Of a DNA stretch of 64,000 nucleotides, positions 1 through 64,000 are shown in pieces. Origin of the DNA: Gekko japonicus (Eukaryota); assembly GCF_001447785.1 (NCBI RefSeq), contig NW_015174352.1, positions 62,001 through 126,000 on the forward strand, in the 5' to 3' direction. Under the pieces are notes generated by a model, which was not told the origin of the DNA, made no database searches, and saw nothing but the letters and a program-made list of their open reading frames with translations. The position numbers and the translations under genes are program-made. Position 1 is the stretch's first letter, and each line of letters begins with the position of its first letter.

Positions 1-26
1 CTGGAGCCTACATGTTGTATACTTAC

Positions 27-180
27 AGTTTTAGTGGTAGGAAAAGAAAGGGGTTTGTCTCGAACATATCCACTTCCTGGCTGGTACACGCTCCAAGGAA
101 GAGGGTGTTTCCCGTCTGGGAGCTGAAGTGGTTGGAAGTGCTTAGTGGTCGTTGACTCATAATTGTCCTGAAGGAGCTGC
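27..180 (-). CDS. SAXO4: SAXO4/PPP1R32 coding exon 3 (gene continues beyond the left edge)
   Basis: CAG acceptor (183-181) and GTAAGT donor (26-21). Translates (G)QLLQDNYESTTTKHFQPLQLPDGKHPLPWSVYQPGSGYVRDKPLSFPTTKT, matching human PPP1R32 ..QDHFQS..PDGKHPLPWS..SGY.REKP. Phase 2 in, phase 0 out. Confidence 0.92.
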
Positions 181-879
181 CTGGCTCAGGCAAGAGAACA
201 GGAACAAGGATCAGCACCTTGACCAAAGGGAGTATTCAGGCTTTCTGTGGCTAGAGAAGCACACAGATGGAGAAACTAAGACTGGCAGAATTCTGTCTTG
301 CCAGCAGAGTTTAAAATGGGTTACATTAAGATCACTTGCACTGTATTTATTTTCAAAATTCCTATTCCACTTTCTAGCAATTTTGCCTTCAAGGCAGCTT
401 ACAAGTACGTTTCAACAATTCAAAGAAGAATAAACAGCAAGAATCTTTCTACTCCCTCTCCAGTGTCAGTAGGGGTACTGGCTGTATGGTCAGCGGTGGC
501 AAAGCAGGTAAAAATGCTTGGATTAAGAGACTTCAGAGCAACGAAAAACGTTCTCTCTTAACTCCTCCATTTACCCAGGTTCCACTCGCTCATGGAAACA
601 TGACACTGACTTATACTAAATGAGACCATTGTTCTGTCACGGTCAGTATTGTATACTGTCTGTATCAGCAGCTATCTGGGTCCTTGTGTGGAGGTCCTTC
701 ATCATCTGCTACCCTAGCTCCAGCAGCATAGTGAGATGCCATTTAATAGGTCCTTGACTTGGACTTTGTTATAGTGCATTATGGGAACATGAGTGAGACT
801 ACCACAAATGGACGCCTGTTGCTTCTCCAGAGAAAACCTGAACTATGAAGATGTGATTTTGTTAGCACGTGGGCAGCAC

Positions 880-3570
880 GTAGCACGGAAGGTTATTCCA
901 GCTTCTTCCTGTGTGGTTCCGGGGTTCCCGGGGAAAGTACGAGATGTTCTGGGCTGGGGAGTCCCTCGCACCCGGCGCCAGTTACAGTCCTTCCTCAGGT
1001 TCGTGAACCTTTACAGAAATTTCCTGCCCAATTTCACCCAGGTCAGTTTGCCCCATGATCGACTTGTTGAAAACGAAGGGGAAGGGCCCAGATGCAACCA
1101 AGCCGGGGGCAGCGTTGGCTTGGAGTCGGGAGTGCCAGGAGGCTTTTGAATGCCTCAACACTTTGTTCACCTTGGAGCCAGTCTTAGCTCACCCTGATGA
1201 AACGAAAAGGTTTATTGTTCAAACTGCTGCGTCTGATGTGGCAATGGGGGGGGCAATTCTCCAGGAAGGGGGGGATGGGTTACTACACCCCTTGGCATAC
1301 GTGTCTAGGAAGTTTAATGACACAGAACGCAATTGGTCAATTTGGGAGAAGGAGGCGGGGGCCATAAAACTCGTCTTGGCCACCTGGAGACACTGGCTGG
1401 AGGGGGCGCGAGTCCCGTTCGAGGTATGGACTGATCATAAAAACTTGGAAACGCTCAAAATGCCCCGGTATCCAAACGCAAAACAACTCCGGTGGACTGA
1501 TTTCTTTTCCAAGTTCCAGTTCACCCTTCATCATTTTCCCGGCTCTGCGAACTCTTTGGCTGACACCCTGTCACGCCTCCCCCAACATGACAGCCAACGA
1601 GAAATTATTTTGGACTCGGTGTTCACGCCTTCCCACCTGGGCGGGGTGGTGACGACACATAGCCAGGCTCGCCCTGCTACCCTCCCCCCTGCATCACGCC
1701 CACCGGACACTTCACAGTTAGACAAGCTGGGGGGGAGTCTTGGCACAGCAAATTCACCTCTGCCTTCTCGGAGGGGGACAAGGCGATTGTTGATGCAGAA
1801 GGAGACTTTGAACTCCGGGCTGATGGCTGTTGGTACCATGGACATAAACTGTTCTGCTCTCTCTCGGGGGGGAGGTGTTGCAGGCCGTGCATGGCTCTAA
1901 ATTGTCGGGACACTTGGGTTTTGTTAAGTTCCTTCAACTCCTGCAGCAGCAATTCTGGTGGCCGCAAATGCGAAAGGATTTGTCCTCATTTGTCAAATCT
2001 TGCCAGATCTGTGCCATGAGTAAACCCCGGCCAGGGAAAACTCCGGGTTTATTGCACCCTCACCCAACCCCGAACCGACCCTGGGAAGTGATATCCATGG
2101 ACTTTATTACGGATCTCCCACCAAGCAAGTCAATGACTGTCATTTGGGTGATCACTGTCATTTGGGTGACTTGTTTTCCAAGCAGGCGCACTTTATTCCA
2201 TTTACCTTCTTCCCCACGGCTAAGGCACTGGCCAAAGCATTTCTCCACCATGTAGTACATCTACACATGCTCCCGGCCAAGGTCGTCTCTGACAGGGGAA
2301 CCCAATTCGTTTCCCGGTTTTGGGGGGAGCTGATGAAACTGATGGGGGTGGAACGGAGCCTGAGCAGTGCCTATCACCCAGAGACTGACGGTCAGACAGA
2401 ATGAGTTAATCAGACTTTGGAGCAATATCTCCGTTGTTTCACAAACTACCAACATGATGATTGGGTTGATCTGTTGCCCCTGGCTGAATTCCGTTATAAC
2501 AACACTTGTCATTCCTCCACTGGACTATCCCCATTGAAGGCTTTGTATAGCTATGACAGCCCGCCAGTGCCTTTCCTGGAAGGGGACATTGATTTGGGGG
2601 GGGGGGATGCTGCTCAATGGTGTCAATGATTAAAGGAGTCTTGGCTGCTTCTTTGCAATACTTTGAATGCAGCCAAGGAGGCGTACAAGAGTCAGGCTGA
2701 CAAGAGAAGGGTAGAGGGATGGGCTTTGCAGCCTGGGGACTCTGTCTTTGTGTCTACAAAAAACATTCAGGTTTTGCGCCCTAGCCGAAAACTTGGTTGG
2801 AAATACCTGGGTCCTTTCAAGGTGAAAAGAGTGATCAATGATGTGGCTGTGGACTTAGATCTACCTAAGAACTTGAGGAAACTACATTCTGTACTTCATT
2901 TCAGCATCCTGAAACGGGATTCTGGTTCCAGTCCTTGACGTCCATCATGACTGGTACCCCCTCCTATCTTGACTGTGGGCGAGGAACATTACAAGATTTC
3001 TAAAATTTTGGACTCTAAGATTAAACGTGGAAAATTGTTGTATTTGGTTGAATGGCTAGATTTCGGATCCCAGCACCTCGAGTGGGTGGAAGTAGGGGAT
3101 ATTCGGGCCCCGCAGTTGTTACGGAAGTTCCATAGCGACTTCCTGGACAAACCGGGAGAACTCCCGGAATGACTGGGAGACCTCCCGGGGTGGACAGGAG
3201 AATCGATTTTTGAGAGGGCAGAATGTCAGCTATGCTGCCATGGCAGTGGGAGGGGTTGAAGGACCTGTGTACAAAGTACTGCAGCATTCCTTCTGTGCTT
3301 CTTCTCTGCTGTAATGCTTGCTTATCTATAGCCATGCAGGTGGTGTGGTGTCTACGAGTGAGGGAACTGTGGGAGCGCTGTCGGTTCCCAGCTTTGGCAC
3401 AAACGGCCTGGGGCTCCTTCTCCCATATGCGGGAATGTGGCTAATTGGCCCTATGCTTGTAGGGGCGACACCATTCTTAACAGTGCCTTTGTTAATGCAT
3501 CTATAGCTCTTCAATAAAGTACAACCTTTCTGATAAGTGTGTACTCTGTTGTTGGCTGTGGAACCTGACA
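880..3570 (+). mobile_element. 5'-deleted, decayed Ty3/Gypsy chromovirus LTR retrotransposon (RT C-terminus, RNase H, integrase, GPY/F, chromodomain, PPT, 3' LTR)
   Basis: Frameshifted ORFs with LQSFLRFVNLYR, RNase H (SDVAMGGAILQ..PLAYVSRKF..VWTDHKNL), integrase HHCC and core (MDFITDLP..VSDRGTQF..YHPETDGQTE), KYLGPFKV and chromodomain (ILDSKIKRGKLLYLVEW). PPT GAGAGGGCAGAA at 3212-3223. Left boundary approximate; no gag, protease or 5' LTR seen. Confidence 0.95.
3224..3570 (+). repeat. 3' LTR of the Gypsy element
   Basis: Starts TGTCAG right after the PPT and ends CTGACA (6-bp terminal inverted repeat); AATAAA at 3513-3518. Confidence 0.9.
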
Positions 3571-3585
3571 GTGTGAGACACTTAC

Positions 3586-3703
3586 CCAACAGCTGGATTA
3601 TCTACTTTGTCCAGGCTCGGTTTGTATTGGACAACAGGTCGGAAATTGGCTTTGTATCCAGCTCCAGTGTGACAGCCATTCTGAGGATGGAAGCCCACCT
3701 GAC
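3586..3703 (-). CDS. SAXO4: SAXO4/PPP1R32 coding exon 2
   Basis: TAG acceptor and GTAAGT donor. Translates (G)QVGFHPQNGCHTGAGYKANFRPVVQYKPSLDKVDNPAV(G), matching human ..GTGYKSNFQPVV..LDNPA. 118 nt; phases fit both neighbouring exons. Confidence 0.92.
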
Positions 3704-3922
3704 CTAGCAAACGAACAGGAAGCAAACAGCAGTAGCCAAGTTTTATTGCCAGTGAATTCATTTATGTACTCACTATGTCTGTTTACTGCTTTTCTGCCAA
3801 GGCACTTAAGGTGGTCTACACCATAAGACAATGATTTACAATCTGTTTAACATGATCGGAATGGAAAACCAAGATGGGAAGGAAAGATGAAAATAGGCAC
3901 ATGTAGGTACCAGTGCTTACAA

Positions 3923-4678
3923 TCTCCCTATATTATAAAAGCCTTTTGGAGGCGGCACTCTCCAGAACATTCGACACGCTCTGGAATTGCTTGGCACCCT
4001 GGAGTGTCACTCACAGGGTGTCTGTCTCCACTGGCTGTGTTGCTGCCTCCCTTGCCATGGTCCGGCCCACAGAGGCGGCACCCGGCATCTTGGCCTCACT
4101 CTCCTTGCGGCGGGTGGACAGGACAGATGCTCTGGCAGCCAGGGACTGGAACCCGATTGTGCTGCTGCTGCTGCAGTCGTCCTTACCCCAGCACAAGTCA
4201 CCGCCTGCCCTGTGACGGACAGGACAGGTGCTTCGGTGGAGGGGGGCCCAGCCCGAGCCTGCTGCTGTTGCCTGAGCCCGGCCACAGGTGGCCAGCTGGG
4301 CATCTGCCAAGGTAGACTGGCAGGGAAAGGCCTCCAGCAGCCCCCGCCTCACCTCTCCCCGCTCATCCGCCCTGCAGGGATGGGCCTCTGGAAGCCCCTG
4401 CACCAGCTTTCCCCGGTTGCCCACCAAGCCACCAGAGGCCCCCGCGCCACCTCTCCCCGCTCGCTCACTGAGCCGGATGGGGGGAAGGCCTCTGGAGGCC
4501 CCCGCACCAGCTTTCCCCACTTACCCGGGGGAGCGGACAAGGCCTGGTGCCCTGGCCCGCTGGGGCCTCCGCCGGTGGTGGGGTTCGGGGAGGGGCCGTG
4601 GCCAGGCAGTCTGGCCCCCTGGGATCTCAAGCAGCGGGGGGAAGACACGAGAGGAGCCACTACGGGCCTTCTTCCTAG
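3923..4678 (+). mobile_element. Non-autonomous Helitron with GC-rich internally duplicated body
   Basis: A|TCTCCCTATATTATAAAAG start and ...GGGCCTTCTTCCTAG|T end (TC...CTAG inserted between A and T, no TSD). Internal duplicated units at about 4349-4415 and 4447-4520. Confidence 0.8.
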
Positions 4679-5619
4679 TATTACATAATGGCCAAGTAGA
4701 ACAGCTGATACAGAAGAAGAGTCGAAAGAGCCAAACAGCAATCAGTCTTAGCCAAGATGATCAGGATGACCTCTTATTTTACTTATCCTTTCTGATTTAG
4801 TCACATTGAGAGGTCACTGCAGGAAATTATTCTAGGAGAAGAGGACTGAAGCCTTATGGAAAAAGACATTTATTGGTGTCAGGCCCCAGTTAAGACACTC
4901 TCCACATACAATATTGGCAGTGAAATGCTTTATTAGAGATAGGCTCATTGTAGGTACAAGAACTTTTGTTAGGACTGAAGAAAACCACAGGAACATACAG
5001 GTTATAGGTAAAAGCTTGAAACCCCCTACATCCATATGTCACACCTACCCGATGGCATTGCTATGGCAACTCAGACAGATATATGGTGCCCTATCTAAAT
5101 TAGCCAGGCGAAAGAGTCTCCAAGGTCGATCTCATGAGAACCAACTCCTGGGGCCCAACTTGAGAAATGGTTATGGCTGCTACCCCCATGGACTCTCACA
5201 ACATACATCCCCCTCAGGAATTCCACCCCCCTTACCTTATGACAAGCGAAGGGAAAGAAAACGAAACTTAAAGAAATGAAAGTTAAGTTGACCTGATCTT
5301 GACAATCGGCCTGGAAGGGGAGATGAGGCTTCTCCAAGACCATGCAACTTTTGATTAATATGCTTTGCTCTGTTATGGTCCCAAAGCATTAACTAAGTTG
5401 TTTACAAGCATGCTCCTCATGCCCTGGTTGTGCTAGAGGTTTTGCAAATGTTGGACATGCATCAAACTTGTGGCATCCACATTGTATTGCATGCACTATC
5501 TGTCTACACTGCTGTCAAAGTCAGGCACAGCCACTGACACAGTAGGAGGCAGGACAATAATACAAGAGGTAAAAAGTGATGAGGAGTGAAGGTGAAAATA
5601 AGCAAATGTGGGTACCAGC

Positions 5620-6516
5620 TAGGATTACCAACCTCCAGGTGGCGGCTGGAGATCTCCTGCTGTTACAACTGATCTCCAGGTGACAGAGATCAGTTCGCCT
5701 GGAGAAAATGGCCACTTTGGGAGGTGGACTTTATTTATTTTTTATTTATTTAACTTTCAGTTTATATACCGCTCGAACCCCGAAGGGTCTCTGAGTGGTT
5801 TACACACGATTTTTAATTTCCTACCTAGGGCCACATTAACTGGGGGGAAGTGTTACCCTACCAGCACCCAGGCAGCTCTTGTTGGCTCTTTCCAGCGGGC
5901 TTCAGGTGTTCTTCTTGGCGGTCAACCTCCTGGAGCCTTGGGGAGGGTCTTGCTTCCTTTGGGACGGGTCTTGCTTCCAGCGACTTCCTCTGGCGGGCTT
6001 TTATCCTGAGGCGCAGCCACGCGCCAGCCACAGCTCCGGCTATGTCCTGCTGGCTCCGCCGCGCCGCGCCGCAACGACTCCACCTCCACCCAGTCTCCGT
6101 CGCTCAGCGTCACTAGGTCGCCAGGGCTGCCCGCCGATCGATCCGCCGCTTTGCTCGCCAACCGCTCCGCTGTTCTGCCGCCGCACACCCCACAAGGAGG
6201 AGGAGGGTGCCCCCTGCCATCTAAGGCAGGTACCCAATTTATCTACTCGCATTATGCTTATTGCGCTTTCGAACCGCTGGGTGGGTGGGAGCTGGGACTA
6301 GGGCTGGGAGCTCGCCCCGGCCGCGTGGGTCTCGAACAGCCTTAGTGGCCGTTCAGTGTTGTTCCTGCAGGCATTTAACTGCCTGCGCCACCGCTCCCTT
6401 TTGGGACTTTATGGCATTATACTCCTCTGAAGTCTCTCCTCTCTCTGAACCCCTCCCTCCACAGGATCCAGCCCCCAAATCTCCAGGAATTTCCCAACAC
6501 ACAGCTGGCAACCCTG
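5620..6516 (+). mobile_element. hAT (Blackjack-like) MITE, split by a SINE insertion
   Basis: TAGGATTACCA...TGGCAACCCTG termini; degenerate 8-bp TSD GTACCAGC/GTACTTGC; same body as the copy at 16821-17035. Confidence 0.75.
5735..6403 (-). mobile_element. Composite tRNA-derived SINE: Sauria-SINE-type head, CpG-rich insert, L2-type 3' tail
   Basis: A box TGGCGCAGGCAG and B box GTTCGAGAC, Sauria core (GTTCGAAAGC..GAGTAGATAAATTGGGTACC), tail ..GAGCGGTATATAAA..(TAAA)n; TSD GGACTTTAT at 5726-5734 and 6404-6412. Confidence 0.75.
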
Positions 6517-6628
6517 GTACTTGCACTTACAATGGTCAAGAAGAGTGATCGGGAAGAATGGCCAGTGCAGGAAAAAAGGAACACCCCCCCCCACACACAC
6601 ACACACCCCTTACTGATAGGGTCCTTAC

Positions 6629-6734
6629 CAAAAGCTGTGCCATAGCTGGTGGCGTAGAATTTCAGGGGGTCCATACTTCCACCAGAACTTGTTTTTACAT
6701 AGGGAGAAACGATCCCCAGGGGAAGACGCCCCAT
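6629..6734 (-). CDS. SAXO4: SAXO4/PPP1R32 first coding exon
   Basis: MGRLPLGIVSPYVKTSSGGSMDPLKFYATSYGTAF(G), near-identical to the human PPP1R32 N-terminus (MMGKLPLGVVSPYVKMSSGGYTDPLKFYATSY). Donor GTAAGG at 6628. A CAG acceptor 5 nt upstream of the ATG implies an unlocated non-coding first exon. Confidence 0.95.
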
Positions 6735-7344
6735 CTTCTCTGAGGATACACAGACGGATTTCCTGATGTAAGATTTCCCTGGAGAAATAGAGATTGAAGA
6801 AGATTGACCACTGATCATTTTGGATAGCTGGGGGTTCTGCTTTACCTCAGGAAGGAAACTGGCACTGTGGCCTGTGACAACCATTTGTCTAGAGTGTGCA
6901 CATCTCCCTAGAAACAGAATGAGGATGCACATGGCACTATGATGTCACAGTGAACACAGAATAAAGAGAAGGCTGATCACACCCTGATCCAAACCCATAG
7001 CCCTGTAGGGATAACAGAGCAGTGTTGAGCCCTTGACAGTGTACCAACCACCTAGTGCCTGCTGGAGGCGGTGTCGGGCTGGGCCTTGGAGCTCTCCGGA
7101 CTTATAGTTCTGGGGGATTTCAGCATCTTCCTCCACTCAGGCAATGGACTTGGTGTCTTCCACTGGAACTCACTCGGGATGTATCAGATCCCACCCATCA
7201 AGCAGGCGACATGCTAGATTTGATCTTTGGCACGGGGATAGATGTGGATCTGAGTGCAAGTGATGCAGTGCCATGGTCAGGCCACCTCGTTCTGAAGGCA
7301 TGCCTGAGTACCCGAGCCCCTCCCTGCTTAGGCGGCAAGCAGAT

Positions 7345-8507
7345 TTATTGTTTATTTATTTATTTATTTAATTCAATTTCTATCCCGCCTTGCCTGACAA
7401 GCAGGCTCAAGGCAGCGTACAATAATAATTTACAATAAAAACAGATAAAATTCTAACAAAATATAAAGTGCAGATTAAATACAAATGATAAAGTGCAGAT
7501 GGCGATCGTGGTAGTTGGCCCTGTATGACTAGACCAGTATCCCAAAGAAAGTGCCAGTAATAGATGTTCAGTAGCTCATTCAGTGGCGGCTCCTAATCGA
7601 AAGCCTGGTGGAAGAGCTTGGTTTTACAGGCCCTGCAGAACTGTAGAAGGTCCCGCAGGGCCCTGATGTCCTCTGGGAGCTTGTTCCACCAGTATGGAGC
7701 CACCACTGAGAAGGCCCTAGATCTGGTGATTGCCAGTCTGGCATCCTTGGGGCCAGGGACAGTCAGGCAATTGTGAGTCCCCGACCTCAGTGCTCTCTGG
7801 GGAATGTGTGGGGGAAGGCGGTCCCTCAGGTAGGCAGGCCTCTGGCCATATAGGGCTTTAAAGGTCAAAACCAGCACATTGAAGTGAATCTGGTATGCTA
7901 TTGGCAGCCAGTGCAGCTCCCTCAGCACAGGCCGGATGTGCTCTCGAATAGAGAGGCCCATCAGCAGCCTGGCTGCTGCATTCTGCACTAGCTGCAGCTT
8001 CTGGATTTGGGACAAGGGCAGCCCCATGCAGAGAGCGTTGCAGTAGTCCAATCTCGAGGTGACCATAGTGTGGATCACTGCTGCCAAGTCATTGTGTTCG
8101 AGGAAGGGAACCAATTGCCTAATCAGCCATAGATGGTAAAAGTCTGCCTTGGCAGTGGCTGCTACCTGGGCCTCCATTGTTAAGGCGGCATCCAGGAGCA
8201 CTCCCAGACTCCTGACCCTTGGCGCTGGCACCAATGGCGCCCCATCGAAGGTTGGTAGTGGGATCCCTACCCCCGAGCTGCTCCGACTCAGGCACAGGAC
8301 CTCCGTCTTCATTGGATTCAATTTCAATCGGCTCAGTCTAAGCCAGCCCGCCACGTCCTGAAGCGCCCACTCCAGGTCACCTGGGGTTGAGTCAGACTGA
8401 CCGCCCAGCAACAGATATAGCTGGGTGTCATCAGCGTATTGGTGACACCCAAACCTGTGCCTCCGGGCTGTCTGGGCAAGGGGTTGCATGTAGATGCTAA
8501 ATAACAT
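7345..8507 (-). mobile_element. 5'-truncated L2 LINE (RT C-terminal ORF of 304 aa plus 3' tail)
   Basis: HQYADDTQLY, SRLDYCNAL, QLVQNAAARLL, LHWLPI; (TAAA)n tail at about 7345-7372. Confidence 0.92.
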
Positions 8508-9257
8508 CTTTATGCTTGCTCACAGAGACTGATGCATCCAATAGGGTTTCAGAAGGCTCTGTGGGAGCTGATGCCCCCTGGCGACTCGTTGGATGCACTG
8601 GCAGAAGACTGGCATGGCCGTCTTTCTGAAGCCATCAATGAGATTGCTCCCTGACATCCTCTTCACCCCATACCAAACTAGCTCCTTGGTATACCTCGGA
8701 GCTCCAGAGGATGAAGTGGGTGCTTAGACAGCTAGAGCAAGTTTGGTGACAGACTCATGACGAAGCTACAAAAACATCCTATAGCATGTTTATGAGATCC
8801 TATGAGGTGGTGGTGAAGGCAGCAAAGAAAGAATTTTATGCTGCCTCCATCGCATCCGCTAGCTCTCACCCAGCCCAATTATTTAGGGTAATTAGGTCTC
8901 TAACATCCCTTTCTGAGGGAACCCAAAAGGTCAATAATTTGGAAACCATCACTGGATCCTATGGATCTGGCCAGCTACCACCCAGTATTGAACCTTTTGT
9001 TCCTGGGGCAAGATAGTTGAGAGAATGGCAGGAAAACAGCTCCAGGGTTTCCTAGAGGACACATCAATACTGGACCCATTCCAGTCTGGTTTCTGCCCTG
9101 GTCATGGGACAGAGACAGCCTTGGTTGCCCTCACAGATGATCTCCGCAGACATCTGGATTGAGGCGGGTCAGCACTGCTGTTGTTAGTCTATCAGCAGCG
9201 TTTGACACGGTTGACTATGATTTGTTGACTCTCTGCCTTGCCAACATATGGATTTAA

Positions 9258-9544
9258 GAGCCAGTTTGGCGCAGTGGTCAAGTGCACGGACTCTAATCTG
9301 GGAGAACCGGGTTTGATTCCCCACTCCTCCACTTGCACCTAGCTCGATGACCTTGGGCAAGCCATAGTTCTGATAAGAGCTGTTCTTGAAAAAGAGCAGT
9401 TTCTGTCAAAAGCTCTCTCAGCCCCACCTACCTCACAGGGTGTCTGTTGTGAGGAGGGGAAGGGGAAGGAGTCTGTGAGCTGCTCTGAGACTCCTTCGGT
9501 TAGTGAAGGGTGGGGTATAAATCCAATCTCTTCTCTTCTTCTTC
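9258..9544 (+). mobile_element. Squam3-type tRNA-derived SINE
   Basis: GAGCCAGTTTGGCGCAGTGG A box, GGTTTGATTCC B box, CACCTACCTCACAGGG core, (CTT)n tail. Confidence 0.88.
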
Positions 9545-11289
9545 CCTTAAGGGACAGCCTTGAAGTGGTTTGTCTCCTTTCTCCAGGGTCAGGGACAGAG
9601 GGTGGCACTAGGGGAAAGTTTCACCATGACACCCATTCTCTTCTCAATGCTATTTAACATCTACATGCATCCTCTTGCCCAGCTGACGCAGAGTTTCAGG
9701 CTGGGTTGTCACCAGTATGCTGACGGCACCCAGCTGTATTTGTTGATGGCCGGCCGGCCGGCGGGACACTGCCCAAGAAAATCTGGCAAAGGGATTGGAG
9801 GCTGTGGCTGGATGGTTGAATCAGAGCCAGCTGAAATTAAATCTGTCAATGATGGAGGTCCTGTGGATGGGGAGTTGAGTCTTGGGATCGGGTATCCAAC
9901 TCCCGACTCTGGACAATGCTCCTTTAACCCCAGTGCCAATGGTGAAGCATCTGGGTGTGATTCTGGATGCCTCCCTTTCAATGGAGCCCCAGATCACAAA
10001 GGCTGGCAATTGGCACCCTTCCTATCTCGACCTGACCTAGCCACAGTGATCCATGCAATGGTCACCTCCAGACCAGATCACTGTAACTCACTCTAGGCAG
10101 GGCTACCCTTGAGGCTGACTTGGAGATTTCAACTGGTCCAGAATGCAGTGGCATGGGTCCTTACAGGAGCCCCTATTAGAGCCCATATACAACTGGTGCT
10201 CTGCCAGCTCAAGGTGTTGGTTTTAACCTTTAAAGTCCTTCATGGTCTGGGACCAACGTATCCTCAGGACCGCCTCTCCTGCCATCCCCCCCCCCAAGAG
10301 CATTATGTTCTTTGAACAACAACACACTGACAATCCTGGGACCAAGGAGTACTCACCTGGCTTCAACTAGAGCCAGAGCCTTTTCGGCTGCAGCTCCAGC
10401 TTGGTGAAATGTGCTTCCACATGAGATCCAGGCCCTGCAGGACTTGGCACAGTTCTGCAGGACCTGTAAAATGGAAATGGACTGCCAAGCACATGGGTGA
10501 GGTCAGGAGAATCCCCACCTATACAGATTCTCCTGCCTCTTCCTCCCCCTTTTCTTCCCCTGGGACAGTGTCATAGTGTTGTTATTCTTATGTGCCATCT
10601 GATAAACCGTAAATGTTGGGATTGTTTTAAAATTGTATGTTTTAATTATAATTTTGTTTGTTACATGTTGTGACATGCTCTGAGCCCCATGATAGTGGGG
10701 GAGAGTGGGATACAAATCAAAGAAATAAATTTCTTGATTGTGGCCCATAAAACATGGTAAACAGCCAAATTTTCTTCAGATACAAGATACTGGAGAGGAT
10801 AATAAGGATTACGATAATTTCATTTACTGTCACAGCTTTTCTCACTGGGACCCAAGGGGGATTACATGTGATTTAAAAAAAAAAAACCCTTTATAGTCAA
10901 TCACTAAGCGGATTACAAGATACAATAAGTTCTGAATTTAACAGCAAAGATTTCTAGTAAGACAAAATAATGCAGTTGGGCTGGGATTGTAGAACAGTGA
11001 GAAAAAAACAGAACAATGCATGCAAACATATCTGTTTAAGGCAACATGACTGTGTAGGAAAGATTTATCCCTGATTAAAGTCACCTCCTGAGCTGAATCA
11101 TTACACTGCAGCTTTGCTCCTTCTACAACAGTATCCTGCTGACAAATTGTGTTTTGCATATTTTGCAAAATGATAGAAGCATGGGGGCCTTTCTGTAGCC
11201 TCAGGTAAACCATTCCACAACCTTGTAGTGACCACAGAGAATTTGGATGAATGAGCAATTGCCAATTTTACCTGTTTTCAGGGTGGCAC

Positions 11290-12790
11290 CTTCAGAAGGC
11301 TTTGCTGAGAAGAATGGAGAAGTTACAGTGGAATATAGCAAGAGAGGTTGTCATGCAGGTATGTGGGTCCAATGCCTTCAAATGCTTTGTAGCATGCAGC
11401 TAGCTACTTGAATTGAACCCAGGAACTGACTCATAACCAATGGAGTACCTGCAGAAAGGGAGTGATACGTAGACTCTGCTTAGCACCCAAGAATGGCATT
11501 TGATACCAACTGTAGTCTCCTAGTTGTAAGTGCAGACCCATGTAGAGTGTATTACAGTAGTCCAGCTTTGAGATAACCATTGCATGGATCCATGTGGCCA
11601 TGTCAACTGAGCCAAGGTAGGGAGCCATCTTCTGAGCTAAGTGGAGTTGGTTGAATACCTTTTTTGCAGATGCATCAGATTGCTTCTCCGGCAATAAAAC
11701 TAGATCAAGTGTCGTCCCGAGGCTCTAAACTAAGGCCCCTGCCACACAGCATGGGAAAACTCGCTCAAAGTGCGGCTTCTAAAAGCCGCACCAAAGTTGA
11801 GATGCCGCGGCTGGATCCCACGGATCCCCTGAGCCGCGGCGCCTTTTCTCCCCGGCACGATCAGATGCCGGGGAGAAAGCTACGGTGGGAAGGGGAGGCT
11901 GGCGAACTGCACATGCTCACACATGCACAGTTCAGCCAGGGGCCGGGGATGCGCCGGCGCAAGGATGCGCCGGCGATCCCATGGCCGGGCTTGGGGCGCA
12001 CTTCTCGGACGAACCACCAAGGTAGGTGGTTCTGTTTTGGTGTGGGGTTTTGGGTGGAAGGGGCGGATCGGGGACGCAAGCAGCACGATTCCCAGATGTT
12101 GCTGTGGGATCGTGCACGTTTGCTGCGTCCCCGTTCCGTCCCTCTACCCTCTACCCAAAACCTCTTGTGTGACCGGGGCCTAAGTCAGCAAGAGTCAGCT
12201 GGATCCCATCAAAACTAGGAAGCACCGTGTCCTTCAGGACTTTGGCCTTCCCAACCAACATTATTTCTGACTTGTCAGGATTCAGTTTCCGCTTATTTAC
12301 CTTTAAGCATTCAATTACAGTTTTCAGATTTTGGTTCAGAATCACTACCACGTCACCAGGTGATTTGGATAGAGAAATGTAAAGTTGAATGTTATCAGTA
12401 TATTGATGCACCCTTTTCTAAAACCATGAATGATTTCTCTTAAGGGCTTTATATAAAGATTGAAAAGCATGGGGCACAGGACTGAGCCTTGGGGAAGCTC
12501 CCAAGACAGGTCCTACACTGTTCCCAACACCAACCTCCTGAGTCCTGCCCTTAATATGATACGAACCAATCTAAAGCATCTGCTTGAATCCCTACTTGCA
12601 CAACCAAATGTTTCAATAAGAAGGGATGGTCCGTGGTACTAAAGGCTGTTGATGAGTCTAGTAATAGTAGCAGAGAAGCATTGTCTTTGTCTGCATTTAG
12701 ACAGAGGCCATCCACTAGGACCACCAATGCCGTCTCCGCCCCATAGCCCAGCCTGAAACCAGAGTGAAAAGTCTGGAGCAATTATTTATC
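11290..12790 (-). mobile_element. Decayed L2 LINE interrupted by a MITE
   Basis: HSGFRLGYGAETAL, HQYTDNIQLY and SKLDYCNTLY fragments. Confidence 0.8.
11734..12180. mobile_element. PIF/Harbinger-like MITE
   Basis: TIRs GGCCCCTGCCACAC.../...GTGTGACCGGGGCC; 3-bp TAA TSD at 11731-11733 and 12181-12183; CpG-rich palindromic body. Confidence 0.8.
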
Positions 12791-14544
12791 CAGAGAGACT
12801 TTCCAAAAAAACCTGGAAGCACACCTTACTATTATATTTTGATTGGACTGCAGCAATTCCGTAGAGCACAAGTGAATTGGAATTTTTCGGGTGCCGAAGT
12901 CAAGAGGAAGTGCACAGCACCGTGACATTGTTCTTTAGTCCACAGGGGTTTCCACTGGGCATGTGCGTGCAAATATTAACCAATCAAAAACTGAATGGAA
13001 AATACCCTGTTTTAAAATATTATGCCAGACTCTGGCTGGTATTCTGACACGTGGCTGGCTGACTTCAAGGAAGGTGGGGGGGGGGGGGGGACATGCAACT
13101 AAGAAAGATGTTTACTGCTCAGCAGGATTATCTTCTTGCCACTAACAAAGACTGCAGAAGGCTAGATGGACCAGAAGTTTTACTCAGTATACATCAGTTT
13201 CTTAGGGCCAGGGAGCACCACAGAAAGGTCTGGGACATAGCAGCCTCCTCCTTCCTCCAGTCCAAGTCAACTTGTACAATCCACATTCTGCAAACAGTCC
13301 ACAAATAGGCTCTTATACCCCCCCCCCCACTACCCTACTGTCACCAACCCCATTTCACCTTGCGAGGACAGCATTTACTTACCTGCCCCAGACAAAGTAC
13401 TGGTTGTGGGTAGACTGCTACAAACAGAAGCCTGACAATACCCCAAAGGGCCAAGCCAGTCACTTAAATAAGTTAGAAACTTGCTGGAGGAATGCACAGA
13501 CCTAAAGACTAACAGTCTGTATCCTAGCAACCAGCACATAGCAACCTGCTCAGACAACACACTGGCTTCCAACAATTGGAACAGGAGGTTCACATTCATA
13601 GATGGTGCAGAGGCCTTGAAAGGGATGGAGTGGCACGCAGCATACCTACCAAACCTGTAACATGTCATCTCAATAGGTGCTGTGTATCGGGATTCCAACA
13701 GTGGCTCTGAGGCCTTGGGGGTAGGGCACAGAGAAGGTTATGTGCCGTCATCATATCAAATCTAAATAGATCTCACACTGGCTCATTTCACCTCTACACA
13801 CTGCCTGAACAAGAGGAGACAGAACAAATGAAAGTTTTCAGCATTTGCTACATTCAGAAAGCAACACCGAGAATCTGCATTGAGTGGGAAGAAAGGAACA
13901 CAAGCCGATTATGCGCTTTCCACAGCTGCACAATGATTTTGAAGTTTGGAATTTGTTTTCTGATCAAGAACCCCTCCAAGTTCTACCTTTATGTTTTGTC
14001 ATTGATGTTGAACAGCTGCTGTTCTTAACCAAAAATATCATGGATTGTTTCTGGCTTAATCTCTTGGCTAAACATGCCAAAACGGGAGATCCAGAATAGA
14101 ATAGCCTTGGAGAAGGGCAAGAAACAAAGATTATAAGATTAGAAACCATCTAATCGATATGAGTACTATGTGCTGAGGTTCAGGTGCAGAAGCAGCTGAG
14201 AATGGCAAGAACGTCCACCTTAACAGAAGCAGAGACATAGCTCAACGAGGGGCTGTATTGGCTGAGGGTAAACATGTTCATATGTATGCAAAACTTGTAG
14301 TTACTGTTTTTGAATAGACTTTGTTAAGATAAAAAGTAGCAAGAATGAACTAACAGATGTTATATATTTTGAGAAAATATTCATGTACAGATAACTTTGT
14401 ATGGTGTTTGAAGTTATAATTGATCAGCCAAGAATGTGCATCATCAAATGGGACTGCCAGCTATTGTTCGGGCAGGATTTCAAAAAACCTATATATTGGG
14501 GGAGCTGAACTGATTGGGAGCTTCTTCTTAGAAGGGGCTCCTTG

Positions 14545-15935
14545 CTTGTGACCTTATTTACTTATTGGATTTTTATTCCGCCCTCCCCAAGCAGGCTCAG
14601 GGCAGATCACAACAAACAGAGTCAAAGACTCATTACAATACAATTAAAGGTAAAGGTTCCCTTGCTCGAAAGCCAGTCAAATCCGACTCTAGGGTTGCGG
14701 TGCTCATCTCCGTTTCAAAGCCGAAGAGCCAGCGCTGTCCGAAGACGTTTCTGTGGTCATGTGGCCGGCATGACTAAACACCAAGGCGCACGGAACGCTG
14801 TTACCTTCCCACCGAAGTGGTACCTATTTATCTACTTGCAATTTCTTGCTTTCGAACTGCTAGGGTGGCAGGAGCTGGAACTAGAGACGGGAGCTCACTC
14901 CGTCATGCGGCACCCGGGTCTTGAACCGCTGAACTACTGACCTTCCATAGCCTGCAGTTCAGCGTCTTAACCACTTGAGCCACCGCAGCTCCCTACAATA
15001 CAATTACATTACATTAAAATCATTAAAACAGTAAAAGTCAGAGGTAGCAGCAAATTACGTAAAAGACTGTTAGGGCTATATAGGTAGAATCAGAACATTT
15101 CAGTAGATTGGGAACTAAAGCAGGGAGGCCAACTCAGATGGACGGTCACTGCCTCCCCCGAAGGCCTAGCAGAACAGCTCCATTTGACAGGCCCTGAGGA
15201 ACATTAAAAGGTCCCACAAGGCCCTGATCTCCAGTGGGGCCGGGGCTAGGGCCAGGGCAGAAGAAGCCCTGGCCCTGGTCAAGGTTAGGAGGATGTCCTT
15301 TGGGCCAGGGATAACCAGTAAGTGTTGATCCCGTGAGCGCAAGGCTCTACAAGGGACATATGGGGAGAGGCGGTCCTTCAGATATGTCGATCTCAGGCTG
15401 CGTAAGGCTTTAAAGGCTAATACCAGCACCTTGAAGCGGATCTGGTACTCAATTGGTAGCCAGCACAAGTGCCACAATATCAGCTGAATGCGTGCCCGCA
15501 CAAGTGATGCCATCAGCAGGTATGCCGCTGCATTCTGTACTACCTGGAGTTTCCGGATCAGTCTCAAGGGCAAGACTGAGTAAAGTGAGTTACAGTAATC
15601 AAGCCTGGAAGTGACCATTGCATGGGTCACTGTAGCCAAATACTGGGGTGAGTGGCAGGGGGCCAATTGACCTGATCTGCCGATGACGGAAAAAGGCAGA
15701 CCTGGCAACTGCAGTGAGGCATCCAGGATCCCCCCCCCCCCCGACTTCTCACCTTCTGGGCTGGCGCAAGTGGCACACCCTCCAGGGGGGGTAGCCTGAT
15801 GCCCACCTCAACCCCCTCCCCGACTCAGGTACAGGACCACCGTCTTTGTTGTTTTAAATTTCAACCGACTCTGCCACATTGTATGGCCTACAATACCCCG
15901 GTCAGATTCTCTATGGTGGAGGCTGGGCAGCCGTC
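14545..15935 (-). mobile_element. Decayed L2 LINE 3' part
   Basis: SRLDYCNSLY..QVVQNAAAYLL..WLPIEYQIRFK ORF at 15166-15708; tail near 14555. Confidence 0.85.
14647..14993 (-). mobile_element. Sauria SINE, full length
   Basis: (ACCTTT)n tail, Sauria core, tRNA head; 13-bp TSD TACAATACAATTA at 14634-14646 and 14994-15006. Confidence 0.92.
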
Positions 15936-16106
15936 GAATAACACATAGGTAAGATCCTTTTATGGGCATGTAATTGCTTTCTTTTTATTATCTATGTAGC
16001 AGTAATGGATGGTGTAATTTTCTTTTGAGTTAGTCAACATTAAAGATGCAAAATAGCTATGTTGTAATAAATGATAAAATGGAAGCAAAGGTTCTCCAAT
16101 AGCATT

Positions 16107-16690
16107 ATATTTATTTGATTTTTAGTTGCTGCCTACCCAAAGAGTCTCACAGGAACTTACAACATTAAAATAATATAAGGTAAAAACTACATAAAACAAA
16201 TAACAGATATAAAATATTAACATTAAAATGTTAAACTATTAAAATATGCAGCTAGCACCATACCACAAATAAAAACCCAAACATGTGGATTACCCTCCAA
16301 AGGCCAACCTAAACAGCTCAGCTTTGCCTGCCCTGCAGATACTAAGCAAGTCCGGCAGGGCACGGGCATCATCTGAGAGGGCCTTCCACAGGGTAGGGGC
16401 CACTACCAAGAAAGCCCTTCCCACTGGTGGCAGCTAACTGAGCCATCCTGGGGCCAGGCACCTGCCAGAGGCCCCTAGACAATGACCGAAGGGAGAGCGG
16501 GGGGTTGTAATGGGAGTGGTGGTCCTGTAAGTATGAGGGTCCCAGACCATTATGGGCTTTAAAGGTTAACACCAACACCTTGAATTGGATCTGGAGAGAA
16601 ATTAGTAGCCAGTGGAGCTGCCACAGAACTGGAGTAATATGAGCTGACCACGATGTTCTGGTCAGCAACCCATAACGAACCAGAAACATT
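16107..16690 (-). mobile_element. L2 LINE 3' fragment
   Basis: HITPVLWQLHWL..QIQFKVLVLTFKA..GLGPSYL plus (TAAA) tail. Confidence 0.82.
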
Positions 16691-16820
16691 GTTGAGGTGC
16701 ATCTCCTGCCACGAATTAAATTATGATATAGAAAAGCTATTTAGACACCTAAGGTTTCTTAAGTGCTTGCCTATGTCTGAATCAGGTCTGACCAGAGTGA
16801 TCCTAAACAGTCTGCAGAAT

Positions 16821-17035
16821 TAGGGCTGCCAACCTCCAGGTGGTGTCTGGAGATCTCATGGGGTTACAACTGACCCCCAGGCAACAGGGATCCGTTCCCC
16901 TGGAGAAAAAGGGCCACTTTGGAAGGTGGACTCTGTGGCATAACAACTGATTGAAGCCCTTCCCCTTCCCACCCCCCAACCTCCTTAGGCTCCCAAAATC
17001 CCCAAATATTTCCCAACCCAGAGCTGGCAACCCTG
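16821..17035 (+). mobile_element. hAT (Blackjack-like) MITE, intact
   Basis: TAGGGCTGCCA...TGGCAACCCTG TIRs; perfect 8-bp TSD TGCAGAAT at 16813-16820 and 17036-17043. Confidence 0.9.
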
Positions 17036-17555
17036 TGCAGAATATGTGCTTGTAAAATCTCAACAACCAAAGTGGGATTGATCAGAATTTGCAGCAGGTC
17101 AGAACCACAAGGTCCAAGGCGCCGTCATTTCTGGGCTCTCTTAGACAACAGGGTAGCTGTTATGAGGGCAAAAAAGGGGGAGGGGATAACAATGTTGTAA
17201 GATGCTTTTGGTCCTGACTGAGGAAAATGGAGTATAAATACCAATTTTTTCTATAGCTAGGTTAAAACACTCAACGAAATATGTATACATTATACGATTT
17301 TGCACTCAAGCTATAGAATTTGGCACAGATTCTGCGTGATGACCTTTTGGCACAGAGCATAAACAACCCTGAAATTGCCATGAAGATTTTAAGCCACAAT
17401 AGGCCTCTGCAAATTGTACATCAACTCAGATTAATCTTTATGTAAACCCTTCGGTACTAAGCAATCAGCACTTCATCAGTTTATAATGACACCATGTGGT
17501 AGTTTCAAGGTAATGCAAAACACAAGCCTGAATTAGCTCAAAAAAGTGTAGCTTT

Positions 17556-17560
<5 letters not shown>

Positions 17561-17609
<49 letters not shown>
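17561..17609 (+). repeat. (AG)n microsatellite
   Basis: About 24 perfect AG units. Confidence 0.98.
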
Positions 17610-17611
<2 letters not shown>

Positions 17612-18344
17612 CTATATTTCAGAGCGCTACACAGCTACACTTGAAAAATATATTTATTTACTTAACTTATGAATCGCCCACAATGCAAGCAGGGTCTGGG
17701 TGATTTACAGCCTTAAAAACATTTAAGATACAATATAAATAAGACTATCACAGTAGATCAATAAATTAAACCAATCTAGGATGGCGACATATACTAATCA
17801 CCCTTTGCCAGCTATGCAGCTGCCCTGTGCAGCAGGGCAGGGAAGGGCATGTGTGGGCCATAGGAGAAAAGGAAAGGGTGCCGCCGTCAACTAAAAGATA
17901 ATTCTTAAACAATTCTTGTTATTTAAATATACTATTCAAAACAACTGGTACACAGACAAGTTAAGAACTTGAAGGAAACTTTACAATCCCAGAAAAAACT
18001 TCACTGTTCCAAAATGGAGAAAAGGCTTCTCAGTTCCAAACAGGATAAACAGAAATGTCCATGAAGCAAGTGAATCCGGTCCTTAAGACTTGAGGCAAAC
18101 ACTAAATGATGAGCTGCAGTCGACCCATTCTCCAGATTTTCAATGGGTCATCGATCTAAGCATGCAAAGACACCAACACCTTGAAATGGATCCGGTACTC
18201 AATAGGCAGCCAGTGCAGTTCGCGCAGCACCGAGTGGAGGTGGGCCCGCACAGGCAGCGACATCAGGACCCATGCGGCTGCGTTCTGCAACAGCTGCAGT
18301 TCCCAGAGCACAATCAAGGGCAGCCTTGTTTTTTATTATTATTA

Positions 18345-18876
18345 TCTATATATCTAATAGCCAAGTTGCCCCCTGAGTGCGGATCGCTAAATCAGCGCTC
18401 CAGGGGCACTTGGGGGGGAGGGGGAGGTTTGTGCACACGTGGGCCAGTCCCAACGTGTGCACAAAAATCGAAAAAGTTGAGAAAAAATTCGGGGGGATGT
18501 TTAAATCCCCCCGAAAGTGACAGAGCGTCCCCTGCGCATGCGCAGGGAACGCTCTGTAGCTGGTCGCGCCTCCTCCTCCTCCTCAAAGCCGGACTGGTGG
18601 GGGGAACCGGCCTTGCCGCCGCCGCCGAGCCCAGCAAAGGGGGGGGGGAGGACCAGCCTNNNNNNNNNNNNNNNNNNNNNNNNNNNNNNNNNNNNNNNNN
18701 NNNNNNNNNNNNNNNNNNNNNGGCCTCGCCGCCGAGCCCGGGTCAGAGCCGGGCGGGGTGGGGGGTGGAGGACCGGCCTCACCGCCGCCGCAGCAGCCTC
18801 GGGGAGATTGAGGGGGGGGGATGGAGGAGATGGAGCTCTTCTCCCCCCCCCGCGAGTATCGCGGGTCCCCCTCTTG
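18345..18876 (+). mobile_element. Non-autonomous Helitron (contains an assembly gap)
   Basis: A|TCTATATATCTAA start; subterminal hairpin CCCGCGA-GTA-TCGCGGG (18849-18865), then CTTG|T, a variant of the CTRR end. Confidence 0.75.
18660..18721. other. Assembly gap
   Basis: Run of N. Confidence 1.
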
Positions 18877-20441
18877 TTATTATTATTTGTCTTTATTTTT
18901 ATTGCTTTTCTACAAACACTATAGGAAGGGGAAAATAGGGGGATTACGAAGACTAACAAATTAAACTACGAAATAAAGCAAGGATCATAAACATACAAAC
19001 ATAATCATTTGTCATTCCTACAGATTAGATGTAAGAAAGAAAAGAAAGTATAAAATGTTACTGTTTGATTTCTTACCATAATAAAGCTATTTTAAGCCTA
19101 TTTTGGAGAACATTATAGCCTATAATTTTTAACATTTGAGCTTTCAGTATTCCCAAATGTTACAAAAAAATTGTTATTTTCTCCTGTGCTTGTTTTTATC
19201 ATAAAACAGCTTCAACTTAAGAGTTTTAGGCGCTGCTGCCTCTCCTTCTTCAGAGTCAGACTCTTCTGGAGAGCTACCAGAACCGCTTAAGTTGTCATCA
19301 GACTCGTGGGCACTTTTGGCTTCTTCTTGTGTGTTGTCTTCTGCTGTTCCTTTGTCTTTTGTTGCTCTTCTTTGTTGATCCAGAAAAGACTGCTTTCTGA
19401 GCAGAGTCAATCTTAATCTTTTTATCGCTATATGTGAACGAAGTCCTTCTGGAAACAACCATCTGAAGGGGATGGAATTATCATGTAAAAAATTGCCGTT
19501 TCCTTTTTCTTATTTCAAATGGGATGTCCTTCAAAACTTTCGCTTCTTTGCCTTTGATTTTCAAAGGGTTTCCAGTTGTCACTTCAAGATTACATCTCTT
19601 GTAGACCTTTTGGAGAATTTAACAAATATTTCACCAGGAAGTTTATTTTTCTCGATAAAATCCAGATAGGTTCGATAAACCAAGTCCATATTGCTTTGTA
19701 GTATATCCGCTTTAAAATCTATCACTGGTGCCAACGCTTCACTTAATATTTCTTTTAGATTCTTCCCTTTCTGTTTTGGGACCCCTTGAAAACAGGACAT
19801 ACATTGATTTCTCCATTTGAAGCTGTAATAACTGCTCTTTTTCGGAGATCCGTTCTTTTTCCACTTCTTCCAGTTGCTGTTTGATATGATCCGCCTTAGC
19901 ATCCACTTAATTACTTTGTCCATTTCATCTGCTCTCTTATCCATTCCCACCAATTGTTTCTGGAAACAGTCATTATTGACGTTAGACCTCTGGTCCAGCA
20001 GAGGGCACAATGCCGCTGCCATCATAGTAGGGAAGTCAGCAGCTGCTTCCGGAGTTGAAGCCGCAGAATGGGCAGGTCCAGGAGAAGGTCTTTTCCTCCA
20101 CACCATTTTCTCTGCTCTTCCCAACATGTTTACACGAGATAAGACTCATTTGAACAAGCTGAAAGTTCATCAATTTCAGAGCGCTTTGGGCTACTTTCCA
20201 CCCTATTTGTTTTATTTAAAGATCTCTTGCTGCTGTCATTGGTTTGCCTCCAAACCACCGCACATGAACCGCTGTTCTTCATGGGGGGGGGGGAATCCCC
20301 TCCTCCCCCTCTATGTTTGGTTGGGGGTAAGTCCGTTTCTCCGATTTTTGGCTCACACAGCTTAGAGGGGCTTGCTTTACTCACAGGCCAATCAGTCCGC
20401 TTTTCAGGCTGCAGGAAAATTGTTGTGTCACTTGATCCAGA

Positions 20442-20706
20442 GAGCCAGACTGGTGTAGTGGTTAAGTGCGTGGACTTTAATCTGATAAGAGCTTTTTTTT
20501 GAAAAAGAGCAGTTTCTGTCAGAGTTCTCTCAGCCCCACCTACCTCACAGGGTGTATGTTGTGGGGAGGGGAAGGGAAAGGAGTTTGTAAGCCGCTCTGA
20601 GACTCCCTTGGGTAGTGAAGGGTGGGGTATAAATCCAATCTCTTCTTCTCTTCACAGATACCCTTGGGTAATGAAGGGCAGGGTATAAATCCAATATCTT
20701 CTTCTT
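20442..20706 (+). mobile_element. Squam3-type SINE (internally deleted, duplicated tail)
   Basis: Same head, core and tail as 9258-9544. Confidence 0.85.
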
Positions 20707-21194
20707 GATCACTTGCCCGCTTCGTCTGGTATGCACCTCAAAATCGCCATATTGGCCTCGCGGCGGCAGGACCTTCCTCAGCCATCACCTTGGAAGAGGC
20801 ACCCCTCACACCCCAGGCTAGGAGCCCCCTACAAGGGCTCCGGAGGGACTCGAAATCATCCGAGCTCCTTCCCGTCCGCTGTGATCCAGGGCGCCCACAT
20901 CAGAGCTAAATGGGGCATGCCTGGTCCAAGAGTCATCAAAACCGGAAGTCCGGCAGCCTTATTGTTGTTGTTTGGCAGAGTTCGATCAGGTCCTCCCTAG
21001 GGCTGGGGATCGCCAACAAGTTGTTATTAGACAATCTCAGTGTTCTTCTGGGGGCATATTGGAGGAGATGGTCCCAAACGTATGTGGGTCCCTGACCACT
21101 CAAATAGCAGAACACTTTACTATTATTTCAAAGGTTTCATTAGGGTATACCTGTGCAATGTAAGCATTATGGAAATCAGTTTGATTTAAAGTTG

Positions 21195-21400
21195 CGTTTT
21201 TATTTATATCCTGCCTCTCTTCCCAATGGGGGACCCAAAGCTACCTACATCATTGTTTATTTTATCCTCACAGCACCCCTTTGAGGTAGGTTAGGCTGTG
21301 AGAATGCAGCTGACCCAAGGCCACCCTGCAAGCTTCCATGGCAGAATAAGGATTCAGACTTGGACTTTCCAGATCCTAGTTTGACATAACCACTACACCA
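21195..21400 (-). mobile_element. Older Squam3-like SINE
   Basis: Reverse tRNA head (ACCACTACACC) and TGAGGTAGGTTAGGCTG core. Confidence 0.7.
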
Positions 21401-22349
21401 TGCTATATATATGACTACTGAAGTCATGTGCAACCTAGACCAATTTCCAACTTTTTTTAAAAAAATACATGATTCCCAGCAACTGACTGGGCATGTTTGT
21501 AAGAGAGGAACGAAGATGGGCGCAAGTCACACATATTTGTTGAAAATTCTTTGCTCAACTGAACTTTTTAAACAGGATAAAGTTAATGGGCTGGACCCAT
21601 CAATGGAAGGTTCTGACAGGTGCAGATCTCATTTCCTTGCACTCAGCAGTCCTTTTTGACCCCAGGGAGGTGCCATGATGATGGGGCAAAATTGCCCTCT
21701 CCTCCCTCTGCCAACAGCATAGCTGTGCTGATGAGAAGAGGAAGACAGGGTGATTCTCCCCATTCCTCCTCTTCATAGGCCAACCGACCAGCATAAGGAG
21801 TAATTCTTTGGGTCATGTGACCTACATGGATGAACTGTATCCAGAATGGAAGGGGGGAACAAGGAAAGTATTCACAGTCCTTGCACCCATAGATCATTGG
21901 ATCAGATGTAATTAGTAATACTAACAATACAGGGGAGAGCAAATGGGGTATGCAACAGTCACTCATTAGGCAAATGCTGGGACTTTTATAAACAAAAACA
22001 CTAAAAAAAAGATTAAAATCTTTTAATATCCTTTGAAATTGCACTTAGTTTTTTCAGACTTTAACACTCAAATCACAGTTCTGAGAGGTTTCTCCCCCCA
22101 CTCATTAGAATGAAGGATGCTCAGCTGAGCCTGGACACAGAAAGGTTATACTGGAACACATTTTATAGTCTTGAAGATACCAGTGGACTCCTGTTGTAAC
22201 AAAGGTGCCCATCTGGCACATTTATTTAATAAAACATCAGTGGCACTTTCTGGTGAATTCTTCCACAGGCTATGGTGTATTCACCCTGGACCAAGGAGAT
22301 TTCAATAACCATGGACAAATCTCAGATGTTCCGCTCTTGAGCAAGGTGA

Positions 22350-22740
22350 CTGAACAGGGAGTATCTAGCCAACTTTAAGTATTCCCTAGATGAAGCAGAT
22401 TTTAGGATTCTTTCCAATCCAGTTTCAGGCCTAGGTATAGGACTGAAGCAGCTTTTGTCATGCTGGTGGATGACCTGTGCCAAGATATGGACAGAGGGAG
22501 TGCAAGTCAGTTGATTCTCCTGGATCTCTCTGTGGCTGTTCACACAATTGATCATGGCATCCTTCTGGACTGGGAGGCATCATTTTGTGGTGGTTCCAGT
22601 TCAACCTGATGAATAATTTCAAAAGGTGGTGCTCCATCTTGACTTCTATGCTGTTCAGCATCTACATGAAACCACTGGGTGAGGTCATGTGGAAATTCAG
22701 GCTGGGTTGTCACCAATATGTGGACGACACCCAACTCTAC
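22350..22740 (+). mobile_element. Decayed L2 RT fragment
   Basis: QSSFRPRYRTEAA.. and HQYVDDTQLY motifs. Confidence 0.75.
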
Positions 22741-23255
22741 CCTGAACCAGCTACAATTTACAATTTTTGTAAATTAATAGTAATTTATCTGAGCCAGAAT
22801 TTTATCTACGAATACAATTTTCTACTACAATGACTACTATATAAGACTTCTATAAACACAAGATTCTGTAGTCGGGTATTTGGATTGCGGGGGGGGGGGG
22901 GAGTCTATTGTATAATATTAAACCCTGTCCAAGGATCGAGCAACCTAACACTTCAGTTAAAATTATCAATAAATTAACAGCAGAATTCCTAAATGAATAA
23001 CCCTGCTGTTAGATGGCACTTCGTAGGCCAGAAACCAAAGTGCCTACAGATCTTCTCAGTGACTCTCCTCTTCAGGAAAAAAGGGCTCAAGCTCTATTAC
23101 AGGAGGAAAACATGACTCCATTGGCTATTCTTCAACTGGAAAATTTACAGCATGAAATATTTACAGAGAGGTACAAACTCCAACATTTATGGTTCTACAA
23201 AGCCCATCTACAATCAGAAGAATGCCACACAAGTTCAGTATGGAGCTTTAAACAG

Positions 23256-23365
23256 TTACTCCAAGTCTGGTTGTTGCAGCCTTTGCTCTCTGTTCTTGTT
23301 TCTGGTGAACTCCCTAAGCATCTCCATGACTTCATTCTGAAAGACTTCTGGAACTGGCTTTGCTT
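23256..23365 (-). CDS. SDHAF2: SDHAF2 exon 4 (last coding exon, ends at TAA)
   Basis: AAG acceptor (NAGNAG tandem). Translates (E)[35 protein letters not shown], against human [43 protein letters not shown]. Confidence 0.95.
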
Positions 23366-24271
23366 CTTTGGAGAGAAAGAGAGAGAGAAACATAGCATTA
23401 ATAACTGTACTGCTATTGTCTGAAGATCATGTACAAATCCAATAAATTTTCCAAAGCCCAGTTAGGCTACTCACATAAAATAAATTGATCCCTAGATGGC
23501 AAACAGCAACAACAAAAAAGGCCTTGTTTTACCAACTGTAACAAATGAAAATCATTTTTATGATATGAAAATTATGGACCTTGGAGTTTCTTAGCAACCT
23601 TATACTGTACAAAGTATCATCATAACTTACACAGCAGTTGTACAGCCTACTCCCATGAATGCTGATCAAGGGTAAGTCCTGCTCACTTCAAAGAAGCAGA
23701 CTCCCAAGTAAGTACAAATACAAATAAGTACAAATACAAGTGGAGTCTTAAAGCACAGATTACATTACAATTATACACTTACTGGGCCTAGAAAAACACA
23801 CCAACTTTCTAAGTAACCACATCAAATGTTAAGTCCCTTCTGACCCTAGGAAGATCTACATGGAGATGTGGCTGCATGGGCTGGAGCAAGGCTGCACGTG
23901 CAGAAGATGGAGGAGCAAATTCACCCCTTGACCTTTCAAACTCCAGCCCCCTCCTCCATGCAGCTATTCTTCCACTAAGCTCTTGAGGTCATAAACTCAC
24001 CCTGGGTCTATAAGTTCTTATATGTCTGTTGCATGCTTGTCTGTGTGTAAAGCGTGTTCCTTTTTGTTGTGCCACCACCCTAAGTAAAAATCCAGCCTCC
24101 CACATTATCAGTGACTTGGGAAACACTGGTAAAGGCTGCCTCTAAGCAAGTACAAAGGGCAGAGTTTTCCAATTACTTCAACCCATCCCATGGTGGGGGG
24201 ATCTAAGGCACGCATGAGGAACAGATGGATCACAGTCTGCTTTCCTAAACAGGAAACATTTTTACTACTAC

Positions 24272-24844
24272 TGCCACAGGCAGCAGCTAGGGAGGTTTAC
24301 TATTGGCTGCCACCACTCTGGCATGGGTCTCCTTGGGAGGGCCCAGAGCACCCACCCTACCCCTCTTACAGGACTTTTACAATAGGTTTCCCCTTGTACA
24401 TGGCCAAATGAGGCGTGAGGACCCAGGCAGAGTAGCAAGTAGTTTTATTAAGAAATTTAACAACTTTAGATTTATAACAAGTAGGAAAAATGAGCCAAGT
24501 AAAGGCAGGTAAATCAGTAAAATAATAAATCCTAACACGTCTGTCTGCACAGTCCTAGCCCTCCCTAGGTACCTGTTCACAGACTCACCCACTCCTTTTG
24601 GTGAGCTTCCATCTCTCCCTGAGAGAGAACACCCTCCCACTCTGGGTATCTCCTCTTTCCAGGCACCGCCCTCTGTTCCCCTGCTGATGTAGTCTTCCCT
24701 CCAAAATCTCCTCTTACCCAATCACAGGGTCCAGGGGGAACCTGGGAAATGTAGGCCCTGATGATTACTCCAATGCAGGCTTCCTGGGAGCCACTAGGCC
24801 TCCCCAGAGCCTATAGGCTGCACTACAGGCCCATGATCATGAGA
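24272..24844 (-). mobile_element. Probable solo LTR
   Basis: Degenerate TGCCAC...CATGAGA termini; 5-bp TSD ACTAC at 24267-24271 and 24845-24849; minus-strand AATAAA at 24444-24449. Confidence 0.55.
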
Positions 24845-25004
24845 ACTACAGATTAAGCTAGAGCACAAAGAGGGAAAATAGCCATCAGCAACCTACTGGT
24901 TACAGACCTAATGAAAACAGAAACGTAACACTAAACTAAACTTAACAATACAGCACAACACAGTTACCTCACACAACCACTTTTAACTCACACAACCACT
25001 TTTA

Positions 25005-26580
25005 ACTTTAAAAGGGGTAATTTTTCTGATATGAGGGGACATGTGGGGAGGAAACTGAAGGGAAAAGTAGAAAGGGTCAAAACCATTGGGGAAGCTTGGA
25101 AGCTTGGAAACTGTTTAAAACTACAATTCTAGAAGCTAAAAAAATATATATTCCGCAGGTTAGGAAAGGCACAAACAGGTATAAGAAAAAGCCTACATGG
25201 TTAACAAACAAAGTAATGGGAAGCTGTAAAAGGTAAAAAGGATTCCTTTAAGCGGTGGAAAGCTAGTCACAGTGAGGCTGATAAAACAGAACACAGGCTA
25301 TGGCAAATAAAATGCAAGTCTGTGGTCAGGCAGGCAAAAAGGGAATATGAGGAGCATATAGCAAAAAATGTAAAGACCAACAATAAAACTTTCTTCAAAT
25401 ACATTAGAAACAGGAAACCAGCCAGGGAGGCAGTGGGGCCCTTGGATGACCAAGGGGTAAAAGGAGTACTGAAGGATGATAGGGAAATGGCTGAGAAGCT
25501 AAATGCATTTTTTGCCTCCGTCTTCACTGTGGAAGATGAGAGGTGCTTGCCCACTCCAGAGCCGCTGAGTTCGGGAGGGGTGTTGAAAGACCTGAGTCAG
25601 ATTGAGGTGACGAGAGAGGAGGTCCTAAAACTGATAAACAACTTAAAAACTGATAAATCACCAGGCCCAGATGGCATACATCCAAGAGTTCTGAAAGAAC
25701 TCAATTGTGAACTTGTGGATCTCCTGACAAAAATATGTAATCTCTCCTTAAAATCAGCCTCCATTCCTGAGGACTGGAAGGTAGCTAATGTCACTCCCAT
25801 CTTTAAAAAGGGTTCCAGAGGAGATCCGGGAAATTACAGGCCAGTCAGTCTGACGTCGATACCGGGTAAATTGGTGGAAACCATTATTAAGGAAAGAATT
25901 AGTAGGCACATAGATGAACAAAACCTATTGAGGCAGACTCAACATGGGTTCTGTAAGGGAAGATCTTGTCTCACTAACCTGTTAATGTTCTTTGAGGGGG
26001 TGAACAAACATGTGGACAAGGGGGATCCAATAGATATTGTTTACCTTGACTTCCAGAAAGCTTTTGATAAAGTTCCTCATCAAAGGCTCCTAAGTAAGCT
26101 CAAAAATCATGGGATAAAAGGACAAGTCCTTTTATGGATCAAAAACTGGCTAATTAATAGAAAACAGAGAGTGAGTATAAATGGGCAGTTCTCCCAGTGG
26201 AGGGGGGTAAGCAGTGGGGTACCACAGGGATCAGTACTTGGTCCACTGCTTTTTAACTTGTTCATTAATGATTTGGAGTTCGGAGTAAGCAGTGAAGTGG
26301 CTAAATTTGCGGATGACACAAAGTTGTTCAGGGTGGTGAAAACCAGTGAGGATTGTGAGGCACTCCAAAGGGATCTGTCAAAGATGGGCGAGTGGGCGTC
26401 AACATGGCAAATGGGGTTCAATGTGGCCAAGTGCAAGGTGATGCACATTGGAGGCAAAAATCCTAAATATAAATATACGTTGATGGGGTCTGAACTGGCA
26501 GAAACTGATCAAGAGAGAGATCTTGGAGTTGTAGTAGATAACTCACTGAAAATGTGCAGACAGTGTGTGACTGCAATAAA
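25005..26580 (+). mobile_element. CR1 LINE internal fragment with an uninterrupted RT ORF (25322-26650)
   Basis: KSPGPDGIHPRVLKEL, NYRPVSLTS, YLDFQKAFDKV, GVPQGSVLGP, KFADDTKL; homology stops abruptly at about 26580 with no CR1 tail. Confidence 0.95.
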
Positions 26581-26879
26581 TCTCATTACTAAAAGCATAT
26601 TTTACAACAACTATCCAGCTTGCTTTCCACGGCAGGTAGGCAAATGGTAATCCCCCTGCAGAAATACATCTTCCTATCTCTTTGTACATGTTACGGCTCT
26701 CTTCCCTAAGAAAATAAAAGGTTGTCAGGATCCCTGATGGCACTTCAAAGCACCTTGTATCTCCAAATTACAACACTTGCAACCCTGGGAATGATCTTTC
26801 TGGAGGTCAAAATAAGCTGCTTGAATGAACAGGAATGTAGGAAAACTCAATGTTTGTGTACAGAATTTTAGGATACCAT

Positions 26880-27080
26880 CTAGTCATTAGCACGTTGGGC
26901 TATGGTTCAAGTAAGTCAGTCTCAAATCCCCACTTTGCTATGAGGCCTACTTGGTGATCTTGGGCCAGTCACTCTCTCAGCTTAATCCACCTCCCAGGGT
27001 TGCTGTGAGAATAAAATCAGGAAGCATGTCTGCCACCTTGAGGTCTTTTGGGGAAAGCGAGATTTTATAAAGAATAAAAA
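26880..27080 (+). mobile_element. Older Squam3-like SINE
   Basis: Degenerate tRNA head and GATCTTGGGCCAGTCACTCTCTCAGC..CACCTCCCAGGGTTG core. Confidence 0.65.
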
Positions 27081-27356
27081 TGTGCAGTTTTAGTTGTGTT
27101 GACACATGAAGGAGAATTTCAAATGCTCAGTACCAACTTTCTAAGCATTTAGACATCCACACACTAGGGAGGTTTTTCCTCCCAGCCTTGCTCACAAGAA
27201 CACTACCATCTATCTTTTACAGATGGGCATCAGAGCCCACAGGACTATGCATAAAGGACCACGTCATATCCAAATAAATCATTACATTATGAAAAAAAGG
27301 AAAACGAAAAAGGAAACCTAAAAATAGTGGCCCGAAAAGATACCACTTGACATTAC

Positions 27357-27466
27357 CTGTTGCCCAGTAGTAGATATCCCAGTCATTACTAGGCTCGTTA
27401 ATCAGGCGATCATAAAGGTCCAGCTGTTGTTCATTCATTCTATTCAGGTTTTCTTTGGCAAAGAAA
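27357..27466 (-). CDS. SDHAF2: SDHAF2 exon 3
   Basis: [36 protein letters not shown]; 110 nt; CAG acceptor and GTAATG donor. Confidence 0.97.
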
Positions 27467-27660
27467 CTGAGAGAAACAATAAGATTATTGCCCCTGGCTT
27501 TCCCCTGTGAAACGAGAACAGGAAGGGTTACTAGGGAAGCACAAACAGTGCAAGACAGGCCAATAACCCCCCAGACCAGCAAAGAGATGTTATGAAAGCT
27601 AAAATACCCCCCCCAACACTCCTGTACCCTAAGGGGGGGGGGAGAAAGCAAGAAGCGCAC

Positions 27661-27866
27661 CCAAGCAGAAGACAGTTTTCCAGCATGCCTCTCTTGCGAC
27701 TCTCGTACAGCAGTCTGGCGCGCTTGGTCGCCAAGGGCTCCTGGGGCCGACGGTGCCACGGCGGCAGCGGAATTTCCAGCAGGTCCCGGCCAGAGTCCGA
27801 GGGCGAATCCCCACGATAGCCGCGCCTCGACACAGGGAGGAGGCGGAGAGGGCGAGATGAGAAGCG
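27661..27866 (-). CDS. SDHAF2: SDHAF2 exon 2
   Basis: [58 protein letters not shown](G), containing the Sdh5 RGxxE motif; CAG acceptor and GTGCGC donor. Confidence 0.97.
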
Positions 27867-27883
27867 CTGGGGGGAAAGGGAGG

Positions 27884-28700
27884 AAGAAGAAGAAGAGATT
27901 GGATTTATACCCTGTCCTTCACTACCCAAAGGAGTCTCAGAGGGGCTTACAATCTCCTTTCCCTTCCTGATGCTTTAGAAGAAGAGAAGAGATTGGATTT
28001 ATACCCCGCCCATCACTACCCAAAGGAGTCTCAGAGCAGCTTACAGTCCTCTTTCCCTTCCTGATGCTTTAGAAGAAGAGAAGAAGAGATTGGATTTATA
28101 CACCGCCCTTCACTCGTTGATGCGCTCAGCTTGTCATGCGCACATCTCGCCAGCACCTCTGCATTCCTTCCTGTATATGTCAGCCATGCTTTGATGTAAC
28201 GTTATCTAGCCAAGGCCACAGGTGGAAGAGCAAGAGAGCTTTGCTTTGACTTTAATTAGTAGAGACTGTGAGAAAGTGTATGCTTATTTATAATAAGGTA
28301 GCCGTTGCTTTCCCAAGGATTAGGCACGTAAGAAACCTTTGGGCGCGCACGGGAATCATGTTTATTGGCTGTATTGATTATGAACTTGCTTTAACCTTCC
28401 CAGCTCTCCGAGTTATCGCTATTCTGAACAGTGCCTCTGTTCAAGTGCTTCATGGCTTCAATAAAGTAAAACCTTCCTGCAAGTGTGTACTTTGTTGTTT
28501 GCTGTGGGGTCTGACACCCTTCCCCTCTCCACAGCGGGTGGGGCTGAGGGAGCTCTGACAGAAACTGCTCTTTTTTAAGGACAGCTCCTTATCAGAGCTA
28601 CGGCTTGCCCAAGGCGATCCAGCCAGGTGCGAGTGGAGGAGGAGTGGGGAATCGAACCCGGTCCCCCCAGATCAGAGTCCGCGCACTTCACCACGACACC
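27884..28700 (-). mobile_element. Squam3-type SINE with triplicated 3' tail, split by a solo LTR
   Basis: Tail unit GAAGAGATTGGATTTATA repeated at about 27892, 27987 and 28083; head with A/B boxes at about 28640-28700. Confidence 0.82.
28178..28516 (+). mobile_element. Solo LTR related to the Gypsy LTR at 3224-3570
   Basis: TGTCAGCCATGCT...CTGACA; last about 60 nt (TTCAATAAAGTA..AAGTGTGTACT.TGTTGTT.GCTGTGG...CTGACA) align with the 3' LTR; similar length (339 vs 347 bp). No TSD found. Confidence 0.8.
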
Positions 28701-28985
28701 AAAAGGGGCAAATGCCAAACGGCCGGAGACCGAGCCGGAGGCCCGTTCACAGCCCCAGTACTGCCTCCGACAGCGGCCCCAGAGGGACACTCTCCCTCCT
28801 CTCCCCGGAAATTCCTTCCCAGGATTCCCAAGAGCGCCAAGTCGTGCCCTTCTGCGTGCCGGGCGGGCGGGCGGCCTGCCTGCCCCCGGAGCCACAAGGC
28901 CGCCAAGTGTGTGTGTGTGTCGTGTCCTTCCCCTCCCCTCCCCTCCCCTCCCGGCGGATTCGTGTACCCTTCCCCCCACACTCAC

Positions 28986-29006
28986 TCTAACGATGAGCGC
29001 GGCCAT
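28986..29006 (-). CDS. SDHAF2: SDHAF2 exon 1 coding part (MAALIVR)
   Basis: AGC-ATG-G Kozak context and perfect GTGAGT donor; phase 0 matches exon 2. Total CDS is 447 nt (148 aa). Confidence 0.85.
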
Positions 29007-29540
29007 GCTCTCCACCCGCAGCTCGCCTTCTCCAAGGCCGCTCTCTATGGTCTCGGGTTCCTCCACGACAACGCGCGTCCTAGAGTTCCCTCACACCGGG
29101 TCCTTCCCCGTGCGCATGCGTACCGCTTCCCCGGCTAGCCCCCCCTTTTTTCCCTTCCTTTTGGCGCGGGCCAGCGGCTGTAGGCCGGAAGGGGGCGTGT
29201 CTCGCCAGGGAGGAAGGGGCGGGGCGAGGCAAGGAGGGAGAGCGAGCGAGAGGGGGAGAGAGAGAGAGAGAGAGAGAGGTTCGCGCGCGCGTTTTGGGCC
29301 TGTTTGGGATTCTGGGCCTTGCACGGTACATAACGCGGCTGGAGTCGTCCTGGGGGGGCGCCGACATTTTCTGAATGGAGGGAGCGCGGGCGGCGGGGAG
29401 TGGGAGGAAGGGCGCGGGTCCTCTTCGTTCTCAGCGCGGGAAGGAGGAGGCGGCGGCGGCGGCGCGAGATAACGCAAGTATGGCGGCTGGGGGGTGGGTG
29501 GGGGTGACGCGCATCGGCCGCCCCCCTCCCCCTCCCCCTC

Positions 29541-29669
29541 ATGGCTTGTGTCGGGGGCTCCGGGTTCAGATTCGCGGGCGGGGGGGGACGGGCGGGGGGC
29601 GCGGCTGGACGGGGTTCCCAGGAAGGGGTGGACCTCATCGACATCTACGCGGACGAGGAGTTCAACCAG
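29541..29669 (+). CDS. CPSF7: CPSF7 first coding exon (start codon uncertain)
   Basis: 29622-29669 encodes EGVDLIDIYADEEFNQ followed by a GTGAGG donor. The expected ATG is absent; the nearest in-frame ATG is at 29541. Confidence 0.75.
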
Positions 29670-30609
29670 GTGAGGGGGGGGGGAGGGCGCTCCTAGGTGG
29701 CTCTCGTAGCAGGTAGGGGGGGGGAAGCCCTCCTTGAACGTTTGGCCCCCTGTCGAGAACCGTCGAGTGGCGGCCGTGCGGCCTCTGTGAAGAGCAGCAG
29801 CCTGGGGTCCTCCTGTGTCAAGCGTCACTGCTGTGCCCTGCCTTCATTCACAGGGGCGCTTCGGGCAAGCCAGTCAGGTTGGGCATTGGAGCTGGAGAGG
29901 TTGTTCCGCTCTCCAGTGTGAAGTTACATTTCCTCACCCAGGGTGGGCTTATTTTTACAAAAAGAGGTGCTGTATTAAGTGAAAAAGTGAACGTTGCTTG
30001 GTCAGTGTTGCACTTAGCAGCTGTAATAAGCTATTCGTATTGATTGATGTGAATAACAAATATGTGGGAAGAGACTAAATGGAAAAGCGGGGGGGGGAGG
30101 AAGTGTGGCTACTCCTTCGGTGCGCGCTGCAAAGAGGACGGCTGGAGGGAATAGGCGCGCGCCAGCGTGATCACACTGAACTAGTCTGTCTGCAGCCAGT
30201 GGCAAACCATTTGCTAGTAGATATTTGCAGGTACTTTTTAACTGCACATCTTCGGTGGCACACCACAGGTTGGCTATGGGTGCGCTACGCTTCCCAGATG
30301 TTACAGTGTGATCGCGCCCCGAAAATCCACCCAGTATTTGTGCCTTTCGCGCAGCAAATTCTCGGTGTGACCGGGGCCATACTTCATCTTTTTAAAGCAC
30401 TGGTTCCCAAAGTGGACAATACCACTCCCTGAGGGAGCTGGAATGATCCAGGTGGGGGGGTCAGAACCTTGGGTGCAACTGGGGTGTGTGTGGAATACAA
30501 ATAAGGGGGTGGTGGAAGCATAAAGAAAGAAGAGTCCAGAAGAACCTATCTAAAGCAGCCCTTTTGGTGGTAGGCCAAATAAGTTTCGGAACGTATGATG
30601 TAAAGTCTG

Positions 30610-31190
30610 GGTAAATTAGAGTAAGAATGTTCAAAGACCTCCACGGTCTGGCCCCTTATATCTGGGGGACTCCCTCTCCTGTTACAACCCCCCCCCCCCC
30701 CCCGGCGTCGCCAGGATGTTTGGAGTCCCGTTGCCAGAGCGACGCATAGCTTCACATCCTGGCGACGCCGGTGCAACGCATATCGCTGTCCTCCCGCGGC
30801 AGGGATTCTGTGACAACGCACGGATCCCCCGCCGCGGCTTGGCAGCCCTAGCCTGGCCCCAGGATGGCTCGGTTAGCTGTCGGCAGGGGAAGGGCCTTCT
30901 CAGTAGTGGCCCCTACCCTGTGCAAAGCACTCTCGGATGCCACCGACTCCTTGCCGGACTTACTTAGCTTCTGCAGGGCATGGAAAGCTGAATTATTTAG
31001 GTTGGCCTTTGAAGGATAACCAAGTGTTTGGGCTGTTTTAATAGTGGTATGGTGATAGTCACATATTTTAATGTTGATGTATTATTTTTGGTTTTTAGTG
31101 TGGCTTTTTTCCTCCTTGGCTTTAATGTTGTAAGTTGCCATGAGGCCCTTTGGCTGAGTGGCAAATAAAAATATCTAATAAATAAAATAA
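30610..31190 (+). mobile_element. L2 3' fragment with an inserted palindromic MITE piece
   Basis: FKDLHGLAPY-like L2 sequence and (TAAA) tail; perfect 18-bp inverted repeat at 30702-30719 and 30754-30771. Confidence 0.65.
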
Positions 31191-33083
31191 ATTATTGAAA
31201 AAGTTATGGTTAGTGTGGGACTTAAAAATGTATAATGAAGCATATTGGGTGGTCTGTTAGTAAGAAGAGAAGCACCAATGAGACTGCTTCAATGGTGGGA
31301 TTGCATTGCAGATATCATTTGATATATTTTTTCTAAGAATGTGACTGGTTAAGTGGCATGGCATGGGTATAATGTACAGTAGCTTTATCTACCCTGTAGC
31401 ATTCATCTCTGGTCCTCTAGGGCATTCGACAGAAGTGCCGCATCGTGAAGATGGGAATTCAAATTTTGCAGTAAATTATTGTCCTTTCCATACTTAATGT
31501 TTCTCATGTATGTGTTTATCTAGATTACTCAAATAAGGGAAATACTATTGAAACAGGCAACATCTATTGTGTTGCTTTAGAAAAATGTGTTGTTATTCGC
31601 AACATCTTTCTGGAGGCACGTGTTGTCACTTGTTTTAGCTCTAAAGCTATTCACAGCTGAGTTCTTCTAAGCATGTACAGATACCATTTTAGATTTGGTG
31701 GAGGCAGTAGTAGAGAACAACTCAGTAAGGGATGAGATTGGAACCAAATTCGTATCCTGTAGAATTGCTCAGTAATCCCAGACCTATAGTAGCTATATTG
31801 TTATACAGTGGTAGAGTATCTGTTTTGCATAAGTACCATGTATGGTTCTTGGTGATAATGATTACATTTTTCTGAGAAGTGGAATGTGGAAAGAATTCTG
31901 TTTGATGTTTGAGAGCTTCTGTCTGTCAGAGCAGTCAGTATTTGGCTATAATTCATAGATCTACAGCTTGGGTTGCGAAGCTGTTCCTTATCACTAGGTT
32001 GGCCTGCCTTTGCTAGCCAGATTCATCCAGGAGTAACCAAACCAGAGATTTGCTGAACTGTACCTTACGGCTTACACAGATGTAAAGGTGTGAGATCAGT
32101 GAATGGGTCTTTCAGTTTAGTTAACTGTTAGTAGCAGCTACTTGGTAGGGATTCCCCAGCATGATTGCAGACGGACAGCCGTAACAAAATGAAACCAAAG
32201 AAGTGAGCTGTGAGTGATTGAAAGTTCATATTGAAATAAATGTTAGTCTTTAAGGTTCGAATGAACTTTTGTTTTATTTCCCCAACATGTGTACACAGTT
32301 TTCCTAATGGAAGTCACACCCCAAGCTGCTGTTTGTCCTGTGGGAGAACACAGGTACCTGTATAGTTAACACACAACTACCATGTGACCCATCCTTGGTC
32401 CGGGACATAGACCCACACCAAGTCTACACTTGGTGTAGACTTCTTAAGTGACTCTTAACACTTCTATGGGGAGAGCTATTCATGCCTACTCTAGTGGGTT
32501 GCATGTTTTCATTTTATCCTTCATGATAACTCCTTGTTTCAGGAGTGTGTACGGGAGGGTGCTTTTTCTTCTGGCCCAAATGTAGGTGCAGAATTGAATT
32601 TGGACTGCTTGAAAATACATGTGTAATGAAGTTGAACAAGTTGCTTGTGTGGTGGGAGTGTTACGTGCACAGCTTTGATGCTTTGTGTCTTTGACCATTA
32701 TCCCCCGGCTTCCCTTTCACCCAGTGTTTTCTGGATGCTTTGTATTATTTCTCTTTCTTATACGGAGTCAGTGGTGACTTATACTGCACATCTCGATGAT
32801 GTGTGTATTTTGTTGTTTCCCTGTTGCTTATTCGTCTGTGACCCACCCATCTCCCATGTTCCTTGACTTTCATTTCACTGACTGAAATGTTGTACTACCA
32901 TAGTTGTGATGGCAGCTATATAGTAAATTCTTGTGTCTGTGTAGTCCAATAGCAAGGTTTACAATACGATAGCGAGGTTTTTTGTCATGTTGTAAGAAGT
33001 CTGGACAGTGGATGCCACACATACACAGTGTTTGTGTACAGAACCCTGTTTTGTGTTTGGATGTGTCACACATGTTGTTCTGG

Positions 33084-33312
33084 TTTTTATACCCCACTTT
33101 TCTCTTACCCTGAGGAGTCTCAAAGCGGCTTATAGTCTCCTTTCCTTCCTCTTCCCACAACAGACACCTTGTGAGGTAGGTGGAGCTGAGAGAGTTCTGA
33201 GGGAACTGTGACTGGCCCAAGGTCACCCAGCTGGCTTCACGTGGAGGAGTGGGGAATCGAACTTGGTTCTCCAGATTGGAGTCTGCCGTTCTTAACCACT
33301 AGACCACGCTGG
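33084..33312 (-). mobile_element. Squam3-type SINE
   Basis: Reverse complement of the same head, core and tail as 9258-9544. Confidence 0.85.
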
Positions 33313-34411
33313 CCCCTGCTGGGTGCTTCTAAGGTGGCTAGTAGCTCAGATGGCACTGTACCTGTGGAGTGGTGTTCTCATGATGCGATAGGTGCTGCTG
33401 AAGACTGGGTGCTTTTCTCTTCCCTTTTGTGCTCCTTGAAAATCCATTGCTGAGGATTGGGGGATCCTACAGAACATTGTGGCATGGTGGAGGACGTTAC
33501 TACAGCAAGGAAGAGCAATTGATCAAAATCCTACTCCTTTTTTGTGATGGGAGTCAGGTTGGGCCAGTTGCTCCTTGCTGCAGCGCCCCCATGCCACATA
33601 GCCTATTCTGGATCCTCATGGGGCCCCGGGGTGACAGAAAGATTCTGAGAGAATGGAAAACAATAAAATTTCTTCCATAAATCTTGCTGTGTTAGCAGAA
33701 CCTGGGATCCAAGACCATGTGTTTAATTTGAAGAGTATCATTCTGGTTATGCTGTCGAGCTTAGCTCAGCTTATTAAAAAAGGACAAACATATTTCAAGT
33801 CATTTTTCCCCGATACATGTAAAAGTGAACTACACATCCCAAACAAAATTGCTGTGTTTCAATGCCCAAGTAATTAGGCTGTACTTTATCCTAAATGTTT
33901 AAAAATCTCCTGGGAGCATTCTCTTTACAGTTCTTGGTTCACTTGAAAGAATTGCAGAACAGAGTAATAAAAGTTAGCCCCAAACTGCTTTCCGTGCTGT
34001 TAAAAGGGAAAGTCAGTTTGTTTCCCAAGAAGGTGACAGTAGGCATTCCAAGTGGCTTAAATGAAATTCTTTATGTCACTTATAATTCAGTGAAGTAAAT
34101 TTTAAGGAAAGATTAATGAGAATATGATGGCTATAAAATAGCCATATTTTGAAAAAGCCATGTAGAACAGAGAGTACTATCACCATGTATGATAGCAAAA
34201 TAATGTCCTGTTAGTCTGAAGTTAGTTCTGTGAATAGCCTGTGTCTGCCTAAGAACGACTAGTGGGTGGGTGGGAAATCTCTAGGATAACAATCAATACT
34301 AAATTGGTGTTTGAAACCTGTATGCCTCTATACTTGCTTGCTGATGCTGTAACTGAATGTATGAGAAAATACTTTACAAGAGATGCGGATGCTAGACCAT
34401 ATATATATATA

Positions 34412-34922
34412 NNNNNNNNNNNNNNNNNNNNNNNNNNNNNNNNNNNNNNNNNNNNNNNNNNNNNNNNNNNNNNNNNNNNNNNNNNNNNNNNNNNNNNNNN
34501 NNNNNNNNNNNNNNNNNNNNNNNNNNNNNNNNNNNNNNNNNNNNNNNNNNNNNNNNNNNNNNNNNNNNNNNNNNNNNNNNNNNNNNNNNNNNNNNNNNNN
34601 NNNNNNNNNNNNNNNNNNNNNNNNNNNNNNNNNNNNNNNNNNNNNNNNNNNNNNNNNNNNNNNNNNNNNNNNNNNNNNNNNNNNNNNNNNNNNNNNNNNN
34701 NNNNNNNNNNNNNNNNNNNNNNNNNNNNNNNNNNNNNNNNNNNNNNNNNNNNNNNNNNNNNNNNNNNNNNNNNNNNNNNNNNNNNNNNNNNNNNNNNNNN
34801 NNNNNNNNNNNNNNNNNNNNNNNNNNNNNNNNNNNNNNNNNNNNNNNNNNNNNNNNNNNNNNNNNNNNNNNNNNNNNNNNNNNNNNNNNNNNNNNNNNNN
34901 NNNNNNNNNNNNNNNNNNNNNN
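34412..34922. other. Assembly gap
   Basis: Run of N after (TA)n. Confidence 1.
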
Positions 34923-35460
34923 ATTAATTATTTGGGCTTCCATATCCCAAATCCTCCTCCGCACCACCTGCAAAATAGCTGTTTCGCCGCAGTTATACAG
35001 AGAATCCAAGTCAATTCCCATAGTTTTGATTTTATGCACTATGGTTTGTGACCAGGTGGAAATATATGGATCTGCAAGAAGTTGAACAATAAGACTGTTG
35101 GGAGGGGAACTAAAGTGCAGATCTAACCAGTATTTGATAGTGGTGATCCACGCCCGTGATTCAATAAGATGAAAACCTAGCTCCGCACAGAGGGAAAAAT
35201 AGGAAATGGAGTTCAGAAAACCTAGAATCCTGCGAAAGAAGGTAGAACTTATTAGTTCTTTTATTAAAATTTTGAATCCATATAGGTATCCCATACAGTA
35301 GACGGGAAATAACAGACGCCTGAAAAATCTGGAGAGCTGCCGGAACAAATTGATTACCTATTAAATTAAAAAAAACGGATTAAAGCTGCAGTCTTATTCC
35401 TAGCTAAACTAAGGGAATGATCTCTAGACCTTTTATATAGTTTAAAATGTGTAATAAAAT
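34923..35460 (-). mobile_element. Non-LTR retrotransposon C-terminal fragment (RTE-X-like, tentative)
   Basis: FFRRILG..LCAELG..IESRAWITTIKYW..RRRIWDMEAQ resembles the post-RT region of LINEs. Confidence 0.55.
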
Positions 35461-35891
35461 CAAACGTTTTAATAAGATAGTCAAATAGCATACAAGTTTT
35501 TTTTCTCATTCTTCCTTTGTCCCCCACCTCCAACACATTTCGTGTAATCTTTCAAGATTTCACCAGGAGCAACTAGAATCAGTTCTCTCATGCCCCTGGA
35601 AGAGCCTCCAGGACACCACAGCAGCAACTTTAACTTAGGAAGCCGGTGTGGCATACTGGCTAGGGGAGTAAGGGGTGGTTTTGACAATCCTCAGTTGAAA
35701 TCTTGTCTCTGCTGTGAATTCACTAGTTGGTTTCAAGGAAGTCTCTTTCAACTCCCCCACCACCACCACCACAAGGGAATGATAATGCAGGCCCACTTTA
35801 AAGGCCTGTTTTAAGGATTACAGAAAGGTAACGTGTGTCTGAAGTACCTGAAATACTTACGTTGTATAACAGTGGTGGTGGTGATCTTATA

Positions 35892-37395
35892 GGGTTTTTT
35901 TTTTTAAATCCCCGTGGGAATTTTTTATTTTGCATATACTACAAACGACAAAGAAATATAGGGGAGGGACTACAACTAGGGATAAAGAAAAGCAAACCAC
36001 ACTAGACTAAACCCCCAAGAGAAGGAGATCTTTTCACTGTTAGTAAATATGTTAGTACCATTAGTTTTATTATCACAATATACTTGTTGAGTTCTTATAA
36101 CAATTCGCTTCTTGTATGTTATTTTGTTAGTTGTTATGAGAGAAGTCTCTGATCATCTTATTCTTTGCTTCAAAAGGCCATTTTCCAAGTCCTTCTGCCT
36201 TTGCTTCAGCTTTCTGTCTCTAAAATCGTATACCACTCTGGCAGGTCCTGCACCCTTTTCTGCCGCAGAATCCTCTTCCGTTCCTGAGGTAGCAGAGTCA
36301 CTCGACTTCGATTCTCCCTCTTTAGACTCATCTGTCCTTTAAAGTTTTAATGGTTACATTTCCCATTGTCAGTTGAGTTGCTGATGTTCCTTTTAAAATG
36401 GCATCTCTGGTTTGTCTTCTTGAAAACTTGACCACTATTTCTCCAGGTAGGCTATTTTTTTAATATAGTTGGAGTAAGCCCTATAGGCTGTCTCCATTTT
36501 GTTTACCAGTTCATCCGCTGTTAAGCCTACTACTGGAGCGATGATCTCACTGAGCACCCTCTTCAAGTCTTCCCGATCCGTTTCAGGAACCCCCTGAAAC
36601 CTGAGAATCATGTTAGCGTTTTCCATCTGAAACTGCAAGACTCGATTCTCTTGGCAATTCTGCATCATTTCCACCTCTCCCATCCTTTTCTTCAACTTCT
36701 TACTTCTGGTGTCAATCTCTTTAATTTTCTCGTTTGCCTGCTCCACTTTTTTCTCCATCTCGTTCAGCTGAAGCTGCTGTGCCACAAAGTTTTTATTAAT
36801 CACAGTCAATTGCTGGTTAATACCATCGAGTTGTTCCATCACTGGCTTGAGCATATCTGCCAGGAGTTTGAGGACATCTGCTCCCTCTTCTGGTCTCGGA
36901 CTCTGCCCACCCGGCTTCGTTTTAAACTTTCACTGCTGGGCTGCCATCTTTCCCGTTTTGTTTACAGTTTCTGCCGCTTCCCCACAACTTGGAAAACTCG
37001 CCAAACGGCTTCGCAATTCAGATAAGTCTCTCAAAACACGGGGGGGTCACTTTTCAAACTACTCCATTTTTATTCAGAACTCACTTTCATTGTTGGCCAA
37101 TTTATCTGACCACGCTCGGTTTTACGCCATTCCGCTCGATCTCTGGCGCTTGTCCCGGTCAGTCCAGCTTATGCCCGAAGGCCACTCAGCAACTGGACCA
37201 TCGGGGCAGAGGGGAGCCTCAATTCTCCAGCATTACGCCATCGAAGAGGCTACCCCTCAAAAGCCTTGGAGCCTATCGCAAAGGCTCCGCGGGGGTGTCA
37301 CTTGAGGTGGCACCCCTCCAGGCCGCTGGTGTGCGATTCGCCCTCCTCCGTTGTGAGGTGAGCGTCCTCCATCGCTGTTCCGTCGACCGGAAGGC
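35892..37395 (-). mobile_element. Full-length ORF1-only L1-like ('half-L1') element
   Basis: 5' GCCTTCCGG start, CpG-rich 5'UTR, ORF1 (coiled coil, ILRFQGVPE, VVKFSRRQTRDAIL, acidic C-terminus) at about 36946-36155, AATAAA and poly(A) at about 35930-35895. TSD GTGATCTT(A/C)TA at 35881-35891 and 37396-37406. Confidence 0.85.
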
Positions 37396-38543
37396 GTGAT
37401 CTTCTACTTATGTGTGGGTGTTGTAATGGAACATGCCACATTAGGAGAGCAGTGTTTTCTTCTTCATTGCTGCATGTGTGATTGTATTTTTTGCTGCTGG
37501 GGGCTAATATGATAGTCCCATATTGTTATGGGTTGATTTGTTTATTGCCTTGTAATGCATATCGTTGCTTACACATTCTATGCATTGCTAAAGTGTGTTT
37601 TAGTATTGCATATCAATATGCATGTGGAGGCTAGGAGAAAAAACAAACGCTTGGGGAAAGCCTGTTTCCGCTTTCATTTTTTTCAGTGAAAAAATGGGGA
37701 GATTTTGGAGAGCACTGGGGGGGGGAAGTGAAATATTTTCTCACATGAGGAAAAGTTTTCCTAAAAAGCATTTCACTTGTTCCAAATTTATAACATTAAA
37801 AAGTCTGACTTTTTTATTCAATATTTTTTGAAGTAGGAGCATTTCCATCAGAAGTGGGGAGCGTTGTGTCCTTCAAGAACACTGCCTTCCCGACCAGCAT
37901 TACCCCCTGTCTTTTCCAGGTTTCGTTTCAGTTTGTTTATTCTTAGCCAGGCAGCAATTTAGGATCTCTTTCTCAAGTATTGGACATAATTCCATTTTTT
38001 AGTAGAAAATGACAACATTTAAATTCCATAACTGTCAAATAGTACAATTTTATATACTAAGTTATAAATTATGTATTTCTTGTTGTTTAGCAAAAGAGTT
38101 GGGGTTTCATAAGACAGTATATTTGATATATGTTGATTTTTCCAAAATTTCTATTTGTTTTCAAAAAAAGAAGAAAAAAATTCCCAGTGCTTCCCAAATC
38201 TGTTCAAATTTTGCCTCTTTACATATAATTCATCTGATATACAGTATTATTAGTATTGCAATTTGTAAGTTGCGTAGTGTATATTTGGACAAGCATAGGT
38301 ACGTAACACTGGGTTTGATCTTGGTGTCTGGCACAAGGAGTTTGTGGCGGTGGATTGTCCCCTCTTTCTACAGCAGTCCCCATTGACTCCCTAAAAGTCA
38401 GTGTGGAGGGTCAGAAACCCTCCTGGAGAAAATGTGGCACGGGGAGCTGCACTAAGGAGGGAAAGTAAGGGAACTTTGCTCCCTCCCCACAACATCCGTG
38501 CTAGAAGAGGACTTGCTCTATTAGTGCAAGGTAGAGGGAGAGT

Positions 38544-38659
38544 TGTTGTTGTTGTTCAGTTGCAAAGTCGAGTCCGACTCTTCGCGACCCCATGGACCAG
38601 CTCCCGCCAGGCCCTCCTGTCTTCCGCCGTCCTTTGAAGTTTGCTCAGTTTCATGTTCG
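38544..38659 (-). mobile_element. BovB (RTE) LINE 3' end
   Basis: EDRRAWRELVHGVAKSRTRL plus (CAA)n tail; TSD AGAGGGAGAGT at 38533-38543 and 38660-38670. Confidence 0.9.
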
Positions 38660-38876
38660 AGAGGGAGAGTAATTGCACCCAATTCCCCTTCCTTACTGTA
38701 GCCCTTAAAAATCCACCTTTATTGCAGGCGATAAGATCCAACCCCTTGCTCTTGTTAGATAATCAGGCACATTAGTAACATTTTTCTCACTGGGGCATTG
38801 AAAGTCTTCTGATGGCTGTAAAAAACATCCCAGTGCAGTGCTCTTGATCTCACTTAATTTAGTCATGCTAAAATTG

Positions 38877-39206
38877 CTGCGGTGGCTCAAGTGGTTAAGA
38901 TGCTGAACTGCAGGCTGTGGAAGGTCAGTAGTTCAGCAGTTCAAGACCCGGGTGCCGCAAGACGGGGTGAGCTCCTGTCTCTAGTTCCAGCTCCTGCCAA
39001 CCTAGCAGTTCGAATGCAAGAAATTGCAAGTAGATAAATAGGTACCACTTCAGTGGGAAGGTAACAGCGTTCCATGCGCCTTGGTGTTTAGTCACATGAC
39101 CACGGAAACGTCTTCGGACAGTGCTGGCTCTTCGGCTTTGAAACGGAGATGAGCACCGCAACCCTAGAGTTGGATTCGACTGGCTTTCGAGCAAGGGAAC
39201 CTTTAC
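38877..39206 (+). mobile_element. Sauria SINE, full length
   Basis: Closely similar to 14647-14993 in reverse; ACCTTTACC tail; TSD CTAAAATTG. Confidence 0.92.
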
Positions 39207-40337
39207 CTAAAATTGAAATGAAAACAACAAAAGAGAATTGTAACTATGTTAATTGATTTAGATTTGGGGGCATTATCTACTGTACTCTGTATTCTAATAT
39301 AATGTTGGTACTATAAGGTAAAAGGTGGAATTTGGTTTTATTAATGCCAGAGTTAGTTTGTTTGATTTTCTCTTGCATGAACTTCTGTGGCAAGCAATCT
39401 TAACAGTTTTGAATATTCAGAGATATTTCATGTGTTAAGCTGTATACATAGACCAGTGTTTGCTGCTGTGCATCTGACCACACAGTAACCATTCTCATTT
39501 GCTTACTACTTTTGCTCCTCTTGTGTAGACAGGTGAGAACTATATATACCACTGTACACAGTTTTGGACCTCCTGCTATCAAGTTGTTGATGTTCCACTC
39601 TTTCTTAATTTATGAATCTTATATGATATGTCGATTCTTAGACAGGTGTTTTTTTTAAGTGCAGCATGAGAATAAATTCCTATTTTCTGGCTGTTTTTGA
39701 TAATACTTAACTCCTTGAAGAAAAACATAGTAGAGGCCAGTCTCCTCTAAGTCATGATACAAACTTGTTTCTTAAAATGTGCCGCAACTAAGGTGTGCCG
39801 GTGCTTATACTTAAGGCTGGAACAGTAAGTTGAACTGCTCTTTCAAAGATGAACAGGCAAGCAGCACTTAGAACTGCTCAGTATTTAGTGTCATTTTCAG
39901 AAGTTTGTGACAGAAGAGCAAAGGACATTAGGGCTCTGTGGGCTGTGTTGTCAGAGGGAGTTCATATGCTGTGTTTTTGGTCTGTGCTTGCAGAATGGAA
40001 TCTTCATGTCTTTCCCACTACAGCTTATCATCCTTGCCCCACGAGTTGGAGGATTCCCCACCCAAAACAGTACTTGTCATAATGTGGACTCTGCAGTGGA
40101 AAGGGAGTTGGAAACCACCCCACCCTGGTAGTGGATGTGCCCTTCCACTGGCAGAAACTGAGTGTTGGCTCCAAGACATAACCTTTTTTCTGAAGAGCCA
40201 GTTTTGTTTTGTTTTTAGACATTGTAGAAAGGAGGGTTGGATTACATCCACTTCAGTTGGATCCCTGGGAAAGCCATAAAATCCAGCTGCTGGAGGACTG
40301 GCTCTGGATATGCTCAGTGGTGTTTTCTGTCTCCTAG

Positions 40338-40556
40338 GACTCTGAGTTTAGTAATGCTGATCAGATGGATCTGTATGACGATGTGCTAGCTGCCAGTTCC
40401 CAGCCTTCTGAAAGCTGTACCAGCAGTTCTGAGCCACCACCTGAAAGCCGTCAAGAACAATCTCCCAAGCCAAACAGCAAATCGCCTGCCATCCTGTACA
40501 CCTACAGTGGACTGCGTAATAAGAGAGCTGCTGTTTATGTGGGCAGCTTTTCCTGG
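40338..40556 (+). CDS. CPSF7: CPSF7 coding exon 2
   Basis: [41 protein letters not shown]; 219 nt; TAG acceptor and GTGAGT donor. Confidence 0.98.
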
Positions 40557-41475
40557 GTGAGTGTGTTCCTCGTTCAAGATAGGAAGTAAAGGGTACAGCA
40601 GATTTACTCTGTCCTGGAAGTTCTTGTTGCATACGTCTTACTTCTTACTGGTTTTGCAGCCAGAGTTATAAACAGCAATTCTTGTTGCATAAAGATGATC
40701 TAACTGCCACTTGCTTTTTATGTAGAACCACAGTTACCAATAGAGCAGTGATCCATGCCTGTATAATGGCTCAGGTAACTCGGTTAATGTTCACCAAAAT
40801 AGACGTATGGTTGTCTGAGAATGCTTTACAGCAGAAATACTTTATTTGCATTATTTATTGTAAGCCACCATGAGTCTCTGTAGAAAAAGCCAGGTCCTGT
40901 CTTGAGGAAAGAGATCTAGACTGGCACAAAAAATCAGAAATATAAACCATGATGATTCCACAGAGAGTATAAAATATAGGTGTTTTTACAAATTTGCTGA
41001 TAGTTAAAAATGTGCTGGAACCAGCAGTTGGACCCTTGTATTGGGATTCAAGGAGTGGGATCCTGTGAACTGTGAGTTCAACAAGCAGATCTTTCCCTTT
41101 CCAAAGCAGCCACTATGACCCTTAGAGGCTTAGTGTGGTTTGGGAACTGTTGTGGCCAAAACGTTTCACAGTATGGGAGGCTGCAAGAGGGGTAATTGTT
41201 CAAAATCACCCCCCCTTCCACCAGTAAAGCACTCACATCAATGGGAGCTTTACTGATGGAGTGATGATTTTGCTGCCGCGCCCCCCCCCCCACACACGTA
41301 CTGTAGCCCTCTGTGCTGTACAGGTTTTATCTATGAGGATTCATCAGTGATGCTTTTTCCAGGATCATAGGGATTCTGTGGGAAAGGCAAGTCAGGGAAG
41401 AGTCACATCTGAAAGGACAGGGATTCAGCCCAGGGTCTGTACACTGTACTGATGGAAGTCAGGTAGTATAATTAA

Positions 41476-42394
41476 CTAGGAAAAAGGCCTAGAAAGAGGC
41501 TGTGGGTTGTAGGCAGGTGCCCTGGCCTTGGACACTCAGTGTCAATTTGCTGTGGTAACCTCAGCAGGGTATAATGACACTGAGTCCGCCATTTTCTCCA
41601 GAGGAACTGATCTCTGCTACCTAAAGAACAGTTGTAATTTTGAGTGATCTCCAGCCCTCACCTGGAGATTGGCAACGATGGTTCCCCAGAAGGGAATAGT
41701 TGGTTTGGAGGGTGGAGTCTATGTCTTTGTACCTGTCCGAGGTCCCACGCCTCCTGAAACCTCACCCTCTCTAGGCTCCATCCCTCACATCTCCAGGAAT
41801 TTCCCACCTGGAGTTGGCAACCCTGTCTCCTTCCCACCCAATCATCAACCTACCTTTCTTTCCCCCTCACTCTTCGGCTTTCCACCCCCACACACCTGCA
41901 GCCTCTCCCCTGCTCTGAAGCCCTGACTGCTACGTCACATTGGCTGTCAGACGGGGGCCACCTCAGCAGCATATAAGGATACAGAGCCCACCATTTTCTC
42001 CAGGGGAACTGATCTCTGCTGTCTGGAAAGCAGTTGTAATTCTGAGTGATCTCCAGCCCTCACCTGGAGATTGGACACATTTTACCTCAGAACAGCAAAA
42101 CTGTTTAGAATGTTAGAGGCAAAAGCCAATCAAGTTACATATGCAAATGACCTCTGTGTTCCGAGGCAGAAGCCAATGAGGCTGCATATGCAAATAACCT
42201 CTGTGTTCTGACTGGCTGTGGGGGGAGAGAATTAGCAAAATGTTTAGAATGTTGGAGGCAGGACTCAGGCAAAGCAGCCAGTGGATAAGGAGACCCTCTG
42301 AATGACAGATCAGAGAGCGAACTGATTTTGGAGCGTGTGGAATGTTCTAGAGAAGTGCCACCACCATTCGACTTTTATTTATAAGGGAGATAGA
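41476..42394 (-). mobile_element. Non-autonomous Helitron carrying hAT-MITE fragments
   Basis: On the minus strand A|TCTATCTCCCTTATAAATAAAAG...GGCCTTTTTCCTAG|T; internal hAT MITE pieces at about 41590-41825 and 41990-42075. Confidence 0.78.
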
Positions 42395-42744
42395 TACCTG
42401 AGGAAATCAAATTGTATGGAGTGGAGGGAAATAACTGCTTTTCTCTGTTCCTTTATCTAGCATTCATTTAGAAAGATCTCTGTTTCATGTACATCAGTTT
42501 AGAAGTGGTATGTTCTTGATTAAAGATATGCTATGTTTTTTGCCTCCTCCAGCTCATGGGAGCATATGTTCTAGATGGAGGTTAGATCATACATTCTTCA
42601 CTAGATTGTAATGGTGACCATAAGGGAGTTTGAGAAGGGAGAGCTTTGGTGATCCTTTACTTCCATTACTAACATGCAGGGGTGGGAAACTGTGCAAATG
42701 GCTTCTGGTTATAACACGGTACTGTTACACTTGTTCATATGCAG

Positions 42745-42848
42745 TGGACAACTGACCAGCAGTTGACTCGAATAATCCGTTCGGTGGGTGTTTATGATGT
42801 GGTGGAACTCAAGTTTGCTGAGAACAGAGCCAATGGCCAGTCCAAAGG
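42745..42848 (+). CDS. CPSF7: CPSF7 coding exon 3 (RRM)
   Basis: [34 protein letters not shown](G); 104 nt. Confidence 0.98.
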
Positions 42849-43235
42849 GTGAGTACTGTGAGGCTTCTTCATGAAAAAGGGCCAGTTTTGAGTGATTATT
42901 GTGGAAGTATGAAGAGTATGCTTGCTGATAGGGGACAGTGTGCTTGCTGATAGGGGATGCACATGGATATGCTTTTAAGATTGCCTAAAAGGTCACTTTA
43001 GTTGTCTAGTCTTAAATCCTGTCCAGGCTGAATGCCATCTTCTACGAAGTTTGACACATGATCCCAGAAGGAGATACATGTTGTCCAAATGCACAGTAGT
43101 TTAGTGAATTTGGAGAGAATACAAAGTATGAAGGCCTGCGTCACCATTTTTTCCCTGAGATACTTTTTAGGTCATGTTCATTAACAGATGTTCCTTTACA
43201 TTCTTCAGTTGATTATCATTTGGCTGTCTGTACAG

Positions 43236-43381
43236 GTATGCAGAAGTTGTGGTTGCCTCTGAAAACTCTGTCCACAAACTTTTGGAGCTGCTACCAGGAA
43301 AAATACTCAATGGAGATAAGGTGGAGGTGAAGTTGGCTACCCGGCAGAACCTTGCACAGTTTGAAGCGCAGGCTCGAAAAC
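43236..43381 (+). CDS. CPSF7: CPSF7 coding exon 4 (RRM)
   Basis: [48 protein letters not shown]; 146 nt. Confidence 0.98.
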
Positions 43382-46147
43382 GTAAGTTAGCTGAGGGTTT
43401 GAGGAATTGGGAAAATGGGAGGGGATTAGGGAGAGAATTTCTGAGAATCCTAGTATTACCAGACAAACAATTTAAGCTGCAGTTCTGTACCTGTGAATAC
43501 TTAGAGTGTCTGTTTATTTTTTTCCAATTATATTGCTGCTGTGTCTTAGTAGAGCCTGACTAGTCTTTATGATCCTCTTAGGTTCTCATATAATATGATG
43601 ATCCCTCATAGTTTCTTGCTTCTCCTTTTCCAAAATGAATGGGCTTAAACTCTTCAGACTGCTATTATAGCTAACACCCTCCATACCTATTAATAGCTTC
43701 TCTGTAGGTCTTCTCGAAAATTTGTACGTGCCTGAAGAGGTAAGGTGCCCAGTACTAGATGCAGTACTCCATCTGGGGTCTCACCATGGCCCTTGTTTAA
43801 TGGCATTATATGCTCCTGTTTGTTGTGTTGATGACCCATGGAGTATTATGCTGTTGGAGGCACCATCTTTCTCATATGTACAAGAAAACTTTGATTATCT
43901 GACACCATTGTAGATCCTATGGTCATTAGTAGTAGAAGTATTGCATTCATTGTCTTGACCAGGTTTAAGATGTGTTGCTAACTCATACCACCACTGTGTT
44001 CTTGTGATAATTGCAGCTAACTTTAAAATCTCTGGCTTTATGGCCTCAGTAGCTGTAGCATCAGTTTTCTTTTACTGCCTCCAGGTTTTCTACAGTAATA
44101 CCTGCAAATTGGTACTAGAAGTAATGTTCTTCTTAACTGGACTAACGTAACACTCATGTTATCTGTGGTAGGGGTATCATCAGCCAGTGTTGCTGAATCC
44201 TGAGATGAAGCAGAGCTGCTGTTTGCCCTGATGAAAGCTTTTCCCTGTGAAAAACTGCTTAAAGGGCTTATCTTGTCTTCACTAGGAGGTCGCGCTGGTG
44301 AATGGCAACGTCTGACAGTAACCATGGCACGTCACCATTTTTGACAAGGCCTTCGTAAATGACTTCTACCACTTTGTGATTCCTCGCCCAAAGGGCCTGA
44401 GAAATACAAAATTGTTGTTTTTAGTGATCATCTTTTTATTCTGCCTCTCCCTACCCTCAACATGGCTTACAATAAAACAAAAACCAGTATGATAAAGAAT
44501 GCACATGTAACACTATGAAGTTCCATTTATTATCTCCTATTTATTACAGGGACAAGCTAAAGTGGTTACACACCAGTAATCGCAAAGTGAAGTATTAATA
44601 TAATTCAGAAACTTATTTATTTTTGAACATGAATGTAAACTATTTACATTTTAAGAGTATCCTGGATTTGCTGTCACCAGTTCTTAAGTGATAGTGGTAT
44701 AACAGATTTCTGCTGCCATGTTGTTGTGTGTCATTGGGTTGTGTGATCATGTATGTTTTTAAAAATACATGTCCCAGCTATATTTGCAGTTTAGTTTTTT
44801 CCCAGAATTATGCCAGGTAAGGGGCAAGATTGCAAAATATGCTCCCTAGTTCTGTTGTCTTTACATTCTCTTCAGAAATCTGTGACTTTTAAATTTTGTT
44901 TGACGTACTCTCTTTAGAATAAGGCTCTTAATAAAGCTTTGTACAAACCTCTCATTTTAAACTTTAAGCTTACTGTATATTAAAATTCCCACCTAGTCAA
45001 ATTAAGATGACGCACAACTTTTAAAAAATCCTGGATTTAAAAATGGCTTTTACTCAGATATTGTAAATACTTGTAAATACTTCCTGTAATGCCCTTCCAT
45101 ATGATTGCCATCTTGGTTTGTGTTGAATAAAGTTGACTCTAAGTACAGTACTTTGGTCAGCATGGTTTTATTATTTCTGTGGGGACCATAATGCCTCATT
45201 GGGAAGAAAAGAAGTGAAATGTTTTCAAGCCACAGTGATTTCATCAGTACCAAGCAGCTGGCCCATGGACCGGCAGTAGATAGTATAAAGCACCCTTGTA
45301 ATGCAACCCCCTACAGTTCTCTGTTGCCAAGTACTTATGAAAGTTATAGTTACTTACCCCCATATTTTCAGTGTTGTTTTTGTAAAAAGAATGTACGTAT
45401 TGGAACTGTGCATTGTCTGCTGCAATTTAACTCTTTTAACAGCATTATTTGAAGAGTATGATGCTGTAGTAGTAGTATTACTTAAACTCTACTGACCAAG
45501 TGTTAGTATTTTTGGACAATTGTTTGGATAGGTTCAACATTCTTCATTCAGTTGATCTTATGCTATGTAGGAAGGGCAACAATTTTGTTTGCTATTTGGA
45601 TAAGCAACTAAAATTTAAAATTATCAAGGCACCCCCTTTTTAATGGTCTCCTTACAATCCCCTGAGATGAGAGGAAGAGTATATGTGGGGTACTTTTGTT
45701 TTCAAGAGATTGCTTTGTAGTAGTAGATTACCTTTAGCAGGCTGTAAAAATAATTAGTTACTATAGAAAGTAATGCAGTGACTACTGCAAGCAGTATATA
45801 CATATCTATATCTCTATAATGCAAACTTGTTTTTAAATATCGAAGTGTATCTTCATATAATGCAAGGTTATAAATACTATCATTTTAGACTTTTATACTT
45901 CACTTTCTGTCTGCTAAGGATGCTCTTGGAAGAACAATAAACTTGGTTGTGTACTTTATTTAAGCAGTACATTTCTTTAGATAATGGTTGTAATGGATAG
46001 TTCAGCATCCCTCCAGAATGATGTTATTTGTAACAATTTAGGATCACAGTGTTTAGATTTCCATGTGCTAGAAGCCTTATAATAGAAAAAGAATAGGAAT
46101 CAGTGGTATTCCATTAATGTCATAAGAGAAAGCCATTCTGCATAATT

Positions 46148-46375
46148 GAGAACCAGTGTGGTATAGTGGTTAGAGTGCTGGACTGGAATGGTAGGAGACA
46201 CAGGTTCAAATCTCCATTGCTATGGAGGGGCTTCCATGGTTGACCTTGGGCCAGTTATATACTGTCAGCCTGGCCTTCCTAAAGGTTATCATTAGGATAA
46301 AATGGCAGAAAGGAGAATACTGTAAGCTGTGTTGGGAATCCATTGGTGAGAATGGCAGGGTATAAAGTAAATAAA
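46148..46375 (+). mobile_element. Older Squam3-like SINE
   Basis: GAGAACCAGTGTGGTATAGTGG A box, GGTTCAAATC B box, GGGTATAAA..TAAATAAA tail. Confidence 0.72.
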
Positions 46376-47919
46376 AGAGTGCTTTTACAGCAGAGAATTG
46401 TTTCTATTCAATAGCTTATGATAAAGCTTGAGACACTTTTCATTATTGTTCAAAAACTCGTTTACAAGCTTACCGTCTTTTTAGACACAACCTATAATAT
46501 TAATTTATAGGTGAACTTTATTTTAAATTGGTCTAGACAAAGGCCCCAGTTCATTTCACATTAGTTGTGGGACAAATTATTTGAACTTGTTCCATAGGTT
46601 CAGTTTCATTAGCTTTAACTAACTTTTGCTGGATTGAACTCAAAGCTCTTATGAGCTTTAGATTCATGTATGTCTTTTGGGCTTTCAACCTAGACCTCTT
46701 CCATTCAGTCACTCCCTAAAAGGCAGTGCTGGAAGTTATTGTATATAACTGTACATGGGAAGATGTTTCTGCCGGCGTGCTGTTTAGTATTATAGTAGAA
46801 CTAGAAGCATTTTTCCTTGTTTTTCCACCACAGTGTGACCACTCTTGAGGTCTTTAAACCCTTTGTTAGGGGTATATGTTGGCTTCACTTATTGAAAATC
46901 ATCTGTTTTAGTTGCTATTGTATCTAGGAGTGAGTTGTTAAGTGTTCCCCTAATATTTATAATTAATCTTTAGACGACCTGTTAATCAGGCCACCTTTCT
47001 GGTTTGTCTTTTGGGTTCCTTTTGCGATTTCTTTATTCTTTAAACTAAATTCAACACACTTGTCTGTGATAGGATTTGGACTTTCTGGTTTTATCTTTTT
47101 GGGGTGTGTCCTTGACTTACCCTATGACTCATTTTTTTTTTTAAGTATTTTGTCTTTAAAAGTTAATGTTCTGCAATTGGTATTGTGAGTACCAATTTAA
47201 CTGTGTAAGTTCTTTCTGGTTAAGCTTTTTTACATAGAAAGGAATATTACATTCTTATTTATGTTTACTGTGTCGTCACATAGTTGTTCACATTATACTG
47301 TAGATAAACCTTGCCTCAGCTAAGAATGGGCCAAGTGACCTTAGGGGCTGAGAGGTTTTACCTCCTCTGTCCACAGAATGACGATCATGTTGGCCTCTCT
47401 CACAGAAGTACTGTCAGGACAGCTGAGAATGTTTGCATGTGTGTGTGTGCCTTGGATAGTCAGTTTAAAATCACTGCCAATTATACTCTGTAAACTAATC
47501 TTAACATTTAAATCCTCAAGGATACCAAGTATGTAAATGATGGGAAATGGCTCCCCTCATGCCGCTTCTATGCTGATGCTGAAAATTATTTCATGTAACA
47601 TACTGTGATCTTGGATGATATTGAGCAATCCGTTCACATTGTAGCTACTTCCACCAGGTAGCCTGCAGCACTAATTTCCAGTGATGTCTGGAAGGTAACT
47701 AGATCTTTCTTGATGTTTACCCAAGTCAGGTCCAAGACCGTGTGCGAGCATCCTTTTCGCACAGTGTGAGAGATGGGAGTTCCCTTCTTTGGGCAAACGT
47801 TGAGGTTGTGTGTGAGTTTGGGAAGTGGGGGATGTTGTGTCAGGAAACTGGCTGGCTCTCCCGTGCCTCCCCAACCTCTTCAGTGTTCCGTGCTTTTCCT
47901 CTTCTGTGATGTCTGACAG

Positions 47920-48328
47920 GCGTGCCTCCGAGGGCTCACTCCAGGGATTCCTCAGACTCAGTAGATGGCCGAGCCACTCCAACAGAGAATGCAGTGCCAC
48001 CACCACGCATTGAGAAGCCTCCTTCTGTTTTGCCTTTCTTCAACCGCCCTCCTTCTGCTCTCCCTCTCATGGGGATACCACCTCCACCAATACCGCCACC
48101 TCCACCACTTTCCTCAAGTTTTGGGGTCCCACCTCCCCCACCAGGCATCCACTACCAACACCTAATGCCCCCTCCTCCTCGACTCCCCCCCCACCTAACT
48201 GTGCCACCTCCGGGGGCAGTGCCACCTGCTCTGCACCTCAACCCAGCCTTCTTCCCCCCACCCAATGCGGCAATGGGCCCTCCACCAGATGCCTACAGTA
48301 AGGCCTCAGCTCCATATAACCACAGCAG
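47920..48328 (+). CDS. CPSF7: CPSF7 coding exon 5 (proline-rich)
   Basis: [49 protein letters not shown]; 409 nt. Confidence 0.98.
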
Positions 48329-48777
48329 GTGAGCATAAGTCTATACTTGGGGGTTTGAGAAGAACTACTTGAAAGGGGGCGATGTGAATCCTATTCATAT
48401 CTCTTGGTTAGTGAGGCTTCGGTCCTAATTCACAAAAGGGGCCTTGTCTACTTGATTGTGTACCAAAACTTGTGTTTCACTGGCGGCTGGGCATTGAAAG
48501 AATGACCAGTGTGCTACAGATGCCTGCATGCCACTCATTGGTGGCCTTTCTCATTAAAATATAGTAGGGAAGCACTGTCAGCTTGAGTCATAGCCCTTAG
48601 TAAACTGTTTGACACCTACTTTGGGCAGGAGGAGAACTTGGCTAGCTGTGTAGTGGTTATTTTTTTTCTAAATCCTCAAATTGCTACGTATGTAAACAGG
48701 AAACTTTGTTATAGTGCTGCCTGTATGTATTAGCTTTCTGCATCGGAGTAATGAACATGTGTATGTATGTCCTGCAG

Positions 48778-48896
48778 CCGAGAATTAGGCCCATTGCCAC
48801 CCCCTGTCAGTGAAGCTGAATTTGAAGAAATCATGAACCGGAACCGAGCAATTTCCAGCAGTGCCATTTCCAAAGCTGTGTCTGGTGCCAGTGCAG
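48778..48896 (+). CDS. CPSF7: CPSF7 coding exon 6
   Basis: [39 protein letters not shown](G); 119 nt. Confidence 0.98.
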
Positions 48897-48985
48897 GTAA
48901 ACCGCAGCGGGTTGCTGCCACCTTCTTCTGTTCTTAACCATTGTCTTTAGCCTGATCACTCTGCTTTTGCTCTCTTCTGTCACAG

Positions 48986-49163
48986 GGGATTTTAGTGATG
49001 CCATTGAGACTCTGCTGACAGCCATCGTTGTGATCAAACAGTCCCGTGTTGCAAATGATGAGCGCTGCAGAGTCCTTGTCTCTTCACTTAAGGATTGTCT
49101 CCATGGCATTGAAGCCAAGTCCTACAGCATGGGGAGCAGCAGCAGCAGCAGCAGTTCCTCCAG
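48986..49163 (+). CDS. CPSF7: CPSF7 coding exon 7
   Basis: [49 protein letters not shown](S)9; 178 nt. Confidence 0.98.
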
Positions 49164-49351
49164 GTAAAGCTTCACTAGGTAGGATTGTTGCAGTAATCAA
49201 TAGGATTTATTTTCCAGCATCAAGGAATAGTCTGGTTCCCTTCCTAGGTTATGTACAGCCAGGTAGAAATATGTGCTTGTTCAAAGGAAGACTCATGTGT
49301 ATGTTTTAGTGGTATTTCTTCAGAAACCCAGATGTCTGATTTATCTTCCAG

Positions 49352-49520
49352 AAAAAGGCACCGGTCTCGGGATAGGTCACCCAGTCGATCCCGTGAAAGC
49401 AGCAGGAGGCACCGAGATGCAATCCATAATGAAGATCGTCATGAGGACTATTTTCAGGAAAGAAGCCGGGAGCATGAGAGACACAGAGACAGGGACAGAG
49501 AAAGAGACCGGCATCACTGA
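49352..49520 (+). CDS. CPSF7: CPSF7 last coding exon (RS/RD/RE domain)
   Basis: [35 protein letters not shown]; probable donor AGG|GTGTGT about 21 nt after the stop. Confidence 0.97.
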
Positions 49521-49711
49521 GATATGAGAAATCTTTCCAGGGTGTGTGTTGGGTCACTGGGAGGCCAGTTTTCCTCTCTGCTCCTGTCAGACTCCACTAT
49601 GTTTTGCAGAAACAGTAAAATAAAATAAAAACATGCAGGTCTGCTCAGTTTGCACAGTTGCAGTCACAGGATTTAACAACACTTAACTGGACCATCTTCC
49701 CAAATAAAACA

Positions 49712-49830
49712 TGAGTCCAGTAGCACTTTAGAGACTAATTTATTGTGGCATAAGCTTTTGTGAGCTGTGACTCATGTAAGCTTCTGTGCAAATAAATTTT
49801 GTTAATCTCTAGGTCTCTAAAGGAGCACAG
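49712..49830. repeat. Palindromic Penelope-like terminal-repeat remnant
   Basis: GAGTCCAGTAGCACTTTAGAGACTAA..CATAAGCTTTTGTGAGCTGTGACTCA..AAATAAATTTTGTTAATCTCT; related remnants at about 22110-22195, 32190-32275 and 61985-62062. Confidence 0.55.
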
Positions 49831-50011
49831 CCAGGATAAGGCTATTAGTATGTATTTATGCATCTTTTGATTTCTTTTTTCCCCATACAAGGCCTTATGT
49901 GTAGCATTTGGCAATGCTGCCACAATTAGGTGAACTTAGTATGTTTAACCTAACTCAGCCTCTCCTTTTTTAATGTTATCATCTAATGCTGTTTATTTTT
50001 AAATCATACCT

Positions 50012-50726
50012 TATTTTTTTTTAAAAATAAATATTTTATTTAATCATATAATATTACAATATTTCACTAGAACAAGCATTCAAGTATACAGAATTGAAAT
50101 ATTGAACAGTATAATAAGGTTACAGACCATCAGTAGAGTTGAGTGTGAACAACTAAACACATTAAAATTTGAAATACAAATGCAGGGCTGAGAAGTTTGT
50201 TGAACAACACAGATTTACACTGGCAGTGGAACAGTGTGTTGGCTTTTACTTAAAACATAGCAATCATTTGAGAGATCAGACCAACACCTGAGCATTAGAC
50301 GTTGCCATTTCTTTAGGAGACTGGATTGGCCTGAGGTATCACTAAATCTATCCAGATTATATGTAATTTTATCCAGGATGGAGAAATCCCATAACTTCAA
50401 GTGCCATTCTTGCAGCGATGGAATTGATGCAGACTTCCAATGAGAAGCAATAAGACATATAGCTGTGATTAACATGATCATAATTAGTTCTTGTTTTGCT
50501 TTGGAGATTTTGCAATTTCCCCACAGATTAGGAAGAATTAATTCCGGGGATGGGGGAATGAAATGACCAGTGACTATATGGATTTTGTTTTGAATTTGAG
50601 TCCAAAATGTACCTATCAGTTTACAGGACCACCAACCATGGTAAAAAGTCCCCTGTTCCCCACATTGTCTCCAGCAGGTTGGTGGCATCGTGGGGTTTGA
50701 CTGGGCTAGTTGTGCAGGGGTTGGGT
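50012..50726 (-). mobile_element. 5'-truncated L1 LINE (ORF2 C-terminal CCHC region plus 3'UTR and poly(A))
   Basis: CWRQCGEQGTFYHGWWSC zinc knuckle, IASHWKS..PSLQEW; A-rich tail. Confidence 0.88.
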
Positions 50727-51705
50727 ACCTAACGCAGCCTCTTAAGAGGGGCTTATGTTGTGCTCAGTTCACCGCCTACTGTCGTCACCTATGGTGCTCC
50801 TCCAGCTTGCCCATACACTATTCCTGTGTACCTGTCTGGAGCTAGAAGCTGCAGTGTGCATATAGCCTTATGTTTTCAAAACCAGACACAGTTATTTGTG
50901 TTCATTTAACCTTGCCCTGTTACTGCTTTTGGACACCTGGGTCTGTTTGTTTGCTGACATCACCAGATCAAACTCTTGTTAGCACGGCACAGCTTTGTAA
51001 AAAAAAACTTTGTGCAGAAACTGGTTTAATCCTTCCTTGGTGAAATGCATGCCTCTTAAGTCAGCAGCTTTGTCAATATGAAATTTGGGTGAAATCATCT
51101 GCAAAGTGTGTGTTTGACACAGTGAAGTTTAGCTACAGTGCCTAGCTGTGACTTTCCAAATCCAAACTCTGTCTTGGGTGGCCTTTCCATTGTCTTAGGT
51201 TCCAATTATGCTATTTTCTAGTTCAGCATATAAACCACACACAACTCTTTTGATTCCCTGTAAGTAGCATTCTGGAGTAAGCTTGCAAAATTAATAAAGC
51301 TCATATGTCCTTTCAAGACAGCCTCCAGTCTGCTGATTGACTATCTTATATGACTGGAAAAGCAGTGTTGTGGGTTTTTTTCATTGTGAATTGACGGTCT
51401 CAAGTAGAATAGAAACTTCAGAAATGAAGAAAATTTAGTTGTGCTGCTTTTCCTGCTTAAGATCTGCAGTTGAGAGAATTTGACTTGAGAACTACTGTGA
51501 TTTGATGGACAGGGTGTTGAGTCCCAGTGTGGCTCAGCCATGAGCTTCTTAACCTCGGGCAAGCATCTAAAGTCAGTTCCATTTTCTGCAGGGAAATAAG
51601 TTACTTCCTCACAGGCTGGTTGTCAAGAACGAATGTGCAAAATTCTTAATTGAAGTGCTTTAGCAACTGTGAATAATGCCCCTCATTTTGTTCTGTCTCT
51701 TTCAG

Positions 51706-53975
51706 GAGCATGGGAGGAATTCAGTGTTTTATGGACTCATATTTCCTGTCCTTAATCAAGACTAAAGGATGGATGCTTCTCCACGCTCTCCTTCCCACTT
51801 CCCATTGACCCTTCTGGACCCCTTGGAAAGAGACTTTACCTGCAGAACTCCATCTGGCGCACAGTGGCACAGGGATCTGAGCTCTGCCAGTGTGAGTCGT
51901 GTGCTGCTGCTTCATGGAGAAACACTGAATGACTTGGAGTTTGGAAGGGGTTGTCTGAGCCACTGTGACTAGGGGCCACTTCAGTCCATGGATTCTTGGA
52001 CCCAAAGAGAATGGTGCTTTCCACAGAGGTTTACCCACCTCTTTCCTTTCCATGGCTTTCTAGGAGCACCTGGGGAGGAACCCATCCAGCTTGTCTCCTG
52101 TAGGAAGAACTGTCGCTTCAGTACAGCACAGGATGTCTGACTGTAGTCTCACTGAAGCTTGTGTCCACAGTCCACAATGCATTGCCTTCTCAAGCATCCA
52201 GTCTCCTAAAGTCTCATCCTTTCCCCAAAACAGCTTCAGTTTTGCTTCTCTAGCACCATCGTACACAGCTTAGAAAACAGTATATTTTTTTTAATGGGAG
52301 GGCAGGCTGGCTATTGCTTCCAATTACCCTTCTTTTGTATCTCTTCTCTCTGTGTTACTCCCTGTCCTGAAAGCCGCCATCTCCGTTCTGCCTGTCTTTT
52401 TCTGGACAGGCCTGTGTTGGTCATCCTGCTCCAATAGGGAGTCTCCCTTAAGAAACTGTTCTGGCTCTGGGTACTCTTTCCACAGGTGATACATATTTGC
52501 TTACAGCTTCCTTGCTTTGATTCATGCAAATACCTGCTTCAGTTGTAGCTTCTTGCATAAACCTTTGCTTCCGGGGCAGCCCTCCTAGAGTGCCACCTTC
52601 CTTCTTGTAGAGGGAGTGTTGTAGGCAGAAGACTGACTGATGTAGTGCATGGAGTTGGGAGCAAGTCAGACTGAGGCTAGCTCAGAGGGATGGGATGCAG
52701 CACACCCTGAGCGCATTGTTAAGTTCCATGTGATGTATGTGTTGATTTAAGGTCCAGGAGTTCCCTTGCTCTGAGCCCAATTTAAACAGAGCTCACTTGA
52801 GAATGATTCGCTTATGAGTTTGCTTCAGATGGCACCAGCTTTGCTGATCTGAGACATACTGTTCTAGGGGAAATGCTTGGAGGCCGTGGAAAGCTGCTGC
52901 TTGTTCACACCATGTGTAACTGCTGTGTAAACAAAAGTAAGGCTTCTGGAGGTTCTCAGTCTTTAAGCTGGCAGCCCCTTCAGGCCAGTAGCGTCAAAAT
53001 CTGCTTAGGAACGTTATGGGACAGGTGTGGCTGTAGAACTCTAGGTTAATCTGTTATCTTTGAGATGTAACCCTTTGGAGTACAGGTTTTGGTGCTCCGA
53101 CCCAGTTTGAGTGCTCCAGTTTCTTAAAAACAAGATAACACTCTTCATCTTGGAATATATAGTCTCCAGCACCTGGATCTCTGTAATCAGGCCAAGTGTC
53201 TGTTGCATTCATGAACACTTGATGTGACTGACCAGCTGCATGGTGAAGCTCCCCCTTGCTGGAGGATCCTGTCTGGTCCCACCAAGACAGTTGTGAGGCC
53301 TAAAGAGGATGAACGATGTCTGGGAAAGGATGTCGCCGTATGACGCTGCACCTCCCTTTTGTACTGTTGGTCAGAGAGGTCTCAGCTCTAAATGTTGGTG
53401 TTTTTTTTTTTAAATGAAAACAAAGTTATGTAAACTAAAATGGGGTAATGGCTTAAACTGTAAAGTATCAAATATAAAACATTTGATTGGAAGAGTTGTT
53501 TTTTACATAATAGGACAATTTTAGTTTGTTTTGAAATAATGGAAGTAAAATGGAGAAAAGAAAGAAACCAATGACAGAAAAATAGCATTGGCTCCCCTCT
53601 ACTCACCCACCCTGTTCTTCGTGATTTGATTTGTTTGTCTTTTTCTGATAGGTTGGAAATTGTGTAATAAACTTGATGATATTGTCAATCTTTTATACTG
53701 CATTGTATGGTTTCTTTTTTCCTTTTGTAACATTTTAAACAAGTGGGGAAGGGGTGTTGCTGTTTTATGAAATCTCTCCACTAAATAAGATGGGGGGGAG
53801 AGGGGTATGTAGACCAGAAAGGCAAAGAATGGATAGATAAGGAAGATGTTTCTACAACACAGATTCTAAGTTTTGGCTGGCTGATAGCCCTTGTACAACC
53901 ATGGCTTTTATGTAATGCTAGTTCACAACCTCTTTGTGTACACGAATTAAAATGCCTTTTAAAAAGCTTTAAACA
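51706..53975 (+). other. CPSF7: CPSF7 non-coding terminal (3'UTR) exon
   Basis: Strong acceptor TTGTTCTGTCTCTTTCAG|GAG; repeat-poor sequence ending in poly(A) signals. Human CPSF7 also has an intron just after the stop. Confidence 0.65.
53666..53951 (+). terminator. Tandem polyadenylation signals of CPSF7 (AATAAA 53666-53671; ATTAAA 53946-53951)
   Basis: Hexamers with upstream TGTA elements and downstream U-rich sequence. Confidence 0.6.
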
Positions 53976-54342
53976 TCTATTTCATCATTGTATTTTACAA
54001 GCGACATTTCAGACTGTATATCTGAAATGATCTGACATAGAAGTAGCATGACCACGAGCAGTGGCTTTGGGTTTTTTTAAAAGCAGAGTTAACTCTGTTG
54101 TGGGTTTAAGGAGTTGTTGATTTGTGCTTGGAGGAGGATTTGGGAATGAGGTTTGTCTTTGCTGTGACTTCATCAGCCTAGACTTTTATATCATGTAGAC
54201 CCAGTTCTTTGGAAGAAACTGATAAATTGCTTAGTTTGGATGGCTGAATTCTTAAAGGACATGAAAGTTGTTATTACCTAGTAGTCTCTGAAAGTGTAAT
54301 ATGCTTCATTGCAAAGTTACCCAGTGTATGGTGCAACATACT

Positions 54343-54771
54343 TTTCTTCCTTTCTCACAATACAAGAACTCCTGGGCACTCAATGAAATTGCTGAGCAGT
54401 CAGGTTAGAACAGATAAAAGGAAGTACTTCTTCACCCAAAGAATGATTAACACATGGAATTCACTGCCACAGGAGGTGGTGGCAGCTACAAGCATGGACA
54501 GCTTAAAGAGGGGAATTAGAGAAATATATAGAGCAGATGTCCATCAGTGGCTATTAACCACAAGGTATAGGTAGGAACTCTCAGGCTGGGGCAAGTGATG
54601 CTCTGTATTCTTGGTGCTTGGGGGGGGGCAACAGTGGGAGGGCTTCTAGTGTACTGGCCCCACTGCTGGACCTTCTGATGGCACCTAGTATTTTTGGCCA
54701 CTGTGTGACAGAGTGTTGGACTAGTTGGGCCATTGGCCTGATCCAACATTGGCTTCTCTTATGTTCTTATG
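54343..54771 (+). mobile_element. CR1 LINE 3' end
   Basis: RTDKRKYFFTQRMINTWNSLPQEVV plus (TTCTTATG)n tail. Confidence 0.92.
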
Positions 54772-56674
54772 TAGGTGTCACTATATCCCCACCCGAATAA
54801 ATTTCTAGGATTGATTTTGGAAAAATCAGGTTCTACAATGGCAACCATTGGAGGGGCTATAGCTCAGTGGTTAGACATGTTTTGCTACGTACCTGGCTTT
54901 AACCAGTGAATCTTAGGGTCTAGGAAAGATGCCAGTTTCAGTTAATACAGACCATACTGAACTAGGGTCTCTAAGGAGCTTATAATGTGGTCGACACAGA
55001 AACCTCCATGGAGTGGAAATGGCAGGTGTCGTAAAATGAGATACAACTACTTAAAACATCTTGAAGCAACACCGAGTACCTTGAGTGCAGCCTAGAGTGT
55101 CAAGGCAAGAACACTAATGGAAACCAAAGGAGGAACAAGCCAGAGTCGGGTGCAGTCGGAGTTCTGGCTGAGGCCAGGTATTTATTTTGTAAAGTTTGGG
55201 GGTTTTGCATCCTTATTTGTGAAAGCAGTTTTGTCAGAGCCAATAATGATAAATCTCTTTGTTCTTGTGGTAAATGCCAACTCTTCCAGTAAGAAGCTGC
55301 AACACATGAAAGTGGCGTGCTAGACTGGCAGTGCAATCCTGGGCAGAACTGATTTCAGTGGGTTTAGGCTTACTATTGCACTGTAGTTGTGGATAATATT
55401 CCCCAAATTAAGTTAGGAATTGGCATTTAGTGAGTTACCTACTTCACCTTTTGAGATTAATCCACCTCAATAGTCATCCTTTTGCTTCTGCTTTATCCCA
55501 CCGAGCTGGTTAATGTCTTTAAACTGATGGTCCCAAGAGGGTGGCAGTAAAGGCCTTTGAGATGAATTGGCTTAATTGTTTTGTTACGTTTATTTGCCTC
55601 TGTCTCCTTCGTTTTTCATATCTGTACTTAGTATTCATGATCTTTTAAATGTGGTCACTTACCCTTTGCTGTATCATGCACTATTCTCACCTCCACCCTT
55701 CTCACAAATATTTGTATGTGATGGGAGATCCTAAACCATCATGAAAATGGAAAAATCTAATGACATGTTAAAGACCGAAAGATGAATTGTGGCCCTGGCA
55801 TCAGTTCTCATGGACTAGAACAGGTGTCATCGGATGAGGTATTTATTTATTTATTTATTAAACTAATTAATTAAATTAATTGAATTTGTATCCCACCCTT
55901 CCAACATGGAAGTATAAATCCAGCTATAGTGATTACTCCACATTTATTTAGTAGACCGTGATTTGGGGGGGGGCAGTAAAAAAAATCAGGAAATCCACAT
56001 TCAGAGGACAGTAAGCATACTTATCTGTCTGTGGGGTGGGAGAAGTGTTATTCTCCAATGTACAAACCAATATTTTCCTGCGTACTTAGGTAACTGTTCT
56101 GTTGAGATTTCTGCCTGGGGGAGGGGGGGCACTGTTCCCAAAGCTTCAATGTTTCTCAGCCTCTGTTTTGAAGAGCACAGCAGTGGACAGGAGGGAAGAT
56201 TGTTCTGTGAGTGCTGCTGGAGTCTAGGATCTGATCTTTAGTTATTAATAGTTCAAGGTGCCTAGACAAGAGCCTTGATGGATAGTGGGTGGTAGAATTA
56301 TTCTGTCCCAGTGTGTGGGGAAGATGCCTATTGAAACGCACATCCAAACCACACTTATTAAGACCTCCTTTTGGGGAAAATCTCTGGATATCACAGGTTG
56401 GGTCCAGATTGAATTTTCTATCAGAACAGAACTTTCCCTGCTTCCACCTCTTCTTGCAGCCCTCTGATGTCCATGAAATGCTGCTCCTGGGGGATAGGGG
56501 ACCCTGACAATTGTCAGGTGGTGTCCGCTGTGGGATCGGGGAATGGGTGGAAATTGCCAGTTTAGTCTGGATCTGGTCCATCGTTGTATGAATGATGTTT
56601 ATTTGGCCTCCTTAAAGGTCCTGTTGTGAAGGGGTTAATGGATTCCCCAGTGTTGAGTGAAACATGTCGTTTGA

Positions 56675-56770
56675 GAATGTAGCCTAGGCAAACCTGGCTC
56701 CTGTGGGTGGAGCTTAGTGCTGAGGGCGTGGATCTACTGGGTTGCTAGGCACCCATTATGACCTTGAGGG
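56675..56770 (+). promoter_or_regulatory. Putative proximal promoter of the fascin-like gene
   Basis: X-box-like GTTGCTAGGCACC (56741-56753) and GTAGCCTAGGCAAAC (56679-56693); GC/GT boxes at 56705-56714 and 56724-56731; TGACCTTGA at 56759-56767. Confidence 0.5.
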
Positions 56771-56843
56771 TCGGGATAGTTCTGAAGTGGGACCAGCTGG
56801 CAGGTCCGAAGAGCGGCGGCTGTTCAGACTCCCTGTTTCTACC

Positions 56844-57146
56844 ATGGCTTCACTGGAATTTGGCCTTGTCAATGCTGCCAACAGATACCTGACTGCAGAA
56901 CCTTTTCGTTTCCAGGTGACAGCCACAGGCTTGCAGCTGAAGCCCCGCCAGGTGTGGATTCTTCAGTTTATGGCCCCACAGGGAGCTGGGGCCGCTGGCC
57001 CAGGAGAAGGAGCTGGCCAGAAACTCCACCTGCTCAGTGCCCTGAAGCGCTACTTGGCAGCCGACGCTAATGGCAAAGTCACGTGTGATCAGGACCACCC
57101 AGGGCCTCAGACCATCTTCCTCCTGCAACAGTATCCAGATGGCAAG
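56844..57146 (+). CDS. Fascin-family actin-bundling protein, exon 1 (beta-trefoil 1)
   Basis: Perfect Kozak ACCATGG; MASLEFGLVNAANRYLTAEPFRFQVTATGLQLKPRQVW..RYLAADANGKVTC..PDGK aligns to FSCN1 [36 protein letters not shown]; donor AAG|GTGCGG, phase 0. Confidence 0.93.
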
Positions 57147-57249
57147 GTGCGGTCATGCACAACTGTCATATCCCCAGCTGTATCGCAGTAGTTGCCGCGT
57201 CCAGAAGGAGGGTGGATTTGGGTGGTGGTAAAATGTCCCTTAGGTAGAA

Positions 57250-57430
57250 CGTGATACTTTCCACTTGCAGACATTAAACCTCTGAATGCCAGTGCTGGGA
57301 GGCAACCCCAGGGAGGCCCTCTGCGCACTGTTTGGACACCCAGGGCAACTGGTTGGCATCTGCCTGGAGCAGGAGGCTGGCCGAGATGGACCCTCACTGG
57401 TCTGATCCAACAGAGCACCCCTTATGTCCC
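57250..57430 (+). mobile_element. Old CR1 3' tail fragment
   Basis: GATGGACCCTCACTGGTCTGATCCAACAGAGC..CTTATGT, a typical CR1 3' terminus. Confidence 0.65.
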
Positions 57431-57853
57431 TCCCACGGCTACTTTCTTGTCTAATGGTGTACATGTTTTGTCTTCCTCTATTGGTTTCTGTTCAAGAGTC
57501 AACTGAGAGTGCTGAGTTTGAGAATTATTGTTGAGGGGCCAGAATGTCTTTGGCAAGCCCCTTATACTAGTGACTGGACTCCAGGAGTTGTGGCCAGGAG
57601 GCAATTTCCCATGCTCCCAGCTTGATGCTGTAATGTGCAACTTAGAGTGTGTAAAGCATACCAGGATTAAGTAGGTTCTTTTGGTCTTACAACTTTCTTG
57701 TGTTCTACTCGAGAAGCCACTGCGATGGTCTGCAAAGCCTGACTTGGCCCCTGCTGGCCAAGCAGACTGGTAGTCGACTACTGTGGTTTAGTGGGACATG
57801 GACGAGCTCAAACGATTCACCGTAGGCCCTGCTTGCCAGGATGTACCGTAGGT

Positions 57854-58177
57854 CAGTGTTTTTCATCTGGGGGTACACATACCACTGGTGGGATGCAGAA
57901 GCAGTCTAGGTGGGACATAGGGTTTTCATAACAATTATTAAGAATTCACTCTCCTTCAGTCCTCATGTCTACCTACTAATGTGATGTACTGTCTCCTGCC
58001 GGCCCTACTTGCCACAGATTATCCATCTATGACCTTTTGGCATGGTAATGATACTGACAGAATACCCGTAAACATGTACCTTTCTTTCATAGGAGAAATA
58101 GTCTTTTCCCCCAGTCGTGGTGGGACCCATGTTTTTTTGATAGAGTGATGGCATGAAAGGTTGAGAACCACTCCCCT
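57854..58177. mobile_element. Degenerate hAT-Charlie-like MITE
   Basis: CAGTGTTTTTCATCT.../...AGGTTGAGAACCACT termini. Confidence 0.5.
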
Positions 58178-58395
58178 AGTCTAGTGACCTTGTCACTCTT
58201 TTCTTTATGGTCCTGGAACCAACGGGATAAACGTGACATGATAGGAAAGATGCAGTCCTAGCAGCTATATAGGCATGAGGAGGTAGTTGGTGATGTGGTG
58301 ATTATAAAACCAGTGGGCACCAGAGCAGTTTCGCCTTCATTTTTAATGAGAACGTTCCTGTTCTTCCTGTTTTGGGTGTCTCTCCTTCCTGTCAG

Positions 58396-58645
58396 GTGTC
58401 TCTGCAGAATGAGCAGTCTAAGCGCTACCTGGGTGGGGCAGAGGAAAACGTCACCTGCTTTGCTCAGGCTGCCACCGAAACGGAAAAGTGGACCCTGCAC
58501 CTGGCAGTGCACCCCAATGTCGCCATGTACAGCCCCAACAGGAAGCGCTATGTGCGCTGTGATGAGAAAGCTGGGGCACTGCGCTGTGACCGTGACATGC
58601 CCTGGGGCGCTGAATCAGTCATCACTGTCTACTATGATTTCAAAG
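58396..58645 (+). CDS. Fascin-family protein, exon 2
   Basis: CAG acceptor; VSLQNEQSKRYLGGAEENVTCFAQ..EKWTLHLAVHPNVAMYSPNRKRY..DRDMPWGAESVIT aligns to FSCN1 [48 protein letters not shown]; 250 nt, phase 1 out. Confidence 0.95.
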
Positions 58646-60357
58646 GTGGGTGTAGGAATTTCCCCACCTTTCTTCCTTTGCATAGGATGTCACGGGTGAG
58701 TTCAAGATCATGCTCATGCCATCAAATCCTGTTCTAAGAAATGCATGACTGAAAACTCAGAAACATGCATGCAGCAGGTAGAGAGGACTTAACTAAGGTC
58801 ATAAGCAACCCTGTTTCCTTTCCAGCTGAGAGCTGAAAGGCATCTGAGGCAAAACATGCTGCATTTCACAGAAGTCTATTTAAAACGGAAATAGTCAATA
58901 CATCTCAGAAAAATTAATGTAAAGGCCTCAGTCCAACTAACACAAATCAGTGCTATATCCTGTTGATAACAAGATACCTGGTGATTTTAAGTGGATTTGG
59001 GTCAACTTCTAATAGTAGCAGCTTTACTGCTCGGCTCTGGTCTGCCAAACTTGAATGCTCATAGTTTCCATTCATTGCTGCTCTTCCCAAATGGTTTGCT
59101 GCATATTAAATATGCATTTTCCACTATTTGCTGCATGTAGTACACCCAACCATCATCAAGATTGTGCTTCAGTTCCAAAGAAGTCATATTTCCCTAGGCC
59201 TCAACCTGCTTTATTTATCTCTACAGGAAAAGGTAAGTGGATAGCAAATGCAAGAGCTTGTTTTCTGAGTGACAAGATGGGTCACGGACAATTCTTGGAT
59301 TTTGTGTGTGTGACTATAAGAGGAGAAGTTTCTTAATGAAGTTTTGCTTCAGGGGAAGGAGAAAGGTAGTGAGAGCACCTTGCTGGTTTCCAGCACTTAA
59401 AAAAAAAAGTCTGGATTAGTGCAATGGAAAATTACGTTATTGCAACTTGACAAAACTTGAGTGAGTTTCACCTAATTGCTTAAATATACATGAGACATGC
59501 TTTGACTGTACAGAAAGCCCTCTTCGGTAGTTAAGCAGGTAATCTGGTTTCAGAGATGGTTGACAGACTAGTCCTCCTCCTGTTGCTCTCTCCACACACC
59601 GCAGTTAGTGACAAACCATTTTCAGGAGGAGTGTTGGTTCTTTGAGCCGTACTGGCTAAAATCCAGACTTCCAGAGAAGTGTATAGCCAAGATTATTGTG
59701 ATAGATGTGTGCATGGGGGGGAGGGGCAATGGTCCAGCAACTGCCCTGTCATCACAAGTCAGTGAAGCTCCCCCCACTTTCATGTGCCCAGTTGGATCCA
59801 CAGGTGATATCTGTGCTAGCAGAATGGCACTTCTGTTGGTGGGAGGGGGCCGTGTTTGCTAATTCCTCCCCATCCTGCAGGCCTTCTCTCGTTCTCCTGC
59901 ACTGTTTGTGAGGGCCCCCTGTCTCCCAGGAACAGAATTTAAGGGGGCTCAGGAGAAGTGGGGAGGCAGGAAACTCCTGCTCTGCTCCTCCTGCTCTACT
60001 TAGATTCAGTTTATTGTGTGGCAAAGGGTATTTAACCACCTTTATTGCATTAACATTCACGTAAGCCTTTGAAATAAATAATTATGGACTTCTGTCTTTT
60101 CCCCCACTGCAATGTCCTTCCACTTAAAGAACCTTTTCATTACTCTAAAAAAAGAAAGCATAAAGCTTTTTTTCTGGACCCACAGCACAGATCTTTTTAA
60201 CCTTTAGTTAAAAAGGAAAAAAGCCAACAGGCCTTTCCTTTGCAGGGTCTGCATTTCAGATATTTCTCATCCAAAACAGTGCCTGAAATTTGCTTATGGA
60301 CTGGAAATACCCAAAATGAAGAAAGGCATGCCTGAAATTTTCAGAGTTGGGGGATTA

Positions 60358-60524
60358 CCGTATTTTTCGGACCATAAGACGCACCTGACCTTAAGACGCA
60401 CCTAGTTTTTAAAGGAGGAAAACGGGGGAAAAAATATTCTGAACCTTCGGTCCATAAGACGCACTCACTTTTCCTCCCACTTTTTTTGGAAGAAAAAGTG
60501 CGTCTTATGGTCCAAAAAATACGG
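60358..60524. mobile_element. Tc1/mariner-superfamily (Tc2/pogo-like) MITE
   Basis: TIR CCGTATTTTTCGGACCATAAGACGCAC and GTGCGTCTTATGGTCCAAAAAATACGG; TA TSDs. Confidence 0.9.
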
Positions 60525-62599
60525 TATTTCTGCTGGTTTCAATGAGCGGTACACCTGCCATCTGGACTTCAGAGGGCGACAGGCCTGGCTTCTAGGACTG
60601 GAGGTCAGGTCTACAGCCCATTAAAAGCTGTGGAAGTAGAGCTGGTCAGTGCTCCCAGACCTGAAATAATTTCCTAAAATAGATTTTCTAGATGGTACCA
60701 GTACTCACAATATTTCAGGAAAATGATAATCTTGCCCTTTCTGAAATAATGAAACAAAGTTAAAATTCAGTTTTTGAAGCACGCACCTATGTGAGCGCAT
60801 CTCATTTTACTATCCTTGCTCCCGTTGCCTACAGAAATGATTGTATGAGCCCTTAGTTCCATTTCCCTCAAACTATGGGGATGACTGTCAAGAGTATGAA
60901 AGGAAACCAGAAGTGGCAGGGTGACATTCCAGAGATGCAGAGAATCTTGTGTCAGGTAGAGAGAGCCTTTCTCACTGCACCTGTTACTTTCCTCTAAGGA
61001 TGGCCTTTGGCTTTACTCTGATGCTTGCCTGTGGGAATAATATCCTATCTAGAGCTCCTTGCATACAACAGTGAGCTGTGCACATAACTGCACATGAAGA
61101 GCTCAATGCATAAAAACCATGGTAGTATTAAGGCGGATGGAGGGTGGGCAACTCAATAGTGTTTCTATGAAAAAGAAGTATTTAAAAGTTTGAGCAAAAG
61201 TGCCCTAGTTGTGAGTCTGTGTGGGCATGTTTCAAGCCTTCAGTCCATGTTTTTGATATGTAAATAAGTTAAGCTTGAGTCATTTGCATCTCCTCAATAG
61301 GTCTTCAGTCGGAGACAAACAATGCTGAAAGAAGGAAATTTTTCTGCCCCATACCAGGTGAATTCAAATTCTGCTTACCCAGGAATCTCTGTGAATGGCA
61401 CAGATTTCAATTTATTTAACAGCACTAAATAGCCTGGGTAACTGATAGTGTTCTTACTGCAAATCATTATTCTATCAAAAAGATCCATGCATAGAACAGC
61501 AACCTCGCCAATCCTGCATTAGACCAAAATAAACTCCCAAATGCTGCTTCCGGGGGCGGGGGTGGAGTACCCCCAAAAGCAGTATGGTTGGGGGTTGGAG
61601 GGCTGTCATGGAGGATGGAAATGGCAAAAATTGCCCCCCAACCCACAGATTTACTTTCTGTATTAGAACCAAGGGCAGGGTATGGAATGTCTACACACAT
61701 CTGTATCCTGGAACACATTCAAGCGCAAGGCATCCACTTCAGCCTCCCTCTGTGATGCAGATCAAGGCATGTGTCTACATTCAGTGATAACAGGAATGCA
61801 CATCTCTACTGCATTTGTGTTGTTGTTCCCAGCTGTATCTGAATTGGGGATGTCTAGCTCTTATGTCATGAATTTGCCCCCAGTTAGCAGAAAAATAGGC
61901 TCGACAAGAAGACTGACACAGTGTTTAGAACCCAAGTGGTGCAAAGCAAATATGAACTTCATTTCAAAAGTAGCAAATGCCATCAGGAGTCTTTTGGCAC
62001 CATGAACACTTAACACAATTTTATTCCACCATAAGCTTTTATCAGCCCACTTCTTCAGGCTGTGACTGAATTGTCTCTCTGCATACATTTTACATAGGCT
62101 TGAAAGAAAACAACCAGCCAGGACACAGAATCATAAAATGCAGGGACGCCTGGCCCCATCACTTTTGATCGTCAGGAGGCAGCTGAGGACATTTTTTATA
62201 TAGGACTGTATTTGACTAATTTAGTTTGCATTTAGTGGCAGTCCTAATTGAGATTGTAAACTGACACTTTTATGTGTTTGATAACTGAGGTTTTATTTGT
62301 ATTGTAAGCCACCTTGAGTGCCACAAGGTAGAAAGGTGACTAATGAAGGATGTAAATAAGTACAAAGTAAAATGTGATTATGTAAAATTGCGATCTAATC
62401 AGGATGAAACACAGAGGTAATCTACTGGCTATGGTAAGCTAGTTGACATCTGTAAGGATCACAGGTTTCATTAAATAGTCATTGTTATAGTGAGATAAGA
62501 CTCCTAAGTCCCCTTGGGGGAGGGGTGTAGTGTTAAACTTTGGAATAAAGTCCAGTTCAACCGTTTCACATTGGAGACTCCCTTTGAAGTTCTTTTGTT

Positions 62600-62718
62600 A
62601 AATTTTATTTTAAATTTTTATAGGAATACAGACTAAAGAAAGGAGGTAAGGGGAAAAGAGGAAAATAAAATTATAAGAACACAATACAGAGGGCAATTTT
62701 TACAAATATTAAGGACAA
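62600..62718 (-). mobile_element. Very short L1-type 3' tail insertion
   Basis: 15-bp TSD TGAAGTTCTTTTGTT at 62585-62599 and 62719-62733 flanking an A-rich tail. Confidence 0.7.
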
Positions 62719-63298
62719 TGAAGTTCTTTTGTTGAAGAGCTGTGATTTTCAGGTCAAACAAATGAACTGGATTTTTCCAGCTCTTCCACTGGCTTAAAGG
62801 AGGAGGGGGACAGTTTTGACCTCCAAAAAAGGTGTGCTGGGTGTATGGGAGTCACATAGACAAAGGTTACCTGGGGTGGGGAACAGCTGTGAGGAAAGGA
62901 ATTGTGCAACAGCAAGCAGGAAAGCTGGACAGGATCCTTCCCATAAAACAAAATAGACTACTATGCCTAACCCTCTGGAATTATTTTGAAAAATAAGATC
63001 CAGTGAATCTCAAGTAACACTTTAAAACAAGAGACTGAGACCCACTACACTATCTTAGAAAGGATTTAAGAGATTGTGGATGAGAGGAATACCGTGGGAA
63101 AGGTTACAGGAAGAAAGAACAAATGTGGGTGCTGGAAAGTGTTTGGATATATGGCAGTTCAGGAACATCTCTGCGGTAAAATTGCACTGAAATGATGACT
63201 GGGCATCATGCTAATTTGCTGCCATTTATTTGGACACTGCTTCCTGGAAGTAAGTGCCTGTTGTTCTCTCACATTGTCTCTCCTGCCTTTGTCTTCAG

Positions 63299-63580
63299 TG
63301 AAGAAGTATGGATTGAGGACTGGGGCTGGCAAGCTGTTGGCTTCTGATGGCTCACTGGTGCCGGACGTCACCCCACAAACTCTGTATTCCCTGGAACTGA
63401 ACAATGGCTTAGTGGCCCTGAGGGATGAAGAAGGGAAATACTTGACTGCACGCGAGGGTGTTATGAAAACAGCAAAGATGGACAAGCCTGGACGAGATGA
63501 ACTCTTCAGCATAGAAGCCAGCCCTGCCCAGGTTTCAATGCGCTCCTCTTCTACTAACAAGTTCATCTGCTGTAGGCCAG
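63299..63580 (+). CDS. Fascin-family protein, exon 3 (gene continues beyond the right edge)
   Basis: CAG acceptor; KKYGLRT..DGSLV..YSLELNNGLVALRDEEGKYLT..KPGRDELFSIEASPAQV..ICCRP(G) aligns to FSCN1 ..[43 protein letters not shown]; donor CAG|GTGAGA, phase 1. Confidence 0.95.
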
Positions 63581-64000
63581 GTGAGATTTTTAAAAATCAG
63601 TATTTTCTGTGTTGTGTTTGTGAAGACTTGGAGCATGCATCAGCTGAGCTGGTATGTAACACGGTGAGCTTGGAAGTTAAAACAGTCCCGAGCAGACCAA
63701 GCTGAGTGGTCCAGGGACTTCTGGTTGAATTTATATCTGCAGGATCTTTAACGGAATGCCCTGTTTACTAAGTTGCTAGACTACATTTTTCCCAGGTGTG
63801 CCGTCAAAAGGGGAGGGGGTTTCCTTACATTCACATACAAGTTACAGTTAGGTCAAGTAATAATGTTGTGTATATATAACATTTTTAAGGGGGGTTGTCT
63901 TCCCTTTGAGTACATATACCATATGTCTCTTTCATTTTTGTATCATAGTTGGTATGGTGATAAAGTGTGAAATAGCAGAAAACCCCTTAAAAAAACAACC

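What the first reader, a model, noticed from the sequence alone, without database searches (positions are those of the whole stretch)
56844..63580. Candidate fourth vertebrate fascin at the CPSF7 locus, with a distinct exon structure
Seen: three open, phase-compatible exons (303+250+282 nt, 278 codons plus 1 nt) encode beta-trefoils 1-2 of a fascin, starting about 2.9 kb after the CPSF7 poly(A) region. Known (from memory): human FSCN1 lies by ACTB, FSCN2 by ACTG1 and FSCN3 on 7q32, and none lies next to CPSF7/SDHAF2, where TMEM216 follows. FSCN1/2 encode this whole stretch in one exon of about 830 nt. Here it is split by two extra introns (after codons 101 and 184), yet the third intron falls at the conserved phase-1 ..RQG/..RPG position. 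Inference: this is an old, intron-rich, divergent paralog lost in mammals, not a retrocopy or an ortholog of FSCN1-3.
Basis: partly seen in the sequence, partly recalled or inferred. Interest (0 to 1): 0.88.

Follow-up and report, generated by a model that had tools for sequence, protein, structure and literature searches.

The report
Extra fascin gene beside gecko CPSF7
The window holds the intact first half of a real gecko gene for an actin-bundling fascin that belongs to an old, little-noticed fascin lineage found from sharks to reptiles but not in mammals, birds or teleosts; whether mammalian FSCN3 is its much-changed counterpart could not be tested.

Summary
Observation confirmed. Three open, phase-compatible exons with a Kozak ATG and AG/GT sites each match Pfam Fascin. 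They align in order with human fascin-1 residues 11-277. They are 94-100% identical to RefSeq 'fascin-like' of the gecko Heteronotia, and CPSF7 lies upstream on the same strand.

The gene belongs to a clade with full support on the tree. Members were found in chondrichthyans, sturgeon, coelacanth, two basal frogs, turtles, crocodilians and about 18 squamates. No member was found in mammals, birds or teleosts. The clade lies outside FSCN1/FSCN2, and turtles carry both it and FSCN2. Its two extra introns are shared with turtles (intron 1) and with sharks and rays (intron 2). The intron after ..RPG is common to fascins.

I also found two alternative in-frame cassette exons in intron 2. The PKC serine Ser39 is lost in amniotes. 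The trefoil-4 basic residues of actin-binding site 1 are lost in the whole clade.

The 'fourth fascin' reading is only partly supported. No mammalian FSCN3 sequence could be fetched, so orthology to FSCN3 is untested. RNA support is very thin. Databases already list the gene as 'fascin-like'. No paper found names it. This scan noted the same stretch once before (s1-818773).

The parts
56844..57146 (+). Exon 1: start codon plus 101 codons. It encodes most of beta-trefoil 1 and includes a Gly/Ala-rich insert.
   Evidence: ATG in ACCATGG with a GT donor at 57147. Pfam Fascin E 3e-8. Matches human fascin-1 residues 11-100 at E 4e-18. 94% identical to Heteronotia P0181 residues 1-101. The Chelydra fragment P0154 reads on past the same ..YPDGK boundary.
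58396..58645 (+). Exon 2: 83 codons plus 1 nt. It encodes the end of trefoil 1 and the start of trefoil 2, and keeps the RKR motif (fascin-1 R149-R151).
   Evidence: AG acceptor and GT donor. Matches fascin-1 residues 102-181 at E 9e-23. 100% identical to P0181 residues 102-184. About two RNA reads in run X7.
59161..59232 (+). Candidate alternative cassette exon E2a: 72 nt, 24 codons, phase 1 to 1.
   Evidence: AG acceptor and GTAAGT donor, open in frame. 70% identical to the 24-residue insert of the Euleptes RefSeq model P0187, at the same exon 2/3 joint.
61301..61357 (+). Candidate alternative cassette exon E2b: 57 nt, 19 codons, phase 1 to 1.
   Evidence: AG acceptor and GT donor, open in frame. 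100% identical to the 19-residue insert of Eublepharis P0185, and 42-53% identical to the inserts of Python, Erythrolamprus and Lacerta models.
63299..63580 (+). Exon 3: 2 nt plus 93 codons plus 1 nt. It encodes the rest of trefoil 2 and ends at ..CCRPG, the intron position common to fascins.
   Evidence: AG acceptor and GT donor. Matches fascin-1 residues 185-269 at E 6e-23. 96% identical to P0181 residues 186-278. 37 ORF-type fragments from many fascins end their homology at this position. Ray and shark isoforms P0202 and P0278 skip exactly this exon. One X1 contig stops matching at 63583 and runs on unlike the window for 68 nt.
40338..49517 (+). Context: coding exons of the upstream neighbour CPSF7, from the start of the RRM to the arginine/serine-rich tail.
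   Evidence: The ORF at 43213-43560 hits PDB 3N9U_C (CPSF7) at E 8e-22. The ORFs at 40338-40586, 47910-48329 and 49248-49517 read as the RRM start, the proline-rich region and the RS-like tail (my reading).

Best explanation
The window holds the promoter-proximal three constitutive exons, plus two optional cassette exons, of a functional gecko gene for a four-beta-trefoil fascin. The gene belongs to a separate fascin lineage, here called clade 4, which databases label 'fascin-like'. This lineage split from the FSCN1/FSCN2 line early in vertebrate history and is most simply read as a retained whole-genome-duplication paralog. It survives in cartilaginous fishes, sturgeon, coelacanth, basal frogs, turtles, crocodilians and squamates. 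It was lost, or changed beyond recognition, in mammals, birds and teleosts. I take it to be distinct from mammalian FSCN3; that step is inferred, not shown. The likely mechanism is a monomeric actin-filament cross-linker with the fascin-1 fold. The basic residues of the N-terminal and trefoil-2/3 actin-binding surfaces are kept (K22R, K41, K43R, R149-R151, R271K, K353, K358R). Ser39, the PKC off-switch of fascin-1, is Gln in squamates, so that control is absent. Ser274 is Cys. The whole clade has also lost R389, R398, K399 and K471 on trefoil 4. Its first actin-binding site is therefore remodelled, and its bundling strength or its partner may differ from fascin-1. Optional 19- or 24-residue inserts fall in a loop of trefoil 2. 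The gene, the clade, the exon structure and the fold are shown. Actin bundling, regulation, tissue of expression and independence from FSCN3 are inferred.
For: The exons and their fascin identity rest. Exon-by-exon identity to gecko RefSeq models is 94-100%. The full-length ortholog P0181 aligns end to end with human fascin-1 at E 3e-105. Its AlphaFold model has pLDDT 92.4 and pTM 0.88, and it superposes on fascin-1 structures with TM 0.84-0.91. In the careful ML tree the clade has 100/100 support and a stem of 0.90, and it is sister to lamprey + FSCN1/2 at 96/88. In the 68-row quick tree the clade has SH-aLRT 100, its internal branching is broadly in line with the species tree, and each window exon falls among geckos. 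Pelodiscus and Lepidochelys hold both FSCN2 and this gene. Intron positions are shared with turtles, snakes, the alligator and rays/sharks. The residue table and clade signatures (W101 to V in 30/30, LRG to LQS, C-terminal LWEY to F-x-Y/F) come. The papers read state three vertebrate fascins (PMC7698196, PMC8616296), and no paper holds FSCN4 or fascin-4.
Against: Mammalian FSCN3 is missing from every tree, so 'fourth' is not shown. The taxon ranges look complementary: the clade is absent from mammals, and FSCN3 is, as far as I know, mammalian. That pattern is what orthology would also give. The nr name of the Callorhinchus member is 'fascin-3'. RNA support in this species is almost nil: about two reads on exon 2 in partial reads of three RNA runs. 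Only the first 278 codons are in the window, so an intact downstream half in this genome is assumed from orthologs. No actin assay exists for any member, and half of actin-binding site 1 is not conserved.
Confidence: 0.58

Rival explanations
1. The clade is the non-mammalian ortholog of FSCN3 (testis fascin). In the mammalian stem the gene moved from the CPSF7 neighbourhood to 7q32 and evolved fast. On this reading there are three vertebrate fascins, not four.
For: No mammalian clade member was found in an exhaustive HMMER search or in two word-based searches. The clade sits where published trees, as I recall them, put FSCN3: outside FSCN1+FSCN2 on a long stem. Callorhinchus P0198 is named 'fascin-3' in nr. 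Three constitutive exons here, plus the four downstream exons expected from FSCN1's five-exon gene (PMC8616296), would give seven; from memory, FSCN3 has seven exons.
Against: Ensembl-derived UniProt names and RefSeq names give no FSCN3 name to any reptile, coelacanth or shark member. They are called 'Fascin-like domain-containing protein' or 'fascin-like', whereas bird FSCN2 does carry its gene name. No FSCN3 representative reached E 1e-3 with exon 3, although sponge, cnidarian and holozoan fascins did. From memory only, human FSCN3 keeps the ancestral Trp, the L-R-G motif and the W-E-F end, all of which every clade member from shark to gecko has lost. That would require three reversals. It is a lead, not a test.
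Confidence: 0.32
2. In this gecko the gene is a silent or decaying copy (a unitary pseudogene in the making): intact at its 5' end but broken or unexpressed downstream.
For: RNA runs X7-X9 give almost no reads on the exons. Exons 4 onwards are outside the window.
Against: There is no stop or frameshift in 278 codons. All six splice sites and the Kozak context are intact. Identity to Heteronotia is 94-100%, with exon 2 identical in protein, and the optional exon E2b is 100% identical in protein to Eublepharis. That fits purifying selection. Only 3-12% of each run was read and the tissues are unknown. One contig ends its match at the exon 3 donor.
Confidence: 0.06
3. It is FSCN1 or FSCN2 itself, moved next to CPSF7, or a recent lineage-specific duplicate or retrocopy of one of them.
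For: The best solved-structure match is fascin-1.
Against: Identity to FSCN1/2 is only 35-45%, against 94-100% to gecko and 40-57% to shark clade members. The clade has 100/100 support and lies apart from FSCN1/2. The same turtle species hold FSCN2 as well. Introns are present, and two of them are absent from FSCN2-type ORFs.
Confidence: 0.02

Closest known systems
Fascin-1 (FSCN1), human, PDB 1DFC / 3LLP / 8VO5
   Same: Four tandem beta-trefoils of about the same length. The gecko ortholog aligns end to end (E 3e-105, 38% identity, TM 0.84-0.91). Basic residues K22, K41, K43, R149-R151, R271, K353 and K358 are kept as K or R. The phase-1 intron after ..R-Q/P-G is shared.
   Different: Ser39 is Gln and Ser274 is Cys in squamates. 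R389, H392, R398, K399 and K471 are lost in the whole clade. W101 is Val, and the C-terminal LWEY is changed. Amniote members carry a Gly/Ala-rich insert in trefoil 1 that is modelled with low confidence. There are two extra introns and optional cassette exons. The genomic neighbour is CPSF7; from memory, FSCN1 lies next to ACTB.
Fascin-2 (FSCN2, retinal and hair-cell fascin)
   Same: A vertebrate fascin paralog with tissue-restricted use. It is present in the same reptile lineages (Crocodylus P0286, Pelodiscus P0287).
   Different: It groups with FSCN1 and lamprey fascins, not with this clade. Bird FSCN2 fragments encode positions 4-279 in one uninterrupted ORF. It keeps Ser39 and the trefoil-4 basic residues.
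Fascin-3 (FSCN3, testis fascin of mammals; Tubb et al. 2002, cited in PMC7698196)
   Same: It is the divergent third fascin, stated as 29% 'homology' to fascin-1 in PMC7698196. As I recall, it lies outside FSCN1+2 in trees, has seven exons and is restricted to mammals, which would complement this clade's range.
   Different: It could not be compared here. It is not next to CPSF7 (memory). Databases do not link it to the clade. From memory, it keeps the motifs that the clade has lost.
RefSeq/UniProt 'fascin-like' models (e.g. Heteronotia XP model P0181, Gopherus XP_030416713, Latimeria H3A7Q2, Callorhinchus J3SI32)
   Same: This is the same gene family. The window's exons match P0181 residues 1-101, 102-184 and 186-278.
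   Different: These are automatic annotations without a gene symbol, an orthology call or a publication. Several are mis-joined or truncated at the exon borders.

Membership tests
Fascin family (Pfam PF06268; actin-bundling proteins of four beta-trefoils) | Fascin-domain sequence signature | tested here: met
   Exons 1 and 3 pass Pfam's gathering score (34.1 and 40.7 bits against 23.1). Exon 2, which is a piece of a domain, scores 21.9 bits. PDB fascin-1 hits are at E 1e-18 to 1e-23 per exon.
Fascin family (Pfam PF06268; actin-bundling proteins of four beta-trefoils) | Four tandem beta-trefoils in one chain of about 490 residues | tested here: inconclusive
   The window encodes trefoils 1-2 only. 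The 94-100% identical gecko ortholog P0181 has all four (E 3e-105 to fascin-1; model pLDDT 92, TM 0.84-0.91 to fascin-1). The downstream exons of this genome were not seen.
Fascin family (Pfam PF06268; actin-bundling proteins of four beta-trefoils) | Binds and bundles F-actin through basic surface patches | not testable with these tools
   Residue conservation is mixed. K22, K41, K43, R149-151, R271, K353 and K358 are kept as K or R. R389, R398, K399 and K471 are lost. This needs a co-sedimentation and bundling assay.
FSCN1 / FSCN2 orthology group | Falls inside the gnathostome FSCN1 or FSCN2 clade | tested here: not met
   It forms a separate clade with 100/100 support, and the FSCN1/2 + lamprey group has 98/95. 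SH-aLRT is 100 with wider sampling.
FSCN1 / FSCN2 orthology group | One large first coding exon covering trefoils 1-2 | tested here: not met
   Here this stretch is split after codons 101 and 184. Bird FSCN2 ORF fragments run uninterrupted over positions 4-279. This is indirect evidence, from read-through gene calls and not from genomic alignment.
FSCN3 orthology group (mammalian testis fascin) | Groups with mammalian FSCN3 in a tree | not tested
   No FSCN3 sequence could be fetched. It was absent from the 147 hits and.
FSCN3 orthology group (mammalian testis fascin) | Conserved neighbourhood (PAX4-FSCN3-ARF5 in human, from memory) | tested here: not met
   The upstream neighbour in the window is CPSF7. 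The downstream neighbour is not in the window. A move in mammals would explain this, so it does not exclude orthology.
Clade 4 ('fascin-like' of sharks to reptiles) | Signature residues: Val for fascin-1 W101; Pro in ..R-P-G at the exon 3 end | tested here: met
   The window reads ..YPDGK|VSLQ.. across the exon 1/2 joint and ..CCRPG at the end of exon 3. These states occur in 30/30 and 24/30 clade members, against 3/30 and 0/30 other fascins.
Clade 4 ('fascin-like' of sharks to reptiles) | Introns after codons 101 (phase 0) and 184 (phase 1) | tested here: met
   Both are present in the window. The same borders are seen in turtle fragments and alternative first exons, in snake and alligator single-exon ORFs, and in the exon-3-skipping ray and shark isoforms.

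The most novel reading that the evidence does not exclude
Jawed vertebrates ancestrally had a fourth fascin, separate from FSCN1, FSCN2 and FSCN3, that no paper describes. It has a remodelled first actin-binding site. In amniotes it has no Ser39 PKC switch. It has optional loop inserts made by alternative exons. It was lost independently in mammals, birds, teleosts and most frogs. It would therefore be a naturally 'unregulated' or differently targeted fascin, still at work in sharks, sturgeons, coelacanths and reptiles.
Probability: 0.55. Interest if true: 0.6.

Novelty: new member of a known kind. Interest (0 to 1): 0.5.

Why it matters
Reviews state that vertebrates have three fascins, and all functional work rests on the mammalian set. 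A fourth conserved lineage, about 450 million years old, would change the family's history. The scheme would become two duplications with lineage-specific losses. It would also supply natural variants at the very residues used to define fascin-1's actin-binding site 1 and its PKC control. If the clade instead proves to be the true FSCN3 ortholog, that is useful too. It would show what testis fascin looked like before its rapid change in mammals, and it would date a relocation. In either case the gene needs a name and an orthology call in reptile, shark and coelacanth annotations, where it now stands as 'fascin-like'.

Tried and rejected
FSCN3 retrieval failed four ways.
- The exhaustive HMMER search with exon 3 returned no FSCN3-like protein. 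I read all 147 hits and named the doubtful ones.
- A word-based search with turtle P0153 found none.
- A narrow-region search with Varanus P0177 at E up to 10 found none.
- A profile of shark and frog members found none.

Other steps that led nowhere or were left out:
- The ESM Atlas call listed a 'fascin-3' cluster no nearer than the FSCN1 clusters and gave no sequences.
I therefore have no loci of orthologs, no synteny, no direct intron mapping and no dN/dS.
- The papers by Tubb 2002 and Hashimoto 2011 are not held.
- The ohnolog database paper has no supplement held.
- Motif words recalled for FSCN3 occur in no paper.
- The careful bootstrap run of the 68-row tree did not finish in 709 s. 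I cite its quick version and the finished 43-row careful tree.
- The spliced three-exon model was never joined.
- Read laying was held to 6000 bases (57600-63599), so the exon 1-exon 2 joint was not covered.
- Proteins that look like human FSCN1 from metagenome or run contamination (P0030, P0039, P0040, P0079, P0233-P0236) were in the first overview tree and in a bulk blastp. After noticing this I left them out of the later trees and did not look up their contigs.
- A retrocopy reading and a relocated FSCN1/2 reading were rejected. The gene has introns, and it lies apart from FSCN1/2 in the trees.


Full report
1. THE OBSERVATION

The three exons exist as described. Exon 1 (56844-57146) opens with an ATG in the context ACCATGG and ends at a GT donor. 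Exon 2 (58396-58645) and exon 3 (63299-63580) both have AG acceptors and GT donors. The phases (0, 1, 1) give 278 codons plus one base, with no stop.

I searched each exon on its own, by reference, and never built the joined protein.
- Each exon matches Pfam Fascin.
- Each matches human fascin-1 chains in the PDB at E 4e-18, 9e-23 and 6e-23.
- The matches cover residues 11-100, 102-181 and 185-269 in order.
- This is far beyond chance.

The gene upstream on the same strand is CPSF7. The ORF at 43213-43560 matches PDB 3N9U chain C (CPSF7) at E 8e-22, against 1e-3 for CPSF6. Its last coding ORF ends at 49517. tblastn with full-length gecko orthologs finds nothing after 63580, so exons 4 onwards lie beyond the window.

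2. WHOSE GENE IT IS

An exhaustive HMMER search with exon 3 gave a tight top group at 59-80% identity. After a gap came ordinary fascins at 44% or less. The top group consists of RefSeq/UniProt 'fascin-like' proteins of turtles and a cobra, and the next entry is 'fascin-like' of sharks.

Searches with a full-length turtle member and with a shark/frog profile widened the set:
- about 18 squamates, several turtles and the alligator;
- the frogs Ascaphus and Discoglossus;
- the sturgeon Acipenser and the coelacanth Latimeria;
- many chondrichthyans.

No mammal, bird, teleost or neobatrachian frog member appeared.

The window's exons are 94%, 100% and 96% identical to residues 1-101, 102-184 and 186-278 of Heteronotia binoei 'fascin-like isoform X2' (P0181). 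They are only slightly less identical to Eublepharis, Euleptes and Sphaerodactylus. The window therefore comes from a gecko, and the exon model agrees with an independent RefSeq model.

3. PHYLOGENY

Careful ML tree (43 full-length fascins, LG+C20 PMSF):
- the clade has 100/100 support and a long stem of 0.90;
- it is the sister of the lamprey + gnathostome FSCN1/2 group, which has 98/95;
- the union of the two is supported at 96/88 and appears in 98% of bootstrap trees.

Quick tree (68 rows, adding crocodile and turtle FSCN2, frog fascin, sturgeon, coelacanth and more sharks):
- the clade keeps SH-aLRT 100;
- inside the clade, chondrichthyans, frogs, archelosaurs and squamates each form supported groups, in line with the species tree;
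- each window exon, entered as its own row, falls among the geckos;
- its bootstrap version did not finish.

Pelodiscus and Lepidochelys hold both FSCN2 and a clade member. The gene is thus neither FSCN1 nor FSCN2, nor a recent copy of either.

4. EXON STRUCTURE

Unspliced or mis-spliced gene calls in the protein collections still mark the borders.
- Bird FSCN2 fragments cover positions 4-279 in one ORF. This fits the single large first exon of FSCN1/2. FSCN1 has five exons (PMC8616296).
- Clade members instead break at 101/102. The Chelydra fragment P0154 reads through there, and Gopherus isoforms join an alternative first exon to ..VSLQ.
- They also break at 184/185, as shown by snake and alligator single-exon ORFs.
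- The ray Narcine isoform X5 and a Chiloscyllium model lack exactly the exon 3 equivalent.

The second extra intron therefore dates back at least to the common ancestor of jawed vertebrates; for the first I have evidence only from the window and from turtles.

Intron 2 holds two frame-preserving cassette exons with AG/GT borders.
- E2b (61301-61357, 19 codons) is 100% identical in protein to the insert of the Eublepharis model. It is 42-53% identical to the inserts of Python, Erythrolamprus and Lacerta models.
- E2a (59161-59232, 24 codons, GTAAGT donor) is 70% identical to the Euleptes insert.
- In the model of P0181 the insertion point lies in the turn between strands 177-182 and 187-191 of trefoil 2.

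6. FUNCTION

The ortholog P0181 aligns with fascin-1 over its whole length (E 3e-105). It folds with pLDDT 92.4 and pTM 0.88; only the Gly/Ala-rich insert (residues 48-55) is uncertain. It superposes on fascin-1 crystal and cryo-EM structures with TM 0.84-0.91.

Residues by fascin-1 numbering:
- Kept as Lys or Arg: K22, K41, K43, R149-R151, R271, K353 and K358.
- Ser39 is Gln in squamates, Val in turtles and the alligator, and still Ser in Ascaphus, sturgeon and one shark copy.
- Ser274 is Cys in tetrapods.
- Lost in every clade member: R389, H392, R398, K399 and K471.

The clade also has Val for the otherwise near-universal W101, and a changed C-terminal LWEY.

My reading is a fascin-type actin cross-linker. 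In amniotes it cannot be switched off through Ser39. The trefoil-4 half of its first actin-binding site is remodelled. Which residues matter is established knowledge from fascin-1 mutagenesis, recalled and not re-read. The activity itself is an inference.

7. EXPRESSION

Three RNA runs of the species were read to 3-12% of their depth.
- They gave about two reads on exon 2 and none on exon 3.
- One contig of run X1 matches 63431-63583 and then continues for 68 bases unlike the window. That fits use of the exon 3 donor if exon 4 begins GTG.
- X1 also covers intronic DNA, and it is not certainly an RNA run.
- The tissues are unknown.

Expression in this gecko is therefore not shown. The case for function rests on conservation.

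8. THE OPEN QUESTION: FSCN3

Every route to a mammalian FSCN3 sequence failed, so the tree that decides 'fourth fascin' against 'FSCN3 ortholog' was not made.

For orthology:
- The taxon ranges are complementary.
- The tree position is similar.
- The Callorhinchus member is named 'fascin-3' in nr.
- The exon count would probably be equal.

Against orthology:
- No pipeline name links the clade to FSCN3.
- FSCN3 did not reach E 1e-3 with exon 3, while sponge and holozoan fascins did.
- From memory only, FSCN3 keeps three ancestral motifs that all clade members have lost.

I put a separate fourth lineage at about 0.58 and FSCN3 orthology at about 0.32.

9. NOVELTY

The papers read state three vertebrate fascins (PMC7698196, PMC8616296). 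No paper in the library uses FSCN4, fascin-4 or 'fourth fascin'. Annotation pipelines, however, already predict the gene in dozens of species. This scan's note s1-818773, on the same stretch, had already noted the two missing serines. I file it as a new member of a known kind, of moderate interest.

Noticed in passing
window 60354-60527 (inside intron 2): An element of about 175 bp has inverted terminal repeats (taccgtatttttcggaccataagacgcac ... gtgcgtcttatggtccaaaaaatacggta). Depth there is 20-37x in the RNA runs and in the hundreds in run X1's contigs. Many variant bases and loose ends occur at both borders. It looks like a multi-copy MITE- or SINE-like repeat and is not part of the gene.
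   Followed up: partly
proteins P0195/P0272 (Pristis), P0199/P0271 (Pristiophorus), P0201/P0276 (Narcine), P0268/P0156 (Carcharodon); no loci: Elasmobranchs hold two copies of the clade (A and B). The B copies lie on a long branch (0.35), and Callorhinchus groups with the A copies. This points to a duplication within cartilaginous fishes, or an older one with a loss in chimaeras.
   Followed up: partly
proteins P0202 (Narcine isoform X5) and P0278 (Chiloscyllium): These isoforms or models lack exactly the 94-residue exon 3 equivalent, in frame. That removes most of trefoil 2. Whether this is real alternative splicing or a prediction artefact is unknown.
   Followed up: no
window 1007-3169 (+): Long ORFs in several frames read like reverse transcriptase/RNase H, integrase and a chromodomain-like tail of a Ty3/gypsy-type retroelement, broken by frame changes. 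I only observed this.
   Followed up: no
window 18660-18721 and 34412-34922: Two runs of N (62 and 511 bases).
   Followed up: no
proteins P0125, P0098 (the cluster of P0125 includes Oscarella 'fascin-like' P0251): These sponge-type fascin-like proteins carry a long acidic, proline-rich tail that ends in C-I-I-L or C-T-I-L. This looks like a CaaX prenylation box and is unusual for a fascin.
   Followed up: no
proteins P0030, P0039, P0040, P0079, P0233-P0236 (JGI/IMG and Logan): These FSCN1 proteins match the PDB human fascin-1 sequence over their N-terminal part but come from metagenome or run assemblies. They are probably host or human contamination. I left them out of the later trees and did not look up their contigs.
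   Followed up: no
window 63431-63583, run X1 record 8: A 221-base contig matches up to three bases past the exon 3 donor and then differs for 68 bases. It may be an E3-E4 spliced read-out, but the loose letters were not shown.
   Followed up: no
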